A stretch of DNA of 64,000 bases, taken from contig JALHYA010000004.1 of NCBI GenBank assembly GCA_022868165.1, positions 16,457 through 80,456 on the forward strand, written 5' to 3'. Both the position numbers and the translations under genes were made by a program. The notes beneath the pieces were generated by a model. It worked only from the letters and a program-made list of their open reading frames with translations, ran no database searches and was not told where the DNA came from. Shown one piece after another: positions 1 to 64,000 of the stretch (position 1 is its first letter; every line of letters starts with the position of its first letter). Origin of the DNA: Patescibacteria group bacterium. Lineage in GTDB: Bacteria > Patescibacteriota > Microgenomatia > UBA8517.

Positions 1-2
1 TC

Positions 3-128
3 TCTACTGGACTAATAGGTTTGGTTATCGTAATTACTGCAATATTTATTGTCGACCTGGTTGGAACTCTTATCGGAATTCCGAACATTCTTAATATCAG
101 CCAACTTTTCAACCAAATTACTAAATAA
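3..128 (+). CDS. C-terminal fragment of an upstream membrane protein (partial at window edge); hydrophobic ...GLIGLVIVITAIFIVDLVGTLIGIPNILNISQLFNQITK*
   Basis: Open frame from the window edge to TAA at 126-128, TM-like composition; no further support. Confidence 0.3.
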   Translation, partial: STGLIGLVIVITAIFIVDLVGTLIGIPNILNISQLFNQITK

Positions 129-131
129 TAA

Positions 132-461
132 ATGTTACTCGCACAAGAACCTATTTCGAATCCAATCGGTCCTAAATTCTCATCGGGGGTGGGTTTCTTC
201 CAAAAGTTTATTCCCTCATTAATAGGAATCGCTTTTGTTGTTGGCTCCTTGGTTTTCTTTTTTGTTATGATAATCGGAGCAATTCAATGGATTACATCGG
301 GCGGAGATAAGGCAGCAATAGAAGCCGCTAGGGGGAAAATTGCAAATGCAGTAATTGGTTTCGTACTTCTTTTGACGGTTTTCGCAATCATTAAGGTAAT
401 CGAGAGCTTTTTTGGAATAAACATACTAATACTTGACATTGGTATTCTGAAAATTCAATAA
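132..461 (+). CDS. VirB2/TrbC-like T4SS pilin, paralog 1 (CPR-type small membrane pilin)
   Basis: 109 aa, hydrophobic N-terminal segment, conserved 'GGDKAAIEAARGKI..' motif followed by a second TM helix; three tandem paralogs share this architecture. Confidence 0.55.
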   Translation: MLLAQEPISNPIGPKFSSGVGFFQKFIPSLIGIAFVVGSLVFFFVMIIGAIQWITSGGDKAAIEAARGKIANAVIGFVLLLTVFAIIKVIESFFGINILILDIGILKIQ

Positions 462-472
462 TAGTTCATAGC

Positions 473-808
473 ATGCTAAATCTTTTGTACGCAGCCACCG
501 ATATTAATCTTCAGCCCTCCGGCCAATTTTCCCAACTTGGAAACTTAACTATCGGCGGAATTGTGTCGGGACTGATTAGATTTATTCTGGTAGTTGCAGC
601 ACTTGTGTTTTTCTTCATCTTGGTTATCGGCGGAATTCGCTGGATAGCATCAGGGGGTGACAAAGCACAAACGGAAGCCGCTAGAAATCAAATTACGGCA
701 GCATTGGTCGGCTTGGTTATTGTTTTTGCCGCTTGGGCGATAGTCCAGCTAATTAACACATTCTTCGGAATCAACATCTTCCAACTCACAATTCCTTCAG
801 CGGTTTGA
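473..808 (+). CDS. VirB2/TrbC-like T4SS pilin, paralog 2
   Basis: 111 aa; 'SGGDKAQTEAARNQI' motif, two TM helices, paralogous to 132-461 and 1340-1639. Confidence 0.55.
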   Translation: MLNLLYAATDINLQPSGQFSQLGNLTIGGIVSGLIRFILVVAALVFFFILVIGGIRWIASGGDKAQTEAARNQITAALVGLVIVFAAWAIVQLINTFFGINIFQLTIPSAV

Positions 809-864
809 GCTCTAGAGGTTAGAAATTGGAAGCTAGAAACTAGATTATGAAGTTGGATAGTGGA
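809..864. repeat. Palindromic mini-repeat, GAGGTTAGAA/GGAAGTTGGA unit family (copy A), intergenic between convergent genes
   Basis: gaggttagaaattggaagctagaaactagattatgaagttggatagtggattag; related copies at 1255-1310, 3836-3925, 39935-40030, 40553-40636. Confidence 0.6.
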
Positions 865-1230
865 TTAGAACTTTCTCCAATTCTCTTTAAGTTTTGTAAG
901 CTTCCTACCAACAACATTATATCTTTCGATTAGTTCGTCGGCTTTATTGGGCGAAAGATACTTCCTCGCTTTGGCAAAAGCTATGTGATTTATCATCTCA
1001 TTTGCCTCCCCGATTGCGTCTCTGAGAAATTTTTTGAATACGGCCACCGTTTCTCTTTTTGCGTATCCTTCTGCAATAAGGGCGGGAATAGCTCTAGAAG
1101 CTCTTCGCATTTGGTCGGTCAAAAGAAATTCTTCACGTCTCGGGAATTCCTTAATCAGATCCTCAATTTCCAAAGACAACCCGAACGATTCTTCGTAAAC
1201 GTCTAAATCAAGAAAGCTTTTAATTGCCAT
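865..1230 (-). CDS. Four-helix-bundle protein (23S rRNA intervening-sequence protein family)
   Basis: 121 aa; 'LLTDQMRRASRAIPALIAEGYAKR' matches the conserved core of the 23S rRNA-IVS / four-helix-bundle family (TIGR02436-like). Confidence 0.65.
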   Translation of the reverse strand: MAIKSFLDLDVYEESFGLSLEIEDLIKEFPRREEFLLTDQMRRASRAIPALIAEGYAKRETVAVFKKFLRDAIGEANEMINHIAFAKARKYLSPNKADELIERYNVVGRKLTKLKENWRKF

Positions 1231-1254
1231 CTCGTTTCACTATCCCACATCTAT

Positions 1255-1310
1255 CCTCGCTAATCCAGCCTCTCACTTCTAACTTCCAACCTCTAAACCA
1301 GGCTTGCTCA
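1255..1310. repeat. Palindromic mini-repeat, same family (copy B, reverse orientation)
   Basis: tctcacttctaacttccaacctctaaacc is the reverse complement of the ggtttagaggttggaagttagaagtgaga unit. Confidence 0.55.
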
Positions 1311-1339
1311 AAGCACTTCATTAGGTTAAACTTTGCTTA

Positions 1340-1639
1340 ATGTTGGCTCAAGCTGGAAGTTCAGATGTCGCAAAACTCTCAGATCTCGAGGGTGTCTTTG
1401 GAAATGTAGTTGGGATACTTTTAGGGCTAGCAGGTATTGCGCTGTTTATAATGCTTGTGGTCGGGGGTTTTAAATACATCACAGCCGGAGGAGACCCCAA
1501 AGGAATCGAGAGCGCAAAAAAAACCCTGACTTATGCAATCGGCGGAATTGTACTAATTGCTGCAGGATTTTTAATTCTTCAATTCATAAAGCAATTTACG
1601 GGAGTTGATGTAACACAATTTAGAATTTTCCAACCATAA
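1340..1639 (+). CDS. VirB2/TrbC-like T4SS pilin, paralog 3
   Basis: 99 aa; 'AGGDPKGIESAKKTL' motif, two TM helices. Confidence 0.55.
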   Translation: MLAQAGSSDVAKLSDLEGVFGNVVGILLGLAGIALFIMLVVGGFKYITAGGDPKGIESAKKTLTYAIGGIVLIAAGFLILQFIKQFTGVDVTQFRIFQP

Positions 1640-1646
1640 ATGAGTC

Positions 1647-3806
1647 ATGGACTCGTTTAAACCTGCCACCTTAAAAATTTTTAGTCTAATTTCTCTTCTT
1701 TTTTCCCTATATACCCTATACCAAATACTTATCCCTCGCACCGCGTTGGCCCAGGTTCCCCAACCCTATGTTCCCTGCAACGAAACTCGACCAAACGAAT
1801 TCAACTCTTTAAGGCCTTATCAGGCAAGCCCGTGTGTCAAGGAGGTATCCCAAACGGCAAATTTTTGCGGCAACCGCCTGGTTCTAACCGATAGCGTAAC
1901 TGCCGTGCAAACAACCTCCCCTGCCTATGCTCCAAACTGCACTTTTATTGAAAATAATCTTTACCAATGTACATATAAAGTTACCGGCAAAACAGCGAAT
2001 TATAAAATCGACCTTTCTAAAGCAAAGTTTCCAATTCTTGGCAACACCGAAGATAATTTAAACGACGCACAAAAAACAAACGACTATGTCAGCTGGTATC
2101 TTAACGGGGTGAACAATAGGGCCGAGTCGACCTATCTTAATTCAAACAATCCAACGGATTTGGACAAACTTGTAAACTTTTCGGGTCCTTTAAATAAACT
2201 CCTCCCTTGGGAGGTTCAACTCAATGATAGAATTACCTCCATCAAGGCGGCCGGCAATAGCCAACACGACCAGATGGTCGCCTGTGAGGTCGCAGGAATT
2301 CCTGTTCCCTGCAACGACCAAGGTGTAATTGGCTTGATAGATACAAAATTGAGACTCTCCTACTGGAATGGCCATCTTCCCCCTCTTCCGAGTGACTCAA
2401 AATATCAGGGAAAAGACTTCAGTGTTTATTGGAAAGATTATCAAAGATGGAGAGGAAATAGCTGCACCCCCGACTTCACAATCCCTGTTATAAACAAAAA
2501 TATTTATCTCTGTTTTGACAATCCCTTAAAACCAAACTTTTGGTCAAACCTTTTTGCATATATCCCGATGTCTTCGACAGAAGACAGAAAAGGGGAAGTT
2601 GCAGTAGAATCGCAAAACGTAAGTGCTGCTTCCCCCGACTTAAAGATCAGTAACGTTAACCTAACGACCACGCCTGCCGACCTGTTTTTCGCACACACCG
2701 AAGAAGCCAATGGTCTTGCTGAAAAACTACAGATGACTTTCGTTCCGCAAGGCGGAGACACAACCGGGGCCGTAACAGGGGTGTCGCCGGCAGAGGCCTG
2801 CGACTTAACAAATATTCGTTCGAACCCCGGGGACAATCTTTTCGCGGGAACCATCGACGGGAATCTAACCTACGACGCAGAATTTACTTGCAACTTCCAG
2901 GGAATCGCTACCGAGAGTGCCTGTAAAAAAGATGTTTCTGTCGGCCTTGGCGTAACAACAAAAACTCCTTTGGCGGATGATTTATGGTCAAGATTGGTTG
3001 CGGGCCCAGCAGGAATTTTTAAAAGAATATTTCCCAAGGTAGGCGAGGGAGGCGCAATTTTGGGAATTCTTGATATTCCGGCTGCAACCAAGGTTAGTTA
3101 TTCGGGAAGCGGAGTTTCTGCGGCAAACCCAGGCCAGCGTTCCGGGGAAAGCGCGGAACTTTACTTTCCTCACGTCGGAGGAATCTCCGAATATTTCTTA
3201 AAAGGAATTCAAACCATACTTCGGCCAAAAGGCTTCGGTGAACAAATTATATCGGGAGAGCCCGGAACTTTTACCTCAAGCGGGAAAATAAACTGCGATA
3301 CCTCTGCCCCCGATGTTTCTCTTCGAGGAACGATTGATAAGCAGGCCTATTTTCAACTCGCCCTAAACTGGCTCGGGGGCCAACCGGGAACCAATGCTCT
3401 CGAGTGTTATAACGACACTGTTAGAAAAGCGAGGGAAGCCGGAATAAATACGGCACTTACGCTTTGGCTCTGGTTACACGAAAGCGATGCCAGCAACTAC
3501 GACTTGGGATACCTTCAAGATTTCGGCGCGGCCAGTCCTGCTCCTGTTGGTTATGTTGACCAGATAAATGAATTCTTCGCCCGCGCCAGAAGATATACCC
3601 CGAGTAGTCCTCTCTGCTCCGGGAGAAATGTAACCCCCATACAGGCTTTCGCTTACATTTATAAGTCGGGTACGTGCGACCCTAATACGACAGATGCCCA
3701 CGGAGTATCCGCCGCCGATTTTTACCAAGCAATGGTTGACCAGTGGTCTTTGGTATCTAGTTGTCCATTTCCCAATTCTCCGACAGATACCAGTTGTCAG
3801 AATTAA
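1647..3806 (+). CDS. Large secreted/N-terminally anchored Cys-rich protein of unknown function (T4SS-associated)
   Basis: 719 aa, N-terminal hydrophobic anchor, many Cys, no recognisable catalytic motif. Confidence 0.5.
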   Translation: MDSFKPATLKIFSLISLLFSLYTLYQILIPRTALAQVPQPYVPCNETRPNEFNSLRPYQASPCVKEVSQTANFCGNRLVLTDSVTAVQTTSPAYAPNCTFIENNLYQCTYKVTGKTANYKIDLSKAKFPILGNTEDNLNDAQKTNDYVSWYLNGVNNRAESTYLNSNNPTDLDKLVNFSGPLNKLLPWEVQLNDRITSIKAAGNSQHDQMVACEVAGIPVPCNDQGVIGLIDTKLRLSYWNGHLPPLPSDSKYQGKDFSVYWKDYQRWRGNSCTPDFTIPVINKNIYLCFDNPLKPNFWSNLFAYIPMSSTEDRKGEVAVESQNVSAASPDLKISNVNLTTTPADLFFAHTEEANGLAEKLQMTFVPQGGDTTGAVTGVSPAEACDLTNIRSNPGDNLFAGTIDGNLTYDAEFTCNFQGIATESACKKDVSVGLGVTTKTPLADDLWSRLVAGPAGIFKRIFPKVGEGGAILGILDIPAATKVSYSGSGVSAANPGQRSGESAELYFPHVGGISEYFLKGIQTILRPKGFGEQIISGEPGTFTSSGKINCDTSAPDVSLRGTIDKQAYFQLALNWLGGQPGTNALECYNDTVRKAREAGINTALTLWLWLHESDASNYDLGYLQDFGAASPAPVGYVDQINEFFARARRYTPSSPLCSGRNVTPIQAFAYIYKSGTCDPNTTDAHGVSAADFYQAMVDQWSLVSSCPFPNSPTDTSCQN

Positions 3807-3835
3807 GCCATTGTTGGCACTGGTAAGGCTAGTGT

Positions 3836-3925
3836 ATTATTTATTGTTAGAGGTTAGAAGTTTGAAATGGGAAGTTAGAAAATTCCAATATCTAGCATCG
3901 ATGTCTAGCGTCCAGCATCCAACTT
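3836..3925. repeat. Palindromic mini-repeat, same family (copy C) with internal inverted arms
   Basis: gaggttagaagtttgaaatgggaagttagaaaattcc...ctagcatcgatgtctagcgtccagcatccaacttccca (tgggaagtt.. / ..aacttccca inverted). Confidence 0.6.
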
Positions 3926-3943
3926 CCCACATCAAACAAAAAA

Positions 3944-5629
3944 ATGTCAAAAATAAAAAAATTATTAACAAAATCAATTTTGTCCCTGTTTATTTCTCTG
4001 CTTTTTATTTTTTCGTTTGCCCCATCAGCTTATGCTCAAAATTGGTTTAGCCAATCTCCTTCCGAATGGTACACAAAAGTTTATGATACAAATAATCCCA
4101 CAGAAATTTTTGGAGAAAGATATACGGCTGCGCAGGTTGAATGGGTTATCTACACAATTCTTTTCTGGCTTCCAACCAAAATCATTGGACCCCAGGTAAT
4201 GAGCTGTGCACTTTCGGGGGATCTATCCTCTTGCATCGAAAGCCTTTTTTCCTCCTCTACAACCCAGCCCCAGCCGCTAGCGACATCTAGCGAGAGCCTT
4301 TTATCTGCAGTCTTTCTCGAGGAACGTCCAATTTCTGCCATTACATATTTCAAAGACTTGGCCCGCAAATTCAAACTTATTCCGGAAGCCCAAGCACAAG
4401 GTTTTGGTTTCCAGTATGCTCTAAGTCCAGTTCTTGAAATGTGGAAGGCTTCGCGAAATGTTGCTTACGGCCTTATTATTTTGGCAACAATTATTTTGGC
4501 TTTTATGATAATGTTTCGGGTTAAAATATCTCCCCAAGTTGTTATCTCCGTACAGTCCGCAATCCCCAAGCTGGTAATTGCATTAATCTTAATCACTTTT
4601 TCCTATGCAATAGCGGGTTTTCTTATCGATTTGATGTACGTTGTAATTGGACTCGTGAGCCTCGTTGGAAAGGGGTTCTTCCCCTCGGCCCTTCATTTAT
4701 CTTCTACATCAATTTTTAGGTTACTTACCGAGGGACACTTTTTTAATATTAACGTTCCATTGGGCGCAATCGGTTTAATGGCCCTATATCTTTTCTTTTT
4801 CTGTCTAATTCTTGCTCTTACTCTTTTGATGACCCTCGGCACTGTAGGAGTGGGTTTGGGAGCAGTTCTTGGGGCCGTGGGCATTACGTCGATTACAGCT
4901 GGAACGGGAGGTACTTTTGGTATTATTCTTATCATAATCGGTGCTTTGGTTCTCCTTATTCTTTTGGTTAGCCTCCTATGGATGGCGTTTAAAACTCTCT
5001 GGACTATTCTTAAGGCATATGTAACAGTGCTCTTGCTAACCATTTTCGCTCCGTTTCAACTTCTTCTTGGAGTAATTAGTTCTAACTTCGGTTTTGGGGC
5101 CTGGCTAAAAAGTTTCGTTTCGAATCTTTCAACTTTTATTGTCGTTGGGGTTCTTTTCCTTTTGTCTTTCGTTTTTCTTTTTCAAGGCTTCAGCCTAGCA
5201 TTCCAAGAGTTTGTGGGTGGAAACGTTGTTCAGCGTTTTTTTAGTGTGATATTTGGAACGGGGGCAGTAAGCCTTTTTACAGGTTCTACCAACGCCAGCT
5301 GGCCTCCCCTTTTGGGTCTGGGAGGAAATAGCGGAGTCGCGCTTTTGTTTCTTGGGGTAAGTTTTGTCCTCTTCACTATGATTCCAAAGGCGTCTGATAT
5401 AATAAAGTCCATGATTGAAGGAAAACCGTTCGCCTATGGAACAGCAATTGGGGAAGTCGCAGCGCCTTTTAGAATGGTTGCGGGCTCACCTCCTGGCCGG
5501 GTAATCCAGGACGCCTTGACGCGCAAGGGCACATCCCAAACAATTACTAAAGTTGCAACTCGACTTCCAGCAGGTTCAGTTAGGACTTTTCTTGAGGATC
5601 TGGCGGCTGGAACTAGCAGGCGACCTTGA
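3944..5629 (+). CDS. VirB6/TrbL-like polytopic inner-membrane T4SS channel protein
   Basis: 561 aa, signal-like N-terminus followed by >8 predicted TM helices; sits between pilin and VirB4 genes. Confidence 0.5.
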   Translation: MSKIKKLLTKSILSLFISLLFIFSFAPSAYAQNWFSQSPSEWYTKVYDTNNPTEIFGERYTAAQVEWVIYTILFWLPTKIIGPQVMSCALSGDLSSCIESLFSSSTTQPQPLATSSESLLSAVFLEERPISAITYFKDLARKFKLIPEAQAQGFGFQYALSPVLEMWKASRNVAYGLIILATIILAFMIMFRVKISPQVVISVQSAIPKLVIALILITFSYAIAGFLIDLMYVVIGLVSLVGKGFFPSALHLSSTSIFRLLTEGHFFNINVPLGAIGLMALYLFFFCLILALTLLMTLGTVGVGLGAVLGAVGITSITAGTGGTFGIILIIIGALVLLILLVSLLWMAFKTLWTILKAYVTVLLLTIFAPFQLLLGVISSNFGFGAWLKSFVSNLSTFIVVGVLFLLSFVFLFQGFSLAFQEFVGGNVVQRFFSVIFGTGAVSLFTGSTNASWPPLLGLGGNSGVALLFLGVSFVLFTMIPKASDIIKSMIEGKPFAYGTAIGEVAAPFRMVAGSPPGRVIQDALTRKGTSQTITKVATRLPAGSVRTFLEDLAAGTSRRP

Positions 5630-5638
5630 AACAACAAA

Positions 5639-8203
5639 CTACCTTCTAAGGATTGGCTTCAATAAAACAATTCTTTCTTCAATGTTAGCTCCAACCTCTG
5701 CAAATTCCTTGGATAATTCCTTCCTGTACGCGTCACTTGCCATGGCCTCCTCCGCTATCCCAGCAAGCATTCCAGCCCTCGCGACAACGGTGGCATAAAA
5801 TTTCGTCATCCTTGCCATATATTCGCCATAGTGTGCATCAATATCGTCTCTTTTCTCGGGCAAATACCTAAAGGCAGTAATCCATTTAGCAATATCCATT
5901 GCCCAATCACTCCTTCTTGATTTGTCTATACCGGCGGCTCCCCACATCCCATGCTCATATGACGTACGAAGTACTACTAAAAGCGGAACAAGCGAGATGG
6001 TCAAGGCTGTCATTGGCAGCTGTTCGTCCCTTTCACCCAAATCGGACCTTTTAAGTAGCTCCTTTAAGTTGTCGGGGCTGGAAAAGAACACTTCCAACTG
6101 ATCCTTCGCTGCCATTTCTGGATCAAGCATTGTAACAACATAGCGAACGGTTTGCCCAATAGTAATCATCCAACGATAGAGTGCTTGATCTCCCATCTTT
6201 TCCCATTTCAACTCGGACATCTTTTCCCCGGTTCTTAACTGATCCCAGACTGTCTGTTGCCCCGGCCTTTCGACCGGTTCGGCCCCTACGTTGACAAATT
6301 TGGGTTTGATGTCTCTATCGCCCTTAAATGAAATTGTATTCAAAAAGTTTAGAGAGGCTATTTCTGGTGGAAAAAAGAAAGGAATTTTCAAAAAAAGAGG
6401 TTTTTCAATTCCGTTCTCGTCTTTGACCATAATTTTAGAATCTTTTATTGATGTTTCCCAATACCAAGCCATCTTTTCCAATAATTTTCGCGTTTTCGGA
6501 TTCCATTCGAAGTTGCCTTCCGGCACCCAAAGTTTGTTCCATGCAGTTCTTAATTTAGGATCCTGATTAACAATTTTTTCTACCTCAATCCAACCCTGTT
6601 TCCAATCTGGAGCATGATCTCCTAGCTCGCTGCGATAATCAGGGCTCGTGGGTGGCAAAAAACCCTTAGACCAGGCCTTGTTTTGATTAACTCTCTCGGT
6701 CTCTCTCCAATAGGCTGGTGTGCTTATGTCGGTCGCAACAGTAGGTCCCCCGAGAGATTTTTCTCTTTTGACATGTAATTCCCAGGGCTCGCTTTTTCTT
6801 TTTTCAATGTCTTTAGTTTCTCGTACATCAATAGAATAATTCCATCCCCACGACATCTCTGCGGAAGACATATGGCCCCAGTCCATCACTACTCCTGCCC
6901 TGGCTACTACTGCAGCCAGTTTGTCCTCTATTTTTCTTGAAGGGGAAAACCAATCCCCAAGCTTCTCTATGTATTTTGCTTTTACAGTGCTAATTAAGTT
7001 GTCCATTCCGACTTGGTCAAAACCTTTAATCCCGTTTTCTTCTTTTTCCAACTTACTTAACTCTTCCCGAGTATTTCCCGTTAGCAAAGTTTCCATTATT
7101 GCCAAATAGGTTCTTTTCTTTTCTTCAACGCTTCCCATGGCGTACCAATTTAGAAGATTAAGCGGAACAGGAGTATCTCCGGTTTTGCCCTTGTAAATAG
7201 CCCAGCCGCCTTCCACTTTGAAATCGCCAATTTTTTGTATAAGCCCTTCTGCATATACCTTGGCTTTTTCTCTAATCTTATCTTTGAGCTTCTCTTCTTG
7301 TGCCCGTTCGGCATCTGGGTCATAGTCGGTAAATACTTTACGAATGAAATATGTTTCTGCCGGTGTCAATTTCTCCATAAAAGTACTATTTGCCGGATCA
7401 TCAAGGTCAATTTGCTGTACCGCAGCAACATTCATTCTCCAATATGCACTGTCATCCTGATACCGAATTGCTTTCTCCCTCAATCCGTCGGCTTTCTCTT
7501 TTAGGACTACTTTCTCCGTATCCGTTAACTTCAATCCAGGCAGTTCTTTGGCAAATGTCCGCTCGTAAAAAGAAGCAGTCGGATCGCTTCGAAGAGGAAC
7601 GCTGACCCACTGCATCATCTTCTTGCCGTCGTAAAAAGCAGGAAGAACGGATCCTAGTCCTTCCAATAATCGAAAGTTGGCCTCACCCCACGTTGCGTCA
7701 ATTGCTATCCTATCTAACCAAGAATCAATCTTTGTCCGAACGTCTTCTTCTGGGCTCGCGCCTGGAACCTTCTCCGGCCACTCCTCTTGCCGGGCTTTTT
7801 GCACGGCTTCGTGCAAATTATCAAACCACATCTCCTGCCTTCTGGAATCGTAAGGATAAGGGCTCTTAAACCTGAGGAGTTGGTTATCAAGCATTCCCTG
7901 AAGCTCGTTTAGCTGCGCTCCCATCAGTTTCTCAAAATTTTTTGGGATCTCTTTTTCTACCCTTGCTGCCAATTCTTCGGCCTCCCTGATTAACTTATCT
8001 TTCTGAGGCCCACTCGCTTCCCTTCTTACTTTATCCAAGTTTGCCAATGCTCTAAGTCCGTTTAAGGTCGCGAGAAAGCTGGGCTCGACATAAAAATACT
8101 CGCGGCCTTCTCCTCTCAAGGGGTCATATTCTCCACCCCCACCCTCCTTGCCCTGTGCTTGGTAGTTAATTCGGGGGCCGAAATCGGGTCTGTTTTCCAT
8201 CAC
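5639..8203 (-). CDS. Large (854 aa) Trp-rich soluble protein of unknown function, antisense within the T4SS-like cluster
   Basis: Long uninterrupted ORF, no TM segments, no recognisable motifs. Confidence 0.5.
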   Translation of the reverse strand: MMENRPDFGPRINYQAQGKEGGGGEYDPLRGEGREYFYVEPSFLATLNGLRALANLDKVRREASGPQKDKLIREAEELAARVEKEIPKNFEKLMGAQLNELQGMLDNQLLRFKSPYPYDSRRQEMWFDNLHEAVQKARQEEWPEKVPGASPEEDVRTKIDSWLDRIAIDATWGEANFRLLEGLGSVLPAFYDGKKMMQWVSVPLRSDPTASFYERTFAKELPGLKLTDTEKVVLKEKADGLREKAIRYQDDSAYWRMNVAAVQQIDLDDPANSTFMEKLTPAETYFIRKVFTDYDPDAERAQEEKLKDKIREKAKVYAEGLIQKIGDFKVEGGWAIYKGKTGDTPVPLNLLNWYAMGSVEEKKRTYLAIMETLLTGNTREELSKLEKEENGIKGFDQVGMDNLISTVKAKYIEKLGDWFSPSRKIEDKLAAVVARAGVVMDWGHMSSAEMSWGWNYSIDVRETKDIEKRKSEPWELHVKREKSLGGPTVATDISTPAYWRETERVNQNKAWSKGFLPPTSPDYRSELGDHAPDWKQGWIEVEKIVNQDPKLRTAWNKLWVPEGNFEWNPKTRKLLEKMAWYWETSIKDSKIMVKDENGIEKPLFLKIPFFFPPEIASLNFLNTISFKGDRDIKPKFVNVGAEPVERPGQQTVWDQLRTGEKMSELKWEKMGDQALYRWMITIGQTVRYVVTMLDPEMAAKDQLEVFFSSPDNLKELLKRSDLGERDEQLPMTALTISLVPLLVVLRTSYEHGMWGAAGIDKSRRSDWAMDIAKWITAFRYLPEKRDDIDAHYGEYMARMTKFYATVVARAGMLAGIAEEAMASDAYRKELSKEFAEVGANIEERIVLLKPILRR

Positions 8204-8325
8204 TGTTTATTTTAACACTCCCTCTTTTCAACATACAAACGGCTGTTTGTGAAAAAGGGTTGCTCTTGCGCGGAAGGCTTCACATTGTAACCTAGATTTA
8301 GAGTATCAAAGTACTCCTTTGTTTT

Positions 8326-9423
8326 ATGGAACAACACGCCATACCGCAACAAATATCTTCCTACCAATTCCGGTTGGTGGGAGATATGACCCTCAAGCAG
8401 TTCTTTCAGCTTGCAGGGGGAGCTTTGGTTGCACTTCTTTTCTATGCCGCCCCTCTTCCCGGCTATGTTAAATGGCCTTTTATAATTGTTTCGGCTCTTT
8501 TGGGGGCTGCTCTGGCATTTTTGCCTTTTGAAGAAAGACCGCTGGAGCGATGGATTATTGCTTTCTTTAGAGCCGCCTACTCCCCCACAAGCTTTGTCTG
8601 GCAAGAAACAAAAGCCACGCCCGTGTTTTATCGAGAAGAGGCCAAGGCTCCCACGGAAAAGATAATTGCCCCCGGCGGAGAAGCCGCCTTAAATGCATAT
8701 CTTGCCGCAACTGCCCAACCCCAAGGATTTTTGGGAAAACTAGAACTGGGGGAAAGTGGATTTCTGTCTAAGCTCGGCAAGCTTTTTGGGGCACCCGCGC
8801 CGGTTTCCGCACCGACGGTTGCTGTTCAACCTAGTGTTCCCGTTGCCCCAAGCCCAGCTCCCCTTCCCGCAACCGTGCTGGTTGCCAGACCCCAACAACA
8901 AATTGGGGTAAAGATTCCTACAACTCAATATATTAGAGTTGTTCCTTCGGCAAAACCAAAAATGGTTGTCGAGGAAAAACTAGCCGGCGGTAAGCCAATA
9001 ACCGAAAGGCTGCTTGATATTCAACCCATGGCCGGCCGGGGTTTTGCTCCCGGCGGGAAAGCGGCGCAGTTTTCTCCCGAGGCGGCCCCACCCATTCCGC
9101 CGACCACCCCAAACACCATTGTCGGTCAGGTCCTTGATTCTTCCGGCCGAATTATCGAAGGTGCAATTTTGGAAATTCGCGATGCCGCCGGTCGCCCCGT
9201 ACGAGCTCTTAAAAGCAACAAGGTCGGCCACTTTGTCGTTGTCACCCCATTGCAAAACGGCCGATACGAAATTATTACGGAAAAAGACGGATTTAGTTTT
9301 GACCCTGCAACCTTTGAAGCAACGGGAGAAATAATTCCGCCGATTGCCATTCGCGCCAGAATCAACATCGTCGCCGCCGAACTGCCAACAATCAGCAATC
9401 AGCAATCAACAATCGGCCAATGA
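8326..9423 (+). CDS. PrgI/VirB3-like T4SS membrane protein with a C-terminal beta-sandwich (carboxypeptidase-regulatory-like) domain
   Basis: N-terminus 'LVGDMTLKQFFQLAGGALVALLFY' plus two TM helices typical of the PrgI family; C-terminal 'GQVLDSSGRIIEGAILEIRDAAGRPV..' CarD-like beta-sandwich signature. Confidence 0.5.
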   Translation: MEQHAIPQQISSYQFRLVGDMTLKQFFQLAGGALVALLFYAAPLPGYVKWPFIIVSALLGAALAFLPFEERPLERWIIAFFRAAYSPTSFVWQETKATPVFYREEAKAPTEKIIAPGGEAALNAYLAATAQPQGFLGKLELGESGFLSKLGKLFGAPAPVSAPTVAVQPSVPVAPSPAPLPATVLVARPQQQIGVKIPTTQYIRVVPSAKPKMVVEEKLAGGKPITERLLDIQPMAGRGFAPGGKAAQFSPEAAPPIPPTTPNTIVGQVLDSSGRIIEGAILEIRDAAGRPVRALKSNKVGHFVVVTPLQNGRYEIITEKDGFSFDPATFEATGEIIPPIAIRARINIVAAELPTISNQQSTIGQ

Positions 9424-10079
9424 AAATCCCTATAATATCAACTCCCGACAAACCCTTGACCGCTTCCAGCCAAGAATTTCTTCCAATTGCGGACATAACC
9501 GACGATATTGTTCTTTATCGGGACGGCGGAGCTGCTTTGATCATGGAGTCCACTTCTCTCAATTTCAGTCTACTCTCTGAAAAGGAACAGGAGGCCGTCA
9601 TTGCTGCCTACGCCGCTTTAATCAACTCCCTTTCCTTTGCGGTCCAGATTGTCGTCAGAACCAAAAGAAAAGATATTACAAGCTATATAAATTATATTGA
9701 CGAAAATGCTCAAAAAATTAGAAATCCTAAATTGGCACAACTGATGCAAGGTTATAAAGCCTTCATTATGGAATCCGTTAAAAAGAAAAATGTCTTGGGC
9801 AAAAAATTTTATATTGTAATTCCGTTTAGCCAACTTGAGCTGGGAGTAACAAAGGCGCTTTTTTCTTCAACCCGCAGAAAAGGTCCTCTTCCTTTCCCCA
9901 AAAGTTACGTTGTCAAAAAAGCCAAGGTGGTTCTTTATCCCAGACGCGACCATTTAATTCGGCAGACAGGACGGCTGGGCATTCGCTTAAAGCAACTCAC
10001 CACCAACGAATTAATTGAACTTTTTTACAGCGTTTTTAATCCTGAAATTCCGACTGTCAAAAAGGAGGAAACCCAATGA
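9420..10079 (+). CDS. VirB4/TraE N-terminal domain encoded as a separate ORF (split VirB4, part 1)
   Basis: 'FLPIADITDDIVLYRDGGAALIMESTSLNFSLLSEKEQEAVIAAYAALINSLSFAVQIVV' matches the conserved N-terminus of Gram-positive VirB4/TraE; its stop overlaps the next start (ATGA), which has a GGAGG ribosome-binding site. Confidence 0.55.
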   Translation: MKIPIISTPDKPLTASSQEFLPIADITDDIVLYRDGGAALIMESTSLNFSLLSEKEQEAVIAAYAALINSLSFAVQIVVRTKRKDITSYINYIDENAQKIRNPKLAQLMQGYKAFIMESVKKKNVLGKKFYIVIPFSQLELGVTKALFSSTRRKGPLPFPKSYVVKKAKVVLYPRRDHLIRQTGRLGIRLKQLTTNELIELFYSVFNPEIPTVKKEETQ

Positions 10080-11803
10080 AGCCCAAAATCCCGAGCGTGC
10101 AGCTTTCGATTGCCCAAAAGCAAAATCTTTTGGATATTATCGCTCCCCAATCTCTCGATATTGATTTCGACTATATAACCCTAAACGGCGTTTTCTTTAG
10201 AACCATTTTTATTGCCGGCTATCCCAGATTTGTTGCTCCGGGCTGGCTCGAGCCGATCGTCAATTTCAACAACTCCCTGGATATTTCCTTCTCTATTTAC
10301 CCGGTCGAGGGTAAAACGGTCCTTGATGATTTACGAAGAAAAATTGCCGAGATGGAGGCCGAAATCGGAACCGACTTGGAAAGAGGAAAAATCGTTGACC
10401 CCTCAACACAGGCAAAACTTGAGGATGCAAGAAACCTGCAGGAACAACTTGTAAAGGGCGCAGAGCGTTTTTATCAGTTTTCTTTCTACATAACAATTCC
10501 GGCTCCGACACTTGAGGAGCTCAATCACATAACCCACCAGGTTGAATCAACTCTCGGTTCGCTCTTGATTGTTTCCAAGCATGCAATTTTGGACATGGAT
10601 TCGGGTTTCCTATCGACTGCCCCCTTTGGTTTAGACAAGCTGGCAATAACAAGAAACATGGACACAACTTCACTTTCCACAACTTTTCCGCTAACAAGCG
10701 CCGAGCTTTCCAGCGACCGCGGAGTCTTGTATGGAATTAATTCCAAAAACGAATCTTTTATTATTTTCGACCGCTTTTCAATGGAAAACAGCAACATGAC
10801 GATTTTCGCTACTTCGGGTGCGGGAAAATCCTACTTCGTAAAACTTGAGGCCTTAAGAAGTCTAATGCTGGGAACGGAAATAATCGTTCTGGACCCGGAA
10901 AGCGAATACAAAAGCCTTTGCGATGCTGTTGGGGGACAATTTATAACTTTTTCTTTCAACTCTCCTTCAAAAATAAATCCGTTTGACCTTTCGCAAATTT
11001 ATGAGGAAGGAGAAAATCAACTGGGACTAAAAATTCTTTCTCTCCACTCTCTATTTAAGGTAATCATGGGCCAGATTACTCCCATACAAGAAGCTCTTTT
11101 GGATAGGTCGTTGGTTGCGACCTACCGGGCCAAGGGAATAACCCAAGACCCTACAACACAGAAAAAAGAGCCGCCTTTAATGGAAGACCTTTATAAAATG
11201 CTTGTGGGAATGGAAACTCCCGAGGCTTTGGACTTGGCCGCAAGGATTGAAAAATTCGTCAGAGGCTCTTTTGTGGGAATCTTTGACAGGCAAACAAATG
11301 TCGATTTGAATAATCCGTTCACCGTTTTTTCTGTCAAAGACCTTCAGGATGTTCTGCGCCCAATCGCAATGTTTGTAATCCTCGATTATGTTTGGACAAG
11401 AGTCAAAAAGGATATTAAAAAGAGGCTTTTAATTGTAGATGAGGCCTGGCACATGATGAAATACCCGGACTCTGCACAATTTTTGTGGTCGGTGGTCAAA
11501 AGGGCCAGAAAATATTATTTGGGTCTTACAACTATCACCCAAGACGTAGAAGACTTTTTGGGTCAGGATATCGGAAAGGCGATAGTTACCAACTCCGCTT
11601 TGCAGCTTCTTCTTAAACAATCGCCTGCGGCTATAGATAAAATTGCCGAAGTTTTTTATTTGTCGCAGGGAGAAAGACAGCTTCTCTTGGCCGCCAACAT
11701 CGGTGAGGGAATCTTCTTTGCCGGTCCTCACCACGCTCCCATTAGGATTGTTGCCTCGGATGCGGAACATAAACTAATATCCACCAAACCCTTAGCAACA
11801 TGA
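10076..11803 (+). CDS. virB4: VirB4/TrbE-like T4SS ATPase (central + C-terminal ATPase domains)
   Basis: Walker A 'ATSGAGKSYF', Walker B 'LLIVDEAWHMM', 575 aa. Confidence 0.7.
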   Translation: MKPKIPSVQLSIAQKQNLLDIIAPQSLDIDFDYITLNGVFFRTIFIAGYPRFVAPGWLEPIVNFNNSLDISFSIYPVEGKTVLDDLRRKIAEMEAEIGTDLERGKIVDPSTQAKLEDARNLQEQLVKGAERFYQFSFYITIPAPTLEELNHITHQVESTLGSLLIVSKHAILDMDSGFLSTAPFGLDKLAITRNMDTTSLSTTFPLTSAELSSDRGVLYGINSKNESFIIFDRFSMENSNMTIFATSGAGKSYFVKLEALRSLMLGTEIIVLDPESEYKSLCDAVGGQFITFSFNSPSKINPFDLSQIYEEGENQLGLKILSLHSLFKVIMGQITPIQEALLDRSLVATYRAKGITQDPTTQKKEPPLMEDLYKMLVGMETPEALDLAARIEKFVRGSFVGIFDRQTNVDLNNPFTVFSVKDLQDVLRPIAMFVILDYVWTRVKKDIKKRLLIVDEAWHMMKYPDSAQFLWSVVKRARKYYLGLTTITQDVEDFLGQDIGKAIVTNSALQLLLKQSPAAIDKIAEVFYLSQGERQLLLAANIGEGIFFAGPHHAPIRIVASDAEHKLISTKPLAT

Positions 11804-14163
11804 GCCAAGAAGAAGCTCGAAAACTTTTAGATGCATGGGCGTTTTTCGATAAACATCCCGAAGCCAAAAGCTGGGAAGGAATGCCGCGGCCAGAATTTTA
11901 TCGGCTGGTACAAATCATTGCCGGCACTGACAATTTGGTCGATGCCAAGGAATATTTCGAGGGAGTTGCCGCAGGAACCATAACCGGCGACATGCCGACC
12001 GCACTTCTTGAGGCCCAAAAAGAAGGGCAAGATATTTCCACGCGCCTTTCGACTTCCAAAAGTGCTTCGAGAGTCACAAAGGGTTGGTTGGCCAAATTAA
12101 GCACTAAGAGCGCAGAGGAAGTAGCAGAAAAGCAGGTGGCTGCGGCCCAAGTTCGGGCCGTAGTCGAAAGAGCAGAGGAAGAAACTCCCGCACTCAAAGA
12201 GGTTCCAAAGCCTAAAGCAACCAAGACGGTCGTGCCCTCTTCCGCGGAGACCCCGCCCTCGGCACCGGCCACAACACCGTCTACACCCGTTGAGGAAGGC
12301 CTTAGTATAAAAATTTCCAGCGGGGCATTTGGGTCTTTTGAACAAATGGCCGGAAAAGCGGCAGGAACTCCCCTGGCAATAATTTCTATGTTCTCTCCCC
12401 CCAAGAGCTCGATGACTCCCCAAACAAGCGCCGCTGTTTCGAGCGCCCTAAGTCTTTCCCAAGTAGCACAAAGGGCCGAAAAACTTCCTGAGGCGGACAG
12501 AGAGCACATCTTGTCTTTGGTTAACAATCTTAGAAAGGCCGAGTTTTCTTTTGTCCAACAAACCCGGCTTCTTTCCGTTCGAGAAATCACTATTCTCAGC
12601 GGTTCCGAGTTCGGGATGGACCAGGAAAGCATAGTTGCCCTCCTCGGCGGAGGGCGGGGTATTCCCGAAAGAGGCCCTTCTTTCGTTGCTCGGGTAGGAC
12701 AACAGCTTTTCGGCAGCATCGCCAAAAAGGCGGCAAGCAAGGCAATTGCAGGAGCACTAACCAAAGCAGGAATCTCTGTTGCCGGCAAAGCCGTTGCCGG
12801 AGCCGTAGGTCAGGCCGCAATCCCCATTCCCGGAGTCGGTTTTATTGTCGGCCAAATTATCGACTGGATTGCAAATAAAGCAGTGGATCTGGCCTCCCGT
12901 GTAGCTATCTGGATTAAAGAACACGGAAAAGAAGTTGTCGGGGGTCTTTTGATTGGCGGAGGAATCTTAATCGGCGGGTTTGCCGGATTGGCTGCCGGAA
13001 TTGCTGGCGGAGCAATTGCGCTGGGCGGTTCCGGGCTAAGCACAATCGCATCTGGAATTGGGAGTTTCTTTTCATTTATCTTTACCGGAATAATTCTTCC
13101 TTCAATTGGAATTCCGATATTGGTAGCCCTCTTTGCTGTTCCTGCAGTTATTGTAATTATTCTTTTTATTATCAACTCCAGTGCCTATATTGTCCCTCCT
13201 CGGACGGGATTTATAAGCGGAGAAAATCCTTATATAGGCGTAGAAAAAGTAGCCAGCCCCACGGGGCCCTTTAGCAACGACGACCTTTTCAAAACTCCCC
13301 CGATAGTTGTCGAATATACCATCACAATAACGGCGAAAAAGGGTACTCTGACCAATATAAGTTTTGCTTATGACTGCGAGGTTATAAAAAAGGGCTCGAC
13401 AGAGGACTGCCCTAATGCAAATTTAGTCGACTCGCAAGGGAAAGCAATTACAATTGGGCCGCAAGCAAACTTAAGAATCTCTCCGACCGAGCCCTACAAA
13501 ATTACATATCAAGCCCAGTATTCCGGCGGCCGCTTTCAAGACTCTGCAATTATAGATACCCTGACGGTTACCGCGGACGCGGCAGAACAAAACGGGGCGC
13601 AAGCAAGCGGCGGTGCAGCCGTAATAATCGGAAACCCCCCGACCGGCTGTTTCAGGTTTGATGATTCCTGGCCGGCCAATCTAAAGGCAAATGAGGTTAG
13701 AGCAATTACCGAGCTTACAAGGGCCAGTGTATATATGACAAGACTTTGTGCTGCAGGAGAAATTGTTCTGAAATACGGCGGGAACAACGGCGGTGTCGGC
13801 GGAGATGTTATCGCCGGTCCCAACATTATCACCATCTATTCTGCGGGCGTGCAATATGGACCCACAAGCACCCTCTATACCACAACGCACGAATCGGGCC
13901 ACATCTTTGCAAGAAGATATGGAGGAATTTTTAGACAATATGCGGACACGCCTGGCGTTGGCAATGTTCTTATCTGCACTTATCCTTTCAACAACAGCGT
14001 TGGAGAAAGCTTTCCCGAAATGATAGGTCTTTTTGTGGCCAACAGCCCGGGACATGCCCCAATTAATCTCTTCGGCTGTTTGGGTGGAAGTTTTAAAACC
14101 AAATATCCTGCACACTGGCAGTTTGCGCGAAACGTAATTTTTCAGCAAGACCTGGGGTGGTAA
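11800..14163 (+). CDS. Large membrane protein (Ala/Pro-rich N-terminal region, Gly-rich multi-TM core, extracellular C-terminal domain), T4SS-associated, unknown function
   Basis: 787 aa; TM block 'GGLLIGGGILIGGFAGLAAGIAGGAIALGG...'; C-terminal HESGH (HExxH-like) motif of uncertain significance. Confidence 0.5.
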   Translation: MSQEEARKLLDAWAFFDKHPEAKSWEGMPRPEFYRLVQIIAGTDNLVDAKEYFEGVAAGTITGDMPTALLEAQKEGQDISTRLSTSKSASRVTKGWLAKLSTKSAEEVAEKQVAAAQVRAVVERAEEETPALKEVPKPKATKTVVPSSAETPPSAPATTPSTPVEEGLSIKISSGAFGSFEQMAGKAAGTPLAIISMFSPPKSSMTPQTSAAVSSALSLSQVAQRAEKLPEADREHILSLVNNLRKAEFSFVQQTRLLSVREITILSGSEFGMDQESIVALLGGGRGIPERGPSFVARVGQQLFGSIAKKAASKAIAGALTKAGISVAGKAVAGAVGQAAIPIPGVGFIVGQIIDWIANKAVDLASRVAIWIKEHGKEVVGGLLIGGGILIGGFAGLAAGIAGGAIALGGSGLSTIASGIGSFFSFIFTGIILPSIGIPILVALFAVPAVIVIILFIINSSAYIVPPRTGFISGENPYIGVEKVASPTGPFSNDDLFKTPPIVVEYTITITAKKGTLTNISFAYDCEVIKKGSTEDCPNANLVDSQGKAITIGPQANLRISPTEPYKITYQAQYSGGRFQDSAIIDTLTVTADAAEQNGAQASGGAAVIIGNPPTGCFRFDDSWPANLKANEVRAITELTRASVYMTRLCAAGEIVLKYGGNNGGVGGDVIAGPNIITIYSAGVQYGPTSTLYTTTHESGHIFARRYGGIFRQYADTPGVGNVLICTYPFNNSVGESFPEMIGLFVANSPGHAPINLFGCLGGSFKTKYPAHWQFARNVIFQQDLGW

Positions 14164-14164
14164 A

Positions 14165-14737
14165 ATGTTTCGGATGAATAAAAAAATCGTTGTTGTTGGA
14201 ATAATTATTTTTATCTTGCTTTTTGGAGCAATTTTCCTTCTTGGTGCGGGACGTAAAAAAACGCCCACTCCTGTTCCAACTACAACCTCGGGGGTTTCCT
14301 GGCAAGGCCTCGTCGCCGGCAAGAGCACAAAGGACCAGGTCAATGGTGTACTGGGAAACCCTCTCAGTGAAACTTCCTCGGGAAATCAAACTACAAACAC
14401 ATATTCTTCCTTAAGCGAAACCCGACCCAACAGTGCCGTTTTTGACAACAACTCCAATACCGCACTGTTTTTAAGGCAAATCGTTTCCGCTAAAGATACC
14501 AAAACAACAAAAGACATTGTGGATGTGTATGGGGAAACAAACACAAAGCTTTACGGCCTTGATTGGATAAACGGGATTTACCTTTTTGTTTATCTGGACA
14601 AGGGGATTGCATATCTTGCAAACCCGGACAGCAACACCCTATTTGAAGTCTGGTATTTTCCTCCCACAACGCTCGACAATTTCCTAAAGACTTGGGCAAC
14701 CGATTATTCAACTCAACCCAAAAACCAACCCTTCTAG
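14165..14737 (+). CDS. Small N-terminally anchored secreted protein
   Basis: 190 aa, N-terminal TM, Ser/Thr-rich linker. Confidence 0.45.
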   Translation: MFRMNKKIVVVGIIIFILLFGAIFLLGAGRKKTPTPVPTTTSGVSWQGLVAGKSTKDQVNGVLGNPLSETSSGNQTTNTYSSLSETRPNSAVFDNNSNTALFLRQIVSAKDTKTTKDIVDVYGETNTKLYGLDWINGIYLFVYLDKGIAYLANPDSNTLFEVWYFPPTTLDNFLKTWATDYSTQPKNQPF

Positions 14738-15852
14738 CCCTGAAGTCTAACCGGCATTATAAGGTGAAGATAGTTGGGGTCTGTGGCTTCCTGAAACACT
14801 CCAGGAGCGGTGGCGGATGAGAAAGTTAGCGTTATGGCATCTCCTACGGCTGACTGCAAGAATTCTTCAACAAATCGATAATTGAATGCAATTTCAAATC
14901 CCTTACTTTCGCCCTCGACCTTTGCATCAACTACCGCCTTCTGGCTTCCGGTTTGGTTACTTTCGGCGCTTAACGAAAGTCCCCCTTTTGAAGTAGCAAA
15001 TCGAATTATGTTTGCCGAGTCTCTGGCAAAAACCGAGGATGTTTTGACCGCCCTTAAAAGTTCCTCTTTGTCCACTCCGACTTTTACTTGTCCTCCTTTG
15101 GGGATTATTTTTTCAAAATCGGGAAAGTCCCCTTCCAAAATTCTTGTCGAAAAAACACAATCCCCCACTTCAAAAACCACCTGACTGTCTTTTTCTTTAT
15201 AGGAAAGGGAGATCTCTTCTGCCTCCGCCGAAAGCCTGGAAATTTCTCCCAAAGCGCTTTTCGGCAAAATAATCTTTTGCGGCTTTCCTCCCCCACCCAA
15301 AGAAATCTTCTTTTGGGAAAGCCTAAACCCGTCGGTTGCAACCATTGTCAAGAATCCTTTCTGAAAAAGAAAAAGAACCCCCGTAAGAATGGGCCTTGTC
15401 TCGTCTACTGATGCCGAAAAAACAACCTGAGAAAGGGCCCGGGAAAATTCTTCTTTGGGTAGAAGTATTGAGTTTTGTTTATCTACGCTCTGAGGAATTG
15501 AAGGAAAGTCCCCGGCGTTCATTCCGGAAATGTTGCTTTCAAAACCCTGTGCCGAAATTTGAATTTTTTCTTTTTCTACGGATAATTCAATTTGTCCCGG
15601 AGGAAGATTGGCTACAAGTTCCGAGATAACCCTTGCCGGTACTGTAATTTCTCCCTCTTTTTGTACCTGTGCCCCTATGGAAATTGCAACCGAAATTTCT
15701 AAATTTGTTGCCAAAATGGAAAGTTTTGTCTTCTTTGCCGAAAGAAAGATATTTCCCAAGACAGGAAGTTGGGCTTTGCTGGAAGTAAATCTTAAGGCCG
15801 TATTAAGGGCTTTGGATAAGTTCTCCTGAAGAACAGTAAGTTTCATTTCCAT
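14734..15852 (-). CDS. dnaN: DNA polymerase III beta sliding clamp
   Basis: 372 aa, three-domain clamp-like sequence, immediately downstream of dnaA. Confidence 0.85.
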   Translation of the reverse strand: MEMKLTVLQENLSKALNTALRFTSSKAQLPVLGNIFLSAKKTKLSILATNLEISVAISIGAQVQKEGEITVPARVISELVANLPPGQIELSVEKEKIQISAQGFESNISGMNAGDFPSIPQSVDKQNSILLPKEEFSRALSQVVFSASVDETRPILTGVLFLFQKGFLTMVATDGFRLSQKKISLGGGGKPQKIILPKSALGEISRLSAEAEEISLSYKEKDSQVVFEVGDCVFSTRILEGDFPDFEKIIPKGGQVKVGVDKEELLRAVKTSSVFARDSANIIRFATSKGGLSLSAESNQTGSQKAVVDAKVEGESKGFEIAFNYRFVEEFLQSAVGDAITLTFSSATAPGVFQEATDPNYLHLIMPVRLQG

Positions 15853-16176
15853 GAGTATATAAAAAGGTTCTCAAAACACAAGTCGTACTTTTGATTATGA
15901 CAGCATTCAAAAAACCGTGAGTGCAAGCTCTCAAATGAATTGAATGCTGACATGTCATCCTTCAAAACAAAAAAGCCTCAACTGTAAGATCGTAGAAGGA
16001 TGTCATTAAAATAGTCGTGATAGTAGTAGGTGAAGTTGATAAGTGGAAATTTTGACATATATGAATTTAAGTTTCGGGACAAATTCGTGTTGACATCAAA
16101 TATATCAATTTGTGGATTCTTTTGTGGATAGTTTTGAGGCGAGTGTTGATATGTTGGTGCTTTTTGCCAACTATCC
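15853..16176. other. dnaA-dnaN intergenic region with DnaA boxes (candidate oriC segment)
   Basis: TGTGGATTC (16111-16119) and TGTGGATAG (16124-16132), close to the consensus TGTGGATAA; AT-rich; inverted repeat ATGTCATCCTTC...GAAGGATGTCAT. Confidence 0.5.
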
Positions 16177-17538
16177 TCAAAGCCTCTGTTTTATCCCCAA
16201 GATATCCTGGCGGATTTGCACATCGGTCGAAGCCATCTGGGTTATTTTGTCCACAGCGTGCATTACGGTAGTATGATCTCTTCCTCCCACAAGCCTCCCA
16301 ACTTCTTCCAGAGGAAGCCCCAGGTCCCTTCGAAGTAAATACATCAGTATCTGCCGGGGTCTGGCGACGGGCCTTGCTCTGGAATCTCCAAGAAGGGAAC
16401 GTTTTCCTAAGGAGAAGTGTTTGGACACCGCGGAGATGACGTTTTCCGGATTAACCCTTTTTGTTTGCAAAGCTTGCGACTCCCCCTTACCGAGAAGTGA
16501 CTGAATAAGCTCTTCGGTTATTTGTGTATTTTTTAGTTTCGCTTCAGAAGAAAGCCTTACCAAAAACCCTTCAAGCTTTCGGGCTGAGTCGGTGTTGGCT
16601 GCAATAAGCTGAACCAATTCCATAGGAAGCTCTATTCCCCTACCGGCCGCCTTTATCTGCAAAATCGCACAGCGCAACTCAAAATCCGGGGGCGCAATGT
16701 CAACAATTAATCCCGCCTCAAAACGGCTTCTTAATCTTTCCTCGAGTTTTGATATTTCGGAAGGGGGCCTGTCGGAGGTTAAAATAATTTGACCCCCGGC
16801 GCTGGTTACGGCGTTGAATGTGTGGAAGAATTCTTCCTGCACTGCGTCCTTGCCAGCAATAAACTGAATGTCGTCTATTAAAAGGGCATCAAGTTTGCGG
16901 TATTTGTTTCTGAAAGATTGTGTCGTTTTGTTTCTTATTCCCTCCACGATGTCGTTGGTAAAATCTTCTCCGGTACAAAAAAGAACGTTTGGGTTGGGAT
17001 TTTTGCTTAAGATTTCATACCCGACAGCAATCATTAAATGGGTTTTCCCAACCCCAACGCCTCCCCAAATAAAAAGAGGGTTATATGCGCTCCCCGGAGT
17101 TTTTGAAACCGCGTCAGCCGCAGCCCACGCCATTTGATTGGAAGAAGAGACGGCAAAGTTTTCGAAAGTAAACCCCTGTCTAATCCTTGCCCTAGCTAGC
17201 GCCGTAGAAAGCACTTCCAAAGATTCCTTTTCCTGATTAAACAAAGGGGCGAGAGAGTTTTCGATTGCTTTTGTTTTTGGCGCCTGTTTTACTACAAAGA
17301 GGATGTCGCAGGGCTTCCCCAACTGTTTTGTCAAGCTGTCTTGAATCAGTCCAAAATATCTCGACTCAATGGTTGTCTTAACAAAAGGGGAATTGCAACC
17401 GACCTGTGCGGTTGCCCGATCGTTTATGTCGGCAAGATCTATTAGGTGGGTTTGGGAAAACCATGTAGAGAAAATTGCGGGGGAGACTGCAACCTTTATA
17501 CTCTCAAGGACATCGTGCCAGAGTCTATTTGCATCCAT
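16177..17538 (-). CDS. dnaA: Chromosomal replication initiator DnaA
   Basis: AAA+ P-loop 'GGVGVGKTHLM'; C-terminal DnaA-box-binding domain 'RPRQILMYLLRRDLGLPLEEVG..DHTTVMHA'. Confidence 0.9.
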   Translation of the reverse strand: MDANRLWHDVLESIKVAVSPAIFSTWFSQTHLIDLADINDRATAQVGCNSPFVKTTIESRYFGLIQDSLTKQLGKPCDILFVVKQAPKTKAIENSLAPLFNQEKESLEVLSTALARARIRQGFTFENFAVSSSNQMAWAAADAVSKTPGSAYNPLFIWGGVGVGKTHLMIAVGYEILSKNPNPNVLFCTGEDFTNDIVEGIRNKTTQSFRNKYRKLDALLIDDIQFIAGKDAVQEEFFHTFNAVTSAGGQIILTSDRPPSEISKLEERLRSRFEAGLIVDIAPPDFELRCAILQIKAAGRGIELPMELVQLIAANTDSARKLEGFLVRLSSEAKLKNTQITEELIQSLLGKGESQALQTKRVNPENVISAVSKHFSLGKRSLLGDSRARPVARPRQILMYLLRRDLGLPLEEVGRLVGGRDHTTVMHAVDKITQMASTDVQIRQDILGIKQRL

Positions 17539-17884
17539 TGTGGGAGGACAGGAGTAAGGGGATAGTAACTAAGTTATCAACAATCCGTCAATAGTCAAAA
17601 AGTCTCAGTTTTGTTATCCCTCGAGCTTTGTCGTAAACGCATTTTCAAAAAATGCTCGTCGGGTGTAGCACAAAGAAGATTGCAAATCTCACTCCTCGCT
17701 TGACGTTTCACCAGTCGGAATTTCTCTTACGAGATACAACATCCTTTTTATGACTGGTTCGACACATTTTTGAAAATGGTTTCCTCGCGCTCTCGGGGCA
17801 AACAAAGACTTTGGTAGAATTTTCCTTATCAACAATCCGTCAATCCCCAAAAAACTGGAGACTGGAAAATGGAGATTGGAAACT
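17539..17884. other. Region upstream of dnaA with DnaA-box-like repeats and AT-rich palindromes (candidate oriC / DNA-unwinding element)
   Basis: Perfect 19-mer TTATCAACAATCCGTCAAT at 17574-17592 and 17826-17844 (TTATCAACA differs from TTATCCACA by 1 nt); palindromes GCATTTTCAAAAAATGC (17640-17656) and CATTTTTGAAAATG (17769-17782). Confidence 0.5.
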
Positions 17885-18005
17885 TTATGACATCCTCCCC
17901 GCTCCAAAGAGCGGGGTTTCCCTCCAAAGGAGGATGACATATCGGCGTTCAATTCATCTCCGCAACAAATTGCGGAGCGTTCTTGAATGCTGTTATAATA
18001 CCCCT
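17885..18005 (+). promoter_or_regulatory. Repeated promoter/hairpin module (copy 1): long imperfect hairpin, second hairpin, extended -10 (TGtTATAAT), leaderless start for rpmH
   Basis: ~88% identical to 47740-47859; tgtTATAAT at 17992-18000, ATG 6 nt downstream; hairpins catcctcc/ggaggatg, ccccgctc/gagcgggg and ctccgcaa/ttgcggag. Confidence 0.55.
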
Positions 18006-18146
18006 ATGTCAACAAAAAGAACCTATCAACCGAAGAAAAGGAAAAGAGCAAAAACTCACGGATTTCGTGCGAGAGTTAAGTCCGCTTCCGGCCGCAGGGT
18101 CCTTAAAAGAAGGCGCCAAAAAGGCCGAAAAAGGCTGACTCCATAA
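18006..18146 (+). CDS. rpmH: 50S ribosomal protein L34
   Basis: [46 protein letters not shown], canonical L34. Confidence 0.9.
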
Positions 18147-18148
18147 TA

Positions 18149-18493
18149 ATGCTTGCTGCACCATATAGACTTTCAGGCGAAGAAGAATTTGCTCGGGTCG
18201 AAAAAGAGGGAAAGCTTTATCAAAGCAAGTCCTTTGGCTTGCGCTTTTTTGATAGGGGAGACACCCAATACTCGAGGTTTGGAGTTGTTGTTTCAAACAA
18301 GATTTCTAAAGAAGCAACCCAAAGGAATAGAATAAAAAGAGCTTTCAGGGAGGCCATAAGGCAATCGATGGGCTATATTAATAGGGGATTGGACGTAGTC
18401 TTTTTAGCAAAAAAAATAAGCCTGTCGGAGTCTACGGACGAGCTGATGCATGAGGTCGGAAACGCTCTTTCGGCGACAGGAATAATGAAATGA
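18149..18493 (+). CDS. rnpA: Ribonuclease P protein component
   Basis: Follows rpmH; 'RNRIKRAFREAIR' RNR-motif. Confidence 0.85.
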   Translation: MLAAPYRLSGEEEFARVEKEGKLYQSKSFGLRFFDRGDTQYSRFGVVVSNKISKEATQRNRIKRAFREAIRQSMGYINRGLDVVFLAKKISLSESTDELMHEVGNALSATGIMK

Positions 18494-18720
18494 AAAAAAT
18501 ATTTACCTTTTCTTTGACCGCTTACAAAAATACGTTATCTTGGATACTGAAAGTTCTCTTTGGCGGAGGGTGCAGATTCCAGCCAACCTGTAGCGAATAC
18601 GCCAAACAGTCGATTGAAAAATTCGGAGTAATTAACGGAACTGGTCTGGCGCTTAAAAGGTTGATTCACTGCCACCCCTTTGGGAGTTTTGGCTATGACC
18701 CCATTCCGGAAAAGACATGA
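18490..18720 (+). CDS. yidD: Membrane protein insertion efficiency factor YidD
   Basis: 'GGGCRFQPTCSEYAKQSIEKFG' signature. Confidence 0.85.
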   Translation: MKKIFTFSLTAYKNTLSWILKVLFGGGCRFQPTCSEYAKQSIEKFGVINGTGLALKRLIHCHPFGSFGYDPIPEKT

Positions 18721-19529
18721 ATATTTTTAACACATTGTTAATTCAGCCGTTGGCAAACGGCTTGATTCTTTTTTACAAACTTCTTTTTAGCAACATGGGC
18801 CTGGCGATTGTCGGTTTCTCTCTTTTTCTTCGGCTAATTTTAAATCCGCTAACAAAGCCCTATATGCAATCGATGAAGAAAATGAAGGAGTATGAGCCGC
18901 AACTGGCGAAACTAAAAGAGAAGTGGAAGGGAGATAAGACAAAGCTTGTACAGGCGCAGGCAGATTTTTATAAAGAAAAAGGCATAAATCCGGGGGCCGG
19001 GTGCCTTCCTTATATTTTGCAAATAGTCGTTTTAATAGCTCTTTTTAATGTGTTTGCTCGCGCACTTTCTACTTCCAACGAGGCAGTCACAAATTTTAAC
19101 AAGCTTCTTTATTCTCCCCTGAAGTTTGCAGAAAACCAAACAATAAATACGAAATTTTTATATTTGGACGTAACCAAACCGGACATTTTCCATATTCCGG
19201 GAGTACCTTTCCCTTTCCCCGGACCAATTTTGCTTCTTGCGGCCCTGGTGCAGTTTTTGTCCGCAAAGATGATGGCGCCTTTGGTCAAAGCCGAAGAAAA
19301 GGTTGCCGAGAAAACAAAGAGCGGAGTTGACGATATTCAAGTTGCCATGCAGTCTTCGATGACATTTACGTTTCCCCTGTTTACTATTATTTTTGGAATA
19401 AGTTTTCCCGCGGGACTCGCGCTGTATTGGTTCCTATTCTCGCTTTATCAGATGATTCAGCAATATCAAACCTCCGGGTGGGGGTCTCTTTCTCCTTTTG
19501 TACAAAAAGTGAGCTTCTGGCGTAAATAA
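18717..19529 (+). CDS. yidC: Membrane protein insertase YidC (short, Gram-positive/CPR type)
   Basis: 270 aa, 5-TM-like, conserved position in the rpmH-rnpA-yidD-yidC-jag operon. Confidence 0.8.
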   Translation: MNIFNTLLIQPLANGLILFYKLLFSNMGLAIVGFSLFLRLILNPLTKPYMQSMKKMKEYEPQLAKLKEKWKGDKTKLVQAQADFYKEKGINPGAGCLPYILQIVVLIALFNVFARALSTSNEAVTNFNKLLYSPLKFAENQTINTKFLYLDVTKPDIFHIPGVPFPFPGPILLLAALVQFLSAKMMAPLVKAEEKVAEKTKSGVDDIQVAMQSSMTFTFPLFTIIFGISFPAGLALYWFLFSLYQMIQQYQTSGWGSLSPFVQKVSFWRK

Positions 19530-19558
19530 GACATCTCTGCTAGAATTGGGGTTGCAAA

Positions 19559-20035
19559 ATGGCGGCAAAAAATAAAATCCTTGTGCAAGTTGATGAGGCG
19601 GCGAACGGCCTTCTAACCTTGATGGGGACAAAGGCTAAGGCCCGCGTTTATGAAGACAAAGAAAATCAAGCGATTCGGGTGGATATTGAAACAGAAGACG
19701 AAACGGGACTTTTGATAGGCCGACATGGAGAAACACTGGCCTCCATGGAAACGGCACTGGGGATGATGATAAGACAATCGGTCGGCGAATGGGTAAGAAT
19801 AATAGTAAACGTCGGCGATTGGAGAGAGCGCCAGGAAGACCACCTTAAGGAAATTGCCGAGCAGGCAATGGAGAGGGCAATCCAAACAGGAGAGCCGCAA
19901 CCGATTTATAATCTGACTCCGGCACAGAGAAGGATTGTTCACCTTGCCTTGTCGGAAAGCAAAGATGTGGAAACAGAGTCGGTCGGAGAAGGCTTGGAGC
20001 GATATTTGGTAGTTAAGCCCAAAGGCAAAAAGTAA
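19559..20035 (+). CDS. jag: Jag/KhpB RNA-binding protein (KH + R3H domains)
   Basis: 'LIGRHGETLASME' R3H signature; conserved position after yidC. Confidence 0.75.
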   Translation: MAAKNKILVQVDEAANGLLTLMGTKAKARVYEDKENQAIRVDIETEDETGLLIGRHGETLASMETALGMMIRQSVGEWVRIIVNVGDWRERQEDHLKEIAEQAMERAIQTGEPQPIYNLTPAQRRIVHLALSESKDVETESVGEGLERYLVVKPKGKK

Positions 20036-21225
20036 TGAGGTTCCTCGAAAAGATTTTCTTTTTCCTACTTATCTTTTTTCTTCCAACACAAATAGGCTTA
20101 CACCTTTGGCCAAACTGGTCTTTTGTCGCCGGAATTAGGGTCGATTATCTTTCCCCGACAATTTATTTAACGGATTTATTAATTCTGGGGATTTTACTAA
20201 CCTCACTAGTCAATCTCGGGTGGTATAAAAAGAGGAAATTCCTGGTTGTTGTGGCCGGCCTTTTGGTTTTCGCCATCATAAATTCATTGCGGGCGTTAAA
20301 TCCCTTGGTATCAATATTAAAGTGGGGGAAAGTTTTGGAGCTGACACTCTTGGCTTATTATATAATTGCTTCAAACCGCGAGAGAGTAAAGACACTAATA
20401 CTTAAGGCTCTCCCGTTTTCGATTGTAACCTTTGCCCTAATTGGGTTTTTACAGATTATTTTCCAAAAAACATTGGGCGGTCCTTTATATTATTTGGGAG
20501 AGAGAAGTTTCTCTGCGACCACCCCCGGCATCGCGCTTTACAACATTTTCGGGAAACTTCTTCTTAGGCCCTATTCAACCTTTCCTCACCCCAATGTTTT
20601 TGGCGCTTATATGTTTGTGGCAACATTAATATTTGTTGTTTTGAAAAGCAAAAAGTCCAGGTCGGACTATTTAGTTGTTCTAATTGGATTTTTGGCGTCT
20701 TTCTTGTCCGGGTCTTTAGCTGTTTATCTTGGAACAGTTGTTGTTTTATCCCTAAAATTTTTAGGAAAGAGTAGGGAAAAGCTAACAAAACTTATTCCGG
20801 CGGGGGCAATTCTTCTAAGCTTTGCTTTTTTGTTTCTCTCTCCACAACTTCTTTCGCAAAAATTTCCTGAAAGCATAGAAAAAAGAATTCTCTTGGCGAG
20901 AGCATCCGCAACCATGGTCTCAAAGTCGCCGTTATTGGGGGTAGGATTTAACAATTTTATCGTAAACCTTCCGGCCTATGCGGCAAAAGATTCTTCTTTG
21001 TGGATACTCCAACCGGTACACAATATTTTTCTTCTAACTTTTGTCGAGACAGGGATATTTGGCTTGTTATTGTTGGGATATTTATTTCAAAGGACATTAT
21101 CGAAAACATCCCCGCTAGCTTTAGCAATAGTTTTTGTTATCGTGACGGGAATGTTCGACCACTACTGGCTTACTCTCCAGCAACCCCAAATTTTGTTCGC
21201 TCTTTTGATCGGACTCCTGTGGTAA
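20035..21225 (+). CDS. O-antigen ligase (Wzy_C)-family polytopic membrane protein
   Basis: 396 aa, ~10 TM helices, 'HNIFLLTFVETGIFGLLLL' Wzy_C-like loop. Confidence 0.55.
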   Translation: MRFLEKIFFFLLIFFLPTQIGLHLWPNWSFVAGIRVDYLSPTIYLTDLLILGILLTSLVNLGWYKKRKFLVVVAGLLVFAIINSLRALNPLVSILKWGKVLELTLLAYYIIASNRERVKTLILKALPFSIVTFALIGFLQIIFQKTLGGPLYYLGERSFSATTPGIALYNIFGKLLLRPYSTFPHPNVFGAYMFVATLIFVVLKSKKSRSDYLVVLIGFLASFLSGSLAVYLGTVVVLSLKFLGKSREKLTKLIPAGAILLSFAFLFLSPQLLSQKFPESIEKRILLARASATMVSKSPLLGVGFNNFIVNLPAYAAKDSSLWILQPVHNIFLLTFVETGIFGLLLLGYLFQRTLSKTSPLALAIVFVIVTGMFDHYWLTLQQPQILFALLIGLLW

Positions 21226-21237
21226 ACTAGCAAGACA

Positions 21238-21657
21238 ATGGAGAGCAAACTTTCGATTTATTCCGACGGAGGAGCAAGGGGGAATCCCGGGCCCGCAGCC
21301 TGCGGCGTAGTTTTTTCAAAAGACGGTAAAGTAGTTTTTAAAGGCTCAAAATTTTTAGGAGAAACTACAAATAACGTTGCAGAATATCGCGGAGTAATTT
21401 TTGCCTTGGAAACGCTTTCAAAAAACCGTGAGTGGAGTGCAGATGCACCTGTAGATTTATTTCTGGACTCAGAACTAATAGCTCATCAGCTAAACGGAAA
21501 ATACAAAATTAAAAATCAACTGTTGGCAACGCTTTCTTTTGAAGTAAAAAAGTTGGAAAAACACCTTTCGACAAAAATTATTTATCAACACATTCCCCGG
21601 TCCAAAAATTCTATCGCGGATTTTCTGGTTAATGAAGAATTGGACAAACATCAGTGA
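21238..21657 (+). CDS. rnhA: Ribonuclease HI
   Basis: 'YSDGGARGNPGPAACGVV' RNase H N-terminal signature, 139 aa. Confidence 0.8.
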   Translation: MESKLSIYSDGGARGNPGPAACGVVFSKDGKVVFKGSKFLGETTNNVAEYRGVIFALETLSKNREWSADAPVDLFLDSELIAHQLNGKYKIKNQLLATLSFEVKKLEKHLSTKIIYQHIPRSKNSIADFLVNEELDKHQ

Positions 21658-21720
21658 AAATTTCACGTTGCCCGTAATTTTCTTGATAATTCCACGTCTG
21701 TCATTTGGAAAATTGAAAGT

Positions 21721-24462
21721 TTGCGGAGATTGGCCTACGATAAGTCTACAATGAAGAGCTCGAGTAGTCCCTCTTTTGTGATAAGCAACAGACCTGCAGT
21801 TTCTGTCTTTGCCGATTTTGATGTTTTACCACTTAGCTTATTGGAAAAACTTCTTGCCAATTTTTGCAAGGTAAAAATATTTTCAGAAGATATCATGGCT
21901 TGGCAGGAAAAAACATTGCATCTTGGACACGCGAGATACTTTAGTTTTGCAAGCTATAGTGCTTTTTCTGAACTAAAGGGGTCCTCTTACGTGATTTATG
22001 TGAATCTTTACCCCGAGAATCTGGCCAGGGAGGAAAGAATAATTAAAGAAATAATAAAGTATTCTTCCGAAAACTTTGAAAAGGCAATTTTTGTTCTCCC
22101 CTATTTTTTAGAAACCGAAGAGCAGAAAAAACTTTGCACTTTTGTTAAGACTCAAATTGGAAAAGAGGAAAATTTTGAGCTTATTTATGTTGGACAAATT
22201 TTTTCTCCAAGGATGGTATTAAAAAGAGGGATTCTGCTCCATGAAATGTTAAGCGATTTGGAAAGAGGCTCCCGCCTAAAAATTCCCGACAACAATTTTG
22301 AAGTTTATCCAACCTTCGCAGTTGATGTTGCAAGAGAAGTCGTTAAGTCTTTGTTTTCTTTCGGATATTTTGGGCAGGAGGTATCAATGTACTCTGCAAA
22401 AACTACTTTTGATAATTTTGTTAAATATCTCGCCAGATTAAGACAAACCGAAAGCCCTATTGAAGCCGGAACTAAATATGTCAGGGCACCGGGGGTCGAC
22501 AAAGAAATTCATATTGCAAAAAATCTTGAAAGTTTTGTGCCCGACACTGTCGAATGGTTTCAGCAAAACCCCGGCGAAGTTCTTCCTCAAATCAAACCCA
22601 GAGAAGCTAGTAGGGTTAAAGAGGCGGCAGTTAAAGTTTCCTTCCCCAGAATTAAAAGAATATTGACCAACCCCATGTTTGTTTGGGGTGGGGGGTTGGT
22701 AGTTGGTTTCCTTCTGCTGCCGTTTTTGATGCTGATAATTAGCATTCTCAGCTTAGTCATTTTCGGGAAAACATTTGTAACCGGAAAACTTGTTTTGGCC
22801 GAAAGCGCAGCGGGGTTTGTTGGTGTCACGGCCAATTTGGCAAACAAAGAGTCGGGGTTTCTTATGCAAATCCCTCTTTTGGGAATGCCATACAAGGAGA
22901 CGGCTTCTTTGGGAAATATAATTGAAGATTCTTCTGTTATTGCCAAGCGGGCCGTATCAATAGCAAAACAAGGCAAAAGCCTTGTAAAAAACATTTTAGG
23001 AAAAGATTCTTATAACTTAAGTGGCGCATCCGAGTCCTTGGGGCTGGATTTGGATGTTCTCTATAAAGACTTGGGGTTTCTCCAGGGAGAGATCAACGAC
23101 CTAATGCCGATTAGCGCAAGGCTTGTGGCGCCGCTAACCGCACGCATAGATTTGGGCCAACTAAAAGAACGGCTCTTTTTTGGCAAAACCGCTGTCGATA
23201 ACTTACCCGATCTTTTGGGTGCGGACAAACAGAAAAGTTATCTAGTTCTTTTGCAAAACAATATGGAGCTTAGGCCAACCGGGGGATTTATCGGCTCATA
23301 CGCCCTTTTAACATTTGACCAAGGAAAATTGGTTGATACAAACGTCTCCGATATTTACTCTGCAGACGGGCAACTTCAGGGGCATGTTGAACCGCCGGCT
23401 CCTATTAAAAAATACCTGGGAGAAGCGAATTGGTATTTAAGAGACTCTAATTGGGATCCGGACTTTCCAACCTCGGCAACCCGCGCGGAATGGTTTTTGG
23501 GAAAAGAAATCAACAAATCCGTCGATGGAGTTATCGGAATTGACCTCGAGTTTATCAAGGGTCTAATTAAGGTAACCGGGCCAATTACGCTTTCCGATTT
23601 CAATCAAACGATTGGTTCGTCCGACCTTTACGAAAAAACCCAAACCCAGGTCGAAAAAGATTTTTTTCCGGGATCTCAGAAAAAGACAAATTACCTCACG
23701 GCACTTACCCGAACACTTTTGACGAATTTGGAAAATCCTTCGGATTCATTAATCTTGGGATTTTCAAAAGAAACATTCGCAGCCCTTAACGCAAGGCATA
23801 TCCAGGTATTTGTACATAACCGCGACGTACAAAACGCATTGTCAAACATCGGTTGGGATGGCGCAGTCAATCAGCCGACTTGCGAAGGCAACTGTTATCC
23901 TGATTGGGTTGGAATAGTTGATGCAAATGTGGGCGTAAATAAGGCAAATTACTATATAGGGAGAGAATCGTCTTTGGGGGTTAGATTTGACAACGACAAT
24001 ATTACCAGAGAGTTAACAATTAATTATAAAAATAGCGCGAATACAGTACTTGGAGCCGGAGCAAAATATAAAAATTATGTAAGAATCCTAGCCCCAAAAG
24101 GAGCCGACTTTGCAGACGTGCAAGTGACAATTGGAGACAAAACACAAACGATAAAGCCCGAAATTAACGACACACAGGGAAGAAGAGAAGCCGGTGTTTT
24201 GATAGAAATCCCTGCGGGGGCTAAAGCCTCGGCTAAGTTTGTTTGGCAAACTCCACTGGGCATCTCTTTCGGTCAGCCCGGAGAGTACAGACTCTATGTA
24301 CGCAAACAGGCAGGAACAATTGCAGACACAATAACCTTGAAGTTTTCTTTTCCCGAGGGGGTTGTCGCAAAAACCAGCCCAAAGCCTACCTTGACCGTCG
24401 AGGGAAGCCTCGAGTATAATACGACTCTGGCTGGCGATTTATTTGCGCTCAGCCGCTGGTAG
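21721..24462 (+). CDS. Large (913 aa) membrane-anchored protein: ~300-aa cytoplasmic N-domain, one TM, large extracellular domain; unknown function
   Basis: Long ORF, TM 'MFVWGGGLVVGFLLLPFLMLIISILSLVIF'. Confidence 0.5.
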   Translation: MRRLAYDKSTMKSSSSPSFVISNRPAVSVFADFDVLPLSLLEKLLANFCKVKIFSEDIMAWQEKTLHLGHARYFSFASYSAFSELKGSSYVIYVNLYPENLAREERIIKEIIKYSSENFEKAIFVLPYFLETEEQKKLCTFVKTQIGKEENFELIYVGQIFSPRMVLKRGILLHEMLSDLERGSRLKIPDNNFEVYPTFAVDVAREVVKSLFSFGYFGQEVSMYSAKTTFDNFVKYLARLRQTESPIEAGTKYVRAPGVDKEIHIAKNLESFVPDTVEWFQQNPGEVLPQIKPREASRVKEAAVKVSFPRIKRILTNPMFVWGGGLVVGFLLLPFLMLIISILSLVIFGKTFVTGKLVLAESAAGFVGVTANLANKESGFLMQIPLLGMPYKETASLGNIIEDSSVIAKRAVSIAKQGKSLVKNILGKDSYNLSGASESLGLDLDVLYKDLGFLQGEINDLMPISARLVAPLTARIDLGQLKERLFFGKTAVDNLPDLLGADKQKSYLVLLQNNMELRPTGGFIGSYALLTFDQGKLVDTNVSDIYSADGQLQGHVEPPAPIKKYLGEANWYLRDSNWDPDFPTSATRAEWFLGKEINKSVDGVIGIDLEFIKGLIKVTGPITLSDFNQTIGSSDLYEKTQTQVEKDFFPGSQKKTNYLTALTRTLLTNLENPSDSLILGFSKETFAALNARHIQVFVHNRDVQNALSNIGWDGAVNQPTCEGNCYPDWVGIVDANVGVNKANYYIGRESSLGVRFDNDNITRELTINYKNSANTVLGAGAKYKNYVRILAPKGADFADVQVTIGDKTQTIKPEINDTQGRREAGVLIEIPAGAKASAKFVWQTPLGISFGQPGEYRLYVRKQAGTIADTITLKFSFPEGVVAKTSPKPTLTVEGSLEYNTTLAGDLFALSRW

Positions 24463-24466
24463 AAAA

Positions 24467-25174
24467 ATGGACAAAATAACTTTAGCGGCAGAAAAAAGAA
24501 GTGTTGTTGGTAGAAAAGTAAAAACTTTAAGAAAAGAAGGGTATTTGCCAGCAAACGTTTTCGGAAAAGGAATTAAATCCGAATCTTTGCAGGTAAAACT
24601 TTCCGACTTTCAAGATACCTATAAAAAGGTTGGAGAAACTGGACTTCTTTACCTTTCTATCAAAAACGGAAAAGTTGAAGAAAAACCCGTGTTGGTTTCC
24701 AATGTCCAACTTCAGCCCGTATCCGACACTCCCATTCATGTAGATTTCCACCAGGTTGATCTTAAGGAGAAAGTTACGGCTGCGGTTCCCGTAGAGATTA
24801 GCGGGGAAGCGCCGGCGGAAAAAGGAGGAATAGGCACTGTCGTTCAATATATCGACGAAATCGAGGTCGAGGCACTTCCGACCGATCTTCCCGAGAAGTT
24901 TATTTTAGATATCTCAAATTTGACCGAAGTGGACCAGGCGATTTTTGTCAAAGATTTACCGGTCGATAAGGCAAAGGTTGACATTAAGACGGATGCCGAA
25001 GGGATTATTGCTAAAGTAGAACCTCCTCAAAAGGAAGAGGTTGCACCTGTCGCTGAGGTTCCCGTAGAGGGAGCAGTTCCGGCGGAAGGAGCTCCTGAGG
25101 GTGTTGTGCCGGCCGAGGGAGAAGCTCCGGCCGCGGAAGAAAATGAGCCCCAAGAAAAAAAGCCTAAGGAGTAG
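24467..25174 (+). CDS. rplY: 50S ribosomal protein L25 / general stress protein Ctc with acidic Pro/Glu/Ala-rich tail
   Basis: 'MDKITLAAEKRSVVGRKVKTLRKEGYLPANVFGKG' L25 N-terminal signature. Confidence 0.8.
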   Translation: MDKITLAAEKRSVVGRKVKTLRKEGYLPANVFGKGIKSESLQVKLSDFQDTYKKVGETGLLYLSIKNGKVEEKPVLVSNVQLQPVSDTPIHVDFHQVDLKEKVTAAVPVEISGEAPAEKGGIGTVVQYIDEIEVEALPTDLPEKFILDISNLTEVDQAIFVKDLPVDKAKVDIKTDAEGIIAKVEPPQKEEVAPVAEVPVEGAVPAEGAPEGVVPAEGEAPAAEENEPQEKKPKE

Positions 25175-25547
25175 TATTTAAGGCGCTTTCCAAATTTCTG
25201 ACTTCGCTTGAGTTCGGATCTATTTCCTTGGCGCGATCGAGATATGAAAGTGCGGCCTTATTGTCTCCGGACTTTATCTCGAGTTTTGCCAATTCCACCC
25301 ATCCTGACAAATAATTTGGGTACTTTGCTACGAGATTTTGCCAATAGAGAATTTCCTCTTGGGTTGTGGCCCTTTGACTGCTTGTCCCAAGAACCTTCCT
25401 ATTTAAAAAGAAGCTAGCGTTAAAAGTCGAAAGCGAAAAAATTATTATTGCCGCGCAACAGGAGCATAAAAACACGACTTCTTTGCTGAATTTGAGACGC
25501 AATTTCTTTTTCGATTTTTTTGGGGGTTGCTGGACAGGTTCTTTCAT
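25164..25547 (-). CDS. Small TM + TPR-repeat protein (start moved to the internal Met)
   Basis: TPR-like 'YWQNLVAKYPNYLSGWVELAKLEIKSGDNKAALSYLDRAKEIDPNS'. The longer ORF to 25787 has a Gly/Val-rich extension that is the antisense translation of the Pro/Thr-rich region of the + strand gene. Confidence 0.45.
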   Translation of the reverse strand: MKEPVQQPPKKSKKKLRLKFSKEVVFLCSCCAAIIIFSLSTFNASFFLNRKVLGTSSQRATTQEEILYWQNLVAKYPNYLSGWVELAKLEIKSGDNKAALSYLDRAKEIDPNSSEVRNLESALNTTP

Positions 25548-25566
25548 GCTGTATAATAAATTAATT

Positions 25567-26361
25567 ATGGATGACAACCTGCCGAATCCGCAAGGGGATA
25601 CCCAGAACCTTGCCAAAATGACAACTCCACCTACTGGAACACCTCCCATACCTCCAACCACGCCGGCTCCTTCTGCGTCGGTCTTAACTCCGACACCAAC
25701 CCCGCCGCCGACCCCCCCAGTGCCTAGTGCCTCAAAGCCTAATTTGATGCTTTGGATTTCTTTGGGAATTTTGGCGTTGGCCGCCATTGCGGGCGGAGCA
25801 TATTATTTCCTCAAGGGAACCTCGACAAAGCCAGTACCCACGCCGGTACCCGTTGCCCCAACTCCAATCCCAACCCCGGTAGATAGAACCACCGGTTGGC
25901 TGACTTATACAAACACAAAGAATAATTTTTCTTTCAAATATCGCCCGGACGCCAAGGTTCAGGAGCAAACAGACGGAACAATAAATCTTACCCTTTTGGG
26001 ACCGACTCAAAAAACAGGAACCGAATTTTTCGACGGACTAAACATGACTTTTAAGCCGGGAAGTCTAGGAGGCTTAACGCTTAAAACCTTTGTCGACAAA
26101 AAAATGACTGTGCTTTCCACTGAGGGGGTTGTTTCGGCGACAACCAGCGCAACCATAGCCCAAATGGTAGGGTATAAATTCCATTTGGAGACCATTGTGC
26201 CCTCCGATTATTATTATCTTCCCTTGGGAACGACTTCATACTTGGAAATTGTTGATTTGACCAGAGACCCTTCAAGCCAAGGTTTTGAGCAAAACGCCCA
26301 AGACACGCTCTCGACTATTACGTTTGGTGTAGCTAGCCCATCGGCAACTCCCGCGATTTAA
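25567..26361 (+). CDS. Pro/Thr-rich, N-terminally anchored secreted protein
   Basis: PT-rich linker, TM 'LMLWISLGILALAAIAGGAYYFL', globular C-domain; preceded by GCTGTATAAT 9 nt before the ATG (leaderless-type promoter). Confidence 0.55.
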   Translation: MDDNLPNPQGDTQNLAKMTTPPTGTPPIPPTTPAPSASVLTPTPTPPPTPPVPSASKPNLMLWISLGILALAAIAGGAYYFLKGTSTKPVPTPVPVAPTPIPTPVDRTTGWLTYTNTKNNFSFKYRPDAKVQEQTDGTINLTLLGPTQKTGTEFFDGLNMTFKPGSLGGLTLKTFVDKKMTVLSTEGVVSATTSATIAQMVGYKFHLETIVPSDYYYLPLGTTSYLEIVDLTRDPSSQGFEQNAQDTLSTITFGVASPSATPAI

Positions 26362-28511
26362 GTTTTGGGCCAAGAAGCATTAATTAAAATAGGGGAGTCG
26401 AACCGTTCTTTTCCTTCTTGCCAAATTACTTCACTGACAAACGGCATAAACGGATGAATAAGTTTTAGAGATTCTTGTAAAACAAACTCCAAAGTTTTCT
26501 GAGCCTGCTCACGCCTATCTTTGCTTTTTTCGATGTATTCATCCGCAAATTTATGCCAGACAAATTCGTATATTTCTCCTGCAGCCTCATTGAGTCTATA
26601 TTTATCAAGCGCCTTGGTTACTTTGCTTGTCGTGCTTTTGAGCTCTTTTAATATTTTTTTGTCTTCGTCGTTCTTTTTAGCTTTTGAAGACGGTTGGGCC
26701 AGCACAAACCTTGCAATATTCCAAACCTTGTTGGCAAAGTTTCTTTGACCGCGAATATTGTCTTCGGAAAGGGAAATATCGTTTTCCACCAAAGCTCCCC
26801 AGACCATTCCCATTCTCATAGCATCCGCCCCGTATTTATTGGCCATGTCAATCGGGTCAATTACATTTCCCTTTGACTTGGAAATCTTTTGTCCTTCCTT
26901 ATCCCTAACCAATCCATGAATTACAACGTCTCTAAATGGAACATCGCCGGTTGCATAAAGCCCGAGCATGATCATTCTTATGACCCAGAAAGGGAGAATA
27001 TCGTAGGCCGTTTCCATAACTGAGGTTGGATAAAAATAGTTGTAGTCTTCGAATTTTTCTTTATTGGAAATTCCACTCGACGATAGGAGAGTGGCATATG
27101 GCCATTGGCCAGACGAAAACCAGGTGTCGAAGGTGTCCGGGTCCTGAACAAACTTGTCGTGCCCACAACTGGGGCATTTGACAGGCTCAGCCCCGTCTGT
27201 AACGGTCCACTTCATACATTTGTCGCAGCGAAAAGCCGGAATTCTTATTCCCCAGACAATTTGTCTTGAAATATTCCAATCCCTGAGGTTTTTAAGCCAG
27301 TGCTTGGCAATTTTTTCGTAGCGTTCTGAAACAAATTTCACTTGACCTTTAGTTATGGCTTCCAGTGCTTTTTTGGCCAAGGGCGTGATTTTTATAAACC
27401 ATTGTTTTGAAAGCATCGGCTCAATTAGGCCCTTGTCCCTATAGCAAAGTCCAACCACGTGCGCTATTTTTTCTATCTTTTTGATTTTGCCGGCCGCTTC
27501 GAGGTCTTTTACAACTTCTTGTCTTGCTTCTTCCACTTTCATTCCGACATATTTAGAGGGAGTATTCTTCATCCTTCCGGCCTCATCGATTACGCTGACA
27601 ATTTGCAGCTTGTGCTTTTGCCCGATTTCAAAGTCGGTCGCATCATGCCCTGGAGTAATTTTGAGAGCTCCCGTTCCGAAATCTTTATCAACCAAAACAT
27701 CCTCAATTATCGGAAGCTCACGCTCAACCAAGGGTAAGAGGGCGGTTTTGCCGACAATGTCTTTATATCTAGCATCATTGGGATTAACCGCAACCGCAAC
27801 ATCCGCAAATATCGTTTCCGGCCGGGTTGTGGCGATTGTGATTGTTCCGTAGTCCAGATAATACAAATTGTCTTCCCGTTCAACCGAATCAACCTCAAGC
27901 TGTGAATATGCCGTGCCGCAGCGGGGACAATAGTTAACTATTCTTTCGCCCCTATAAACCAACCCTTCGTCATAGAGCTTTTTGAATGTTTTATAGACTA
28001 TCTTGATAATTTCGGGGTCGAGGGTAAATTTGTTTCTTGTCCAGTCGCAGGAAGCACCCAAAATTCTAAGCTGACTTTCCATGGTGGATTTATTTTTTTG
28101 AACATCATCCCAAATCATCTTATAAAGTGTGTCTCGGTCATAGTCGAAGCGGCTTTTGCCTTCGACTCTTAGCTTCCTTTCAAAAACAAACTGCGTTTCA
28201 ATTCCGGCATGGTCTGCGCCCGGAAGCCAAAGCGTGGATTCGCCCTTCATCCTGTGATAACGAATTAAAATATCTTCGATTGCGATAAAACGTGCATGGC
28301 CAACATGTAGAGGGTCGGAAGCATTGGGAGGAGGCATAATTATGGTGAACGGAGGCATCCGACGTCCTGAGCTCTTCGAGTCTGAGCCTGAGGGCTCATC
28401 CCTCAGAGTCGAATGACTTGTCGAAGGAAGGCTTGGGCTAAAGGCGCCGGACTTTTCCCACATTTCATAGATTTTCGCCTCAAAAAGAGCGTGATTATAT
28501 GCCTTGTCCAT
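26358..28511 (-). CDS. valS: Valine--tRNA ligase (compact class I aaRS)
   Basis: HIGH 'PLHVGHARF'; 'IRYHRMKGESTLWLPGADHAGIETQFVFERKL' ValRS-specific block; 'TRPETIFADVAVAVNPNDARY'; KMSKS 'KISKSKGNVIDP'. Confidence 0.75.
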   Translation of the reverse strand: MDKAYNHALFEAKIYEMWEKSGAFSPSLPSTSHSTLRDEPSGSDSKSSGRRMPPFTIIMPPPNASDPLHVGHARFIAIEDILIRYHRMKGESTLWLPGADHAGIETQFVFERKLRVEGKSRFDYDRDTLYKMIWDDVQKNKSTMESQLRILGASCDWTRNKFTLDPEIIKIVYKTFKKLYDEGLVYRGERIVNYCPRCGTAYSQLEVDSVEREDNLYYLDYGTITIATTRPETIFADVAVAVNPNDARYKDIVGKTALLPLVERELPIIEDVLVDKDFGTGALKITPGHDATDFEIGQKHKLQIVSVIDEAGRMKNTPSKYVGMKVEEARQEVVKDLEAAGKIKKIEKIAHVVGLCYRDKGLIEPMLSKQWFIKITPLAKKALEAITKGQVKFVSERYEKIAKHWLKNLRDWNISRQIVWGIRIPAFRCDKCMKWTVTDGAEPVKCPSCGHDKFVQDPDTFDTWFSSGQWPYATLLSSSGISNKEKFEDYNYFYPTSVMETAYDILPFWVIRMIMLGLYATGDVPFRDVVIHGLVRDKEGQKISKSKGNVIDPIDMANKYGADAMRMGMVWGALVENDISLSEDNIRGQRNFANKVWNIARFVLAQPSSKAKKNDEDKKILKELKSTTSKVTKALDKYRLNEAAGEIYEFVWHKFADEYIEKSKDRREQAQKTLEFVLQESLKLIHPFMPFVSEVIWQEGKERFDSPILINASWPKT

Positions 28512-28526
28512 GCTGATGCTATTATA

Positions 28527-29009
28527 TCAGCACCTGGCTTTGGAGAGAATGAATTTACGAATCTCGGGGGCGACATCGGAAGTAAATTTGTTAAGGACTT
28601 CCCCGGCCGGTACCCAGGCAATTTCGGCAATTTCATATGTTTCGCCATTTTTGGGAGTTTGATTTGCCTTGGGGGTGCAATCAAAATATGCAACTTCAAC
28701 AAAAGTATCGGGATGTTTGCGTTCCAAGAGTTTTTTTACAACCTTAACATCCAATCCGACTTCTTCTTTTGCTTCCCGGATAACCGCCTGCTCATCCGTT
28801 TCATCATCCTCAATAACGCCGCCCGGAAATGCCCACTCCAACTTAAGAAGTCTAACCTTTCTTCTTATGAGTAGAAATTTTCCGTCTTTGACAATCAAGG
28901 CAAGGACCACTTTGGGTTTAAAAACCCTTTTCTCTTTACGCATGAGGCTATTATACACCCGCTTTAATAGTTCTTCTTGCTTTTTTTGGACTCTTAATCG
29001 CTGTCGCAA
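28527..29009 (-). CDS. NUDIX hydrolase
   Basis: Nudix box 'GGVIEDDETDEQAVIREAKEEVGLDV'; true start may be the internal Met (~28943). Confidence 0.75.
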   Translation of the reverse strand: MRQRLRVQKKQEELLKRVYNSLMRKEKRVFKPKVVLALIVKDGKFLLIRRKVRLLKLEWAFPGGVIEDDETDEQAVIREAKEEVGLDVKVVKKLLERKHPDTFVEVAYFDCTPKANQTPKNGETYEIAEIAWVPAGEVLNKFTSDVAPEIRKFILSKARC

Positions 29010-29132
29010 TTCTTAGAAAAGAAGCGGTATTGGGGCTTCTGGGAATGCAGGAAAAGGCGGAATAATCTTCAAAGCATCCTTTTTACCGTTCCTTTTTGAT
29101 TATAGGATTAAGAATTGGTACAATTCGCACAT

Positions 29133-29687
29133 ATGGAGAGGATAGGTAGAAGGGACTTCCTTAAAATTATAAAAGTGGCGGGGGGAGGATTGATCTTGGC
29201 AGGCTGCGGGATTCCTACACCCCATCCAACTCCCGAGGCCGAAGAGGGAGAAATTTTTAGAGGAATAGTGGCAGATCCGGAAGATGGCTCTTTATGGGTT
29301 ATCCTTGATGAAGATTACAGAATTGTAGGAAGCTCGGCTGGAAGCTTCTATCGCTGGGTACCGGAAGAATCTATACCCGTAGATGAAAGACAAGATGGGG
29401 TAAGGTGGGGATTGTGGTCGAATAGGGAAGGGCGAGGAAGGATAAGGTTTATGAGGCTGGAAGGTTTTCAGGGAGATTTAAATTCTTCTATTTTCTTGGC
29501 GGATGCGAATAATGGAACTATCTGGAGAATGGTTGATAGAGACTACAAACTAGTTGGTAACTACCAAGGTATATTTGACGGTTGGGTGGATGAGGAAGAG
29601 GGAATTCGTAGCGGCAGATGGTCAAATAGAGAAGGTTATGGCACAGTCGGATTCGTGTGCATAGAAGAGCCGGAAGAGACTAAATAA
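29133..29687 (+). CDS. TAT-signal lipoprotein with two internal ~75-aa repeats, unknown function
   Basis: 'MERIGRRDFLKIIKVAGGGLILAGC' (twin-arginine motif + lipobox LAGC); repeats 'DGSLWVILDEDYRIVGSSAGSFYRWVPEE' / 'NGTIWRMVDRDYKLVGNYQGIFDGWVDEE' and 'WSNREGRGRIRFMRLE' / 'WSNREGYGTVGFVCIE'. Confidence 0.55.
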   Translation: MERIGRRDFLKIIKVAGGGLILAGCGIPTPHPTPEAEEGEIFRGIVADPEDGSLWVILDEDYRIVGSSAGSFYRWVPEESIPVDERQDGVRWGLWSNREGRGRIRFMRLEGFQGDLNSSIFLADANNGTIWRMVDRDYKLVGNYQGIFDGWVDEEEGIRSGRWSNREGYGTVGFVCIEEPEETK

Positions 29688-29750
29688 ATCCTCTAGTGGT
29701 AAAATAGTGACTAACTAAACCACTTGTTGGTTTTGAAGCGTTAACCTAAA

Positions 29751-31076
29751 ATGAGAGAAAGAATGCCTGAACAGAAGTCTGAAATAGTTGAGGTTCCCCA
29801 TGAGGAATTTGTAGCGCGGGCTATTGTCGAAAACGCCAGAAACATGGCCCGTTTTTCAATTGGCCAAACCCCGCCCCCCAACTTTGATTTGGAGAGAGCA
29901 ACCGATTTGGAAGTTGCAAGACATCTTTCTGATGTACAAGTTGACGACAAAAGTCTAGCACAAGATATAAAAGAGGCTCTTGATAGAAATCTCGCAGACC
30001 CGGATGAAGCTTTTCAGGCAGCAAGCCTGACAGTAGCCAAAGCCATAGCTACAGAAGAAGTCGTATTGCCGAATGAAAGAGGATTCTTTAAAAGAGTCTC
30101 CGATAAAGTGGCAAAAGAGATGGGTCAGCTTATCGCCTCAAAATCCGGGAAGAGAGGTTTAGCTGTAGTTTCTGGCCTTTCGCTTGTCGCCACCGCCTGC
30201 GGTCAGGTTGCCCAAGGAGCAGAACCCTTAAGGCCAATAGACCTTGAAACTCCGACTACCGTGGCCACAGAGGTCAGACCTACCAGCACTCCTTTTTCAC
30301 CGGTTCCGCCAACCGAAATAGCCACCCCCACCCCCGAAGCGGTTAGGGATGAGTGGCAGGTATCGGCAGACGGGCTTATTCTTTACAATGAAGCAGAGTT
30401 ATATGACGGGATGTTTACTATAAACCCGGAACGAACAGGATATCTTTACGAACAACTGATGCGGAGTCTTTATCAAATTAACGTGGCGGGGGAAAATATG
30501 CCCTTCTTAAGACAATTTCCGACTCTCGAAGCTTTTATTCAATATGCCCATACTGGACAACCCATAAATAATATGTGGATTGCCATTGACCACCCGGGAA
30601 GCGGGGTAAGGTACCTGTATCAAGCAACTTGGGCTCCAGTTGAACCCGTAGACCTTTCCTCAACGGCCGTTGCTATTGTCCATCTAACCTATGATGATAT
30701 CGTGCATCCTACCACCCGGGACGAAAGGCCATTCTTTCCCGTCGAGGAGGGCGTGGGCGAGCTGGTAATAGAAAGGGTGGAAATAAACGGCGGTTTTGTC
30801 ATAAGGTTTACTTTCCGGCAAAGTCTTTATGATGACTCGGACTATGGCACTTTAGGGCTGTCAGATGATTATCCTTCGGAGCATAATTTGGCGGCAATAA
30901 CCCAGCTTATGAATGCTTGGTCTTGGGAAGTCGACCATATGAGGGATGATGAGGACGATATTCGTATAACTGGTGCGACCCCGCCCATATTCAACATAAC
31001 CAAAAGTTGGCCCAGTGAGGGGGAATTTAGAGAAATGGCAGAAGATGTTGAGAACTCTCCTTTTGTGCTTCGTTAA
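29751..31076 (+). CDS. Hypothetical single-pass membrane protein (cytoplasmic N-domain, extracellular C-domain)
   Basis: 441 aa ORF, TM 'GLAVVSGLSLVATAC'. Confidence 0.45.
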   Translation: MRERMPEQKSEIVEVPHEEFVARAIVENARNMARFSIGQTPPPNFDLERATDLEVARHLSDVQVDDKSLAQDIKEALDRNLADPDEAFQAASLTVAKAIATEEVVLPNERGFFKRVSDKVAKEMGQLIASKSGKRGLAVVSGLSLVATACGQVAQGAEPLRPIDLETPTTVATEVRPTSTPFSPVPPTEIATPTPEAVRDEWQVSADGLILYNEAELYDGMFTINPERTGYLYEQLMRSLYQINVAGENMPFLRQFPTLEAFIQYAHTGQPINNMWIAIDHPGSGVRYLYQATWAPVEPVDLSSTAVAIVHLTYDDIVHPTTRDERPFFPVEEGVGELVIERVEINGGFVIRFTFRQSLYDDSDYGTLGLSDDYPSEHNLAAITQLMNAWSWEVDHMRDDEDDIRITGATPPIFNITKSWPSEGEFREMAEDVENSPFVLR

Positions 31077-31122
31077 GTCACTTGAAAGATTTACCTTTTT
31101 TTGTAAAGATTAAGGTAGGTAT

Positions 31123-31641
31123 ATGAATAAGCTTCTTTATATTCTATTTGGTATAGTATTTGTCCTTGCTACTGTTTTAGGGGTGTTGTATGAAAGACGG
31201 GGAGGCTTGGTATTTTTGAGTAAAGACAAAATAAACTTCATAAGTAGTAAGAGCGGATTTGAGTGGGAAGTAAACGAAGATTTTGTGCGTTCGCTCGAAG
31301 AGTTGATTAGGACGAAAGAGGGCTCCGAATCGAAGAAAGTATTGGTAGTTCTCTCCTCCGAATTCAAACAAACACCCGAAGGTGGGGGATATGGAGAGCT
31401 TGAACCGTTTGTTTATGCAGAGTGGAGTTCTTCTGGAAATCGGGATACTTTAAATATCTACCTTGATGGCAATATTTGGAAGCAAATAGAAGAAAAGAAG
31501 AGAAATACCCCTGTGTCTTATCTGATATCTCAACAAATTCTGCAACACTTTGAGATGACCGATGAACCTTTAGAGAAGATTACTGAAGATATTTTTAACA
31601 ATGGACCAAAAATTTCTATTAAGGAAAGTTCAATTTTTTAA
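31123..31641 (+). CDS. Hypothetical N-terminally anchored protein
   Basis: 172 aa, N-terminal TM. Confidence 0.4.
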   Translation: MNKLLYILFGIVFVLATVLGVLYERRGGLVFLSKDKINFISSKSGFEWEVNEDFVRSLEELIRTKEGSESKKVLVVLSSEFKQTPEGGGYGELEPFVYAEWSSSGNRDTLNIYLDGNIWKQIEEKKRNTPVSYLISQQILQHFEMTDEPLEKITEDIFNNGPKISIKESSIF

Positions 31642-31648
31642 ATTTGCC

Positions 31649-33265
31649 ATGAGGAAACTAATATTGCTAATCTTTTCAGGTTTGATCTTTATTGCATTAT
31701 TTGTTGTCCCCAAAAACATTCAGGCTGCTTGTACTGGTAATACGAAATGCGCACCTTATAGTGGAGGCCATTGTTGGTGGGAGGAGAGTATGTACTATAC
31801 AGTAGGCTGTACCGCCTCGCCACAGTGCGAGGGGAATCCCTGTAATAAGGCCATTTGCCTAGTATCCGATACCTGTGCTTATGTCTGTAATCCTGGTGCA
31901 ACAACTTGTGGTCCTTGTTCCAAAACTTGTGGAGGAGGAATAAGTCTCTGTACGAATGGGTGTAGTTCGTGGAATGTGAATTGTAATACCCAGGCTTGTC
32001 CTCCGCCTGGCTGTCTTTGTGGTAACTGGGTGGACGGCGCCTGCGGTGTTGGTTTATGCGGCTCCAGCGAGCGGCAGCAAACAAGAACCTGTGTCCCTGC
32101 CGCCTGTGCCGCCGAAACCCAATGCGTTGTCGATCCAACTTGTACACTTCCTTCCAGTTGCACCGTTGATCTTCTACCGGCAACAGCCACAACATCAGTG
32201 GGCTCAAGCGTAACGCTTACGGCTTCGGTTACGGTAGGAAGTGGAACCGTTGACCAGGTAAATTTCACTTCTGCCAATACGGGGATTCTTACGGTAAGCC
32301 CGGCTTCCGACAGCACCGTGACGTATCAAACGCAGGCAACAGGGGTGGCCATTGGTTCAACTACCGTATCCACAGAGGTGATTATGGGCGGGGTTTCAAC
32401 TTGCGCTGATAGTGCTGGGTTAGGCGGAGGCACAGTTGTTAATGTGACTTCCGCAGGCCCTTGGTGGCAGGTGATTGATGCGGATATTACAACAAATGGA
32501 AGCATAACATCCAGCATTCCTGGAACTTGCGCCTTGCCGGGATGTAATCCCTTGTTTGATTTGGTCGGCCCCGGAGGCTATCCTGGTGTGCCTGCTTACG
32601 GGGGAACGGCAAGTTTTAGTACAGGCACGGTTTCTACTATTGGATGGCTGGCAAACACTTTAAGTCTAACTTCCAATAACCGGCAATATGCATATGCCTG
32701 GTTTAAGAGACTGATTCCTTCGGATGTAACTATGAATGAGATAACTTCACCTTCCATTGACGGCACCGAGCTTTCTTCAGGGGGAACGGCCAGTGGGGGA
32801 TACTATTATTACCGTTATGACGGCTCAAGCGGGCTGGATTTAACCATAAACACCGATGCTTCGTTGGGCACAAGAAAGGTAATTTTGCTGGTGGACGGGG
32901 CAGATTTGAACCTAAACGCAAGGATTAACTTCACAAAGGGACAGGGATTCTTTATGGCTTTTGTCGGCAAAACCCTGCTGGGGGCCAAGGGTAACATCAA
33001 TGTTTCTTCAACGCTTGGCGGAGGAGTCACACCCCATCTTGAAGGATTGTATGAAGCCGATGGCGCTTTCCATTCAGGAGCAGGAACAACACAGCTTTAT
33101 ATTCGCGGGTCTGTTGCGGCATATGGGGGAATGAATTTGGAACGGAATTTGACCGATAATTCCGCCACCCCGGCCGAAGTCTTTGAATACGCGCCCGATT
33201 TAATCTTCACCTATCCCTATAAACTTAGGGAAAGAAGGATCTTCTGGCAAGAAGTAGCCCCATAG
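31649..33265 (+). CDS. Cys-rich secreted adhesin-like protein (TSP1-like Cys-knot repeats, Ig-like domain, beta-helix-like C-terminus)
   Basis: Signal anchor 'MRKLILLIFSGLIFIALFVVPKNIQA'; 'CGPCSKTCGGGISLCTNGCSSW' resembles thrombospondin type-1 repeat cores; 'LTASVTVGSGTVDQVNFTSANTGILTVSP' Big-2-like. Its last 119 bp are duplicated at 39509-39627. Confidence 0.55.
   Translation: MRKLILLIFSGLIFIALFVVPKNIQAACTGNTKCAPYSGGHCWWEESMYYTVGCTASPQCEGNPCNKAICLVSDTCAYVCNPGATTCGPCSKTCGGGISLCTNGCSSWNVNCNTQACPPPGCLCGNWVDGACGVGLCGSSERQQTRTCVPAACAAETQCVVDPTCTLPSSCTVDLLPATATTSVGSSVTLTASVTVGSGTVDQVNFTSANTGILTVSPASDSTVTYQTQATGVAIGSTTVSTEVIMGGVSTCADSAGLGGGTVVNVTSAGPWWQVIDADITTNGSITSSIPGTCALPGCNPLFDLVGPGGYPGVPAYGGTASFSTGTVSTIGWLANTLSLTSNNRQYAYAWFKRLIPSDVTMNEITSPSIDGTELSSGGTASGGYYYYRYDGSSGLDLTINTDASLGTRKVILLVDGADLNLNARINFTKGQGFFMAFVGKTLLGAKGNINVSSTLGGGVTPHLEGLYEADGAFHSGAGTTQLYIRGSVAAYGGMNLERNLTDNSATPAEVFEYAPDLIFTYPYKLRERRIFWQEVAP
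33147..33265 (+). repeat. 119-bp direct repeat, copy 1 (3' end of the adhesin-like CDS incl. stop) = putative attL
   Basis: 100% identical to 39509-39627. Confidence 0.85.
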
Positions 33266-33306
33266 TCTCAAATCCCGAAGTTCTGAAAGTTGCAGGCGAC
33301 ACAAAA

Positions 33307-33336
33307 TTGGACGATAGGCGAGTTGGGCCTTATAAT
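33307..33336 (+). promoter_or_regulatory. Sigma70-like promoter: TTGGAC (33307-33312) - 18 bp - TATAAT (33331-33336) driving the greA-like/adk operon
   Basis: Good match to the -35/-10 consensus with 18-bp spacer, 20 nt upstream of ATG 33357. Confidence 0.5.
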
Positions 33337-33356
33337 AGTTTCTCAATAGTATATAT

Positions 33357-33923
33357 ATGGTAGACATCGACAGACTCAGGACATTGCCTGGAGAGGAATT
33401 GGTAAGGCTCGCTTTAAAAGGTGAGGTTATTCTAGCCAGCGAAGAAGGCATTGGAATTCTTGATGGCCAAATCGACCGAACAAAAAATGAAGCAGCTTCG
33501 CTTAAGCTAAGGCTAGGAGAAGTCGCTCGCCAGGACCCAGATTTGCCGGAAAATATAGAATTTAAGGAAATCAAAACCAAGTTACAGTTTGAGATCCCCA
33601 GAAAATTAGACGACTTGGGAAGGAAAAAAGCAAAAACAATAGTCTTTCAAGAAAACCAGGATGGAGCTATCCGTTTTGGAACTCTATTTGAAGCTCGGAT
33701 AGAGTATCCCACTGAGACTACCTCTGGGGTATTTGTTTTTTTGGGACCCATAGAAGCAGCCGCCGGAAAAATTGAGGCCAAACCTGAGGCCCAAGTTATT
33801 TCTTACCTGTCTGTAGTCGGAAAGGCTTTATGGGGTTATGATCCAAATAGTGGTAAACCGGTTCAGTTTGAGACGCCAGCTGGCAAGGCTACTTGTATTG
33901 TTAAAAAAGTTTTCAAGCCGTAA
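33357..33923 (+). CDS. GreA/GreB-family transcript cleavage factor homolog with divergent N-terminal coiled coil
   Basis: C-terminal FKBP-like domain: 'ISYLSVVGKALWGYDPNSGKPVQFETPAGKATCIVKKV' vs GreA '[36 protein letters not shown]'. Confidence 0.55.
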   Translation: MVDIDRLRTLPGEELVRLALKGEVILASEEGIGILDGQIDRTKNEAASLKLRLGEVARQDPDLPENIEFKEIKTKLQFEIPRKLDDLGRKKAKTIVFQENQDGAIRFGTLFEARIEYPTETTSGVFVFLGPIEAAAGKIEAKPEAQVISYLSVVGKALWGYDPNSGKPVQFETPAGKATCIVKKVFKP

Positions 33924-34585
33924 TGATCGAGTCCAAAGAAAGTTCATATCTTTTGTATGGTCCTCCCGCAAGTGGTAAAACTGCACTTGCCCTCGAATTA
34001 AGCAGGAGGATTGCCAAGGAGTACATTTCAGTTGGCGAGCTTACTCGTAGGGAAATCGAATTAGGAACACCTAGGGGTAAAAGACTTCAGAGGTGTTTAG
34101 ACGAAGTTACCGAATATCCAATAGAGTTAATTACAGGATTGGTAGAGGAGAGCATTGTTGCTTGTATGTCGGCGGGCGAGAATTTCATTTTAGATGGTTT
34201 TCCTAAATATGCCCAAGAGGCTCGAGCGTTCGTAAAACTATTAGAAAAACACAGGATTCTCCTAGATGCAGCAATTGTAATTGACCTACCCGTTGAAGGA
34301 GCTTTTGTGCGAGTTCTTAACAGAAGAATTTGTGTTTCCTGTCTAGCGCAAACAGAAGATGGCGGACAAATATGTCCGCAATGTGGAGATGCCCTTACTA
34401 TAAGAGACGACGATATCCCACCCATATTTAAAAGAAGGTATAATGACTATAAGGACTCAATAGACGAAACACTTAGAATTATCGGACCATTTTGTAAGAG
34501 GATAATCCACATACAGGGCTCACAAAGCAAAGAAGATTTATTTAATTTGCTGTATATAAAATTATCCCTTTCCATGCCCGAGTAG
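33923..34585 (+). CDS. adk: Adenylate kinase-like NMP kinase with Zn-binding LID
   Basis: P-loop 'GPPASGKT', 'DGFPK', LID 'CVSCLAQTEDGGQICPQCG...RDDD'. Confidence 0.6.
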   Translation: MIESKESSYLLYGPPASGKTALALELSRRIAKEYISVGELTRREIELGTPRGKRLQRCLDEVTEYPIELITGLVEESIVACMSAGENFILDGFPKYAQEARAFVKLLEKHRILLDAAIVIDLPVEGAFVRVLNRRICVSCLAQTEDGGQICPQCGDALTIRDDDIPPIFKRRYNDYKDSIDETLRIIGPFCKRIIHIQGSQSKEDLFNLLYIKLSLSMPE

Positions 34586-34651
34586 CTCAGCAGAGAGAGC
34601 GGTTGCGTTGTAAGCAACAGGTCGATGGTTCAAGTCCATCCTCGGGCTCCA
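34576..34651 (+). tRNA. tRNA-Thr (anticodon TGT), CCA encoded
   Basis: Cloverleaf: acceptor gcccgag/ctcgggc, anticodon stem gttgc/gcaac with loop gtTGTaa, T-arm gatgg-ttcaagt-ccatc; 76 nt. Confidence 0.85.
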
Positions 34652-34658
34652 ACAGTTT

Positions 34659-35576
34659 ATGAAAAATAAGGCCATTTTTACTTGGAAAGAGATCGTAGAA
34701 CTTTTAACTGGAAATGGTCACGCGGTTTCTTGTGCAGACATGAGTTCTCTGATTACATACTCCAGACAGCGTGGAATAGGCACGGCTATTTCTTATCAAA
34801 AAACCTCGTACTCAGAAGAAGGCTTGAAAAATCTTAAACGACTTGTTCGGTGGTGGATTTATCTAGACGATTTCACTATCCCCGAGTGGAGAAACGCTAT
34901 TATTACAAAAAAGATTCAAAAAATAGTTGTCGGCTCGTTAAAAAATAACTTACCTCTGACTTTGTACGCAGTATTCTGTCCTTCCTACAAAAAAGGGGTT
35001 GGAGTATCTGGATATACTGGGAAATTAGGAATGCATACCAAAAGGTATATTCAAAAAATGTCAGAATTCGTTCTTTCCACGGAAGATGCGGGCTTGAAAG
35101 TAAAAGGGACAGCCTTTTTTAGCGACCTTCTTTTAGAAAATTACAAAAGACTTGTCGGAACGAACTATAAAAAGGATCTCGCGTCCAACTTTCGAGAATT
35201 CAAAAAAGATATTAAAAAAAACAGTAAAGGAAAAATAAAAAGTGCTCTTTTGTCATCTATCATGGCCCTTAAGCGTGATGTCGGGGAGAAAGGGATAAAG
35301 ACTGGCCCTTTGGGGATATCAGGTGAGCTTTTTAATACGGTCTTTAAGAGGAATAGAGTTTTTTATACAAACCAGCTTGGCTGGTCGGAGCCCATGGTAA
35401 AAGAAAGAACGGAGGTCTTGGCCAGAAGTTACGCAAAACTTGGGGAATACTTTAGGAAGAAATATCCCGAGGGAATTATGTTTTGGGTAGAGAGTGCTTA
35501 CGAGAGGGGTGCCATGTATAGCGGAAACAATCAGCAGGACCCTATTCCAATAATTTATCCCAAAAAAGATGAATGA
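34659..35576 (+). CDS. Hypothetical protein (305 aa), first gene of a tightly packed 5-gene operon
   Basis: ORF with 8-bp overlap to the next gene; no recognisable motif. Confidence 0.45.
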   Translation: MKNKAIFTWKEIVELLTGNGHAVSCADMSSLITYSRQRGIGTAISYQKTSYSEEGLKNLKRLVRWWIYLDDFTIPEWRNAIITKKIQKIVVGSLKNNLPLTLYAVFCPSYKKGVGVSGYTGKLGMHTKRYIQKMSEFVLSTEDAGLKVKGTAFFSDLLLENYKRLVGTNYKKDLASNFREFKKDIKKNSKGKIKSALLSSIMALKRDVGEKGIKTGPLGISGELFNTVFKRNRVFYTNQLGWSEPMVKERTEVLARSYAKLGEYFRKKYPEGIMFWVESAYERGAMYSGNNQQDPIPIIYPKKDE

Positions 35577-36546
35577 CAATTCCAAAATAGAGGGGCTTCT
35601 AAGCAACTTGGAACTTGAGTGGTTTAGGCTGGGCCGAGATTTCCACCTCGATTTTGAATTTCTTACAAATCTTTACAGCAAGGAGAAAAAACATATTTTC
35701 GAACATAGCCCCTATCATGTACTCTCCTATTTACGATTCAAAAACCAGCTCTACGGTATTTCAGGCAGATTTGGTTCTCTAGTTTTGGTTTCGAGAAAAG
35801 ATGACAAATTTCTATTTACCCCTCGCATTGACGACTTTAAATCATTCGAGCTTTTTATCAAAGCAATTAAAAGGAGCCTCGGGGTTACCAAAATTGAAAT
35901 TCGGAACGTCAGTGAGCAATGGTTACAATCATTCCTGGTGAATGTATCAAATGTTGCGAAAAGGGGGATGTCTGTGAAAGAGCGCTCAAGGGAGGAGGCT
36001 ATCTATGATGTCGACCTGTTGTGCGAACTCCGCGGAAAAGATTTTGCAGGGATTAGACAATCCAGAAATAAGTTGTTAAACAGTGGAAGTATTCAGTTTA
36101 AGCCCTTTACTAAAATTTCCTTAAAGGACGGTGTAGGGGTCTTAAATAAATGGCAGAAAGTCCAAGGTTGGAAGTATGTTAAAGAGAGAATAGAGAAAGA
36201 GAAATATGTACTTGCGAGATTTTTTGATTTTTCTCGGTTAACAAAGAATGTATTGTGTGGGGTTGGCTATTATAAGGAAGTGCCTTTAAGTATTCTGGTT
36301 ATGCACCTTGTTCCAAACGGGGAAAAAAGCGGAACAATCTACCTACTTAAAGGAATAAACAGGCCTTCTGACGGGGGCACCCATGGAATATCAGATGCTA
36401 CTTACTGTTACGCTTTCCTTAGAGCTAAGGAGATGGGTATAAAATACCTCAATGATGGAGAATTGGGAACAGAAGAGGGTACAAGGAGACACAAACTCAA
36501 TTTTAAGCCGATAGAATTTCTCAAATCCTACGACGTTTTGCTCTAA
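35569..36546 (+). CDS. Hypothetical protein (325 aa); weak resemblance to GNAT-fold/aminoacyl-transferase-like (DUF2156-type) proteins
   Basis: ORF in operon; similarity judged by eye only. Confidence 0.4.
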   Translation: MNDNSKIEGLLSNLELEWFRLGRDFHLDFEFLTNLYSKEKKHIFEHSPYHVLSYLRFKNQLYGISGRFGSLVLVSRKDDKFLFTPRIDDFKSFELFIKAIKRSLGVTKIEIRNVSEQWLQSFLVNVSNVAKRGMSVKERSREEAIYDVDLLCELRGKDFAGIRQSRNKLLNSGSIQFKPFTKISLKDGVGVLNKWQKVQGWKYVKERIEKEKYVLARFFDFSRLTKNVLCGVGYYKEVPLSILVMHLVPNGEKSGTIYLLKGINRPSDGGTHGISDATYCYAFLRAKEMGIKYLNDGELGTEEGTRRHKLNFKPIEFLKSYDVLL

Positions 36547-36548
36547 AT

Positions 36549-37688
36549 ATGAAACAGCTAAGAACGAATGAGTTTTATAACGAGATCGAATTTGAAAAAA
36601 TTTTCCCCCCTCAACTTTATGAAAATTTCAACTCTGAATTGCCAGCACCACTAAATGGACGGACAACAATTTTCACCTTATATGGCAGAAATGCTCTGTA
36701 CCTTGGTGCGAGAGAGATGTTAAATTTGACTAAAAGAAACATTGTGCTAGTTCCGGCCTACTCGTGTGGGGATGAAATAGCTCCATTTGTAGCTTCCGGT
36801 TGCAGAATTAAAGCTTACCGTGTACACCCTGAAACCTTGCAGGTAGATAAAAAGGATATTGAGCAGAAATTGGATCAGAATGTTTCTGCGGTTTTGATAA
36901 CACACTATTTTGGTTTTCCTCAAAAGGAAATAGAAATTATAAAAAAGATATGTGGAGAAAGGGGAGTCGTACTTATTGAAGACTGTGCCCACGCTTTTGC
37001 GGGTGGATTTAAAAACATCCCCCTAGGTGCTTTTGGGGACTTTTCCATTTTTAGTTTAAGAAAGTTTTTGCCTATTCCGCATGGGGGAGCTCTGGTCATA
37101 AATAACACGAAGATAAACAGACCAAATCCCCTCCCGCCACCGGCTACGGCAGTAAATCTTGACCTTTTTCTTTATTCGGGTTACCAGGCTGGTATTTTTA
37201 CGCGAGGAATAAACATTCAGGACACACTCGATATGGTAGGTGTCAAACAAAAAGATTTACATGGCCCACGGCTAAAAGAGTTTGGTGGTTATAATTTAGG
37301 TCTTTCCAATGTTGCAAAAGTTCTAATCGCATTTATTGCAAAGCAGAAATTGTGGACAAAGAGAAGATCAAACTTTCTTTATTATTTGGACTTTTTCGAA
37401 AAGAATTCGCATAAATCGGTGCAACCGCTGTTTGAATTCCTTGAGAAAGGGGTAGTACCTTTATTTTTTCCTGTTCTAGTAAACGACTCTGAAGAGATAT
37501 ATAAAAGATTGAGAGACAAGGGCCTTTTTGCTGGACAACCATTCTGGTCTGATTCCCATACCTATTTCAACTGGGCTGATTTTTCGCCCTTAAACGAGCT
37601 GAAGAAGAAGGTTATGGTTTTGCCAGTGAATCATAGAGTCCATTATCGAGACTTAAAGCGTTTCCTTGAAGTTTCAGACTATAGGTAG
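36549..37688 (+). CDS. DegT/DnrJ/EryC1/StrS-family PLP-dependent aminotransferase-like protein
   Basis: 'VPAYSCGDEIAPFVASGCRIKAYRV...VSAVLITHYFGFPQKEIEIIKKICGERGVVLIEDCAHAFAG' matches the DegT-family core. Confidence 0.6.
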   Translation: MKQLRTNEFYNEIEFEKIFPPQLYENFNSELPAPLNGRTTIFTLYGRNALYLGAREMLNLTKRNIVLVPAYSCGDEIAPFVASGCRIKAYRVHPETLQVDKKDIEQKLDQNVSAVLITHYFGFPQKEIEIIKKICGERGVVLIEDCAHAFAGGFKNIPLGAFGDFSIFSLRKFLPIPHGGALVINNTKINRPNPLPPPATAVNLDLFLYSGYQAGIFTRGINIQDTLDMVGVKQKDLHGPRLKEFGGYNLGLSNVAKVLIAFIAKQKLWTKRRSNFLYYLDFFEKNSHKSVQPLFEFLEKGVVPLFFPVLVNDSEEIYKRLRDKGLFAGQPFWSDSHTYFNWADFSPLNELKKKVMVLPVNHRVHYRDLKRFLEVSDYR

Positions 37689-37700
37689 TATAATTCTTTT

Positions 37701-38978
37701 ATGTGTAGAGACATGTATATACTGTTTGGGCCTCCTGGAAGTGGTAAAACTGTCCAGGCGAGATTTTTGTCCCAAAGGTTGAAACTGGACGGTATTTCAT
37801 GGGGTGACATCTACTGGGGTACAAAGTTTAACAAGAAGTACAAGGGACAAATTGCTGTAATAAAGAAGGAGGCTATCTCTGACAGAACTCGCTCGAAGGA
37901 GATAGCAAAGATAATTGACAAGGAAATTGGCAGCCTTACTTTACGAAATAAAGGCGGGAAGCGGGGGTTGGTTTTGGACGGATTTCCTAGAAGATTGGGA
38001 GAGGCTAGACTCCTTCTTAAAATATGCAAGAAAAGGGGATACAGAATAAAATCCTTGATTCGCATAAATCCATCTTTAGATTTTTCAGCGAACCGCTTCA
38101 AAAAAAGGCTTTTTTGTGAAAAATGCCGCGCTTATTACGATGAACTCAATCTACCCAAGAAGAAGGGTCGTTGTGATTTAGACGGCGGAAGGCTATCTCA
38201 TATGGATATTTCAAAGGAGAGTGTGGCGAAAGAATTTAACACCTATTTAGACGAATGTCTCGAAACATTTGAATATCTCAAAGATTATGCAGACATTTTT
38301 TTTGATGTAACTGGCGACGATGAAGATATGGTTATTTCTTCAAATATTCTTATTAAAATAAAGAATAGAATTCGAGAAAATTATAGTCTCTTTTCAAGAA
38401 AGCCCTCTACATCTATTATGACTAAGTACGGTAGTTTTAAGCTTGTACCCTATCAATCACGACTAGATTATTCCTACCACTTAGCGCTTGTAAAGGGAAA
38501 CGTTAGAGATGGAAAACGAGTACTGGTTAGGGTTCATTCCTCTTGCATAACCGGAGATATTTTTGGGTCCTATATGTGTGATTGCGGAGAACAACTAGAG
38601 GAATCCATGAAAAGAATCGAGCACGAAAAGAGGGGAGTTTTAATATATTTATTTCAGGAAGGCAGGGGCATAAACATGATTAACAAAATTCAAGCTTACA
38701 GGTTACAACGCAATGGGTATGACACAGTGGATGCTAATGAAGCCATCGGTTTTCCAGCCGAAATGAGGGACTACCGGTTAGTGAAGGAGGTTTTGGAGGA
38801 TTTGGGGGTAAAAACAATTAGATTGTTGTCCAATAGTCCCGAGAAGATCAATAAACTTACAGACCAGGGAGTTATTATAGAAGAAATGGTTGGAGTCGAA
38901 GTAGAGCCTCGAAAGTGGAACAGAGGATACTTGCTTACAAAAAAGGAGAAAATGGGTCATAAGTTGGATGTTTCATAA
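37701..38978 (+). CDS. Fusion protein: N-terminal adenylate-kinase-like NMP kinase + C-terminal GTP cyclohydrolase II (RibA)
   Basis: N: 'FGPPGSGKT', 'DGFPRR', Cys LID 'CEKCRAYYDEL...RCDLDGG'. C: 'VRVHSSCITGDIFGSYMCDCGEQLEES...LFQEGRGINMINKIQAYRLQRNGYDTVDANEAIGFPAEMRDY...IRLLSNSPEKINKLTDQGV' aligns with RibA incl. Zn ligands C-x10-CxC and EGRG. Confidence 0.7.
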   Translation: MCRDMYILFGPPGSGKTVQARFLSQRLKLDGISWGDIYWGTKFNKKYKGQIAVIKKEAISDRTRSKEIAKIIDKEIGSLTLRNKGGKRGLVLDGFPRRLGEARLLLKICKKRGYRIKSLIRINPSLDFSANRFKKRLFCEKCRAYYDELNLPKKKGRCDLDGGRLSHMDISKESVAKEFNTYLDECLETFEYLKDYADIFFDVTGDDEDMVISSNILIKIKNRIRENYSLFSRKPSTSIMTKYGSFKLVPYQSRLDYSYHLALVKGNVRDGKRVLVRVHSSCITGDIFGSYMCDCGEQLEESMKRIEHEKRGVLIYLFQEGRGINMINKIQAYRLQRNGYDTVDANEAIGFPAEMRDYRLVKEVLEDLGVKTIRLLSNSPEKINKLTDQGVIIEEMVGVEVEPRKWNRGYLLTKKEKMGHKLDVS

Positions 38979-39507
38979 TAATATGAAAGTTGTTTTAGGG
39001 TCCACAAGTGATGATAAAAAAAGAATTGTAAAGGCAGCCCTGAAATCTCTTGGTGTAAAGGCTGTGATTGAGGGGGTTACTGTCTCTTCGGGGATAAGTG
39101 AGCAGCCTTTAGATAAAAAGACCACGATTTGCGGTGCAGTGAATCGGGCGGTAGAAGCCTTGAAAATTAAAACCGATTCGGACCTCGCTGTGGGGTTAGA
39201 GGGGGGCTTGGATCGAGTAAAAGATTCAGGCTTTTTTCTTGTGTGTGCGGCTGCTATATATGACAAAAGCGGAGGAATCTATCTGGGAACGAGCAGGAAA
39301 ATAAAACTTCCCAAAGAAGTATCTGAAAAAATAGAGGAGGGGGCATTTTTCGGAACGGTAATTAGAGAATATAGAAAGAAAGTAAGAAAAAATAAGGCAT
39401 TGTTTAATCTTTCAGACCAACTTATAACAAGAAATGTCCCTTTTTCAGAGGCAATACGAAACGCCTATAAATCTTTCAAAGAAGGTACACTCTATCAAAA
39501 GTTTTAG
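38968..39507 (+). CDS. YjjX-family non-canonical purine NTP phosphatase (ITPase/XTPase, DUF84)
   Basis: 'MKVVLGSTSDDKKRIVKAALKSLG....VSSGISEQPLDKKTTICGAVNRA' parallels YjjX '..[23 protein letters not shown]'; start may be Met at 38983. Confidence 0.55.
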   Translation: MFHNNMKVVLGSTSDDKKRIVKAALKSLGVKAVIEGVTVSSGISEQPLDKKTTICGAVNRAVEALKIKTDSDLAVGLEGGLDRVKDSGFFLVCAAAIYDKSGGIYLGTSRKIKLPKEVSEKIEEGAFFGTVIREYRKKVRKNKALFNLSDQLITRNVPFSEAIRNAYKSFKEGTLYQKF

Positions 39508-39508
39508 G

Positions 39509-39627
39509 ATTTGACCGATAATTCCGCCACCCCGGCCGAAGTCTTTGAATACGCGCCCGATTTAATCTTCACCTATCCCTATAAACTTAGGGAAAGAAGG
39601 ATCTTCTGGCAAGAAGTAGCCCCATAG
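39509..39627 (+). pseudogene. 119-bp direct repeat, copy 2: orphan 3' fragment (last 39 codons + stop) of the adhesin-like gene 31649-33265 = putative attR
   Basis: 100% identical to 33147-33265; an in-frame TAG two codons upstream, no start codon. Confidence 0.85.
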
Positions 39628-39629
39628 GT

Positions 39630-40835
39630 TTAGGCTGAATCGACAATCGTCATCTCCGCGTTAGCTGAAATCTTTTCCAAGGAAGCGGGTTTGTTGTTGA
39701 AAAAGGCATATGAGGCGATATATGCGGCGTTGTCCGTGCAGAGATTTGCGGGAGGAAATCGTAAATCAACTTTTAACTTTTCACTTTTCACTTTTAACTC
39801 AAATACTTGTCGAAGACGAGTATTAGCCGATACTCCTCCAGCTAAAAGAAGGGATTTGGGCTTGAATTTCTTTACTGCGTCCAGAGTCTTTTTAACTAAA
39901 ACGTCAACGATTGCCTCCTGTATTTCTGCTGCCAGCCTGGAAGTTAGAGGTGGGAAGCTTGAAGCTGGATGTAGATGTTGGAGTTTAGATTTATTCCAAC
40001 TTCTAACTTCTTTGTCCAGCTTCTCACCTCTATTTTCCAATTTCTCTGTTTCCCTAAGCACCGCTGTCTTAAGGCCCGAAAAACTGAAGTCAAAATTATC
40101 CTCATCAATCATCGGTCTGGGAAGTAGATTTAGTTGGAAGTGGGAGGCAGGAGGCTGGAAGTTCGCTGCGGCGGCGGCGATGGCTGGTCCTCCCGGGTAG
40201 GGAAGTCCCAAAAGACGGGCGGACTTGTCAAAAGCCTCGCCGGCCGCATCATCCCTTGTTCCTCCAATCCACTCTATTTTTCCCCGCCCGCCAGCGCTAC
40301 GCGCAAGCGTTGCGGGCGCGGCGTGGCCTTTCATCAGAACCAAATCCGTATGTCCTCCGGAAACAACCAGTGCCAGTGCCGGAAATTCCGGCCGACTATC
40401 CGTTAGCCAGTTGGCGTATATGTGTGCCACAAGATGGTTAACCGGAATAACAGGCTTTTTCCATAAATAGGAAAGGGTTTTGGCCGTTTCTACTCCGACC
40501 AAAAGGGAACCAATAAGGCCCGGCCCGACGGTTACGGCAATGGCGTCTATATTGGAAGATAGAAGATGGAGGTTTGAAGCTAGATTTTGATGTTGGATAT
40601 TAGATTTTTCCTCCAACTTCGAACTTCTAACTTCAGAGACAGTACTTAGTGCTTCGGAGATAACAGGAAGAACGCTGAGAACCTGCTGGCGTGCAGCCTG
40701 CTCCGGGATTACGCCGCCAAATTTGGCCTGCATTTCCGCGCTCGATGCAACAACATTGGAAAGAATTTTTGTTCCGTCTTCGACAACTGCCGCTGCAGTT
40801 TCATCACATGAGGTCTCTATCCCCAGAATTTTCAT
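39630..40835 (-). CDS. tsaD: tRNA N6-adenosine threonylcarbamoyltransferase TsaD carrying two in-frame low-complexity insertions derived from palindromic mini-repeats
   Basis: 'MKILGIETSCDETAAAVV', 'VTVGPGLIGSLLVG', 'LVVSGGHTDL', 'DFSFSGLKTAV' TsaD/Kae1 blocks; 401 aa vs ~340 typical; extra segments coincide with repeats at 39935-40030 and 40553-40636. Confidence 0.8.
   Translation of the reverse strand: MKILGIETSCDETAAAVVEDGTKILSNVVASSAEMQAKFGGVIPEQAARQQVLSVLPVISEALSTVSEVRSSKLEEKSNIQHQNLASNLHLLSSNIDAIAVTVGPGLIGSLLVGVETAKTLSYLWKKPVIPVNHLVAHIYANWLTDSRPEFPALALVVSGGHTDLVLMKGHAAPATLARSAGGRGKIEWIGGTRDDAAGEAFDKSARLLGLPYPGGPAIAAAAANFQPPASHFQLNLLPRPMIDEDNFDFSFSGLKTAVLRETEKLENRGEKLDKEVRSWNKSKLQHLHPASSFPPLTSRLAAEIQEAIVDVLVKKTLDAVKKFKPKSLLLAGGVSANTRLRQVFELKVKSEKLKVDLRFPPANLCTDNAAYIASYAFFNNKPASLEKISANAEMTIVDSA
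39935..40030. repeat. Palindromic mini-repeat (copy D) inserted in frame in tsaD
   Basis: ggaagttagaggtgggaagcttgaagctggat...tccaacttctaacttctttgtccagcttctcacctc; arms gaggtgggaagcttgaagctgga / tccagcttctcacctc. Confidence 0.7.
40553..40636. repeat. Palindromic mini-repeat (copy E) inserted in frame in tsaD
   Basis: gaagatagaagatggaggtttgaagctagattttgatgttggatattagatttttcctccaacttcgaacttctaacttc. Confidence 0.7.
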
Positions 40836-40884
40836 TTCCCAATTATACTATTGAATCTGCCTTCCCGGTGCTAAAATTTAGTCC

Positions 40885-41409
40885 ATGAAAGAGGGGCACA
40901 GAGACGACGACTGTATAAACTGGCTTCTGGGAGATTCTTCCGTCTTTCCGGAAAAGAGGGTTTTGAGTGACAATTCCCGACCTCCCTCAAAGGAAGAGTT
41001 AACAGGCCGTGACGCATTTATAAAGGTTGTTTTTGACAAGATTGATAATCTAGTATTTCGACTATCGCGATATAAACATGAACACGTTCGAGGGTATTCG
41101 ACCATAGAAGGGGAATTTTTTATAAACCCAGGTGTCGCCAAAAAAACTTTGAGTTTTTTAGGTTTAGATCAAGAATCTTCCAGGGCCGGAGAGATAACGG
41201 TTGGTGTTTCTGTTTTAGACATAAAAGGTAAACAGGATGGAGCAAAAATATCGGTGAGAGCTCGGGACAAAGAAGCAATTTTTGCCTTTCAGAGAGATAC
41301 AACCGGTTCCAAAATTACTTTTAGCTGGTTTCCCTCCGGCGATGATGCTTTAAGGGGAGACTTCACTCAAAAAGCCCTCGAGGTAGTGGAGGAGATAGAG
41401 AATTTGTAA
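40885..41409 (+). CDS. Hypothetical protein (174 aa)
   Basis: ORF divergent from tsaD. Confidence 0.4.
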   Translation: MKEGHRDDDCINWLLGDSSVFPEKRVLSDNSRPPSKEELTGRDAFIKVVFDKIDNLVFRLSRYKHEHVRGYSTIEGEFFINPGVAKKTLSFLGLDQESSRAGEITVGVSVLDIKGKQDGAKISVRARDKEAIFAFQRDTTGSKITFSWFPSGDDALRGDFTQKALEVVEEIENL

Positions 41410-41416
41410 AAATAAA

Positions 41417-43159
41417 TCAGTTTGCTGGGCCTGTCCCTCGAAGGTAGACAGCCTGCCAGGGTCGAAAATTTGAAACAAAAGTTTTCTGATAGATTGTCTC
41501 TCCGCCCCTTTCGACGGAATAGTTGAAAGTTACGGTTGCTCCCCAGGCGGTAAAATCAACCTGTTTTACCGTTCCTGTGGGCAGAGTCGGGTCGTCCTGA
41601 TAAAGATCCGGCGGTGGGGGAGATTGATTGGTGATAATCGGCTTGGTTACGGTTGCTACCCTACTGTCTTTGGTTCCGTAGAGCTCGAAAACAAGATTCA
41701 TAGTATTTAAGTCGACCGAAGTTTGAATGAGGATATATCCGGGAGTATCGTTTTTGAATTTCAAATCCGGCGAAGGAGAGTAAACCGTTGCATCAAGGCC
41801 GGGAGGAGAGTCCTGTTCGTAGTAGCCGACGCGATAGGCATGTGCGGCTCTCTCGGCAATTGGGAGTCCGGCATTTAATATTGCCCTAAAAAGGGTTGTC
41901 GAAACCTGGCAAACCCCACCGCCGTCTCCAAGGACGGTTTTTCCGTCTTTTATTATGTAGGCCTGTTTGTAGCCGGTGTAGGGGGAAACGTCTCCCAGAA
42001 CGTCATTGAAGGAAAAAGTATCTCCGGGTTTTACCAAGACTCCGTTGAATCTTGAGGAAGCGAGAACAATATTGTGAATCCTTCCCGGGATAGAGTGGAA
42101 GAAAAGCGAGGAGCCCCGGCCGATTAGCTCCTTTATTCCCAAATTGTTTATGTCTCCTGTTTTAATTTCCGGGGGAGTTGTAACAACGGGAATATCAACG
42201 GATGCCGTTTTTGCATCAGTTGATTCGAGAGTCTGGAGATTTCCGACGACTCGAGTTTCAAGAGCCGAAATATCTACTTTTGCGCCGTCTTTTGAAGGCT
42301 TAAACTCCTGAACCTTTCCGCCCTGAAAGACAAACACAGAATCTTGGGGTTCCCGGTTTACGGATTTGGCAATAGTCTCTTCTTCGGCCTCAATTGCACT
42401 TGTCGAATATTTTCCTTGGGGATTTAAAAACTTGAACAACTCTTCGGAAGAGAAAGAAAACCTTTGAAATTCAAAGCTTAGGTTCAGGGTTTTGCCCACA
42501 AGATTTTGGGCTCTTTCTTTAAATTTATTGGTCTGTTCGGTGTCAAGCGAAGGATCTACTTTGACAATCGGAACATTTATCGGAGAGGTTTTGGCAAAAG
42601 CCAGGTTTTGGCCTATTTCCACGCGAAGAAGCTGGTTATCCAAATTTGTCCCTTTCTTTCCGTTATCTATGACTACATTTCCTCCCACAAGTTTCGCCGT
42701 AGGATATATGGGGTCAACGGTTACTTGGCCCGCGAGAACCGAAATTTGGCTGTTTAATTTGTCCTCGTTGAGATTTATTCTTGAGCCAAGATTTATATGC
42801 CTAAAAAAGCCAAGTGAGCGGCAGTAAAAGTCGGCAAGAATATTTCCGGTTCTGTCCAAGTTGTAAGCCGCCCGGGCGGACTCATTAAAGTTATAAGAAA
42901 AATCAAAAGAGCCGGTTTCGATGTCAAAGTTTTGTCCGTTTGCGCTCAAGGTTAGCTTTGCCGGAGGGACCAATGATTTTTCCAAAGTACTTTGGGCTTC
43001 CTCGGGAGTTTTGCCTCCCAGATAAATTCCGGCGACGGATATGCCCGGAAAAATTCTTCCGGCAAATGCGATGTTATAAGCAGCAAAAAGGACAAGGACC
43101 GAGGTAAAAGAAATTAGAATTTTTTGCAGGTTTTTTTGTTTTTTTCGGGAAAACTTCAT
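41417..43159 (-). CDS. VanW-domain protein (YoaR-like), N-terminally membrane anchored
   Basis: 'GDGGGVCQVSTTLFRAILNAGLPIAERAAHAYRVGYY' VanW signature; start set at MKFSRKK.. (43159) ahead of the TM. Confidence 0.65.
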   Translation of the reverse strand: MKFSRKKQKNLQKILISFTSVLVLFAAYNIAFAGRIFPGISVAGIYLGGKTPEEAQSTLEKSLVPPAKLTLSANGQNFDIETGSFDFSYNFNESARAAYNLDRTGNILADFYCRSLGFFRHINLGSRINLNEDKLNSQISVLAGQVTVDPIYPTAKLVGGNVVIDNGKKGTNLDNQLLRVEIGQNLAFAKTSPINVPIVKVDPSLDTEQTNKFKERAQNLVGKTLNLSFEFQRFSFSSEELFKFLNPQGKYSTSAIEAEEETIAKSVNREPQDSVFVFQGGKVQEFKPSKDGAKVDISALETRVVGNLQTLESTDAKTASVDIPVVTTPPEIKTGDINNLGIKELIGRGSSLFFHSIPGRIHNIVLASSRFNGVLVKPGDTFSFNDVLGDVSPYTGYKQAYIIKDGKTVLGDGGGVCQVSTTLFRAILNAGLPIAERAAHAYRVGYYEQDSPPGLDATVYSPSPDLKFKNDTPGYILIQTSVDLNTMNLVFELYGTKDSRVATVTKPIITNQSPPPPDLYQDDPTLPTGTVKQVDFTAWGATVTFNYSVERGGETIYQKTFVSNFRPWQAVYLRGTGPAN

Positions 43160-43195
43160 GGCTAGTAAATATGATAACATTAAGTTTGAAATTAT

Positions 43196-44578
43196 ATGGA
43201 CGGACAAAATATTTACCAGCCTCAAACTCCAACACCGGTTGTTCCGGTACCTCAAGTTACACCTCCAGCACCAAAAAGGAGAATTCCAAAGATAATTATT
43301 TTTATTTTGCTTGGGCTTGTCTTGCTTTCTTTGATTTTTGCAGCGATTAAATTTTTGCCTAAAAAGACAGCGGGCGGAGGTGAAATTACAATGTGGGGTC
43401 TTTGGGAAGACGAACCAACATTTGCACCACTAATTGCAGAATACCAACAGCAAAATCCCGGCGTAAAAATAACATATGTAAGACAATCCCAACAGGATTA
43501 CCGCGAAAGGCTTACAAATTCTTTGGCCAAGGGAGACGGCCCCGATATTTTCCGTTTCCACAATTCTTGGGTTCCGATGCTTAAAAGCAGTTTGGATTAT
43601 GTTCCGGCGTCGGTAATAAGCCCGGCCGATTTTGCCAAGAATTACTACCCCGTAATGACAAGCGATTTGTCCAGCGGAACCGGTATTGTAGGAATTCCTT
43701 TAATGTATGACGGCTTGGCGCTATTTATTAACCAGGATATTTTTGACAAAGCCGGAAAAATCCCACCGACCACATGGGATGAGCTAAGGATTACCGCTAA
43801 GGCGCTGACCCAAAAAGACGATCAAGGAGTTATCACACAAGCGGGAGTTGCATTGGGTAAAACTGGGAATGTCGACAATTGGCCGGAAATTTTGGCCTTG
43901 ATGATGCTTCAGAACGGAGTTTCTCTTTTTAAACCGACGGGCAAATTGGCTGAAGACGCCTTAACTTTCTACACCCTTTTTTCTACCGTAGACGGGGTGT
44001 GGGACGATACACAGCCGCCTTCGACCGTCGCCTTTGCTACCGGGAAACTTGCAATGTATATTGGACCTTCGTGGCGGGCCTTTGAAATAATGCAGCAAAA
44101 TCCGTCTTTGAAGTTTACAGTTGCACCTGTTCCTCAAGTTCCTAAAGTAAGCCAAAACCAGCCCGGCATTACCTATGCGACATATTGGGTAGAAGGGGTT
44201 TGGGCAAAGAGCAAAAACACGCAGGCCGCCTGGGATTTTCTGAAATTTCTTTCGAGCAAGGATTCATTGACCAAGCTTTACACCAACGCTTCGGCCCAGA
44301 GGCAATTCGGCGAACCCTATCCGAGAACGGATATGGCGGACCTACTCAAGGACCAGCCGATTTTGGCTCCGATTATTTCTCAGGCGCCCAACGCCGAAAG
44401 CTGGTATCTTGATTCGAGAACTTTTGACGGCCCGACAGGAATCAATTCGCAAATAAACAAGTATTTCGAAGATGCTGTAAATGCGGTAGGAAGCGGAACG
44501 CCGGCCGCAAAGGCCCTCGAAACCGTAGCCTCGGGAGTATCCCAAGTTCTTGCCCAATACGGTATGATTGCAAAATGA
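43196..44578 (+). CDS. Extracellular solute-binding protein (ABC transporter SBP family 1), membrane-anchored, no adjacent permease/ATPase
   Basis: N-terminal TM anchor + 'ITMWGLWEDEPTFAPLIAEYQQQNPGVKITYV' SBP_bac_1-like. Confidence 0.6.
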   Translation: MDGQNIYQPQTPTPVVPVPQVTPPAPKRRIPKIIIFILLGLVLLSLIFAAIKFLPKKTAGGGEITMWGLWEDEPTFAPLIAEYQQQNPGVKITYVRQSQQDYRERLTNSLAKGDGPDIFRFHNSWVPMLKSSLDYVPASVISPADFAKNYYPVMTSDLSSGTGIVGIPLMYDGLALFINQDIFDKAGKIPPTTWDELRITAKALTQKDDQGVITQAGVALGKTGNVDNWPEILALMMLQNGVSLFKPTGKLAEDALTFYTLFSTVDGVWDDTQPPSTVAFATGKLAMYIGPSWRAFEIMQQNPSLKFTVAPVPQVPKVSQNQPGITYATYWVEGVWAKSKNTQAAWDFLKFLSSKDSLTKLYTNASAQRQFGEPYPRTDMADLLKDQPILAPIISQAPNAESWYLDSRTFDGPTGINSQINKYFEDAVNAVGSGTPAAKALETVASGVSQVLAQYGMIAK

Positions 44579-45384
44579 AGCTTGAAGCCGGCGAGGTTGC
44601 CTCGATTTATTATCACGACATTTTTGATTATCCTCTAACCCCTTTTGATTTAATCCGCTGGCGGGCGGGGGAAAAGGTAAGACCTAAAGATTTGAATTTT
44701 GAGATTACCCAAGAGAGGGGATACCTTTTTGTCAAAGGCCGCAAGGGACTGATTTTCAAAAGAACGATTCGCGAGAAAAACTTCCAGAGGAAAAAGGAAA
44801 TTGCCCAAAGCGCGGCAAGACTTCTTGCCAAACTTCCGACAATAAAAGTAATCGGACTTACGGGTTCGTTGGCAATGCAAAATGCACCGGATTCGTCCGA
44901 TATAGATTTTTTGATAATCACACGGAAGGGAACTCTTTGGACAACAAGGCTTTTGTCGTTTTTGCTTTTGAAATTGGCAGGTATTCCCACCAGAAGATTT
45001 GGAGACAAAAAGGAAAAGGACAAGATTTGTTTAAATTTGTGGCTCGACGAAACCGCACTTAACTGGCCAAAAACGCAAAGAAACGCTTATACAGCCCACG
45101 AAATCGCACAAATAATCCCGGTGGCGGATAAAGACAAGGTATTCGAAAAATTCCTGTGGCTGAACCGCTGGATAGAGAAGTATTGGCCCAACGCGATTAA
45201 GATAAGAAAAGCTATATTCCGTTCTGGAAAAAAGTCAGGCCCGAGCTTTATCGAGTTTATCGCCAGAAATTTTCAGTTCTGGCACATGAGAGGTAAGATT
45301 ACCCGGGAAAGAGTTTCCAAGAAAAAAGCTCTTTTTCATCCTCAGGATTGGGGAGAAATAGTTAAAACGCGATTTTACACTTGA
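44575..45384 (+). CDS. Polymerase-beta-superfamily nucleotidyltransferase-domain protein
   Basis: 'IGLTGSLAMQNAPDSSDIDFLII' (GS...DxD NTase motif). Confidence 0.5.
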   Translation: MKLEAGEVASIYYHDIFDYPLTPFDLIRWRAGEKVRPKDLNFEITQERGYLFVKGRKGLIFKRTIREKNFQRKKEIAQSAARLLAKLPTIKVIGLTGSLAMQNAPDSSDIDFLIITRKGTLWTTRLLSFLLLKLAGIPTRRFGDKKEKDKICLNLWLDETALNWPKTQRNAYTAHEIAQIIPVADKDKVFEKFLWLNRWIEKYWPNAIKIRKAIFRSGKKSGPSFIEFIARNFQFWHMRGKITRERVSKKKALFHPQDWGEIVKTRFYT

Positions 45385-45440
45385 CAATATCCGCCCACCC
45401 CGTATAAAATAGCACTCGCTGTTGGTATTTGCTAACAGTT
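45381..45440 (+). promoter_or_regulatory. groES promoter (TTGACA-16-TATAAA) followed by a degenerate CIRCE-like inverted repeat
   Basis: TTGACA 45381-45386, TATAAA 45403-45408; 'TAGCACTC-gctgttggt-atttGCTAA' vs CIRCE TTAGCACTC-N9-GAGTGCTAA. Confidence 0.45.
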
Positions 45441-45450
45441 TTTCTAGTAT

Positions 45451-45759
45451 ATGGCAGCCAAATCTTCAAAACCTAATTTTAAGCCCACTGCGGGCTACGT
45501 TCTTATTGAGCCTTTAGAAGCCGAGACAAAAACAGCCTCGGGCATTTATCTTCCCGACACAGCCAGTGAAAAACCCCTAAAAGGAAAAGTCTTGGCAGTA
45601 GGCCCCGACGAGATAACAGATTCCGGTGCCAAAAGGTCGGCTCCGGTAAAAGCGGGGGATTATGTCATTTACAAAAAATGGGGAGGAAACGAAGTCAAAA
45701 TTGACGGCAAAGAATATCTTTTTGCAAAATTCGAGGACGTTTTAGCTGTTGAAGGCTAA
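45451..45759 (+). CDS. groES: Co-chaperonin GroES
   Basis: '[37 protein letters not shown]'. Confidence 0.9.
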
Positions 45760-45782
45760 AACGTGGTGAGCGAAGTCGAACC

Positions 45783-47420
45783 ATGGCTAAACAATTAAAA
45801 TTCAGCGAAGACGCAAGACAAGCCCTACTTAAGGGAATGGAAGTCGTATCCAAGGCTGTCGTAACAACTTTGGGTCCAAAAGGCAGAAATATTGCTTTGG
45901 ATAAAAAGTGGGGAGCTCCAAACATAGTCCACGATGGAGTTTCCGTTGCCAAAGAAATTGATCTGGCCGACCCATTCGAAAATATGGGCGCACAATTGGT
46001 CAAAGAAGCCGCTTCAAAGACCAACGATGATGCCGGAGACGGAACGACTACAGCTACCCTTCTTGCCTATTCTATGACCAGAGACGGAATGAAGAATGTA
46101 GCTGCCGGAGCAAACCCGATGATTGTCAAAAAAGGAATTGAAAAAGCAGTTGCGGCTGTCGTTGAGGGCCTTAAGAAAATCTCCAAACCTATCAAAAACA
46201 GGGAAGAAATTACACAGGTTGCCACAATTTCCGCGGGAGACAGCGAGATTGGTGCCAAAATTGCCGAGGCTTTGGACAAAGTCGGAAGAGACGGAGTAGT
46301 TACAGTTGAAGAAGGAAAGGGCCTAACAATCGATATTGAATACAAAGAAGGAATGGAATTCGATAAAGGATATGCTTCGGCATACTTTGTCACGGAACCC
46401 GAAAAAATGGAGGCAGAGATTGAAAATCCATATATTTTGCTTACCGACAAGAAGATCTCCGCAATTGCCGACCTCCTTCCTTTCTTAGAAAAGTTTGTTA
46501 AAGTTTCCAAAAACCTCGTAATAATTGCCGACGAAATAGAAGGCGAAGCCCTAGCTACATTGGTTGTAAATAAACTTCGCGGAACCTTCAATATTTTGGC
46601 CATAAAGGCTCCGGGATTTGGCGACAGGCGCAAGGAAATGCTTGAGGACATAGCAATACTAACTGGCGGTTCGGTAATTAGCGAAGATACGGGCAAAACC
46701 TTCGAAAATATTGAAGTTGCGGATTTGGGACAGGCAGAAAAAGTTTGGGCCGACAAGGAAAACGCTCGAATAATCGGCGGAAAAGGCTCAAAAGCGGCAA
46801 TTAGTGCCAGAATAAGTCTTGTCAAAAACCAAATAGAAGAGTCCGACTCGGATTTCGACAAGGAGAAATTTGAGGAAAGATTGGCAAAGCTTTCCGGAGG
46901 AGTTGCTCAAATTAATGTTGGTGCAGCAACCGAGATTGAACTTAACGAGAAAAAAGAGAGAGTAAAAGATGCGGTTGGAGCGACAAAGGCTGCCGTAGAA
47001 GAGGGAATTTTGCCCGGCGGAGGAGTTGCACTTTTAAGAGCCAGGGAAGTTTTAAAAACCTTAACTGTTGAAAAAGGTATTAATAATAAAGATGAGCAGA
47101 CCGCCAAGGATATTGTATATGAAGCCTTGGAGCAGCCTCTCCGCTGGTTGGCTAAAAATGCCGGGGAGGACGATGGGTATGTTCTTAAGAAAATTGAAGA
47201 AGCAAAAGACGGTGATTATGGTTTCAATGCGCTAACCGGAGAATTCGGTTCAATGACCAAATTTGGAATTTTGGATCCCCTTAAGGTGACCAGGACCGCT
47301 CTTCAAAACGCCGCATCGGTTGCAATGATGGTTCTGACGACCGAAGGATTGGTTACGGATATCCCGGAAAAAGAAAAATCCACCCCGACTCCTGATATGG
47401 GTGGGGGAATGGAGTATTAA
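45783..47420 (+). CDS. groEL: Chaperonin GroEL
   Basis: '[60 protein letters not shown]'; C-terminal GGM tail 'MGGGMEY'. Confidence 0.95.
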
Positions 47421-47732
47421 TTAGTTTTTGCTAGGCAATGGATAAACCCCCAAGGGGGCAGAATAAATTCTTTTATCTTCGCTTACCCCAAGATCTCTGG
47501 CGAGTTTTTCTATTTCCTGCTTACCTCTCACTGCGTGTTTTGGTGAAACTAAATAACCAGAATCCGGATGTCGCGGATGGGGAGAGACAAGAGAAAGGAA
47601 ATCATATATCTGTTCAGTTGCTTGCAGCTCGTTTTCAACACGCTCTCGGCCATCGGGGATGGGGGTAACCATATGTGGTTGGCCGAAAGGGTCTTCGGCT
47701 ACAGGATAGTAGTTTTTGATTCTTTCTGGCAT
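47421..47732 (-). CDS. Hypothetical small protein (103 aa) abutting the groEL stop tail-to-tail
   Basis: ORF only; start lies directly next to repeated module copy 2. Confidence 0.3.
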   Translation of the reverse strand: MPERIKNYYPVAEDPFGQPHMVTPIPDGRERVENELQATEQIYDFLSLVSPHPRHPDSGYLVSPKHAVRGKQEIEKLARDLGVSEDKRIYSAPLGVYPLPSKN

Positions 47733-47739
47733 GGGTGAA

Positions 47740-47859
47740 TTATGACATCCTCCCCGCTCAAAAGAGCGGGGTTCCCTCTAAAGGAGGATGACATATCAGC
47801 GTTCAATTCATCCCCGACTAAGTCGGGGTTTTCTTGAATGCTGTTATAATATACGCCCT
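47740..47859 (+). promoter_or_regulatory. Repeated promoter/hairpin module (copy 2) in front of a hypothetical gene; extended -10 TGtTATAAT, near-leaderless ATG
   Basis: ~88% identical to 17885-18005; second hairpin differs in sequence but keeps pairing (ccccgact/agtcgggg vs ctccgcaa/ttgcggag). Confidence 0.55.
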
Positions 47860-48267
47860 ATGGGAAAAGAAAGAAAAAACGATTTTATGCCCCAGGAAAT
47901 TTATGGCGATACGCCGGCGACAAGACGCTGGTTTGCGATTTCCATATGTGAGGTAGCCAAGTACAAGCTTAAAATTAGAGGCGTTCATGAGCCTTCTTGT
48001 GAGGAAATCGAAGCTTTCGTTAAACGGATTAAAGAAAAGCATCCGGGAGAGTGGGCGGTGTTGAGGGATAAGGCCTCGCAACTCCGAAGGAACGAATTCC
48101 TAAAAATAAAAAGAGAGCTCTTTGGGGAAGCCGCGTTTTCTAAGGATGTTTTGATAGGTGTTGGCGAAAAAGTAGAGGAAATTTATCAGGAAATAGACAA
48201 AGATTTGTCAAGAAACTGTGCATTTTTAGATAAAATAATTTTTCCCGAACAAGAGGAAGAAGAATAG
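47860..48267 (+). CDS. Hypothetical protein (136 aa), acidic C-terminus
   Basis: ATG placed 9 nt after the TATAAT of the repeated module (same geometry as rpmH); the longer ORF from 47788 would overlap the promoter module. Confidence 0.45.
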   Translation: MGKERKNDFMPQEIYGDTPATRRWFAISICEVAKYKLKIRGVHEPSCEEIEAFVKRIKEKHPGEWAVLRDKASQLRRNEFLKIKRELFGEAAFSKDVLIGVGEKVEEIYQEIDKDLSRNCAFLDKIIFPEQEEEE

Positions 48268-48356
48268 GAATCTTACTCAAAAAGTCTTTTAATGGCCGAA
48301 AGTTAGGACAAATTGCCACCAAATGGATTCCTTACCGAACGGTTGCTTCTTGGTAC

Positions 48357-48938
48357 TTATGGCATTGGGACTATTGCCCAGGGGTTCATAGGAATTCCGT
48401 TCTGTCTAACTTCAAGGTGGACATGAGGCCCGGTTGCGTGCCCCGTAGCACCCATTTTACCGACTTCGATGATAGTTGTGACATACTGGCCTTCAGCCAC
48501 TTCAATTTCCGATAGATGAGCATAAAGAGAAGTAATTTCGTTCCCATGGCCGATGATTATGGCGTTTCCGTAGCCGTATCTCGAATGGTCGACAGCCTCA
48601 ATAACGCCTCCCATAATAGGGTAGACCGGTTCGCCCAAGTTTCCCGCAAGGTCAACTCCGGGGTGGAAAAAGCTAAATCCCTGGCTAATCATAAACTCCT
48701 TAACAGGAGTTTGGATTTTGCGTTCGGTTGTAAGCGGAGCAATATTTTCCTGAATAACTGCCGAGTCCGGCGCCGTTGTGTCTATGGTTTTGATGGGAAG
48801 AAAAGAGGACAAAATAATGCCCATGGCAAGGTTTGCGCCCAGAAGTTTTTTAACACTTCTGTGCTCAAAGACATGCCTGAAAAACCTCGAGATTTTACTA
48901 CCCTTTCTGGCCTTCTTGATGTCTTCAAGGCTAGGCAT
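48357..48938 (-). CDS. M23/LytM-family metallo-endopeptidase, membrane-anchored (start uncertain; ORF open to 49100)
   Basis: 'GHGNEITSLYAHLSEIEVAEGQYV..GATGHATGPHVHLEVRQNGIPMNP' M23 signature. Confidence 0.65.
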   Translation of the reverse strand: MPSLEDIKKARKGSKISRFFRHVFEHRSVKKLLGANLAMGIILSSFLPIKTIDTTAPDSAVIQENIAPLTTERKIQTPVKEFMISQGFSFFHPGVDLAGNLGEPVYPIMGGVIEAVDHSRYGYGNAIIIGHGNEITSLYAHLSEIEVAEGQYVTTIIEVGKMGATGHATGPHVHLEVRQNGIPMNPWAIVPMP

Positions 48939-49158
48939 AAGGGGTAAATCATCAGAGGATTTTCGCCTTCTTACAAGATGAAGACGAAGGCGATATTTGG
49001 ACAGATTTAGCGATAGTTGTACCATATTGGGCAGATTTGTTGGGACAAAAAAATCCCGCATTTGTGCGGGACGCGTGAGTTTAGCTGATGAAGAGCCCAA
49101 AAGTCAAGTTTTAAAGTTTTGTATCCGGAAGTGAGTTAAGATACAATATCAGTGTTTC

Positions 49159-49230
49159 GGCCTGGTGGCGAAGTGGAAACGCTGCGGTCTGCAAAACCGC
49201 GATGCGAGGGTTCGATTCCCTCCCAGGCCT
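49159..49230 (+). tRNA. tRNA-Cys (anticodon GCA)
   Basis: Acceptor ggcctgg/ccaggcc, anticodon stem gcggt/accgc with loop ctGCAaa, T-arm gaggg-ttcgatt-ccctc. Confidence 0.8.
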
Positions 49231-49295
49231 CAGACTCCGTCTTCGGCCAGTTCGGTCATCGATAGTGCTGGATAAAGTACTTCGTGCCGTGCACA

Positions 49296-49316
49296 CGATT
49301 CCCTCCCAGGCCTCAG
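49296..49316 (+). repeat. 21-bp direct duplicate of the tRNA-Cys 3' end (cgattccctcccaggcctcag), 62 bp downstream of the tRNA
   Basis: Identical to 49213-49233. Confidence 0.8.
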
Positions 49317-49335
49317 TTGTCAAGCGCAAACCTCT

Positions 49336-50232
49336 TTGCTACACTTGGAGCTCGTGAGAAAGCTTCTTCCGATTTTAGGGATAATAGTTTTAGTATTGGC
49401 CATTATCGGTTTGGTCTACTTCGTAATTGCCTATACAAAACCAAAGGCGGCAGGAATTTACATAACCTCCAATCCGCCGGCTACAGTTTATATAAACGGC
49501 CAGCAGGTGGGCAAAACTCCCTACGATGCTACCCGAAAACCGGGGGAAATAGTGGTTAAGCTTATCCCTATTTCGACGGGTAAGCCTTTAGCCTCATTTG
49601 AAACCAAAGTAATTTTGAGCCCCGATATCCAAACGGTAATTAGGAGAGATTTCGGAGATTCTGATGATACCTCCGCAGGGGAGGTAACCTCTTTTGTCAG
49701 AGTCGGCGGAAAGGATGCGCAGATTGCAATTATTTCTGTTCCGGACGCCGCAGCCGTCACCATCGATGGCCAAAAGGTTGGATATGCTCCTTATAAAGAC
49801 TCCGCGGTCTCTCCCGGAGATCATCAAATGATTGTTTCCGCAAGCGGGTTTTTTGAAAGAACTTTTTCCGCCAAAGCAATTGCCGGTTATAAATTAACCG
49901 TTGTGGTTAAGTTGGCCCAAAGCTCCGCCAATCAAGTTAGCGAAAAGCCGAAAGAAGTTCCTAAGCCAATGGTGCAAATCTTGGACACACCCACAGGGTT
50001 TTTACGGGTAAGGGTTGCGCCGAAGACCGATTCGGATGAAGTCGGCCAGGTAAAACCGGGGGACACCTTTGTACTGTTAGGTGAGGACAAAGACAGCGGC
50101 TGGTTTCAGATAGAATATCAAAAAGGAAAAAGCGGCTGGATTTCCAATCAATTTGCCAAGAAACTCGAGACAAATCCTTCGGGGAGTCCTACGCCATCGC
50201 CGACTTCTACATCTTCCGCGACCCCGGCCTGA
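49336..50232 (+). CDS. Membrane-anchored protein with two PEGA domains and a C-terminal bacterial SH3 domain
   Basis: 'GIYITSNPPATVYINGQQVGKTPYDAT' and 'IAIISVPDAAAVTIDGQKVGYAPYKDS' PEGA-like; 'VKPGDTFVLLGEDKDSGWFQIEYQKGKSGWI' SH3b-like. Confidence 0.6.
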   Translation: MLHLELVRKLLPILGIIVLVLAIIGLVYFVIAYTKPKAAGIYITSNPPATVYINGQQVGKTPYDATRKPGEIVVKLIPISTGKPLASFETKVILSPDIQTVIRRDFGDSDDTSAGEVTSFVRVGGKDAQIAIISVPDAAAVTIDGQKVGYAPYKDSAVSPGDHQMIVSASGFFERTFSAKAIAGYKLTVVVKLAQSSANQVSEKPKEVPKPMVQILDTPTGFLRVRVAPKTDSDEVGQVKPGDTFVLLGEDKDSGWFQIEYQKGKSGWISNQFAKKLETNPSGSPTPSPTSTSSATPA

Positions 50233-50234
50233 AG

Positions 50235-51212
50235 TTAGGCAACGGTTGAAACTCCGCTATATAAAATCCAGATCACAAGTCCTATCCAGATGGCAACCGA
50301 AGCAAGAAGGGGAATGTCTGTTAAGAGAATCTTTTCCGGAGCTTCGGTTCTATCTTCAAAAATCAAGCTTTCATATCTCATTATTCCGAAAATAACCAAG
50401 GGGATTGTAATCATTAACATTTTATTGATAGTTGTGGTTTTTGATATTTCGGCCAAAAAAAGCCAAACGGGCACGGTTGCCTGAGGGGACTCGAAAAAGG
50501 TAAAAAGCGCCCAAGATAGCCAGGCCGCGTTTCCGAACATGGTAACATAGGAATCCAAGAGGCTTTTGGAATATTTGGTAAGACTTTGGCGTGTTGCCCC
50601 AGATGAAGCAGAAATTACCCCAAGCTCGGCCCTTCTTTTTCCTGAAGCCAAAAATAGAGCAACAGAGATTACACACAATAGAAACCAAACCGAAAGATGA
50701 GCATTAATGACAAATGCGCCGGCATAAACCCTTAAAATGAATCCGGCCGCAATGATAAGAATATCTATTATCGCCAAATTCTTAAGAACCAGAGAATAGA
50801 GCGCCTGCATAACTAAATAGCCGATAATCGAAAAGAGAAATAGGGGATTTAGCTTTGCCGCAAGAAAGATGGAAGCCGCAGCGAAGATAAACGCTTCGGC
50901 GAATGCAACCGAAATTGGAAGCTCCCCGGAAGCAATTGGCCTGAATTTTTTATGTGGATGGAGCCTGTCTCTTTTTATATCCCAAACATCATTGAAAATA
51001 TAGGTAGCCGATGTTGCCAAACAGAAAGCTATAAAAGCCAAAACTGTTCTATCTAAAAATATTTTGGTATAGAGGTTCCCGGTAAATATCAGGGCCGCAA
51101 AAAGAGCAAAATTTTTGACCCAATGAAGAGGTCTTGCCACTCGGATAAACGACGGCAAGAAAGAGAGAGTCTCTAGGTTTTCTTTGTAAGATTCGGTCGA
51201 TAAGTTAGCCAC
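50235..51212 (-). CDS. UbiA-superfamily polyprenyl-phosphate phosphoribosyltransferase (decaprenyl-phosphate 5-phosphoribosyltransferase-like)
   Basis: 'RPLHWVKNFALFAAL' and 'NDVWDIKRDRLHPHKKFRPIASGELP' parallel mycobacterial Rv3806c 'RPKQWVKN..' and 'NDVRDVEADREHPTKRFRPIAAG'. Confidence 0.65.
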   Translation of the reverse strand: MANLSTESYKENLETLSFLPSFIRVARPLHWVKNFALFAALIFTGNLYTKIFLDRTVLAFIAFCLATSATYIFNDVWDIKRDRLHPHKKFRPIASGELPISVAFAEAFIFAAASIFLAAKLNPLFLFSIIGYLVMQALYSLVLKNLAIIDILIIAAGFILRVYAGAFVINAHLSVWFLLCVISVALFLASGKRRAELGVISASSGATRQSLTKYSKSLLDSYVTMFGNAAWLSWALFTFFESPQATVPVWLFLAEISKTTTINKMLMITIPLVIFGIMRYESLIFEDRTEAPEKILLTDIPLLASVAIWIGLVIWILYSGVSTVA

Positions 51213-52255
51213 AAAATTAAGCCCCCTAAAGCGATTGCGACACCCACAATTGTATAGAACTTGGTCTTTGTATTCAAATTAATTGCCATAAATCCCAACA
51301 GGGCAGTGATTGCCCAGTAAAAAGACGCAACTTTTCTTTTGCTCCAACCCAAATCCAATAGCCTGTGGTGAAGGTGACCGCGGTCGCCCCACACCGGAGA
51401 CCTGCCCCCTATTATGCGTCGCACAATAGTATAGCCGGTGTCAATCAAAGGTACGCCCAAAACTACAATCAAGGTGCCAACTTTGGTTGTTGCCAGAATT
51501 GAAAGAACCGCCAAAAGATATCCGGCCAATGCGGCGCCTCCATAGCTCGGCATTATTTTTTGCGGATAAATGTGCCAAGGTAAAAATCCCAAATAAGCCC
51601 CGGCGGTTATTGCGGCAAGAATTATAACCGGCCATTGAGTGATATCGGCCGAAAACTTTAGGGAAAGAACGGCTATGGTTGCTGCGGCAATCACAACAAC
51701 TCCCGAAAGCTGGCCGTCAACCCCCTTGGCTCCCATATTGAGCATGTTCATCATAAAAACTATCCAAAAAAGAGCGAACAAATCCGACAGCACCCAGATG
51801 CTTTTTGCATCCCCGAAAAGGCTAAAGTGCAGTTGTGGCTGGGAAAGATTAATTATCCCGCCCAAAGGATTTGAAATGAATGCTATTCCGATTCCTGCGG
51901 CAATCGGGAAAAGTGCGGCCACAAAGCCAATGAGTAGCCTGAAATATGGGTTTAGGTCATATTTGTCATCCAGTAGCCCCATGATGATAATTACGGCTCC
52001 CCCGCCCAAAATCGCCAAAATATATTTGTCGTTGGGTAGAAACAGGAAGGAGGCAACGGCTATTGCCGCAAAAATCGCCAAACCTCCGGCTCGCGGCGTA
52101 GGGTGAATATGGATAATCGCGGGGTGCTTATGTTTTTTAGGGTCGTCCATAAGCCCAAATTTTTTAGCAAACCTGATTACCAGGGGTGTTGCAGCAAAGG
52201 CGATAAGTGCGGAAACTAAAGCCGGCAGAAGAGCCAGATTAAATATGCTATTCAT
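51173..52255 (-). CDS. Glycosyltransferase family 4 polyprenyl-phosphate phospho-sugar transferase (MraY/WecA-like)
   Basis: 360 aa, ~10 TM, 'FMMNMLNMGAKGVDGQLSG' corresponding to the MraY/WecA 'N..DG(L)DGL' motif region. Confidence 0.55.
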   Translation of the reverse strand: MNSIFNLALLPALVSALIAFAATPLVIRFAKKFGLMDDPKKHKHPAIIHIHPTPRAGGLAIFAAIAVASFLFLPNDKYILAILGGGAVIIIMGLLDDKYDLNPYFRLLIGFVAALFPIAAGIGIAFISNPLGGIINLSQPQLHFSLFGDAKSIWVLSDLFALFWIVFMMNMLNMGAKGVDGQLSGVVVIAAATIAVLSLKFSADITQWPVIILAAITAGAYLGFLPWHIYPQKIMPSYGGAALAGYLLAVLSILATTKVGTLIVVLGVPLIDTGYTIVRRIIGGRSPVWGDRGHLHHRLLDLGWSKRKVASFYWAITALLGFMAINLNTKTKFYTIVGVAIALGGLILWLTYRPNLTKKT

Positions 52256-52261
52256 AGCAGT

Positions 52262-52400
52262 TTCAAGGATACCACGAATTTTATTCGTGGAGGAATTGAA
52301 CCTGATATATCATACTTCGATGGTACTCAGTATGATACTGAGCTTGCCGAAGTATCATCCTTCCCTCAAGGGAAACCGCAAACTTTAGTTTGCTTAAGGA
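52262..52400. repeat. Cluster of four adjacent hairpins/palindromes between the GT4 gene start and the upstream small membrane-protein gene
   Basis: ccacgaattttattcgtgg; atcatacttcg..[ctcagtat/atactgag]..cgaagtatcat; ttccctcaagggaa; gcaaactttagtttgc. Confidence 0.5.
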
Positions 52401-52410
52401 TGTTATAAAG

Positions 52411-52812
52411 TTAAAAACTTCCTACCAAGAAAATTATCTTGATAGTTGTAATCACCGTAAAAAAAGTAACGCCGATGCTTGTTAAAATCAGTGCCTTTTT
52501 GAGGAATTCATCTTCCATCAAAAAACATGCCATAACATTGATAATCAGGATTCCTAAAGATACCAAACTTGGTAAGATTAGCCCCAATGCCGGGGCGAGC
52601 TGTGCTTCTCCTTCGGGAAGACTGTAATAAAGAGGTACCTGAGGAGGCAGTCTTTTAAGAAGAAGGACAACGGCCAAAATAGTGGCCAAGCTTGCGAAAA
52701 GCGAAAAATAGGCATAGTTCCTAAAAGGAATTAGGTCCGTGTCGAACCGGACATTTGTGGACAGTTTGGCAGGCCAAAATTTTCTTTTTGGGCCCTTCTT
52801 GGAGTTAGTCAT
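52411..52812 (-). CDS. Small polytopic membrane protein (133 aa)
   Basis: ORF with 3 predicted TM helices; 4-bp overlap with upstream gene. Confidence 0.45.
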   Translation of the reverse strand: MTNSKKGPKRKFWPAKLSTNVRFDTDLIPFRNYAYFSLFASLATILAVVLLLKRLPPQVPLYYSLPEGEAQLAPALGLILPSLVSLGILIINVMACFLMEDEFLKKALILTSIGVTFFTVITTIKIIFLVGSF

Positions 52813-54287
52813 TTAGCTTTAGTCCTAATGAACCTCCAGACTTCAGCGCCCTCAACGCTGGCAATCCGGATATAAGAGGTTCTGATAAGCGGAGTCAGTT
52901 CCGTAAAGGCTTGTGCATCCGGAAGAAGAACTATAAATGTCGGCTTATTTTTCTCAAACTGCTTCTCAACATCGGCTTTGGAGGAAAAGTCGTTTATATG
53001 ATAGCCTGCAACATATTTTATCGGAGGAAACTTCCGGGAAAGCGCATAAATTGACGGACTGTCTCCCCAAACAAACACGGTTTCTCCCGGCATCATGGAT
53101 TTAACCAGAAAATCCGCAATTTTATAATCTCTGGGTACGGAGGCTCCGAAAGAAGCAAGATATGTCTGCTTGTCCATTTTCATAGAAGCAAAGCTCGCAA
53201 ACCTTTGGTAGTAAGTAGCTGTCGGGTAATACCAGAATTTGTAGTAAACGGGGACCAGAAAGAAAATAGCCAAAGGCAAAATCACCAAAGATTGTTCCAG
53301 TGTTTTGTCGGCAACAAGCACTCCAAACAAAAGTGCGGTTGGCGCCAACGATTGAATCAGATAATGAGGATAAGGTCGTTCCGAAAGCGTTACGGCAAAA
53401 AGAGAGAACAGAAGCCACAGACAAAGGAAAATAAATTGTTTGGAGAATTTTGCGCGTTTCCAATAAAGAAGCCCCGCGCCAATCAAAACGACAAAGCCCC
53501 TTATAAATAGGGGCAAATTTTTAAGTAGAGACTTGCCCTGGGTCCCTACCCTCCAGCTCGAAAGATAACCAAGGTTTTGCAAAAAGGCCGCGGTGAAGTA
53601 GTCTTTTAAACTTCCCTTAAAGGCAAACCAAAGAAAGGTTAAACCGATCGGAACAATAAAGCCCAAGACCAGCGGCCAGGTTTTCTTTGCAACAGCCTTT
53701 ATTCCATTTATATTTATGCCGTCTTTGATTAGCCACAAAAAGACTATCGCAGGGACATCAAAGGCAGCAGGAATTTTAAAAAGTGTCGCAATCGAAAAAA
53801 GCACCCCCGCCCAAAATATATTTTTGAATGTTTCGGGTTTGGAAAAAAGAATAAGAAAAGCCGCAATAATAGGCCCAATCATAAATATCTCGGCGTTTGC
53901 GATATTTCCTTCAAAAAGGGGAATTGTGGTTATTAAGGCAAAAATTGCGGTCGCTACTTTATGAAGCTTTTCTTTCCCGGGGAAAAGGGTTTTGGAAAGA
54001 TGCCAGAAAAGGACTATTGTACCCAGGCTCCAGAAGGCCAAAATCACCTTAAACCAAAACAAGCTTCCGGCAACGGCTGCGGTGATATAAAGAAGCGGAG
54101 GCTTGTTGTCGTAAATCCCGCTATATAGGGTAATCCCCTGTCTTATTCCGTTGCCCAAAGTTAAGTAAACCATCTCGTCGCCGTAGGAATAAGGCTCAAA
54201 GAAAGATGGAATCCTAAGAATTAAGACGATACCCAGAAGAATTGTCAACCAATTTGGTGTGTGAATTTTGTTCAAAATTTTTTTCAT
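52809..54287 (-). CDS. GT-C fold glycosyltransferase (ArnT/PMT, GT39/GT83-like), paralog 1
   Basis: 'YSYGDEMVYLTLGNGIRQGITLYSGIYDNKPPLLYI' matches the ArnT/PMT N-terminal loop (DE motif, 'KPPL'); >10 TM. Confidence 0.6.
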   Translation of the reverse strand: MKKILNKIHTPNWLTILLGIVLILRIPSFFEPYSYGDEMVYLTLGNGIRQGITLYSGIYDNKPPLLYITAAVAGSLFWFKVILAFWSLGTIVLFWHLSKTLFPGKEKLHKVATAIFALITTIPLFEGNIANAEIFMIGPIIAAFLILFSKPETFKNIFWAGVLFSIATLFKIPAAFDVPAIVFLWLIKDGININGIKAVAKKTWPLVLGFIVPIGLTFLWFAFKGSLKDYFTAAFLQNLGYLSSWRVGTQGKSLLKNLPLFIRGFVVLIGAGLLYWKRAKFSKQFIFLCLWLLFSLFAVTLSERPYPHYLIQSLAPTALLFGVLVADKTLEQSLVILPLAIFFLVPVYYKFWYYPTATYYQRFASFASMKMDKQTYLASFGASVPRDYKIADFLVKSMMPGETVFVWGDSPSIYALSRKFPPIKYVAGYHINDFSSKADVEKQFEKNKPTFIVLLPDAQAFTELTPLIRTSYIRIASVEGAEVWRFIRTKAK

Positions 54288-55594
54288 ATTTTGTCAAACC
54301 AGACAAATTTTAAGTCCGAAAAAGTCTTTGCTTCACCTCTAGTATAGCCAGGTAGAGATGTCTCATCAATGCTCCCGCTCGTTATTACTCCTACTCTGGC
54401 CACCGTATGCGAATCCACCTTTTTTGGAATGGACGAAACAACATCGTCTTTTGTCATAAGCGCAGTGCCGACAAAAAACGGCAATGTTCCTCCGGGATTA
54501 TATAAGGGAGCGTTGAGGCCGTAGTATTTTGATTCCCACAAATGGTGCGAGGCGGAGTTCCAATTGATAAGATAGTCGTCTCCTTTTTGGACTTCGCGGG
54601 CGTAAGATGCCAAATCTCTAAACGGCAATTTGGTGGGATGGGTGAAATAAAAAGCGTCCATAATCACAAAAAAGATGACTAAGGGAGTTAAAAAGATATA
54701 CGAATATCTTCTTATGTTTGAGCCCAATAGAAGCATTGCCGCCGGAATTGTATAAAGTAAGTATCTATCGAAAAAGATAGATTGAAACTTTTGGGAAACA
54801 ATCCAGGTCAAGACAATAGGGACAAAAAACCAGGACAACAGAACAAGCGATTTTTCTTTGTCCGCGAGCCATCTTCGCAGGATAAGGATGGCAAAAGTCA
54901 GGTAAAGAGCAGGCTGGGCAAGCCTGTGCTTGATTCCCTCGGCCAAATAGTTGTAAATCAGATTTCTTAGGTCGACGAGTGTCGGTCTTCCCAACCAGAA
55001 ACCTCCGCCAACCATTTTGGTTTGCCCGTAAAGCGGGAGAATCCAGGGGGAATACAAAACTGCTACTAACGCGAAAGATTTGAGAATCGAATATGCAACC
55101 TTTCTTTTACCGAAGAAAAACTCTTTAAGGAACCAAAGGCCATGGGTAAATACGGCAAAAATTGCGAAGTGGTGCGTATATAAAGCTAGAGTCGTTGCTA
55201 CGACATACCACTTCCATTTTTTAGAAAGGAAAAAGTAAAAAGAGGCGGTAACGGTTGCCGCAAGCAGAGAATACATCCTTCCCTCGAAAGCGTAGGTGAA
55301 GAAAAACGGATTTAATAAAGTTAAAATGGCGGCCATAAATCCTGTTTTTTTGTCCCAAAGGTATTTGCCGATTAGATAAACAAAAAAGACGGCTATCAGA
55401 AAATAAAGCGAAGAAAGTGTTCTTATTGCGACCTCGGAATTCCCGAAGAGCTTAAACCAAAAATGTTCGGTTAGATTGTATAGGGGCGGAGAGGTGTCGT
55501 GAATTATGATTGAAATAATTTGGGGCACGCTCTTTTGAGATAAAACGGCCGAGAATGCCTCGTCTCCCCAAATACTGACGGTAAATTGGTTCAC
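54284..55594 (-). CDS. GT-C fold glycosyltransferase (ArnT/PMT-like), paralog 2
   Basis: 'GDEAFSAVLSQ...IIHDTSPPLYN' analogous loop; >10 TM. Confidence 0.55.
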   Translation of the reverse strand: MNQFTVSIWGDEAFSAVLSQKSVPQIISIIIHDTSPPLYNLTEHFWFKLFGNSEVAIRTLSSLYFLIAVFFVYLIGKYLWDKKTGFMAAILTLLNPFFFTYAFEGRMYSLLAATVTASFYFFLSKKWKWYVVATTLALYTHHFAIFAVFTHGLWFLKEFFFGKRKVAYSILKSFALVAVLYSPWILPLYGQTKMVGGGFWLGRPTLVDLRNLIYNYLAEGIKHRLAQPALYLTFAILILRRWLADKEKSLVLLSWFFVPIVLTWIVSQKFQSIFFDRYLLYTIPAAMLLLGSNIRRYSYIFLTPLVIFFVIMDAFYFTHPTKLPFRDLASYAREVQKGDDYLINWNSASHHLWESKYYGLNAPLYNPGGTLPFFVGTALMTKDDVVSSIPKKVDSHTVARVGVITSGSIDETSLPGYTRGEAKTFSDLKFVWFDKI

Positions 55595-55600
55595 AATTTA

Positions 55601-57091
55601 CTATACCTTTTCTGTTACCTTGTACTCAAGATACTTTCCCAGCATAAGCCGGGTGTGGGCGTCAAGCCCCGGAAGGGCTGAAAAGAAAAATCCGGCAATA
55701 GGCATTAGGACGAACTCCAAGGGAGTCAAAAGAGCTTTCCATAAAGGAACTTCTTTGGGCCTTTTTGGTCTATAGATGTTATCAATGATTATCATGATTA
55801 CAAGGAATATGAGGGCAAGAGACAGGACAAACGAGGAAAGTCTTGGAATCGTATAGCCAAGAGCTGTTCTTCTAAAAGCCGGGTTTAAAAGAGACGGAAG
55901 GGTTAACCCTATGGTGATGATGAACCAGTTAACTGGCCAGAGAAAGTGCGACCAGAGGACATAAATAAGCCTCATTGTCTTATCCCAAAAAGGAACACCG
56001 GGAGTAAGAAGATAATTTTTAATAATCCAGGGGTCATCGGATACCCCCCAAGACCAGCGTTTATATTGTTCATATTGGTTTTTAAGAGTTTTCCAAAAAG
56101 ATGTTGATTGTGCAGCATCAGCATGCAGGGGAAGATAAATCGGTTCAACCTCCACATCGCCCCGTTTTTTGTAGTAAGCTTTAAAAAATATTCCCCAGTC
56201 TTCAGGAATTTTATCCGGGTCCCAGTAGCCTACTTCATCCAGAAGTTTGAAAGAAAGGGAATAATTTTGTTGATTGATGAGCCTGTCCTTTCTGGGGAGT
56301 TGAGAAAGATTCCAAATGGTAGAGAAAGTATTGGGAACTCTGGTGATTGCCGGAAGTTCCCAGATGTTATTGTAAAACATTACCGCCGGTTGCCAGAAAT
56401 AGTTATAGCGCTTGGGGTTATCCAGAAATCTGAAAGTAAGAACGGCAAAATGCTGCGGGTGATATTTATGGTCGGCATCGCAACTGGTGACGGTAATATA
56501 GTTAATATCCATTTTTTCCTTATCGATAAGTTCCTTTTTAACCCAAACGGCGGCGAAACGCTCATTAGAGGCTTTCCCTACGACCTCTCCGGGGATAAGC
56601 TCATGAACAGTTACGAAAAAATTAGCAAAAACATTTTTAAACTTAGACTGGAGCTCCTGGACTTTTTTGGCTCTATCTTCTTCCGGTTCTTTTTTCTCCA
56701 TTGCCAAAACAAGGGTTATTTGCTTTCTAGGCAGGGTTTGGGCGGCAAGGGAGGCGAAGGTGCGCTCAAGAATGTGAATAGGCTCTTTATAAGTGGGGAT
56801 TATTATTATGTGATGGACTTTTTGCCAATCAGGGAAAGCTTTTATATCTTTCATCCAATCGTATTGCATCGATGCCTGAATTCTTAAGTGCGAGATAATC
56901 GCGGCCAAGGCAATTTGGAAGGATTGGTAAAACCAGTAGATGTTGAATAGAAGTACGAAGTATGCAACCGCCGAGGGCATAACGAAAATTCCCCAGTAAG
57001 GAAAAAGAATTAAATTCCAAGAGGTAAACCCTGGAAGTATTTCCAGAAAACGGCGAACGAGCCTATCGTGCTTAATAATAAAATCGCGCAT
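55601..57091 (-). CDS. Processive family-2 glycosyltransferase (membrane-embedded synthase type)
   Basis: 'IIIPTYKEPIHILERTFASLAAQT', 'VTSCDADH', 'QYKRWSWG' (QxxRW) motifs; N- and C-terminal TM helices; start set at Met 57091 to avoid overlap with metG. Confidence 0.65.
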   Translation of the reverse strand: MRDFIIKHDRLVRRFLEILPGFTSWNLILFPYWGIFVMPSAVAYFVLLFNIYWFYQSFQIALAAIISHLRIQASMQYDWMKDIKAFPDWQKVHHIIIIPTYKEPIHILERTFASLAAQTLPRKQITLVLAMEKKEPEEDRAKKVQELQSKFKNVFANFFVTVHELIPGEVVGKASNERFAAVWVKKELIDKEKMDINYITVTSCDADHKYHPQHFAVLTFRFLDNPKRYNYFWQPAVMFYNNIWELPAITRVPNTFSTIWNLSQLPRKDRLINQQNYSLSFKLLDEVGYWDPDKIPEDWGIFFKAYYKKRGDVEVEPIYLPLHADAAQSTSFWKTLKNQYEQYKRWSWGVSDDPWIIKNYLLTPGVPFWDKTMRLIYVLWSHFLWPVNWFIITIGLTLPSLLNPAFRRTALGYTIPRLSSFVLSLALIFLVIMIIIDNIYRPKRPKEVPLWKALLTPLEFVLMPIAGFFFSALPGLDAHTRLMLGKYLEYKVTEKV

Positions 57092-57092
57092 T

Positions 57093-58523
57093 TTATTTGA
57101 TGCGGGGAAAAAGCGGCGCTTCGGATTTAATTTTCGGTCCGGCAAACTGCTTTTCGATTTTCTCGGCTGTTTGGGGCAAGAAAGACACAAGACAATCAGC
57201 AATAGAACGGATAGCAGAAACCGCGGATTCCAAAGTTTTTTTGAGGTTCTCTCCGGTTTGCTCCCACGGCTTTTGGTCGTTGATATATTTATCGAGTTCG
57301 GAAACTTTTTTCCAAATAGATTCCAATGCCCCATCAAACCTAAATTCTTGCATATGTTTTTCTACGTCTTTATTTAGACTTCGATGAATCGATTCATCGA
57401 AGCGGAAGTCGTCTTTCTCACATAACTTTGCGACTCTGGCAACCAAATTTCCAATGCCATTTGCCAAGTCGGCATTGTAGGTTTCTTTTAATTTTTCCTC
57501 CGAGAAATCGCCATCGGCAAACGGAGAAACTTTTGCCAAAAGATAGTAGCGCAGGGCATCGACACCGTATTTTTCGATAATTCCGAATGGGTCGATTACA
57601 TTACCTAAAGTTTTCGAGATTTTCTGGCCGTTAACCGTCAAATAACCGTGTACAAATAGAGCTTTGGGAAGCTTCAGCTTTGCCGAAAGAAGAAATGCCG
57701 GCCAGTAAATTGCATGGAAGCGTGTAATGCCTTTCCCGATAACATGAACGTCTGCGGGCCAGTATTTGTTATATTTTTCTTCGTCCCAGCCGAAGCCGAT
57801 TCCGGATTGATAAATGTTCAGTGCATCAAACCAAACATAAATTTTTTGGTTTGGGTCACCCGGAACAGGAACACCCCAATTTTTTGCACGGTCGTTTGTT
57901 CGGGAAATGCTGATATCCTGCAAAGGCTCTTTCAGAAAAGCCAAGACTTCGTTTTTCCTGGTTTCGGGAACAATTTTTAATTCATCCGATTCGACGAGTT
58001 TTATTAATTGGTCTTGATATTTTGATAGTTTGAAGAAGTAGTTTTCCTCCGCTACCTTCTCGAGTTTTTTGCCCGGGTGCTCGAAACATTCCCCGTTTTC
58101 GTCAAGTTCATCGGGTGTATAAAATGCCTCGCAGCCGACGCAGTAAAGTCCCTCATAAGTTTTTTTGTAAATATCCTTCTCGCATAATTTCCAAAGTTTT
58201 TGTACAGAGGAATAATGATGGGTTTTGTCGCTGCCTTTTTGCCAAACTCCGAATTCGGCATTCATGGCAATGGCAAGCTTGCGGAAGGCCTCGGTGTTTC
58301 TGTCGACAAATTCCTGAATAGGAACTCCTTCTTCCTCGGCTGCCTGGACATTTTTGACCGCATTTTCATCTCCTCCGGAAAGCGAAAGAGTATCCTTGCC
58401 CAAAAGCTTATGGTATCGGGCTATTGTGTCCGTTTGTACGAACTCCAAAGCGTGCCCGATATGAGGCTTAGCGTTAACATATGGAATGGCAGCAGTGATA
58501 TAAAATTTCTTGGCCATAGGCAT
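57093..58523 (-). CDS. metG: Methionine--tRNA ligase (minimal, 476 aa, no C-terminal tRNA-binding extension)
   Basis: HIGH 'PHIGHALE', 'ARYHKLLGKDT', KMSKS 'KISKTLGNVIDP'. Confidence 0.8.
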   Translation of the reverse strand: MPMAKKFYITAAIPYVNAKPHIGHALEFVQTDTIARYHKLLGKDTLSLSGGDENAVKNVQAAEEEGVPIQEFVDRNTEAFRKLAIAMNAEFGVWQKGSDKTHHYSSVQKLWKLCEKDIYKKTYEGLYCVGCEAFYTPDELDENGECFEHPGKKLEKVAEENYFFKLSKYQDQLIKLVESDELKIVPETRKNEVLAFLKEPLQDISISRTNDRAKNWGVPVPGDPNQKIYVWFDALNIYQSGIGFGWDEEKYNKYWPADVHVIGKGITRFHAIYWPAFLLSAKLKLPKALFVHGYLTVNGQKISKTLGNVIDPFGIIEKYGVDALRYYLLAKVSPFADGDFSEEKLKETYNADLANGIGNLVARVAKLCEKDDFRFDESIHRSLNKDVEKHMQEFRFDGALESIWKKVSELDKYINDQKPWEQTGENLKKTLESAVSAIRSIADCLVSFLPQTAEKIEKQFAGPKIKSEAPLFPRIK

Positions 58524-58549
58524 ATTTTACCTTCTAAAGGGGATTCTAG

Positions 58550-58903
58550 CTACTTGCGGACGAACTTGCGGATTTTTTCGGCCCATTGATTCGCCCATTC
58601 TTCGGCCTCGATTTTTTTGATTGCGGAGGCAAATCCCGGCTTTTTCATCTGCTTTTCAACGGTAGCAATTGTGGCGGAAGAGACTTTTAAATTCTCTCTT
58701 ATATTGGAATAGCTTCTTTTCTTTTTTAACCAATAGGCGATAGATAGGCGTTTGGCAAAAGTTTCTAGCTCGCTGTCGTTAAAAAAATCGGAAAGAAACA
58801 AATAAAGCTCGTCGAGGTTTTTGAAATCCAAAATAGTTTGGGCAAAGGTTTTTTCTATTTGATTTTTAAGAGACGGATTTAGTTTTCTGTTTGAAATGCG
58901 CAT
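58550..58903 (-). CDS. TrpR/YerC/YecD-family helix-turn-helix protein
   Basis: 117 aa; '..FAKRLSIAYWLKKKRSYSNIRENLKVSSATIATVEK' resembles the TrpR-like YerC/YecD family. Confidence 0.5.
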   Translation of the reverse strand: MRISNRKLNPSLKNQIEKTFAQTILDFKNLDELYLFLSDFFNDSELETFAKRLSIAYWLKKKRSYSNIRENLKVSSATIATVEKQMKKPGFASAIKKIEAEEWANQWAEKIRKFVRK

Positions 58904-58932
58904 CGCTTCGTTCGATTAAACCGCAGTATAGC

Positions 58933-59274
58933 CTATTTTCTTGAGAAGTAAAATTCTATTGTTCCCCCAAGAGCAAAGATAAAAAGAAGATTGAGAATGT
59001 TGCCAATTCCGAAATATCTAAGAATCAAAAATATCATTACACACAAGGTAGTAATGATCCCTCTTCTTGTATTTGCGAAAAGAATCGACAAGGTAAAAAG
59101 AAGAGAAAGAATAACCATAAAGAAAAAGACCGGAATAGCGCCAAACGTTTGTGGGTCTACAAAGTAAACGATCCCTGCAGTAACAACCCAGAGAACCATG
59201 GTGACAATCAGCGAAGGCAAAAAATTCTTTCTTCGAAGAATGGCCTGTTTTCTGAGTTCTTTCTTCATAACCAT
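58933..59274 (-). CDS. Small membrane protein (113 aa, 3 TM)
   Basis: ORF, hydrophobic. Confidence 0.4.
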   Translation of the reverse strand: MVMKKELRKQAILRRKNFLPSLIVTMVLWVVTAGIVYFVDPQTFGAIPVFFFMVILSLLFTLSILFANTRRGIITTLCVMIFLILRYFGIGNILNLLFIFALGGTIEFYFSRK

Positions 59275-59304
59275 ATTTTAACGGAAATGATACAATTGCG
59301 TACG

Positions 59305-60309
59305 ATGGACCCTCTTATTACTCTTGTTGTAGTTCTGGCGGCGCTGGTCGTCATCGCAGTTTTTATTAACAGAAAGCTGTCGGAATTGAAAGAGGCGCAG
59401 AAACCTTCGGAAGAACTTTTAGAAATAATTAAAATGCTTCAGACGGGTTCCAAAGAAGACAGAAGGGTTCTGTTGGATTCCCTACAGAAAAATACCCAAA
59501 GCCTGAATGAAAGGCTTGATAATGCCGCAAGGGTTATTTCCCAGGTCCAAAGAAATTTGGGTGAAATGAGCGAAGTTGGAAAGGGAATAAGAACTTTGCA
59601 GGAATTTTTACAATCTCCAAAATTAAGAGGAGGTTTGGGAGAAGAAGTTTTGAAGGAAATGATTAGCCAAACCTTTCCCAAGAACGCCTTTCATTTGCAA
59701 TATCCTTTCAAATCTGGGTTTAAGGTTGATGCTGTTTTGAAAACCGAAGCAGGGCTTTTGTGTATCGACTCGAAATTTCCCATGGAGAACTTTAACGTCA
59801 TGCTTAAAGGGGAAACCGAAGCTGAAAGAAATGCTGGGAAAAAACAATTTGCCGCCGACGTTAAGAAACACATAGAAGATATCTCAAGAAAATACATCTT
59901 GCCCGAAGAAGGAACAATGGATTTTGCCCTAATGTATATCCCCTCCGAGGCGGTTTATTACGAAGTTGTAAACATCCAGGAGCTAAGCAATTTTGCCAGA
60001 AGATTAAGGGTCTATCCCGTATCTCCAAACACCCTCTATGCGCATCTTCAGGTCTTACTTTTATCCTTTGAAGGAAAAGATTTGGAGACAAAATCGCGCG
60101 AGGTATTCAGAATCCTTAGGGCAATTCAGAAAGATTACTCAAAGGTTGGGGAGAATTTGGGAGTTCTGCAAAAGCACCTAAACAACGCTTACAACATAAT
60201 GAGTTCCGTTATTACATCTTTTGTCCAGCTTGGACAAAAGATTACTTCAACCCAAAGCCTGGGGGCGGGAGTTAAAAAAGAAAAGCTTTTGGAAACCAAA
60301 GAGAAGTGA
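59305..60309 (+). CDS. rmuC: DNA recombination protein RmuC
   Basis: N-terminal TM + coiled coil; 'YILPEEGTMDFALMYIPSEAVYYE...RVYPVSPNTLYAHLQVL' RmuC core. Confidence 0.7.
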   Translation: MDPLITLVVVLAALVVIAVFINRKLSELKEAQKPSEELLEIIKMLQTGSKEDRRVLLDSLQKNTQSLNERLDNAARVISQVQRNLGEMSEVGKGIRTLQEFLQSPKLRGGLGEEVLKEMISQTFPKNAFHLQYPFKSGFKVDAVLKTEAGLLCIDSKFPMENFNVMLKGETEAERNAGKKQFAADVKKHIEDISRKYILPEEGTMDFALMYIPSEAVYYEVVNIQELSNFARRLRVYPVSPNTLYAHLQVLLLSFEGKDLETKSREVFRILRAIQKDYSKVGENLGVLQKHLNNAYNIMSSVITSFVQLGQKITSTQSLGAGVKKEKLLETKEK

Positions 60310-63227
60310 GCAACTTCGAAAAAAAATTAAACAAAGAACAGCAGGAAGCGATAAAACATAAGGCAGGCCCACTTTTGATTATCGCCGGTGCGGGAACCGG
60401 CAAAACCACAGTTATAACCGAACGGATTAAATATATTATTCTTTCCAAGCTTGCCAAACCCGACGAAATTTTAGCACTTACATTTACGGAGAAAGCGGCA
60501 AGAGAAATGGAAGAAAGAGTCGACGTTGCAATGCCCTACGGATATACCCAGATGTGGATTTCTACATTTCATTCCTTTTGCGACAGGATTTTAAGAAGAG
60601 AGGCGCTTCATATTGGTCTTGACCCGAAATACAAATTAATGGGCGAGGCGGAAACTATCCAGCTAATCCGGAATAATTTATTTAAATTCGACCTGGATTA
60701 TTTTAGACCGCTAGGAAATCCCAATAAATTTATTGGAGGAATGCTTCAACATTTTTCCAGACTTCAGGACGAAGATGTTTCCCCAATTCAATATATGGAC
60801 TGGGTCAAAAAACAAAAAACCAAAGCCAAAAGAAAAAGCAAAGAAGAAAAATTGGAAATAACAAAATGGGAGGAACTTGCCAAAGCTTATAAGGCTTACG
60901 ATGAACTGAAAGTAAAAGAGGGATTCATGGATTATGGAGATTTGATAGTCAAAGCCTTAAAACTTTTTAAAGAAAGGAAAAATATTTTGAGGCAGTATCA
61001 AGAACAATTTAGATATCTTCTAATTGATGAATTTCAGGACACAAACTTTGCTCAAAATGGGTTGTCCGTGCTTTTATCAGGACTTAAGAAAAACATAACG
61101 GTGGTTGGGGATGATGACCAATCAATTTACCGCTTTAGGGGCGCCGCAGTCTCCAACATTATCCAGTTTCGCAAAAATTTCCCAAGGACGAAAGTTATTG
61201 TTCTTACTAAAAACTATCGTTCTACCCAGGAAATTTTGGACAAATCCTACGCTCTTATCCAACACAATAATCCGGATAGGTTGGAGTCGGTTGAAAAAAT
61301 AGACAAGCATCTGGTTTCCCAAGTCGCAAAAGATGGGGAGGAGATTAAATTTATTCATTCCGACAGAGTTGAAAACGAAGCGGACTCGGTTGCCAAAAAA
61401 ATTCAGGAACTTATTAAAGAAGAAGACTATGAATTTAGACATTTTGCTATTTTGGTTCGTGCCAATAATCACGCGGAGCCTTTCGTCCGCGCATTTCAAC
61501 GCCACGGAATCCCCTCTCAATTTTTGGGACCGGGGAGGCTTTTTAAACAGCCGGAGGTAGTGGATCTGATTTCATATTTGAAGGTTCTTTACAACTTCGG
61601 GGATTCGGTGGCTTTTTACAGATTATTATCGATTGAATATTTTGATATATCGGCCAGGGACCTGGCGATGGTAGGCAACTATGCGAAACGGCTCAGACTT
61701 TCTCTTTTTGAGGCCTGCGAAAAAGTTGACGATATTTTTGTTTCAAACGAAACAAAGGAAAAAGTAAAAAAAGTAATTGGCGTTATCGATAAACACCTGA
61801 AGCTTGTAAGAAAAGAAACTGCGGGGCAGCTTCTTTATTATTTTCTGGAAGATACGGGGCTCTTGCAAAAACTTCTTAATCCCAACTCTCCCGATACGGA
61901 AAAAAGGGCAGCAAACATTTCCAAGTTTTTCGACAGATTAAAAACTTATGAAGTCGACCACGAAGATGCGACCATTCCGGCAGTAGTTGATTGGATAGAA
62001 CTTTCGTCGGAATTGGGCGAATCTCCGTTGGCTGCGGATACGGATTGGACAGACATAAATGCCGTAAATATTTTAACGGCCCATTCTGCAAAGGGATTGG
62101 AGTTTCCAGTAGTGTTTTTGGTTAATCTTGTGGCGCAGCGATTCCCGACGATTGAAAGAAGGGAACAAATTCCGATTCCGGACGCTTTGGTTAAAGAAAT
62201 TTTGCCGGTCGGGGATTATCACCTGGAAGAAGAAAGAAGACTTTTCTATGTTGGAATGACCCGGGCCAAAGATTTGCTGTTCTTTACTGCTGCAGATTAT
62301 TACGGAGAAGGCAAAAGGGAAAAACGTCTCTCCCCTTTTATTTTTGAAACACTTGGAGATGAAGTTATTTCTTCCGAACAACTAACCTCCAACGTTAAGC
62401 AGCTGTCTTTCTTGGATTATGCCGCCCCCAAGATACCAGATACAAGATACGAAATACCTTCATTACACGTCGACTATCTTTCTTATTCCCAGATTGAAAC
62501 TTTCAGAACCTGCCCTTTGCATTACAAGCTTAAATATATTGTCAAGATTCCGACTCCGCCGTCTGCCTCTCAAAGTTTTGGAATTTCTATACATGCCGCC
62601 ATCAAAAGGTTTTTCGATTTAGTTGCTTTAGGTGAAAGGGCAAACGAGAAACTGATTTATAAATGTTTGGAAGGCAGTTGGGTGAAGGAAGGGTATTTGG
62701 ATAAAATCCATGAGAAAAAATTCTTCGAGAAAGGAAAAATTTATTTGTCGGGATTTCTAAAGGAAGGTTTTGACCCAGAAAATTTGCCGGAGGCGATGGA
62801 GCAGATGTTTACCGTTCCGATAATTTCAAAAGACAAAAAACAATATTTAAGAGTTGGCGGAAAGATTGATAGACTGGATGTTTTCCCTGACGGCTCAATA
62901 GAAATAATCGATTACAAAACCGGCGCGAGTATGCCTAAACAAAAAGAGCTGGAAAACAATCTTCAACTTTCGTTTTATGCACTTGCCGCGACTAGTATTC
63001 CAGATAAACCATTCGGAAGACTGCCGGAAAAAATAAAACTTACACTTTATTTTCTTGACCAGCAACAGAAGTTTTCGACCACAAGAACAAAAGAAGACTT
63101 GGAAAAGGCGAAGGAAGAAATTTTCAAAACTAAAGAGGAAATAGAAAAATCAGATTTCAAATGTTCTGGCCACATGTTTTGCCAAAACAACTGTGAGTAT
63201 TCACTTTTCTGTAGGGTCCAAGAGTAA
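60306..63227 (+). CDS. UvrD/PcrA-like SF1 helicase fused to a C-terminal PD-(D/E)XK nuclease with Cys4 (Cas4/AddB-like Fe-S) cluster
   Basis: Walker A 'GAGTGKTTVI', 'LIDEFQDTN', 'VGDDDQSIYRFRGA' helicase motifs; C-terminus 'IEIIDYKTG' nuclease motif and 'CSGHMFCQNNCEYSLFC'. Confidence 0.7.
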   Translation: MSNFEKKLNKEQQEAIKHKAGPLLIIAGAGTGKTTVITERIKYIILSKLAKPDEILALTFTEKAAREMEERVDVAMPYGYTQMWISTFHSFCDRILRREALHIGLDPKYKLMGEAETIQLIRNNLFKFDLDYFRPLGNPNKFIGGMLQHFSRLQDEDVSPIQYMDWVKKQKTKAKRKSKEEKLEITKWEELAKAYKAYDELKVKEGFMDYGDLIVKALKLFKERKNILRQYQEQFRYLLIDEFQDTNFAQNGLSVLLSGLKKNITVVGDDDQSIYRFRGAAVSNIIQFRKNFPRTKVIVLTKNYRSTQEILDKSYALIQHNNPDRLESVEKIDKHLVSQVAKDGEEIKFIHSDRVENEADSVAKKIQELIKEEDYEFRHFAILVRANNHAEPFVRAFQRHGIPSQFLGPGRLFKQPEVVDLISYLKVLYNFGDSVAFYRLLSIEYFDISARDLAMVGNYAKRLRLSLFEACEKVDDIFVSNETKEKVKKVIGVIDKHLKLVRKETAGQLLYYFLEDTGLLQKLLNPNSPDTEKRAANISKFFDRLKTYEVDHEDATIPAVVDWIELSSELGESPLAADTDWTDINAVNILTAHSAKGLEFPVVFLVNLVAQRFPTIERREQIPIPDALVKEILPVGDYHLEEERRLFYVGMTRAKDLLFFTAADYYGEGKREKRLSPFIFETLGDEVISSEQLTSNVKQLSFLDYAAPKIPDTRYEIPSLHVDYLSYSQIETFRTCPLHYKLKYIVKIPTPPSASQSFGISIHAAIKRFFDLVALGERANEKLIYKCLEGSWVKEGYLDKIHEKKFFEKGKIYLSGFLKEGFDPENLPEAMEQMFTVPIISKDKKQYLRVGGKIDRLDVFPDGSIEIIDYKTGASMPKQKELENNLQLSFYALAATSIPDKPFGRLPEKIKLTLYFLDQQQKFSTTRTKEDLEKAKEEIFKTKEEIEKSDFKCSGHMFCQNNCEYSLFCRVQE

Positions 63228-63548
63228 GTCAAAAATTCCAAGACTTCCTTTAATATTAATCGGTGGGTTAATAGGGCGAATATTTCTAAGAAACCAACTG
63301 TAAGCTCCGGGATAAATTTTTATACAAGCTTTCTTTTCGTGCCCTTTCGTCATTCGTTTTATATCGTAAAGCTCGACTATACACAGCGCTTTTCCGAAAG
63401 GTTCTATTTTGGGGTTTTGTGAAGAGCAGATTACCAAATCACCGCGATAGTTCGTTGACCATTTTCTGGTTTCAATGGTTTTCTTTCCGGAAGTCACCAA
63501 ATTTGCCCAGGGCTGCTTCAACGAAATTGCCTTATGAACTCTTTTCAT
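63201..63548 (-). CDS. ASCH-domain protein
   Basis: 'AISLKQPWANLVTSGKKTIETRKW' ASCH N-terminal signature. Confidence 0.5.
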   Translation of the reverse strand: MKRVHKAISLKQPWANLVTSGKKTIETRKWSTNYRGDLVICSSQNPKIEPFGKALCIVELYDIKRMTKGHEKKACIKIYPGAYSWFLRNIRPINPPINIKGSLGIFDLLLDPTEK

Positions 63549-64000
63549 AATAGAGCTATTCTACTTTTAACAAATGCTCCCGAATATTCAACCTCATATC
63601 CTCCAAAACTTTTCTTGAAATGGGTAAAGCCCAGCCAGGTTTTATTGGGAAACCGTTCATCATAAATTCCTTCAAAATCAAAAATTCTTGCACCTTTTTT
63701 TTTCGCCCAGAGAATTCCTTCCCAAACTACTTTGTATTGATAAAGTTTCTTGCGCCCTTCTTTGTTTGCAAAAGCTTGCCAGTAATAAGCAATGCCGTCG
63801 GCCAATAAAAATATTGCCCCGGATGAACCGTCGGCCGTCATTATAAACAAAGAGTTTTTCTTAAAAGATTTCTTGAGAGCTTTTAAATGAGCAAGTGGCG
63901 GAACATAGCGTTTTAATCCGACTGACCTTTTCCAGGCATTTCTAAAATCTTCCGGAGAGGCAAAACCAGTGGCGATGTTCTCATTTTGCCGGACTGCGCG
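63545..64000 (-). CDS. FemAB-family aminoacyltransferase (C-terminal part; gene continues beyond the window)
   Basis: 'GFTHFKKSFGGYEVEYSGAF' FemAB C-terminal signature; the frame stays open upstream to the window edge. Confidence 0.55.
   Translation of the reverse strand, partial: RAVRQNENIATGFASPEDFRNAWKRSVGLKRYVPPLAHLKALKKSFKKNSLFIMTADGSSGAIFLLADGIAYYWQAFANKEGRKKLYQYKVVWEGILWAKKKGARIFDFEGIYDERFPNKTWLGFTHFKKSFGGYEVEYSGAFVKSRIALL

Follow-up and report, generated by a model that had tools for sequence, protein, structure and literature searches.

A probable family of selfish palindromic repeats in Woesebacteria, with copies upstream of rpmH and inside protein-coding genes

Main finding

The palindromic module that precedes rpmH in the stretch of DNA analysed here (64,000 nucleotides of a Patescibacteria group bacterium, referred to as the window) belongs, with a probability of about 80%, to a family of palindromic repeats, short and non-autonomous, that are interspersed in the genomes of Woesebacteria, that is, selfish DNA of the kind of MITEs and Rickettsia palindromic elements (RPEs). 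No description of this element was found in the searched literature. The evidence comes from the copies in the window, from their relatives in other genomes and metagenomes, from the covariation of their hairpins, from filled and empty insertion sites and from copies that lie in frame inside genes.

Copies in the window

An earlier note on this DNA had called attention to two similar modules, one of them in front of rpmH. The likeness of 17885–18008 and 47740–47862 is confirmed by a global alignment, in which 111 of 127 columns are identical (87.4%), and the similarity ends at both edges, the flanks being unrelated. Both of these copies are real, but the window holds four, named A (rpmH), B (g47860), C (dnaN) and D (glycosyltransferase). 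The sequence of the dnaN–dnaA spacer that had been taken for a half-site does recur there, although it is actually part of the complete third copy, C, on the minus strand. The features are the following:

15899–16006, minus strand: copy C, 108 nt, in the dnaA–dnaN spacer, diverged and with decayed inner hairpins
17887–17994, plus strand: copy A, unit ATGACAT...GCTGTT, 108 nt, upstream of rpmH (nhmmer E=5e-34)
17887–17940, plus strand: hairpin domain 1 of copy A, outer stem ATGACATCCT/AGGATGACAT
17897–17916, plus strand: inner variable hairpin of domain 1 of copy A, CCCCGCTC caaa GAGCGGGG, beginning 10 nt from the element end
Within 17887–17940, plus strand: small hairpin of domain 1 of copy A, CCTCC aaa GGAGG
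17943–17992, plus strand: hairpin domain 2 of copy A, outer stem CGGCGTTCAA/TTGAATGCTG
17958–17977, plus strand: inner variable hairpin of domain 2 of copy A, CTCCGCAA caaa TTGCGGAG, stopping 17 nt from the element end
17992–17999, plus strand: hybrid extended -10 of copy A, a putative promoter, with TGT (17992–17994) from the element and ATAAT (17995–17999) from the flank
18006–18146, plus strand: rpmH, ribosomal protein L34 (Pfam PF00468 Ribosomal_L34, E=1e-20)
47739–47747, minus strand: left junction of copy B, TGTCATAAT, 6 nt before the ATG (47732) of g47732
47742–47845, plus strand: copy B, 104 nt, between the divergent genes g47732 and g47860 (nhmmer E=5e-33)
47843–47850, plus strand: putative hybrid extended -10 of copy B, TGTTATAAT, upstream of g47860
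47860–48267, plus strand: g47860, 135 aa, without a Pfam match, ATG at 47860
52256–52406, minus strand: copy D, 151 nt, with an extra hairpin module of about 45 nt between the domains (family HMM search)

The boundaries of copy A were set by the logos of the flanks and by the multiple-of-three rule explained below. Identity between copies A and B amounts to 82–87%, and between copies C and A to 65%. Copy C has in the outer stem of its domain 1 a compensatory change of its own, CCTTC/GAAGG against CCTCC/GGAGG, and carries TGTCATAAT 41 nt ahead of the dnaN ATG (15852). The end of copy D adjoins the ATG (52255) of a family-4 glycosyltransferase gene, and its extra hairpin module is also present in L077. 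The chance expectation of a shared 17-mer in the window is 0.3, and chance likeness of the window copies is excluded. Rfam at gathering thresholds returned two tRNAs and nothing else over the whole window. In public gene calls, g47860 starts at an ATG inside the element (47788); those for rpmH also use another start codon.

Distribution of the family

A search for further copies, as the earlier note had proposed, retrieved many of them from Woesebacteria/Microgenomates. A first set was collected from one-genome-per-species contigs with a pattern made from two conserved blocks; 65 of its 82 matches are the same element of about 108 nt, in some 30 Woesebacteria, Microgenomates and Patescibacteria MAGs, with up to 8–9 copies per partial genome. 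The second set, independently ascertained, was obtained by scanning metagenome contigs with the central block only, and it includes, among the matches listed, more than 120 contigs, mainly from groundwater and sediment, some with as many as three copies within 5 kb and some with tandem pairs. Of 76 copies of this second set, 65 have the 3' block, TTGAATGCTGTTATAA, without any change. The unit is typically 108 nt long, and shorter and longer modular forms exist. Viral contigs of IMG/VR gave two chance matches only, and no element.

Copy A shares 94% identity with a copy in L055, which belongs to another MAG, and copy B likewise 94% with a copy in L079. The DnaA of the MAG that holds L079 and L076 is just 68% identical to the DnaA of the window, so that the element is either far better conserved than the host proteins or has moved between lineages. 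An exact look-up of the RnpA protein found the same strain only.

Hairpin structure and covariation

Both hairpins that had been described are present in copies A and B, namely the long imperfect one, ATGACATCCTCC...GGAGGATGACAT, and a second one. In hairpin 1 of the two copies ATGACATCCT/AGGATGACAT surround CCCCGCTC-loop-GAGCGGGG, and the compensatory change claimed for hairpin 2 is borne out, copy A having CTCCGCAA-caaa-TTGCGGAG and copy B CCCCGACT-a-AGTCGGGG. As single-stranded DNA both copies give z-scores from -6 to -10, and either strand behaves alike.

The alignment of 39 canonical copies resolves two adjacent long imperfect hairpin domains. In domain 1, the outer stem CATCCT/AGGATG, lengthened by ATGA.../...GACAT, encloses a variable GC-rich hairpin together with a small hairpin, and in domain 2 the outer stem CAGCGTTCAA/TTGAATGCTG, with a conserved G-T, lies around a second variable hairpin. 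Sequence is free to vary in the inner stems, which keep their pairing. Over the 39 copies and for the structure just named, 96.3% of the cells are paired, the cells changed on both sides number 156 against 41 in shuffles, and the covariation score is 0.346, compared with 0.113 in shuffles and 0.04–0.075 in slid controls. The covariation check that the earlier note had asked of further copies has the same outcome for hairpin 2, which stays paired (95.8% over the 39 copies) with double changes in seven of its eight pairs. This substitution pattern clearly argues for selection on pairing, as had been claimed, and it does not indicate selection in the RNA of one given strand. The stem mismatches carry no strand signal, with 19 G-T and 23 A-C when the outer stem of domain 2 is left out of the count, since it is partly fixed by the search pattern. 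Given this lack of G-U versus A-C asymmetry, the hypothesis of a selected plus-strand RNA was dropped.

Filled and empty sites

That the module behaves as a transposable cassette had been proposed from two copies, and it is upheld by the many copies at unrelated sites and by filled and empty sites within near-identical flanks. A sister strain that is 93–95% identical to the window has CATgggtgaaTTATAATAcag where the window has copy B, and its homology with the window stops at 47743, the left edge of this copy. Three further comparisons of filled and empty sites are provided by L141 versus L184 and L138 (flanks 97% identical), L110 versus L076 (90%) and L114 versus L135 (89%). The cleanest empty site reads aaagatTTATAAatatc against the filled aaagatTTAT[GACAT...GCTGTTAT]AAatatc; it is ambiguous over TTAT and allows a duplication of 0–4 bp. 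Two of the three empty sites depart from the simple prediction (ATGG for ATAA; a 6-nt difference). In one membrane-protein gene, the copy sits at different codons in two related genomes.

These sites also bear on the proposal of a shared regulator that binds near the origin. According to it, the palindromes of a regulatory cassette would be operators, through which a common regulator coordinates rpmH, dnaN and other near-origin genes. Three of the four window copies do precede genes, two of them flank dnaA, and palindromes may bind dimeric proteins. However, the orthologous yidC-rnpA-rpmH and dnaA-dnaN region of L076, another Woesebacterium, has no copy in either spacer, and its rpmH is preceded by an ordinary TTGTCA-17-TTTAAT promoter. 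Moreover, copies occur beside or inside any kind of gene, including coding regions, the 3' ends of convergent genes and the neighbourhood of unrelated genes, their presence or absence differs between near-identical strains, and the variability of the stems excludes a fixed operator sequence. The origin-linked regulator is thus not sustained, and a cassette of this kind is very improbable.

Copies inside genes

About one copy in seven (~14%; 12 of 65 in the first set and 8 of 73 in the second) lies within a long read-through ORF. Pfam domains flank the insert, or are interrupted by it, in MurC, arginyl-tRNA synthetase (ArgRS), D-Tyr-tRNA deacylase (Dtd) and UvrD, and the Pfam-confirmed hosts also include several GT-C glycosyltransferases. 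When a profile of the encoded peptide was compared with 1.84 billion representative proteins, 106 proteins were recovered, about 25 of which are longer than 200 aa and match internally. The peptide-bearing hosts comprise Wzy_C ligases, PMT_2, a methyltransferase, a KH/S1 protein, a racemase, a GT2, a DEAD helicase and peptidyl-tRNA hydrolase (Pth). A word-indexed protein search with the element peptide returned short spurious ORFs only.

The length from ATGACAT to GCTGT is 2 mod 3 in every in-gene copy (12/12 and 8/8 in the two sets, that of L067 being counted by hand), and in 23/50 and 42/59 of the copies elsewhere. It follows that inside genes the net insertion has a length divisible by three, usually 108 nt (36 codons). 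All 20 in-gene copies are in frame and free of stops; 12 of them are in minus and 8 in plus orientation. Only a translated insert needs such a frame constraint, and the reading of the host protein continues through the element.

CPR bacteria are known for insertions in rRNA genes, and an intron-like intervening sequence that is cut out of the RNA would explain a structured, conserved core sitting in genes such as those of MurC, ArgRS, Dtd and Pth. Removal at the RNA level is nevertheless argued against by the preserved frame, together with the RPE-like behaviour of the element: a spliced insert needs neither the frame nor the absence of stops that all 20 copies keep, both orientations occur and most copies are intergenic. 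This explanation is very improbable.

Boundaries, target and origin

To the right of GCTGT, T-A-T-A-A is conserved in 64–67 of 68 copies, and the sequence to the left of ATGACAT is unconserved, the adjacent base being T in 27 copies, A in 17, G in 9 and C in 1. From this flank conservation and the net length it follows that the inserted unit is ATGACAT...GCTGTT, and that ATAA (TTAT on the other strand) serves as the target at one flank alone, without a demonstrable duplication. In the TTAT-bearing orientation the element reads 5'-TTAT, boundary, AACAGCATTCAAGAAAA, hairpin, ..., hairpin, AGGATGTCAT, boundary. Between the ends and the inner hairpins there are 17 nt and 10 nt, and these end segments are free of indels in the 39 copies.

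This arrangement resembles that of IS608, which cleaves 3' of a TTAC that lies outside the element, 19 nt 5' of the left hairpin, and again 10 nt 3' of the right hairpin, and whose transposase recognises the shape of the hairpins and not their sequence (PMC3201880). Recognition of shape by a transposase would explain the variable stems of the present element. A permissive Rfam scan gave matches to HgcC (RF00062) in eight copies, with 28–34 bits against a gathering score of 50; they span model positions 1–130, reach E=1e-6 in a 181-nt search and are in the TTAT-bearing (minus) orientation. The element and HgcC have in common the motifs GAUGA..UGAAC and CCCCGC...GCGGGGAGGA.GUCA. One weak match to sot0042 was also obtained. 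The HgcC likeness is a distant resemblance, not family membership. The right-end motif of IS1341-type (tnpB) members of IS200/IS605 is present in HgcC, and PATEs are fused left and right ends of IS200/IS605 elements that are transcribed (PMC4615843).

The hairpin distances, the one-sided target and the HgcC likeness favour a PATE-like origin, and the reading towards which we lean is that the element is a fused-end PATE of IS200/IS605. A Y1 transposase supplied in trans would move it as single-stranded DNA, the hairpins would be the feature that this enzyme recognises, and insertion would take place 3' of TTAT without target duplication. In about 1.2 Mb of element-bearing DNA, tblastn detected no Y1 transposase, the query being an approximate IS608 TnpA sequence, and a TnpB motif scan of the same DNA found no gene with matching ends. 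A lone TnpB/Cas12f-like gene (PF07282, L147:7981–9555) has flanks unrelated to the element ends.

A less likely origin is a classical cut-and-paste MITE similar to the Correia elements, with short terminal inverted repeats, a DDE transposase and AT, TA or TTAT duplicated at TTATAA. The ends are weakly alike as inverted repeats (TTATGACATCCTCC versus TTATAACAGCATTC, 10/14), a change from TTATAA to TTAT[...]TTATAA is compatible with a duplication of up to 4 bp, several contigs have a gene for an rve-type integrase at a distance of about 3 kb from a copy, and Correia elements are known to have outward promoters at their ends (PMC10969869). The flank conservation, however, is one-sided, with AA on the right in 94% and TT on the left in 50–67%, and a T stands directly left of ATGACAT in just half of the copies, so that a TTAT or TA duplication cannot be general. 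Besides, the hairpin distances and the HgcC resemblance point elsewhere, no transposase with these ends was seen, and the neighbours of P0005 (GIY-YIG genes and the rve integrase 3 kb off) include no consistent partner. A separate candidate, a 119-nt perfect repeat considered as the attachment site of an integrated element, was rejected, as there is no integrase between the repeat copies.

It could also be argued that the copies are functional small-RNA genes, akin to HgcC and to transposon right-end guide RNAs, which would take a 3' segment from the flank and act with a TnpB-family protein or as regulators. In that sense, the HgcC likeness in minus orientation is recurrent and full-length, albeit below threshold, in Halobacterium PATE and sot RNAs are transcribed and influence growth (PMC4615843), the unpaired blocks of the element, such as the 3' block, are very highly conserved, and one TnpB/Cas12f-like gene is located on an element-bearing contig. 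Nevertheless, no promoter is evident for the minus strand, the stem mismatches are without strand asymmetry, the in-gene copies are found in both orientations, and the TnpB-like gene occurs once in ~1.2 Mb with unmatched ends, which makes small-RNA genes an improbable account of the family.

The promoter question

The TGTTATAAT box is located as the earlier note had it, 6 nt before the rpmH ATG (TATAAT at 17994–17999, ATG at 18006) and 9 nt before the ATG of g47860. The view that the module simply carries a promoter does not hold, since the element ends in ...GCTGTT and the ATAAT of the -10 hexamer comes from the target. A scan of copy A for consensus promoters and terminators found no -35/-10 promoter and no terminator, and only the extended -10 (TGnTATAAT). 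TTGAAT was discarded as a -35 because it is 5 nt from TATAAT, the spacing needed being 16–18 nt.

In the first set, a co-oriented start codon or tRNA lies within 16 nt in 14 of 19 copies that end in TATAAT and in 2 of 50 others (Fisher p=7.5e-9); the second set displays the same association, weaker than in the first, in 5–6 of 13 versus 5 of 60. Among the first genes of the window, TAnnnT precedes the ATG by 4–10 nt in 17 of 42, often TG-extended, and a Shine-Dalgarno-like sequence is present in 4 of 42. The ATG of rpmH follows the -10 hexamer by 6 nt, without a Shine-Dalgarno sequence. This geometry and these statistics make leaderless transcription of rpmH and g47860 plausible, as the earlier note had also thought.

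TTAT/ATAA is contained in TATAAT, and hence the element would often land in the -10 box of leaderless promoters. In the proposed mechanism, leaderless genes receive or retain the element at -10 boxes with TTATAA, where its last bases, ...GCTGT-T, and the ATAAT of the target would rebuild an extended -10 (TGnTATAAT). With the extended -10 rebuilt in this way, rpmH and g47860 most likely keep a promoter from which transcription would start at the ATG or a few bases before it. The outward promoters of Correia elements offer an analogue of such a -10 restoration by element ends (PMC10969869).

At the other end of copy B, where the sister strain has no element, TATAAT stands 6 nt ahead of the g47732 ATG in that strain, and its equivalent in the window is TGTCATAAT. 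A minus-strand -10 box at the left end was looked for as a general feature and was seen in copy B alone.

A more far-reaching proposal is that the copies are stand-alone HgcC-like guide-RNA genes, each transcribed together with a 3' guide from its flank and used by a TnpB-family protein for retention of the element or for gene regulation, and that their preference for TTATAA would lead to a takeover of the -10 boxes of leaderless genes and to a genome-wide rewiring of promoters in a reduced CPR genome. This proposal is speculative and improbable.

Relation to known repeats

The closest parallel in behaviour is given by the RPEs, which are palindromes of ~105–150 bp scattered in a small genome, with no transposase known, and which are often found in frame in unrelated housekeeping genes, to which they add a conserved peptide (PMC10969869, PMC3184786). 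The RPEs belong to another phylum, and sequence homology is not expected, given the HgcC-like sequence of the present element. Furthermore, the element differs from them in being mostly intergenic, in its one-sided conserved target and in ends that would rebuild a -10 box.

With PATEs, HgcC and sot (RF00062, RF02656) it shares two subterminal hairpins, the lack of a clear target duplication and a tetranucleotide at one flank (PMC4615843, PMC3201880). The hairpin-to-end distances are 17 and 10 nt in the element and 19 and 10 nt in IS608 (PMC3201880). In contrast, PATEs and HgcC have been described from archaea, the long outer stems that enclose the inner hairpins are a feature of the element, and frequent in-frame insertion into genes is no described property of PATEs. 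No tnpA or tnpB with the ends of the element was found in the ~1.2 Mb of DNA that bears it.

The Correia elements (CREE) of Neisseria are similar to it in being multi-copy, ~100–155 bp long and often situated just upstream of genes, and they have outward sigma-70-type promoters at their ends (PMC10969869, PMC3184786). Their 26-bp terminal inverted repeats, TA duplication and IHF site are, however, absent from the 39 aligned copies. BOX elements are also modular, hairpin-forming intergenic repeats (PMC3184786), and REPINs are hairpin repeats mobilised by a Y1-type transposase, RAYT (PMC4615843). The element has neither a GTAG-type REP core nor boxA, boxB or boxC, and, unlike in BOX and REPIN, its stems vary between copies.

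Implications

The element is a CPR addition to the known class of small palindromic mobile repeats, with RPE-like insertions in frame, and it is probably of IS200/IS605 ancestry. It is of practical consequence for annotation, where it gives rise to spurious ORFs of 40–85 aa and to wrong start codons; it also breaks assemblies, and essential proteins gain inserts of 36 codons. A tiny, transposase-poor CPR genome tolerates an RPE-like element inside MurC, ArgRS, Dtd and Pth, as well as at the putative promoters of rpmH, dnaN and tRNA genes. The indirect evidence from its insertion sites suggests that leaderless extended -10 promoters may be the norm in this lineage. If the link with IS200/IS605 is true, the archaeal HgcC RNAs would be connected with a bacterial CPR repeat, and the element would be a derivative of a single-strand transposon that targets -10 boxes and yet preserves them.

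Strain difference and insertion sites

A cassette is swapped between strains at copy B of the element, the mobile palindromic repeat of Woesebacteria (window 47744-48356 versus 2381-2989 of L084, from a strain that is 93-95% identical). The window version consists of copy B, the gene g47860, whose 135-aa product matches no Pfam family, and a further 89 nt; in L084 its place is taken by 175 nt of spacer plus a NUDIX gene, and the total length is nearly equal. The left breakpoint coincides exactly with the edge of copy B, and the right one falls where the M23 peptidase gene ends, at its stop codon.

In orthologous membrane-protein genes of two related genomes the element lies at different codons (L110:1210-1325; L076, another Woesebacterium locus, copy near 42-154). 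Comparison of this L110 site with the empty allele (L076:281-594) has revealed an extra 6-nt difference, TTAAAAGTAA versus ATAA, which may be either a footprint or an unrelated indel.

Optional modules and neighboring genes

Optional extra modules are found between the two hairpin domains of the element in copy D (window 52300-52345) and in the compared loci L077, L041, L045, L048 and L074. One, carried by copy D and L077, is a hairpin of about 45 nt, GATACTTCG...CGAAGTATG; the other is an insert of about 35 nt with TGGCAC-N5-TCGCA, which resembles the -24/-12 element of sigma-54.

The metagenome contig L147 bears an element copy 7.5 kb from the gene of a 524-aa TnpB/Cas12f-like protein (7981-9555; PF07282, E=3e-18), and comparison of the flanks of this gene with the element revealed no similarity. 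In ten related contigs carrying the protein call P0005 (L093-L102), one element copy is located immediately 5' of two small GIY-YIG nuclease genes; farther on in L093 there are also genes for LAGLIDADG endonucleases.

Other repeats

Purine-rich tracts with a period of about 8 nt (TAGAGGTTAGAAATTGGAAGCTAGAAACTAGA and relatives) occupy intergenic positions, and a perfect direct repeat of 119 nt is also present in the window:

813-844, periodic purine-rich tract
3848-3879, periodic purine-rich tract
17858-17884, periodic purine-rich tract, adjoining copy A on its left
39938-39969, periodic purine-rich tract
40553-40584, periodic purine-rich tract
33147-33265, first 119-nt copy, making up the 3'-terminal part of an ORF of 554 aa
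39509-39627, second 119-nt copy, 6.3 kb downstream, ahead of tsaD

Similar purine-rich tracts flank element copies in L001, L022 and L073, and the rpmH-dnaA spacer of L076 has periodic tracts of the TAGTAC type. The genes between the 119-nt copies (33147-39627) look like housekeeping ones (adk, an adk-ribA fusion, a DegT aminotransferase, DUF84 and tRNA-Thr), with no integrase gene among them.

Replication origin and gene starts

Cumulative GC skew has a minimum at about 14000-18000, and the DnaA-box-like sequences ctATCCACAaaagaATCCACA and TTTCCACTTATCAAC, common to the window and L076, lie in the dnaA-dnaN spacer (16040-16135) beside copy C; both are signs of a replication origin at about 14000-18000.

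Among 42 window gene starts (e.g., 8200, 28511, 28943, 40835, 40885 and 43180), predicted leaderless-type promoters, defined as TAnnnT 4-10 nt before the ATG, often TGn-extended, without a Shine-Dalgarno sequence, precede about 40% of first genes, and Shine-Dalgarno-like motifs are found at only four of the 42.

Annotation and assembly

In public gene calls, g47860 (47788-48267) starts at an ATG within the element, and intergenic copies are given ORFs of 40-85 aa by gene callers (P0001-P0029). A short-read assembly of the same strain (L083/L086) breaks within copy B. These artefacts of annotation and assembly are due to the element.

Follow-up and report, generated by a model that had tools for sequence, protein, structure and literature searches.

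The window, by which we mean the whole 64,000-nt stretch of Patescibacteria DNA that was analysed, carries two copies of a 119-nt sequence in direct orientation, and these bracket an insert of 6,243 bp (33266-39508), referred to here as the cassette. The left copy (R1) forms the 3' end of a gene that we call ADH, while the right copy (R2) lies beside the convergent gene tsaD. The features of the locus are collected in Table 1.

Table 1. Features of the repeat-bracketed locus, with positions counted from the first nucleotide of the window.
Feature	Position	Strand	Remark
Target gene ADH, 554-aa secreted Cys-rich surface protein	31601-33265	+	Weak Ig-like (Big_2) match
Repeat copy 1 (R1)	33147-33265	+	Last 39 codons and TAG of the target gene; functional gene end
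Cassette leader, 91 nt	33266-33356	+	17-nt motif and promoter-like site
GreA/GreB-like factor, 188 aa	33357-33923	+	First gene of the operon; weak GreA C-terminal match
Adenylate-kinase-family protein, 220 aa	33923-34585	+	Pfam and NCBIfam matches
tRNA-Thr, anticodon UGU	34576-34651	+	Overlaps the end of the adk-family gene
Conserved 305-aa protein	34659-35576	+	No family match
LPG_synthase_C-like protein, 325 aa	35569-36546	+	
DegT/DnrJ/EryC1-type aminotransferase, 379 aa	36549-37688	+	
Fusion of an adenylate-kinase domain with GTP cyclohydrolase II, 425 aa	37701-38978	+	NCBI protein MCJ7805300.1
NTPase I-T / YjjX-like inosine/xanthosine triphosphatase, 179 aa	38968-39507	+	Last gene of the operon
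Repeat copy 2 (R2)	39509-39627	+	Orphan, start-less copy of the target gene's end, beside tsaD
tsaD	39630-40835	-	Convergent right-hand anchor of the site

The two copies (33147-33265 and 39509-39627) are identical at 119 of 119 positions, as a preliminary description of this DNA had claimed. At three or fewer mismatches the repeat matches the window at these two places only (0 matches expected from 100 shuffles), no other direct repeat in the 64 kb exceeds 50 nt, and similarity drops sharply at all four borders. The terminus of R1 is the TAG of the 554-aa ADH reading frame. R2 begins 1 nt past the TAG of the YjjX-like gene (39505-39507) and stops 2 nt short of the tsaD stop codon (39630-39632, minus strand), filling the intergenic gap between these genes completely. 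It had been described as an orphan with an in-frame stop upstream; R2 is indeed in frame with YjjX, and the stop codon is that of YjjX itself. Proteins of the ADH family share a C-terminus of the form ...RDL..PAE.FEYAPD...FP....R..W(K/Q)EVAP*, and among 72 homologues from Patescibacteria the end reads ...EVAP* or ...EIAP* in 69 and ...EVSP* in one, with tails ending otherwise in two (P0061 and P0072). Judged by these comparisons, R1 is the native, family-conserved C-terminus (...WQEVAP*) and R2 is the displaced original end, so that the conserved ends across the 72 homologues bear out the roles previously assigned to the two copies.

From end to end, the cassette is one intact operon of eight parts, and its non-coding margins measure 91 nt on the left and 1 nt on the right. 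Its leader contains a 17-nt motif, CTCAAATCCCGAAGTTC, at 33267-33283 and a promoter-like site, TGGACG-17-TATAAT, at 33308-33336. The tRNA-Thr reported earlier was confirmed (UGU, 34576-34651), while the label of a nucleotide-metabolism operon fits in part, as the cassette also encodes the GreA-like factor, the DegT-type aminotransferase, the LPG_synthase_C-like protein and the 305-aa protein. The same operon was found elsewhere. At locus L145 it is present as a whole and in the same order, with 43-51% amino acid identity, between a PBP gene and TyrRS/RecG, and there, too, it is headed by the GreA-like gene; at loci L141-L144 it occurs without that gene (36-54% amino acid identity). The tRNA-Thr holds the same operon position in L141 (UGU) and L145 (CGU), and in both the 305-aa protein has a syntenic counterpart with 46-51% identity. 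An intact operon that fills the 6,243 bp and keeps its order in core-gene neighbourhoods of distant Patescibacteria does not agree with the degraded island suggested earlier and, since it occupies the insert from one end to the other, it leaves no room for a decayed integrase. The insert is a complete operon and not a mobile element, and its cargo is not element-like. A transposon or insertion sequence was considered and rejected, as there are no inverted repeats and no transposase, and the duplication measures 119 nt against the usual 2-15 bp.

Several properties set the cassette apart from its surroundings. For the GreA-like factor just five homologues were found, the best non-self one at 52% identity, and the nearest non-self homologues of the Adk::RibA fusion and the GreA-like factor are 52-54% identical, in a database where backbone genes have relatives at 85-100%. 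Within the sampling of this database, which is not one of complete genomes, close cassette homologues were not found for the two related lineages, B and C, described below. The comparison of GC content that had been proposed gave 40.0% for the cassette against 43.6%, the lowest value of any 6.2-kb stretch and in the lowest 0.3% of sliding windows; its tetranucleotide distance is the largest in the window, approximately 3 sd over the mean. We infer a gain and a foreign origin: most likely, horizontal transfer brought the operon here recently from a distant lineage of Patescibacteria.

The empty site that had been predicted for related genomes was looked for and found in lineage C (L005 and L006), where the stop codon of the ADH homologue lies 1 nt from that of tsaD and synteny is kept on both sides, with DUF4012, L25 and class I aaRS genes before ADH on the left and tsaD, VanW, SBP and Cpn60 genes on the right. 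In these relatives it is the gene end that adjoins tsaD, a place which R2 occupies in the window. Gene identities support the grouping (A,B),C, in which A is the lineage of the window, and the cassette-free state is therefore found in the outgroup. In approximately 40 more distant relatives the aaRS gene follows tsaD directly or within 0.7-1.6 kb, and none of them has a cassette gene within 10 kb of tsaD. The opposite polarity would make the repeat-flanked operon ancestral, with the "empty" relatives having lost it by repeat recombination, and recombination between 119-nt direct repeats would yield exactly the junction of lineage C. This is nevertheless very improbable, given that no relative, near or far, has a cassette gene within that distance of tsaD, that no close homologue of a cassette protein occurs in a database holding lineages B and C, that the repeats are perfect, that the composition of the cassette deviates from the rest of the window, and that lineage B carries other cargo and an orphan of another length.

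In lineage B (L004 and L009) the cargo at the site is 0.67 kb long and consists of a DUF5674 gene and an 86-aa ORF. The orphan measures 27-30 nt and is imperfect, with 3 mismatches in 30 nt against B's own gene end, and it aligns continuously with R2 and tsaD. As far as these sequences tell, the site is a strain-variable hotspot holding different cargo in sister lineages. The 17-nt motif also stands directly past the gene's stop codon in lineage B, and the score of its A-B alignment was reached by just 3 of 2000 shuffles. Its presence in unrelated cargos hints either at a shared left junction, left by an older event with subsequent turnover of cargo, or at a recognised site, and both would render two independent illegitimate insertions less likely. 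One further arrangement, the fourth at this site, was observed in L008, a co-occurring strain from the metagenome of L004, in which an extra 1 kb with HD-domain and NUDIX genes lies between the orphan and tsaD.

Between lineages A, B and C the repeat sequence has diverged by 16-17%, and the two copies of A differ at 0 of 119 positions, which places the duplication much later than the A-B split. An older origin would require that one insertion in the common ancestor of A and B made the orphan, that the cargo was later swapped by recombination in the flanks, and that the copies in A owe their perfect identity to gene conversion rather than to youth. In agreement with this, the orphans of A and B lie in the same place beside tsaD in a continuous alignment, the motif past the stop codon is common to both lineages, the orphan of B has diverged from B's gene end, and A-B identity around the site is mosaic (93-100% in the flanks, 65-84% in the 3' third of ADH and in tsaD), a pattern typical of repeated recombination. 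Against it, the absence of any difference within A beside 16-17% between lineages demands a conversion that covered the orphan precisely and spared the flanks, and the two orphan lengths call for at least one further event anyway. We regard such an ancestral duplication as distinctly unlikely.

The arrangement was compared with an independent assembly of the reads (Logan, k=31, run SRR19116065). Three of its contigs match the window letter for letter (30387-33176, 33236-39538 and 39598-47815), and each breaks off exactly k-1 = 30 nt into a repeat, which means that both junctions of both copies are present in the reads. As this assembly breaks exactly at all four repeat boundaries, the contig-collapse artefact considered in the preliminary description was set aside. 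In the k=31 graph, two paths enter one node and two leave it, which fits X-R-C-R-Y or X-R-Y plus a circle alike. If the latter applied, the chromosome would be empty, the cassette with one repeat would be a 6,362-bp circle or belong to a co-occurring strain, and the assembler would have joined it to the chromosome at the shared 119 nt, a length found among the default k values of MEGAHIT. The graph, which cannot separate the two states, and the single sampling of the window's lineage would be compatible with such mis-threading, but it is the least probable of the readings discussed here. Reads join both ends of the cassette to the repeat, so the gene end flanks the cassette on both sides, and it is the reads, not the assembler's k, that set the repeat boundaries. 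Among the cassette genes there is none for replication, and they include a tRNA and one of the adk family. For lineage B, structures of the same type are present in three independent JGI assemblies. In addition, the MAG contig (locus-tag prefix MUP46; longest contig on record for its proteins 210,112 bp) presumably crosses the region, because the 64-kb window runs through it uninterrupted.

With moderate confidence, we favour a recent insertion of the horizontally acquired operon through host recombination or repair, with duplication of the target and without an element-encoded integrase. The earlier proposal, that an insertion left a displaced duplicate of the 3' end of its target gene, agrees with the structure of the locus and with the empty site in lineage C. 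ADH would originally have ended 1-2 nt from the convergent tsaD, and the operon would have entered its 3' end, doubling the last 119 nt in such a way that R1 preserved the conserved C-terminus and R2 was left over beside tsaD. With two convergent genes and no spare DNA between them, an insertion at this place would survive only if the end of the gene was regenerated. We infer a recombination route and a role of host machinery, for which two courses may be envisaged: in one, a circularised DNA that bears the operon together with the identical 119 nt would recombine with the chromosomal copy by a single, Campbell-type crossover; in the other, the operon would be inserted by repair or by a replication template switch that re-copied 119 nt of the target.

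A Campbell-type crossover is expected to leave the insert between two identical direct copies, which is what is seen here over 119 nt. In E. coli conjugation experiments, single crossovers with circularised DNA produced duplications of the locus of 109-950 bp flanking the insert (PMC3240628), and these resemble the present case in that a homologous segment is directly duplicated around the insert, with a size range that spans 119 nt. They differ in that the homology was plasmid-built there, whereas here the source circle was not found. No circle or donor with both the 119 nt and the operon was found, and the nearest copies of the operon are approximately 50% identical and stand in other contexts. 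Such a crossover needs a circle that already bears the recipient's 119 nt together with the foreign operon, which counts against this route.

At the right junction, where the insert ends in ...TTTTAGG before ATTTGACC and the original sequence in ...AACGGA before ATTTGACC, there is no microhomology, and a template switch is therefore not positively supported. Homology-facilitated illegitimate recombination, a process of natural transformation, usually deletes recipient DNA and leaves 3-10 bp of microhomology at the joint (PMC3240628), unlike the present locus, where recipient DNA is duplicated and the right joint is without microhomology (A vs G before the repeat). The likeness lies in that one-sided homology to the target gene could anchor DNA running into foreign cargo, and a variable illegitimate joint would account for the differing orphan lengths. 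As the two copies are identical, donor and recipient would in that case have been near-identical strains.

Site-specific integration, in which the 119-nt copies would be attL and attR and the recombinase would be encoded elsewhere, was weighed against host recombination or repair. Variants of it would resemble a cis-mobilisable element or exploit a host Xer-type recombinase, and the excised cassette, a 6,362-bp circle, would then re-enter at the 3' end of the gene. Direct-repeat-bounded segments without their own recombinase occur as cis-mobilisable elements derived from ICEs. Integrase-borne genomic islands and prophages, which enter the 3' end of a tRNA or protein gene and bring a replacement end with them, likewise have inserts bracketed by direct repeats from the 3' end of a target gene that stays intact, an empty site in relatives, and an insert composition deviating from that of the host. 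The second, unrelated cargo in lineage B with the 17-nt motif by the left repeat, the possibility that this motif is an arm-type binding site, and the assembly graph, which fits a circular form, also agree with site-specific integration.

However, integrase-borne elements encode a tyrosine or serine recombinase, usually beside one att site, whereas here the preliminary description had already noted the lack of an integrase, and none of the seven cassette proteins matched a recombinase in Pfam or NCBIfam. A Pfam scan of 50 ORFs from the window was negative for recombinase and transposase domains, by either repeat and beyond, and the suggested mobilisation in trans is unsupported. Further differences from integrase-borne elements are that the cargo is one intact conserved operon instead of element genes, and that the repeat length varies by lineage: with a fixed crossover core the length should be the same everywhere, and 119 nt in A against 27-30 nt in B is a poor fit to one such site. 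Neither significant structure nor dyad symmetry is present in the repeat (fold z-scores -1.0 and +0.6), the cassette ends have no terminal inverted repeats, and the cassette shows no phage or plasmid similarity beyond the tRNA. The operon is of a housekeeping type and lies elsewhere in core-gene contexts without such flanking repeats, and an attP equal to attB over 119 nt is hard to reconcile with cargo that is approximately 50% identical to its nearest relatives. We consider site-specific integration unlikely on these grounds; a trans-acting recombinase or a second copy of the operon may lie outside the 64 kb seen.

Islands of this general kind that do excise have been documented. The H47 genomic island of E. 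coli is a 13-kb, recombinase-less segment flanked by long, imperfect direct repeats, it carries a microcin system, and its excision and circular form were shown experimentally (PMC5426353). The cassette is like H47 in being bounded by direct repeats, in having no recombinase of its own and in being potentially excised by host functions. Unlike H47, it has repeats that duplicate a coding 3' end perfectly, and it carries a housekeeping-type operon with a tRNA. Under the preferred reading of a recent insertion through host recombination or repair, the two perfect repeats would now permit precise loss of the operon by homologous recombination. One point that counts against this reading is that the insert ends 1 nt past its last stop codon, which is unusually tidy for an illegitimate event.

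The repeats that flank the cassette, R1 and R2, are identical at 119 of 119 positions, as the preliminary description had correctly located and described, and they fit an insertion in which the end of a surface-protein gene was duplicated. R1 comprises the final 39 codons and the TAG of this 554-aa ORF. R2 fills the whole gap between the YjjX-like gene and the convergent tsaD, starting 1 nt past the TAG of the former and stopping 2 nt short of the tsaD stop. The 554-aa protein is secreted and Cys-rich with a weak Ig-like match, and it has 72 homologues, all from Patescibacteria where the source names them. Sixty-nine of them end in EVAP or EIAP and one in EVSP, all with a tail of the type ...RDL..PAE.FEYAPD...FP....R..W(K/Q)EVAP, and two (P0061 and P0072) have other endings. 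This conserved tail indicates that R1 encodes the native gene end and that R2 is a start-less duplicate. The pair gives the only window matches at up to three mismatches (0 in 100 shuffles) and the only direct repeat longer than 50 nt in 64 kb; with no third copy, a dispersed repeat family is rejected, at least on the local scale. Folding of the 119 nt with flanking sequence scored no better than shuffles, and Rfam matched only the tRNA in or near the repeat, so readings as a structured RNA, a terminator, or a small mobile repeat were dropped. R2 is in frame with YjjX, with only the YjjX TAG between (...EGTLYQKF, stop, DLTDNSATPAEV...WQEVAP, stop), a match expected by chance in one case in three; read-through would hypothetically join YjjX to the conserved 39-aa tail of the surface protein.

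Coordinates of the features discussed (in the window unless another contig is named)
Feature	Coordinates	Remark
Surface-protein gene	31601-33265	plus strand
R1	33147-33265	
Cassette	33266-39508	seven proteins: GreA/GreB-like; adenylate-kinase-family; 305-aa conserved unknown; LPG_synthase_C-like; DegT-type aminotransferase; adenylate-kinase domain::GTP cyclohydrolase II fusion (Adk::RibA); YjjX-type NTPase
Promoter-like site TGGACG-17-TATAAT	33308-33336	5' of first cassette gene
tRNA-Thr(UGU)		overlaps adk end
Operon, Adk to YjjX	33923-39507	
Operon, Adk to YjjX	6350-11820	in L141
Operon, Adk to YjjX	10001-16090	in L145
Shared frame of YjjX end and R2	39505-39627	
R2	39509-39627	
tsaD	39630-40835	minus strand
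Logan contig L147	30387-33176	exact substring
Logan contig L002	33236-39538	exact substring
Logan contig L001	39598-47815	exact substring, reverse complement
Divergent segments of surface-protein gene	31900-32100; 32400-32650	
174-aa ORF	40885-41409	beside tsaD
Hairpin-forming elements in tsaD	39938-40031; 40553-40634	94 nt; 82 nt
Intergenic element of about 105 nt	17885-17990; 47740-47845	
Site with HD-domain and NUDIX genes	11065-12160	in L008 (Ga0315288_10003916)
23S-rRNA-intervening-sequence protein gene, type-IV-secretion-like cluster, dnaN/dnaA	865-1230, 8326-14163, 14734-17538	given jointly

A contig-collapse artefact, one of the origins first proposed for this arrangement, is not borne out. 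An independent Logan assembly (k=31) of run SRR19116065, whose contigs were recovered via exact-protein look-ups, reproduces the repeat boundaries: three of its contigs are exact substrings of the window, and each stops exactly 30 nt (k-1) within a repeat boundary. The reads thus hold both contexts on each side of the repeat, and the length of 119 nt is a property of the data, not of the assembler's k. The default k values of MEGAHIT include 119; an origin of the repeat length from this value was rejected as a coincidence, since the k=31 assembly gives identical boundaries. On the k=31 graph alone, the order gene-R-cassette-R-tsaD is indistinguishable from gene-R-tsaD plus a 6,362-bp circle, which is the ground for considering a mis-threaded circle. 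We rank that explanation below insertion; for the proteins of the deposited MAG, the longest recorded contig has 210,112 bp, and the 64-kb window crosses the region uninterrupted. Under either graph solution, the gene end bounds the cassette on both sides. A literature search on the accession SRR19116065 found no paper.

An empty site, which the preliminary description had proposed to look for, was found in lineage C, a related, cassette-free lineage (L006 and the 47-kb contig L005), where the gene stop lies 1 nt from the tsaD stop. Synteny is kept both on the left (DUF4012, L25, a class I aaRS, then the surface-protein gene) and on the right (tsaD, VanW, a solute-binding protein, and Cpn10/60). 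In the sister lineage B (L003, L004, and L009), whose surface protein is 87% identical to that of the window, the gene stop is followed by a cargo different from that of lineage A, the lineage of the window: 0.67 kb with a DUF5674 protein and an 86-aa ORF. A gene-end orphan of 27-30 nt with three mismatches, 2 nt, and the tsaD stop come next, and this orphan with tsaD aligns continuously with R2 and tsaD of the window at 90%. The locus L008, from the same metagenome as L004, has an extra 1 kb with HD-domain and NUDIX genes between orphan and tsaD, and the gene/tsaD junction is thus polymorphic even inside one sample. The L008 orphan ends in CCCTGA, as against CCATAG in L004 (Ga0315288_10043560), and its NUDIX gene overlaps the tsaD stop. 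In about 40 more distant relatives, an aaRS follows tsaD directly or after 0.7-1.6 kb of varied genes, including Sua5/TsaC-like and MetK-like ones (judged by eye from translations); none has cassette genes within 10 kb of tsaD. Given such differing arrangements, this family has a variable spot downstream of tsaD.

Every gene tested groups as (A,B),C by pairwise identity. Between lineages the repeat region diverges by 16-17%, and between the two copies of lineage A by 0; barring gene conversion that keeps the copies equal, the duplication is therefore far more recent than the split of A from B. An old duplication homogenised in this way would also leave two equal copies; we rank it lower than a recent insertion. 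Nucleotide identity between A and B is a mosaic, with flanks at 93-100% and the 3' third of the gene and tsaD at 65-84%, which argues for repeated recombination around the site.

The cassette holds one complete conserved operon, as its order recurs in distant loci. In L145, at 43-51% aa identity, the cassette gene set has the identical order and a tRNA-Thr at the equivalent position; its neighbours there are a penicillin-binding-protein gene on one side and TyrRS/RecG on the other, with ThrRS, IF3, L20, and PheRS upstream. The loci L141-L144 have the operon minus the GreA-like gene, at 36-54% aa identity. In the window, the cassette is cut 91 nt before the first gene and 1 nt after the last. 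The reported lack of an integrase was confirmed by a domain scan, which found no recombinase or transposase domain in the cassette or in the 50 window ORFs scanned; the cassette has no terminal inverted repeats, and the tRNA was its sole match in phage and plasmid collections. A complete operon with these properties does not bear out the suggestion of a degraded island. Well over 80 near-full-length homologues of the kinase::cyclohydrolase fusion were found. Adk, tRNA-Thr, the two unknowns, DegT, Adk::RibA, and YjjX form an operon that is widely conserved in Patescibacteria and can be acquired whole; its product, at a guess, is derived from a guanine nucleotide.

As for its origin, Adk::RibA and the GreA-like protein have their nearest non-self homologues at 52-54% identity, as against 85-100% for relatives of backbone genes in the same database. 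In the compositional comparison suggested at the outset, the cassette has a GC content of 40.0% vs 43.6%, the lowest of any 6.2-kb stretch in the window, and no stretch lies further from the window average in tetranucleotide usage (a distance about 3 sd above the mean). Distant homologues together with deviant composition point to a gain from a distant Patescibacteria lineage. Loss in the relatives instead of gain in lineage A is ranked lower on the same evidence. For lineages B and C, the lack of the operon is deduced from the sequences sampled in the database and not from complete genomes. A contig search with Adk::RibA gave, among the matches listed, only RibA domains of unrelated phyla (47-56% identity). 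Nothing in the window corresponds to the operon flanks of L145 and L141, and an empty donor site was looked for inside the window and not found.

The architecture matches that of an island in the 3' end of a gene. The cassette differs from an integrase-borne island in the defining property, an element-encoded recombinase, and the fixed crossover core expected of site-specific islands is not seen here. It works most like the H47 island, which is recombinase-less and repeat-flanked (PMC5426353), and Campbell-type insertion duplications (PMC3240628). Unusual points are that the cargo comprises an entire conserved operon including a tRNA and that the setting is a zero-spacer convergent pair in a CPR genome.

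In the insertion, the recipient would have had 119 nt at the end of its own gene duplicated. Where convergent genes lie 1-2 nt apart, a tolerated insertion must rebuild the gene end, so selection alone accounts for the duplications in survivors. Two putative recombinase-independent routes would each yield exactly this product. In the first, a single crossover would join the chromosomal 119 nt to a putative circle carrying the same 119 nt and the cargo; in E. coli, single crossovers gave 109-950-bp duplications of the homologous locus (PMC3240628). In the second, a template switch during repair or replication would return 119 nt behind its departure point. The site lies about 16-22 kb right of dnaA/dnaN, with tsaD on the strand opposite to the genes at its left; if the origin adjoins dnaA, tsaD transcription would run head-on to replication. 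No microhomology was found at the right joint.

A 17-nt motif, CTCAAATC[C/T]C[G/A]AAGTTC, follows the gene stop in both A and B despite their different cargos, with an alignment score reached by 3 of 2000 shuffles. It cuts across both routes and suggests, from sequence comparison, that A and B either share a left junction older than a later turnover of cargo or carry a recognised sequence. The latter would suit a site-specific recombinase acting in trans, close to the mobilisation in trans first envisaged. This is ranked below the two routes. At their right ends, the cargos of A and B have no significant similarity (393 of 2000 shuffles). A broader and, as a whole, improbable reading is that cargo is exchanged at the gene/tsaD junction independently of a recombinase. 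Each incoming segment in turn would rebuild or supply the conserved gene end and leave nested orphans (119 nt in A, 27-30 nt in B, orphan plus further cargo in L008), and the shared motif would be a recognised entry point. Even a complete housekeeping operon with a tRNA would then move among Patescibacteria, in the form of an excisable circle of 6.4 kb that is acquired and integrated again via the 119-nt homology.

Insertion with a duplicated gene end, by contrast, is borne out by R1/R2 and the lineage C site, and it offers a clean, datable case of whole-operon gain by a symbiotic, reduced-genome bacterium, for which public data yielded the states before and after as well as a sister state that has other cargo. 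Direct repeats derived from a gene 3' end are by themselves no proof of an integrase-driven element, and where convergent genes abut without a spacer, an insertion can survive only if it duplicates the gene end. The site is a strain-variable hotspot beside a rapidly evolving surface protein. If the repeats mediate excision, loss and regain of the operon could be reversible within populations.

Several other features of the window were recorded. The surface-protein gene is itself a mosaic relative to lineage B, 97-100% identical in places, whereas its Cys-rich N-terminal part and its middle include indel-rich segments (39-49%) and segments at 70%; in the tblastn comparison with lineage C, the alignment covered the C-terminal 326 aa alone (74%). 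Neither the 554-aa nor the 441-aa protein was on record in exact look-ups, probably owing to truncated or differently started gene calls. The 174-aa ORF, absent from lineages B and C, encodes a protein 90% identical in L011 and 86% in L055, loci whose other genes are mostly about 60-85% identical to those of the window; this looks like a separate local gene exchange.

The tsaD product has 401 aa, vs 340-355 aa in relatives. The gene holds two related hairpin-forming elements, with best 55-nt stretches 80-84% identical to each other and no further copies in the window. Both leave the frame open, adding EVRSSKLEEKSNIQHQNLASNLHLLSSN and RGEKLDKEVRSWNKSKLQHLHPASSFPPLTSR, and have the look of palindromic insertions that entered an essential gene in frame. 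The intergenic element of about 105 nt, without a match in Rfam, has a core 92-95% identical between copies and three short hairpins, e.g., CCCCGCTC-AAAGA-GCGGGG. The two copies are placed differently, one separating dnaA from the operon that comes next and the other after a 103-aa ORF following groEL; the k=31 contig L001 also ends within this element. At its left edge, the window has the 23S-rRNA-intervening-sequence protein gene, and the type-IV-secretion-like cluster (a PrgI-like protein and a VirB4/TraG-like ATPase) adjoins dnaN and dnaA.

What the first reader, a model, noticed from the sequence alone, without database searches (positions are those of the whole stretch)
33357..39507. Compact operon of nucleotide-processing enzymes with two unknown proteins: candidate undescribed modified-purine-nucleotide pathway
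One promoter (TTGGAC-18-TATAAT at 33307) appears to drive a GreA-like factor, an Adk-like kinase, tRNA-Thr and five abutting or overlapping genes: two unknowns (305 and 325 aa), a DegT-family PLP aminotransferase, a kinase::GTP cyclohydrolase II fusion and a YjjX-type ITP/XTP 'house-cleaning' NTPase. GTP cyclohydrolase II opens the guanine imidazole ring and is the entry point to riboflavin and toxoflavin, yet no RibD/RibH/RibE partners are present. The pairing of nucleotide kinases, a purine-ring-modifying enzyme, an aminotransferase and an NTPase that normally removes non-canonical purine NTPs resembles the logic of antiviral nucleotide-analogue producers (kinase plus modifying enzyme plus self-protection). 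It could equally be a small-molecule or cofactor pathway. I do not know of this gene combination having been described.
Basis: partly seen in the sequence, partly recalled or inferred. Interest (0 to 1): 0.8.

Follow-up and report, generated by a model that had tools for sequence, protein, structure and literature searches.

The report
tRNA-dependent GTP-derived nucleotide pathway operon
A tightly packed operon conserved in several groups of ultra-small (CPR) bacteria joins a GTP ring-opening enzyme, nucleotide kinases and a clean-up NTPase to its own odd tRNA gene, a new enzyme family shaped like a tRNA synthetase, and an aminoacyl-tRNA transferase. It probably builds an unknown amino-acid-decorated compound from GTP by a route nobody has described.

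Summary

Three points change the picture.

1. The "325-aa unknown" is a DUF2156 tandem-GNAT aminoacyl-tRNA transferase.
2. The "305-aa unknown" founds a rare family with no Pfam or NCBIfam match. Its confident model has the class-I aaRS fold, closest to IsnA/PvcA isonitrile synthases, TyrRS and cyclodipeptide synthases. It occurs fused to DUF2156, adenylate kinase or NDK.
3. The "tRNA-Thr" is a conserved cluster part.
   - All 18 distinct cluster variants checked (Microgenomates, Paceibacterota, Saccharibacteria) carry the same tRNA-like gene just before the 305-aa gene.
   - Its acceptor, D and T arms are nearly frozen, and G35-U36 is invariant.
   - Its anticodon loop is mostly non-canonical.

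Distant relatives of the 305-aa protein also follow a tRNA gene. The tRNA-Val-like ones sit with FolE2, CYTH, NDK and Nudix. The tRNA-Tyr ones sit with TyrRS or D-Tyr-tRNA deacylase.

Best reading: a tRNA-dependent pathway that tailors a GTP-cyclohydrolase product. The product is unknown. No rib partner genes and no defence-system matches were found. Nothing like it turned up in the literature searches.

The parts
33308..33336 (+). sigma-70-like promoter candidate (TGGACG-17-TATAAT)
   Evidence: and the sequence. It lies in the intergenic region about 20 nt before the first ATG. Promoter-like hits occur at chance density here, so it is only plausible.
33357..33923 (+). Divergent GreA-like factor (188 aa). 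Loosely associated, and probably not part of the chemistry.
   Evidence: PF01272 scores 22.2 bits, below the 26.9 cut-off. GreA NCBIfam models score about 25 bits against cut-offs of 139-167. The tip motif DLPENIEF resembles E. coli GreA DLKENAEY (read; the E. coli motif is from my memory). A GreA-like gene lies next to the cluster in most loci, but its side and strand vary.
33923..34585 (+). Adk-like NMP kinase with a Zn lid (220 aa)
   Evidence: PF00406, E 7e-21. TIGR01351 scores 100.7 bits, below its 168 cut-off. The P-loop, the catalytic Arg/Asp residues and the four lid Cys are invariant in 15 orthologues. Its stop codon lies inside the tRNA gene.
34576..34651 (+). Cluster-specific tRNA(Thr)-like gene (anticodon TGT, CCA encoded)
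   Evidence: ARAGORN and Rfam tRNA at 63.3 bits. An orthologous copy sits at the same place in every locus. The cloverleaf is 99.1% paired, and all 5 anticodon-stem pairs covary. Mean identity is 92% outside the anticodon arm and 51% inside it.
34659..35576 (+). New class-I-aaRS-fold protein family (305 aa; the 'unk305'), IsnA/PvcA-, TyrRS- and CDPS-like
35569..36546 (+). Soluble DUF2156 tandem-GNAT aminoacyl-tRNA transferase (325 aa)
   Evidence: PF09924, 34 bits against a 27.5 cut-off. AF2 model pLDDT 94.9. Foldseek: 2hqy TM 0.77-0.83, MprF C-domains, the aa-tRNA-dependent peptide synthases Sbb17/Sba18, and FemX.
36549..37688 (+). DegT/DnrJ/EryC1-family PLP aminotransferase (379 aa)
   Evidence: PF01041, E 3e-21. 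D145, S169 and K172 are invariant in 12 orthologues.
37701..38978 (+). Adenylate-kinase-like domain (about residues 1-220) fused to GTP cyclohydrolase II (about residues 236-425)
   Evidence: The alignment to E. coli RibA (2bz0) keeps the Zn ligands Cys54/65/67, Tyr105 and Arg128. The fusion is found in about 90 CPR protein clusters.
38968..39507 (+). DUF84/YjjX-type NTPase (179 aa)
   Evidence: PF01931, E 7e-28. TIGR00258 scores 73.5 bits, below its 117 cut-off. It overlaps the upstream gene by 11 nt. A GCHII::DUF84 fusion exists elsewhere (P0260).

Best explanation
The operon encodes a tRNA-dependent pathway that tailors a GTP-derived, ring-opened nucleotide.

Shown by homology:
- The GTP cyclohydrolase II domain should convert GTP to 2,5-diamino-6-ribosylamino-4(3H)-pyrimidinone 5'-phosphate (DARPP), formate and PPi.
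- The two Adk-like kinases are catalytically intact NMP-kinase-type enzymes.
- ORF4 is an aminoacyl-tRNA transferase module.
- ORF5 is a PLP aminotransferase.
- ORF7 is a non-canonical purine NTPase.

Inferred:
- The embedded tRNA-like RNA is charged with threonine by the cell's ThrRS. It keeps G1-C72, C2-G71, G5-C68, G35 and U36. In most lineages it serves mainly or only as a dedicated aminoacyl carrier, not as a decoder.
- The new aaRS-fold enzyme (unk305) binds this aminoacyl-tRNA. It passes the aminoacyl group through the invariant Cys107, a CDPS-like acyl-enzyme step, to an amine of the GTP-derived acceptor. The reactive 5-amino group of DARPP is the most likely target.
- The kinases either feed GTP to the cyclohydrolase or raise the product to the di- or triphosphate level.
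- In most lineages DegT and DUF2156 add a second decoration: a keto group is transaminated, and the new amine is then aminoacylated from a tRNA.
- The NTPase trims or polices the triphosphate forms.

The final product is unknown. It could be a cofactor-like molecule, a signal or a toxic analogue.
For: Conservation
- The order Adk-like / tRNA / unk305 / DUF2156 / DegT / Adk::GCHII / DUF84 recurs in Amesbacteria, Blackburnbacteria, Paceibacterota, Saccharibacteria and other CPR loci with unrelated flanks.

tRNA
- 18 distinct orthologues were read. 16 of them form alignment A3.
- G35-U36 is present in 18/18. G1-C72 and C2-G71 are present in all 16 A3 sequences.
- Only 4/18 have a canonical 7-nt loop with U33 and R37.
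- 11 have a pyrimidine at position 37, 4 have A33, and 3 have 8-9-nt loops.
- The D loop lacks G18G19 in all.
- ARAGORN missed the Saccharibacteria copy, but the family covariance model scores it at 84.9 bits.

unk305
- It has the aaRS/CDPS/IsnA fold.
- Rosetta-stone fusions: unk305::DUF2156 (5 representatives), unk305::Adk (3) and NDK::unk305 (1).
- Position 107 is Cys in the main family and Ser in the remote subfamily, with Pro108 invariant.
- The best local profile match aligns LYAVFCPS with TyrRS LYQGFDPS. Through the published AlbC/TyrRS superposition, this puts Cys107 at the CDPS nucleophile position. AlbC S37C remains active through a thioester (PMC3105412).

Remote relatives also follow a tRNA gene
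- tRNA-Val-like, then FolE2, CYTH, unk305::Adk, NDK and Nudix.
- tRNA-Tyr, then an unk305-like gene, then TyrRS or D-Tyr-tRNA deacylase.

DUF2156
- It is the aa-tRNA transferase module, and aaRS::DUF2156 fusions are known to channel aa-tRNA (PMC7334510).
- The ORF4 model matches MprF, FemX and the amide-forming Sbb17/Sba18.

GCHII
- The catalytic residues are intact.
Against: - There is no biochemical evidence. The acceptor, the amino acid and the order of steps are all inferred.
- The window's own tRNA copy has a canonical anticodon loop (GUUGUAA) and could simply be this organism's decoding tRNA-Thr(UGU). I could not count the other tRNA-Thr genes in these genomes.
- The closest full-length structural neighbours, IsnA/PvcA, use free amino acids and ribulose-5-phosphate, not tRNA.
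- The Cys107-to-CDPS-Ser37 equivalence rests on a non-significant local alignment (probability 0.45%) plus a chain of published superpositions.
- L006/L013 lack DUF2156 and DegT, so those two steps are accessory.
- Adk::GCHII also occurs in CPR clusters with no unk305 or tRNA (L036, L040). The GTP module therefore does not require tRNA chemistry.
- tRNA genes are often co-transcribed with protein genes.
Confidence: 0.5

Rival explanations
1. Self-contained producer of a toxic or antiviral nucleotide analogue. The kinases raise a modified purine to the NTP level, the GCH enzyme and tailoring enzymes alter it, and the NTPase protects the host. This concerns biological role and is compatible with tRNA-dependent chemistry.
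For: - The Adk::GCHII hub is combined with different tailoring sets in different CPR lineages.
- The NTPase role is filled by unrelated folds: DUF84, Ham1, Nudix, plus CYTH. This is the modular pattern of secondary metabolism or defence.
- The L033 variant lies next to a reverse transcriptase and an AAA_5 ATPase.
Against: - No PADLOC hit beyond generic P-loop noise, and no PHROG hits.
- The flanks are housekeeping genes such as nusB, rnc, rho, secA and tsaD.
- No mobile-element signature. The cluster is shared by three CPR superclades with very small genomes.
- The L033 reverse transcriptase scores best as a group II intron type, though below that model's cut-off.
Confidence: 0.15
2. Non-canonical cofactor pathway (flavin-, pterin- or deazaflavin-like) that starts from GTP. 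The tRNA gene is an ordinary co-transcribed tRNA-Thr, and unk305 is a small-molecule enzyme: an IsnA-like imine or retro-aldol enzyme, or an Amadori-type enzyme acting on the ribosylamine.
For: - The GCHII domain passes the RibA equivalog threshold.
- FolE2, a pterin-forming cyclohydrolase, replaces GCHII in the Val-type variant.
- A PRAI (Amadori isomerase)-like domain accompanies Adk::GCHII in L040.
- The best full-length fold matches of unk305 are IsnA/PvcA, which act on a pentulose phosphate plus an amine.
- DegT could transaminate an Amadori ketone.
Against: - No RibD/RibB/RibH/RibE, FolB/K/P or QueD/E/C family appears in any annotated flank.
- This reading does not explain the degenerate anticodon loops with frozen acceptor, D and T arms.
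- It does not explain the DUF2156 fusions.
- It does not explain the tRNA-Tyr with TyrRS or Dtd neighbourhoods of remote relatives.
Confidence: 0.15
3. The tRNA-like RNA is the target, not the donor. unk305, an aaRS-like RNA-binding enzyme, attaches or inserts a GTP-derived moiety into the tRNA. Alternatively, unk305 itself charges the tRNA with a non-standard acyl group, which DUF2156 then transfers, as in the ErdS aaRS::DUF2156 arrangement.
For: - The aaRS::DUF2156 architecture has a precedent in ErdS.
- The N-G-U motif in the loop is invariant.
- GTP cyclohydrolases start the queuosine and archaeosine tRNA-base pathways (my knowledge).
- unk305 is strongly basic, pI 9.8.
Against: - The family consensus has no HIGH or KMSKS ATP-binding motif, so adenylate formation is unlikely.
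- The cluster has no transglycosylase or QueD/E/C-like genes.
- The other cluster proteins are equally basic.
Confidence: 0.12
4. Conserved synteny without a common function: housekeeping greA, adk and tRNA-Thr genes that happen to sit beside a small GTP-cyclohydrolase cluster.
For: GreA-like position and strand vary. CPR genomes are compact and many genes abut.
Against: - Domain fusions link unk305 to Adk, NDK and DUF2156, and link GCHII to Adk, CYTH and DUF84.
- The 10-nt overlap between the Adk-like ORF and the tRNA is conserved in all loci.
- The flanks differ between lineages while the block stays intact.
- The Adk-like proteins score below the adenylate-kinase equivalog cut-offs.
Confidence: 0.05

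Closest known systems
Cyclodipeptide synthases (CDPS, e.g. AlbC, Rv2275)
   Different: There is no sequence similarity and no Pfam CDPS hit. unk305 is about 80 residues longer and is structurally closer to IsnA/PvcA and TyrRS. Its context is nucleotide enzymes rather than cyclodipeptide-tailoring oxidases. A dedicated tRNA gene is not a CDPS feature.
IsnA/PvcA/Dit1 isonitrile synthases
   Different: There is no PF05141 match and identity is about 10%. The cluster has no IsnB/PvcB Fe/2OG partner. IsnA enzymes are not known to need tRNA, kinases or GTP cyclohydrolase.
DUF2156 aminoacyl-tRNA transferases (MprF C-domain, ErdS, Sbb17/Sba18) and FemX
   Same: ORF4 passes the PF09924 threshold and has the tandem-GNAT fold. 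The unk305::DUF2156 fusions parallel the AspRS::DUF2156 architecture of ErdS, which channels aa-tRNA. DegT followed by DUF2156 parallels the pattern of an amino sugar then acylated from aa-tRNA, as in Sbb17/Sba18 (PDB titles).
   Different: ORF4 is soluble and has no flippase or membrane domain. No lipid or cell-wall genes are present. The partner domain is not a real aaRS. The subfamily is rare, with 33 clusters.
Non-proteinogenic tRNA-Gly of Staphylococcus aureus (FemXAB substrates)
   Same: These are dedicated tRNAs diverted from translation to a transferase, with sequence changes at positions that matter to the translation machinery (PMC9976931).
   Different: Here the degeneration is in the anticodon loop (U33, R37, loop size) and the D loop (no G18G19), not in the T stem. 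The gene is embedded in the operon and overlaps a protein-coding gene. The inferred identity is Thr (Val or Tyr in relatives).
Riboflavin and toxoflavin entry step (RibA/ToxB GTP cyclohydrolase II)
   Same: The GCHII domain passes the RibA model and keeps the catalytic residues. Toxoflavin biosynthesis also combines the GCHII product with an amino acid, glycine (my knowledge).
   Different: No RibD/ToxE, RibB/H/E or ToxA/C/D is present. The domain is fused to an NMP kinase and translationally coupled to an NTPase. FolE2 substitutes for it in a variant.
Aminonucleoside antibiotic logic (puromycin: NTP-level oxidation, DegT-type transamination, Nudix trimming, aminoacylation). From my knowledge, not tested here.
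   Same: The combination of a DegT-family aminotransferase, an NTP pyrophosphatase and an aminoacylating enzyme acting on a purine nucleotide.
   Different: The cluster has no dehydrogenase. Aminoacylation would depend on tRNA. The purine ring is opened by GCHII.

Membership tests
GTP cyclohydrolase II (RibA) | Sequence model above the curated threshold | tested here: met
   TIGR00505 scores 220.9 bits against a 205.85 cut-off. PF00925, E 7e-61.
GTP cyclohydrolase II (RibA) | Zn-binding Cys54/65/67, Tyr105 and Arg128 (E. coli numbering) | tested here: met
   The alignment to 2bz0 shows all five residues conserved. Residue roles are from my knowledge of RibA.
Riboflavin operon | RibD, RibB, RibH and RibE partners nearby | tested here: not met
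   None in the operon, and none among the Pfam-annotated genes of the related loci. Whole genomes were not searched.
DUF2156 / aminoacyl-tRNA transferase (MprF C-domain type) | PF09924 above the gathering score, and a tandem-GNAT fold | tested here: met
   34.0 bits against 27.5. Foldseek: 2hqy E 4e-15 with TM 0.77-0.83, 5vrv, 4v34, 6lv0, Sbb17 and FemX.
DUF2156 / aminoacyl-tRNA transferase (MprF C-domain type) | Positively charged alpha(+) helix between the two GNAT halves, which binds aa-tRNA | not tested
   A long helix is predicted between the halves (H182-199 and H205-224). Its charge and equivalence were not analysed.
MprF proper | N-terminal membrane flippase domain | tested here: not met
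   ORF4 is 325 aa, all of it taken up by the tandem-GNAT fold.
IsnA/PvcA isonitrile synthase | Same overall fold | tested here: met
IsnA/PvcA isonitrile synthase | Sequence family membership (PF05141 DIT1_PvcA) and a paired Fe/2OG oxygenase (IsnB/PvcB) | tested here: not met
   No Pfam hit at E<=0.1. No oxygenase in any locus.
Cyclodipeptide synthase | aaRS-like fold lacking the ATP motifs | tested here: met
Cyclodipeptide synthase | Catalytic Ser after the first strand, plus Tyr178, Glu182 and Tyr202 (AlbC numbering) | tested here: inconclusive
   An invariant Cys107 (Ser in the remote subfamily) sits at the inferred position. The other three residues could not be mapped without a structural alignment.
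Class-I aminoacyl-tRNA synthetase (TyrRS/TrpRS) | HIGH and KMSKS ATP-binding signatures | tested here: not met
   The consensus reads FCPSYKKG...GxHTK and ESAYERG. No HxGH or KMSKS is present.
DegT/DnrJ/EryC1 aminotransferase | Pfam model, plus the PLP Lys and pyridine-binding Asp | tested here: met
   PF01041 scores 76.7 bits. K172 and D145 are invariant in 12 orthologues. Residue roles are assigned by analogy.
YjjX-type ITP/XTPase (DUF84) | Family model and equivalog threshold | tested here: inconclusive
   PF01931 scores 98 bits against a 25 cut-off, which is met. TIGR00258 scores 73.5 against 117.1, which is not met. Substrate specificity is unknown.
Adenylate kinase (housekeeping Adk) | Equivalog-level score | tested here: not met
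   ORF2 scores 100.7 against the 168 cut-off of TIGR01351. The ORF6 N-terminal domain scores 80.7. The catalytic motifs are nevertheless intact.
GreA/GreB transcript cleavage factor | Pfam and NCBIfam thresholds, and an acidic coiled-coil tip | tested here: inconclusive
   It scores below all thresholds. A DLPENIEF motif resembling the GreA tip can be read in the sequence.
Canonical elongator tRNA-Thr | Cloverleaf and tRNA covariance-model score | tested here: met
   RF00005 scores 63.3 bits in the window and 52-59 bits in the orthologues. 99.1% of pair cells are paired.
Canonical elongator tRNA-Thr | 7-nt anticodon loop with U33 and purine-37, and G18G19 in the D loop | tested here: not met
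   The loop is canonical in the window copy but in only 4 of 18 orthologues. G18G19 is absent in all, including the window copy, where the D loop is AGCAGAGA.
Known anti-phage defence systems | Match to PADLOC models | tested here: not met
   Only weak P-loop matches (E>=1e-3) for the two kinases, and nothing for the other five proteins.

The most novel reading that the evidence does not exclude
This is a previously unknown class of pathway. A genome-encoded, non-decoding tRNA(Thr)-like RNA serves as a dedicated aminoacyl carrier for a new TyrRS-derived enzyme family. That family is a third lineage beside CDPS and IsnA. It couples an amino acid to the ring-opened product of GTP cyclohydrolase and so creates a new type of amino-acid-bearing pyrimidine, pteridine or 8-substituted purine nucleotide. 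The kinases then raise this nucleotide to the NDP or NTP level. It would be a CPR-specific cofactor, signal or nucleotide analogue.
Probability: 0.35. Interest if true: 0.95.

Novelty: new variant of a known kind. Interest (0 to 1): 0.85.

Why it matters
CPR bacteria have tiny genomes and lack most biosynthesis. Even so, three of their major lineages keep this eight-part block intact, so the product is likely to matter for their biology.

If the model holds, it would add several things:
- A new aminoacyl-tRNA-using enzyme family that bridges TyrRS, cyclodipeptide synthases and isonitrile synthases.
- A second clear case, after S. aureus tRNA-Gly, of a tRNA retired from decoding to serve metabolism.
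- An unknown GTP-derived metabolite.

It would also give a testable function to the widespread CPR kinase::GTP-cyclohydrolase-II fusions, which are currently annotated as riboflavin enzymes in organisms that have no riboflavin pathway nearby.

Tried and rejected
- **Sequence searches of unk305.** Searches against Pfam, NCBIfam, PADLOC, PHROGs and PDB sequences gave nothing.
- **Profile comparison with TyrRS.** The hhalign of the family against a TyrRS was not significant (probability 0.45%). I used it only as a hint for register.
- **AFDB Foldseek.** The library was unavailable, so no AlphaFold-database neighbours were obtained.
- **A false literature lead.** A paper that seemed to link GCHII and DUF84 concerned DUF849 and was discarded.
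- **Literature searches.** Searches for GCHII with Patescibacteria or CPR, with riboflavin, with aminoacyl-tRNA-dependent enzymes, and for PIsnA found nothing relevant.
- **Defence-island reading of L033.** The neighbouring reverse transcriptase scores best as a group II intron type, though below that model's cut-off. The cluster proteins have no PADLOC match.
- **Survey of species genomes.** 185,579 species genomes yielded only 4 loci, so taxonomic statistics are thin. Metagenome contigs gave 18 more.
- **Riboflavin reading.** Rejected for lack of any rib partner in the annotated flanks. Whole genomes could not be scanned.
- **The tRNA as an ordinary passenger.** Rejected because of the pattern of frozen arms with a free anticodon arm and the recurrence in remote subfamilies.
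- **ARAGORN's 'tRNA-Glu(TTC)' call in Paceibacterota.** This is the same Thr-like family with a 9-nt loop (UUUCGUUAA), not a Glu tRNA.

Full report
**1. Observation**

Seven + strand genes lie between 33357 and 39507.

Their spacing is operon-like:
- 1-nt overlap at 33923.
- 8-nt overlap at 35569-35576.
- 2-nt and 12-nt gaps further on.
- 11-nt overlap at 38968-38978.

ARAGORN and Rfam place a tRNA at 34576-34651.

- A weak GreA-like C-terminal domain, below threshold.
- An Adk-like kinase.
- A DegT-family aminotransferase.
- An Adk::GTP cyclohydrolase II fusion. The RibA model TIGR00505 scores above its cut-off.
- A DUF84/YjjX-type NTPase.

The GCHII domain aligns to E. coli RibA with the three zinc cysteines, Tyr105 and Arg128 intact. 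Ring opening of GTP to the diaminopyrimidine nucleotide DARPP is therefore the expected activity.

The promoter-like site at 33308-33336 exists. Such matches are no more frequent here than in shuffled sequence.

**2. The second 'unknown' is an aminoacyl-tRNA transferase**

ORF4 (35569-36546) passes the Pfam threshold for LPG_synthase_C/DUF2156.
- Its model is confident, pLDDT 94.9.
- The model is a tandem GNAT that matches the DUF2156 protein 2hqy (TM 0.77-0.83), MprF C-terminal domains, FemX, and the aminoacyl-tRNA-dependent peptide synthases Sbb17/Sba18.
- DUF2156 is the established aminoacyl-tRNA transferase module, and fusions of an aaRS to it channel aa-tRNA (PMC7334510).
- ORF4 is soluble, so it is not MprF itself.

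**3. The first 'unknown' founds a new family with a tRNA-synthetase fold**

ORF3 (34659-35576) has no match in Pfam, NCBIfam, PADLOC, PHROGs or PDB sequences.

The family is rare:
- 35 clusters in the 5.8-billion-protein index.
- 106 hits in an exhaustive profile search of 1.84 billion representatives.
- 4 loci in 185,579 species genomes.

The AlphaFold model is confident, pLDDT 94.4.
- Foldseek ranks the IsnA-type enzymes PIsnA and PvcA first, over the whole length (TM about 0.57).
- The family consensus has no HIGH or KMSKS motif. Like CDPS and IsnA, it is not expected to make an adenylate.

The invariant motifs are FCPSYK, FSDLLLEN and ESAYERG.
- In a wider alignment Pro108 is invariant.
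- Position 107 is Cys in the main family and Ser in the most remote subfamily.
- The best local profile match to a TyrRS aligns LYAVFCPS with LYQGFDPS. This match is not significant on its own.
- The AlbC paper equates AlbC G35 with TyrRS-Mj G34, identifies S37 as the acyl-enzyme nucleophile, and shows that S37C is active through a thioester.
- Combining these, Cys107 falls at the CDPS nucleophile position. This step is my inference.

**4. Domain fusions tie the parts together**

- Relatives of ORF3 occur fused to DUF2156 (P0070, P0071, P0077, P0095, P0124), to adenylate kinase (P0086, P0087, P0112) and to NDP kinase (P0121).
- The Adk::GCHII fusion occurs in about 90 CPR protein clusters. These include Adk::GCHII::CYTH triple fusions and a GCHII::DUF84 fusion.
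- ORF3, the kinases, the cyclohydrolase, the triphosphatase and DUF2156 are therefore functionally linked and not just neighbours.

**5. The tRNA is a component, not a passenger**

The order Adk-like / tRNA / ORF3 / DUF2156 / DegT / Adk::GCHII / DUF84 recurs in more than 25 loci. These come from Amesbacteria, Blackburnbacteria, Paceibacterota, Saccharibacteria and unnamed CPR, and their flanks are unrelated.

The tRNA genes form one orthologous family.
- *Conserved arms.* The acceptor stem is GCCCGRG/CYCGGGC with U73, the D arm is TAGCTCAGMAGAGAGAGC, and the T arm is nearly fixed.
- *Identity.* Mean identity is 92% outside the anticodon arm. The neighbouring proteins are only about 45% identical. 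The anticodon arm is 51% identical, and all five of its stem pairs covary.
- *Invariant G35-U36.* The loop contains N-G-U (UGU, CGU or AGU, never GGU) in 18 of 18 distinct members.
- *Canonical loops are rare.* Only 4 members (window, L014, L027, L031) have a canonical 7-nt loop with U33 and a purine at 37.
- *Loop defects.* 11 have a pyrimidine at 37, 4 have A33, and 3 have 8-9-nt loops. One of these ARAGORN mis-called as tRNA-Glu.
- *D loop.* It lacks the G18G19 pair in all members.
- *Saccharibacteria copy.* ARAGORN missed it, but a covariance model of the family scores it at 84.9 bits.

G1-C72, C2-G71, G5-C68, G35 and U36 are among the listed bacterial threonine identity elements (PMC9976931).

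The pattern of a frozen body, preserved ThrRS determinants and a relaxed decoding loop is what one expects of a tRNA kept for aminoacylation and for protein partners other than the ribosome. The non-proteinogenic tRNA-Gly of S. aureus is the precedent.

The Adk-like ORF ends in a TAG that is U8-A9-G10 of the tRNA. This 10-nt overlap is conserved everywhere.

Caveat: the window's own copy has a canonical loop and an encoded CCA, so it may also decode.

**6. Remote relatives generalise the tRNA link**

- *Val-type variant (L008, L033).* A non-canonical tRNA-Val(UAC)-like gene precedes FolE2 (243 bits, above its cut-off), a CYTH triphosphatase-like protein, unk305::Adk, NDK and a Nudix hydrolase.
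- *Another variant (L007).* It has a standalone GCHII followed by NDK::unk305.
- *Most remote subfamily.* The gene follows a tRNA-Tyr and is followed by TyrRS (L034/L035) or by D-Tyr-tRNA deacylase (L041).

Across three subfamilies the protein is therefore always preceded by a tRNA gene. In the Tyr subfamily its other neighbours are aminoacyl-tRNA enzymes.

**7. What varies**

- L006/L013 lack DUF2156 and DegT and carry a GNAT acetyltransferase after DUF84. Those two genes are an accessory tailoring pair.
- GreA-like genes lie nearby in most loci, on either side and either strand. I treat the link as weak.
- Adk::GCHII also sits in clusters with no unk305 or tRNA:
  - Uhrbacteria: a methyltransferase and several unknowns.
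  - L040: CYTH, a 1041-aa protein with a PRAI (Amadori isomerase)-like domain, a guanylate-kinase-like protein and a Ham1 XTP/dITPase.
- The constant module is therefore kinase(s), a GTP cyclohydrolase and a non-canonical purine NTPase. The NTPase role is filled by unrelated folds (DUF84, Ham1, Nudix) plus CYTH.

**8. Mechanism proposed**

Shown by homology:
- GTP is converted to DARPP, formate and PPi.
- The NMP-kinase domains are intact.
- The PLP aminotransferase keeps Lys172 and Asp145.
- ORF4 is an aa-tRNA transferase.

Inferred:
- ThrRS charges the cluster tRNA.
- unk305 takes the threonyl group, through Cys107, onto an amine of the GTP-derived acceptor.
- The kinases either supply GTP or phosphorylate the product. 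The Adk::GCHII fusion favours the first. The unk305::Adk and NDK::unk305 fusions favour the second.
- DegT and DUF2156 add a second, tRNA-derived aminoacyl group to a transaminated keto position. This parallels the amide-forming Sbb17/Sba18.
- DUF84 trims or polices the triphosphates.

I put about 0.5 on the general statement, tRNA-dependent tailoring of a GTP-cyclohydrolase product. I put considerably less on any particular acceptor atom.

**9. Rivals**

- *Defence or toxin role.* It is compatible with the modular variation. No defence-model match supports it, and the flanks are housekeeping genes.
- *tRNA-independent cofactor pathway.* It fits the IsnA resemblance, the FolE2 substitution and the PRAI-like domain. 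It leaves the tRNA pattern, the DUF2156 fusions and the TyrRS/Dtd neighbourhoods unexplained.
- *The tRNA as target or as substrate of charging by unk305.* This remains possible, but the ATP motifs are absent.
- *Pure synteny.* The fusions contradict it.

**10. Novelty and verdict**

Every protein except unk305 belongs to a known family, and tRNA-dependent small-molecule biosynthesis is a known kind of system. The following are new:
- The enzyme family itself.
- Its obligatory pairing with a tRNA gene.
- The degenerate, operon-embedded tRNA.
- The coupling to GTP cyclohydrolase, kinases and an NTPase.

No description was found in the searchable literature.

I rate it a new variant of a known kind. 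There is a substantial chance, about 0.35, that it is a categorically new pathway. Interest is high.

Noticed in passing
window 34576-34585 (and the same junction in L001-L031, L039): The Adk-like ORF's last codons and its TAG stop lie inside the tRNA's 5' acceptor strand; the TAG is U8-A9-G10. RNase P cleavage of a co-transcript would therefore remove the stop codon from the kinase mRNA. The 10-nt overlap is conserved in all loci, which suggests that kinase expression and tRNA maturation are coupled.
   Followed up: partly
L036/L037 7001-12952; L040 6352-14229: The Adk::GCHII hub, sometimes fused to CYTH, occurs in other CPR clusters with quite different partners. In Uhrbacteria these are a SAM methyltransferase, unknown proteins of 384, 242 and 210 aa, and an MBL-fold hydrolase. 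In L040 they are CYTH, an unknown 323-aa protein, a 1041-aa protein with a PRAI-like domain, a guanylate-kinase-like protein and a Ham1 XTP/dITPase. No unk305 or tRNA is present in either.
   Followed up: partly
L033 6529-10399; L008 669-3638: A variant cluster carries a non-canonical tRNA-Val(UAC)-like gene (U37 and a T loop of UGCAAGA in L033), then FolE2, a CYTH protein, unk305::Adk, NDK and Nudix. In L033 it lies beside a reverse transcriptase that scores best as group II intron type (below that model's cut-off), an AAA_5 ATPase and a MazE-domain protein.
   Followed up: partly
L034 2537-4805; L035; L041 1-1260: The most remote unk305-like subfamily (about 323 aa, with Ser in place of Cys107) sits between a tRNA-Tyr(GUA) gene and either TyrRS or D-Tyr-tRNA(Tyr) deacylase. 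It may be an evolutionary intermediate between TyrRS and the IsnA and unk305 lineages. Its function is unknown.
   Followed up: partly
L012 / L024 (contig JBBSXF010000060.1): One copy of the cluster lies in a MAG labelled Nanoarchaeota. The contig is only 4.5 kb and the genes are typical of the CPR copies, so mis-binning is likely.
   Followed up: no
window 31601-33265 and 39630-40835: A 554-aa cysteine-rich protein with an N-terminal hydrophobic segment lies immediately upstream of the operon. Immediately downstream, on the opposite strand, is an ORF I read as TsaD, the tRNA t6A37 enzyme. It is 401 aa and appears to carry an internal insertion. TsaD is not a neighbour in other loci.
   Followed up: no
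window 34001-40000: The operon has slightly lower G+C (0.40) than the adjacent 2-kb bins (0.44-0.48).
   Followed up: no
L038/L039 1360-3455: The Saccharibacteria version of the cluster is preceded by two GreA_GreB-domain genes (157 and 171 aa), separated by a gene for an unknown protein of about 300 aa.
   Followed up: no
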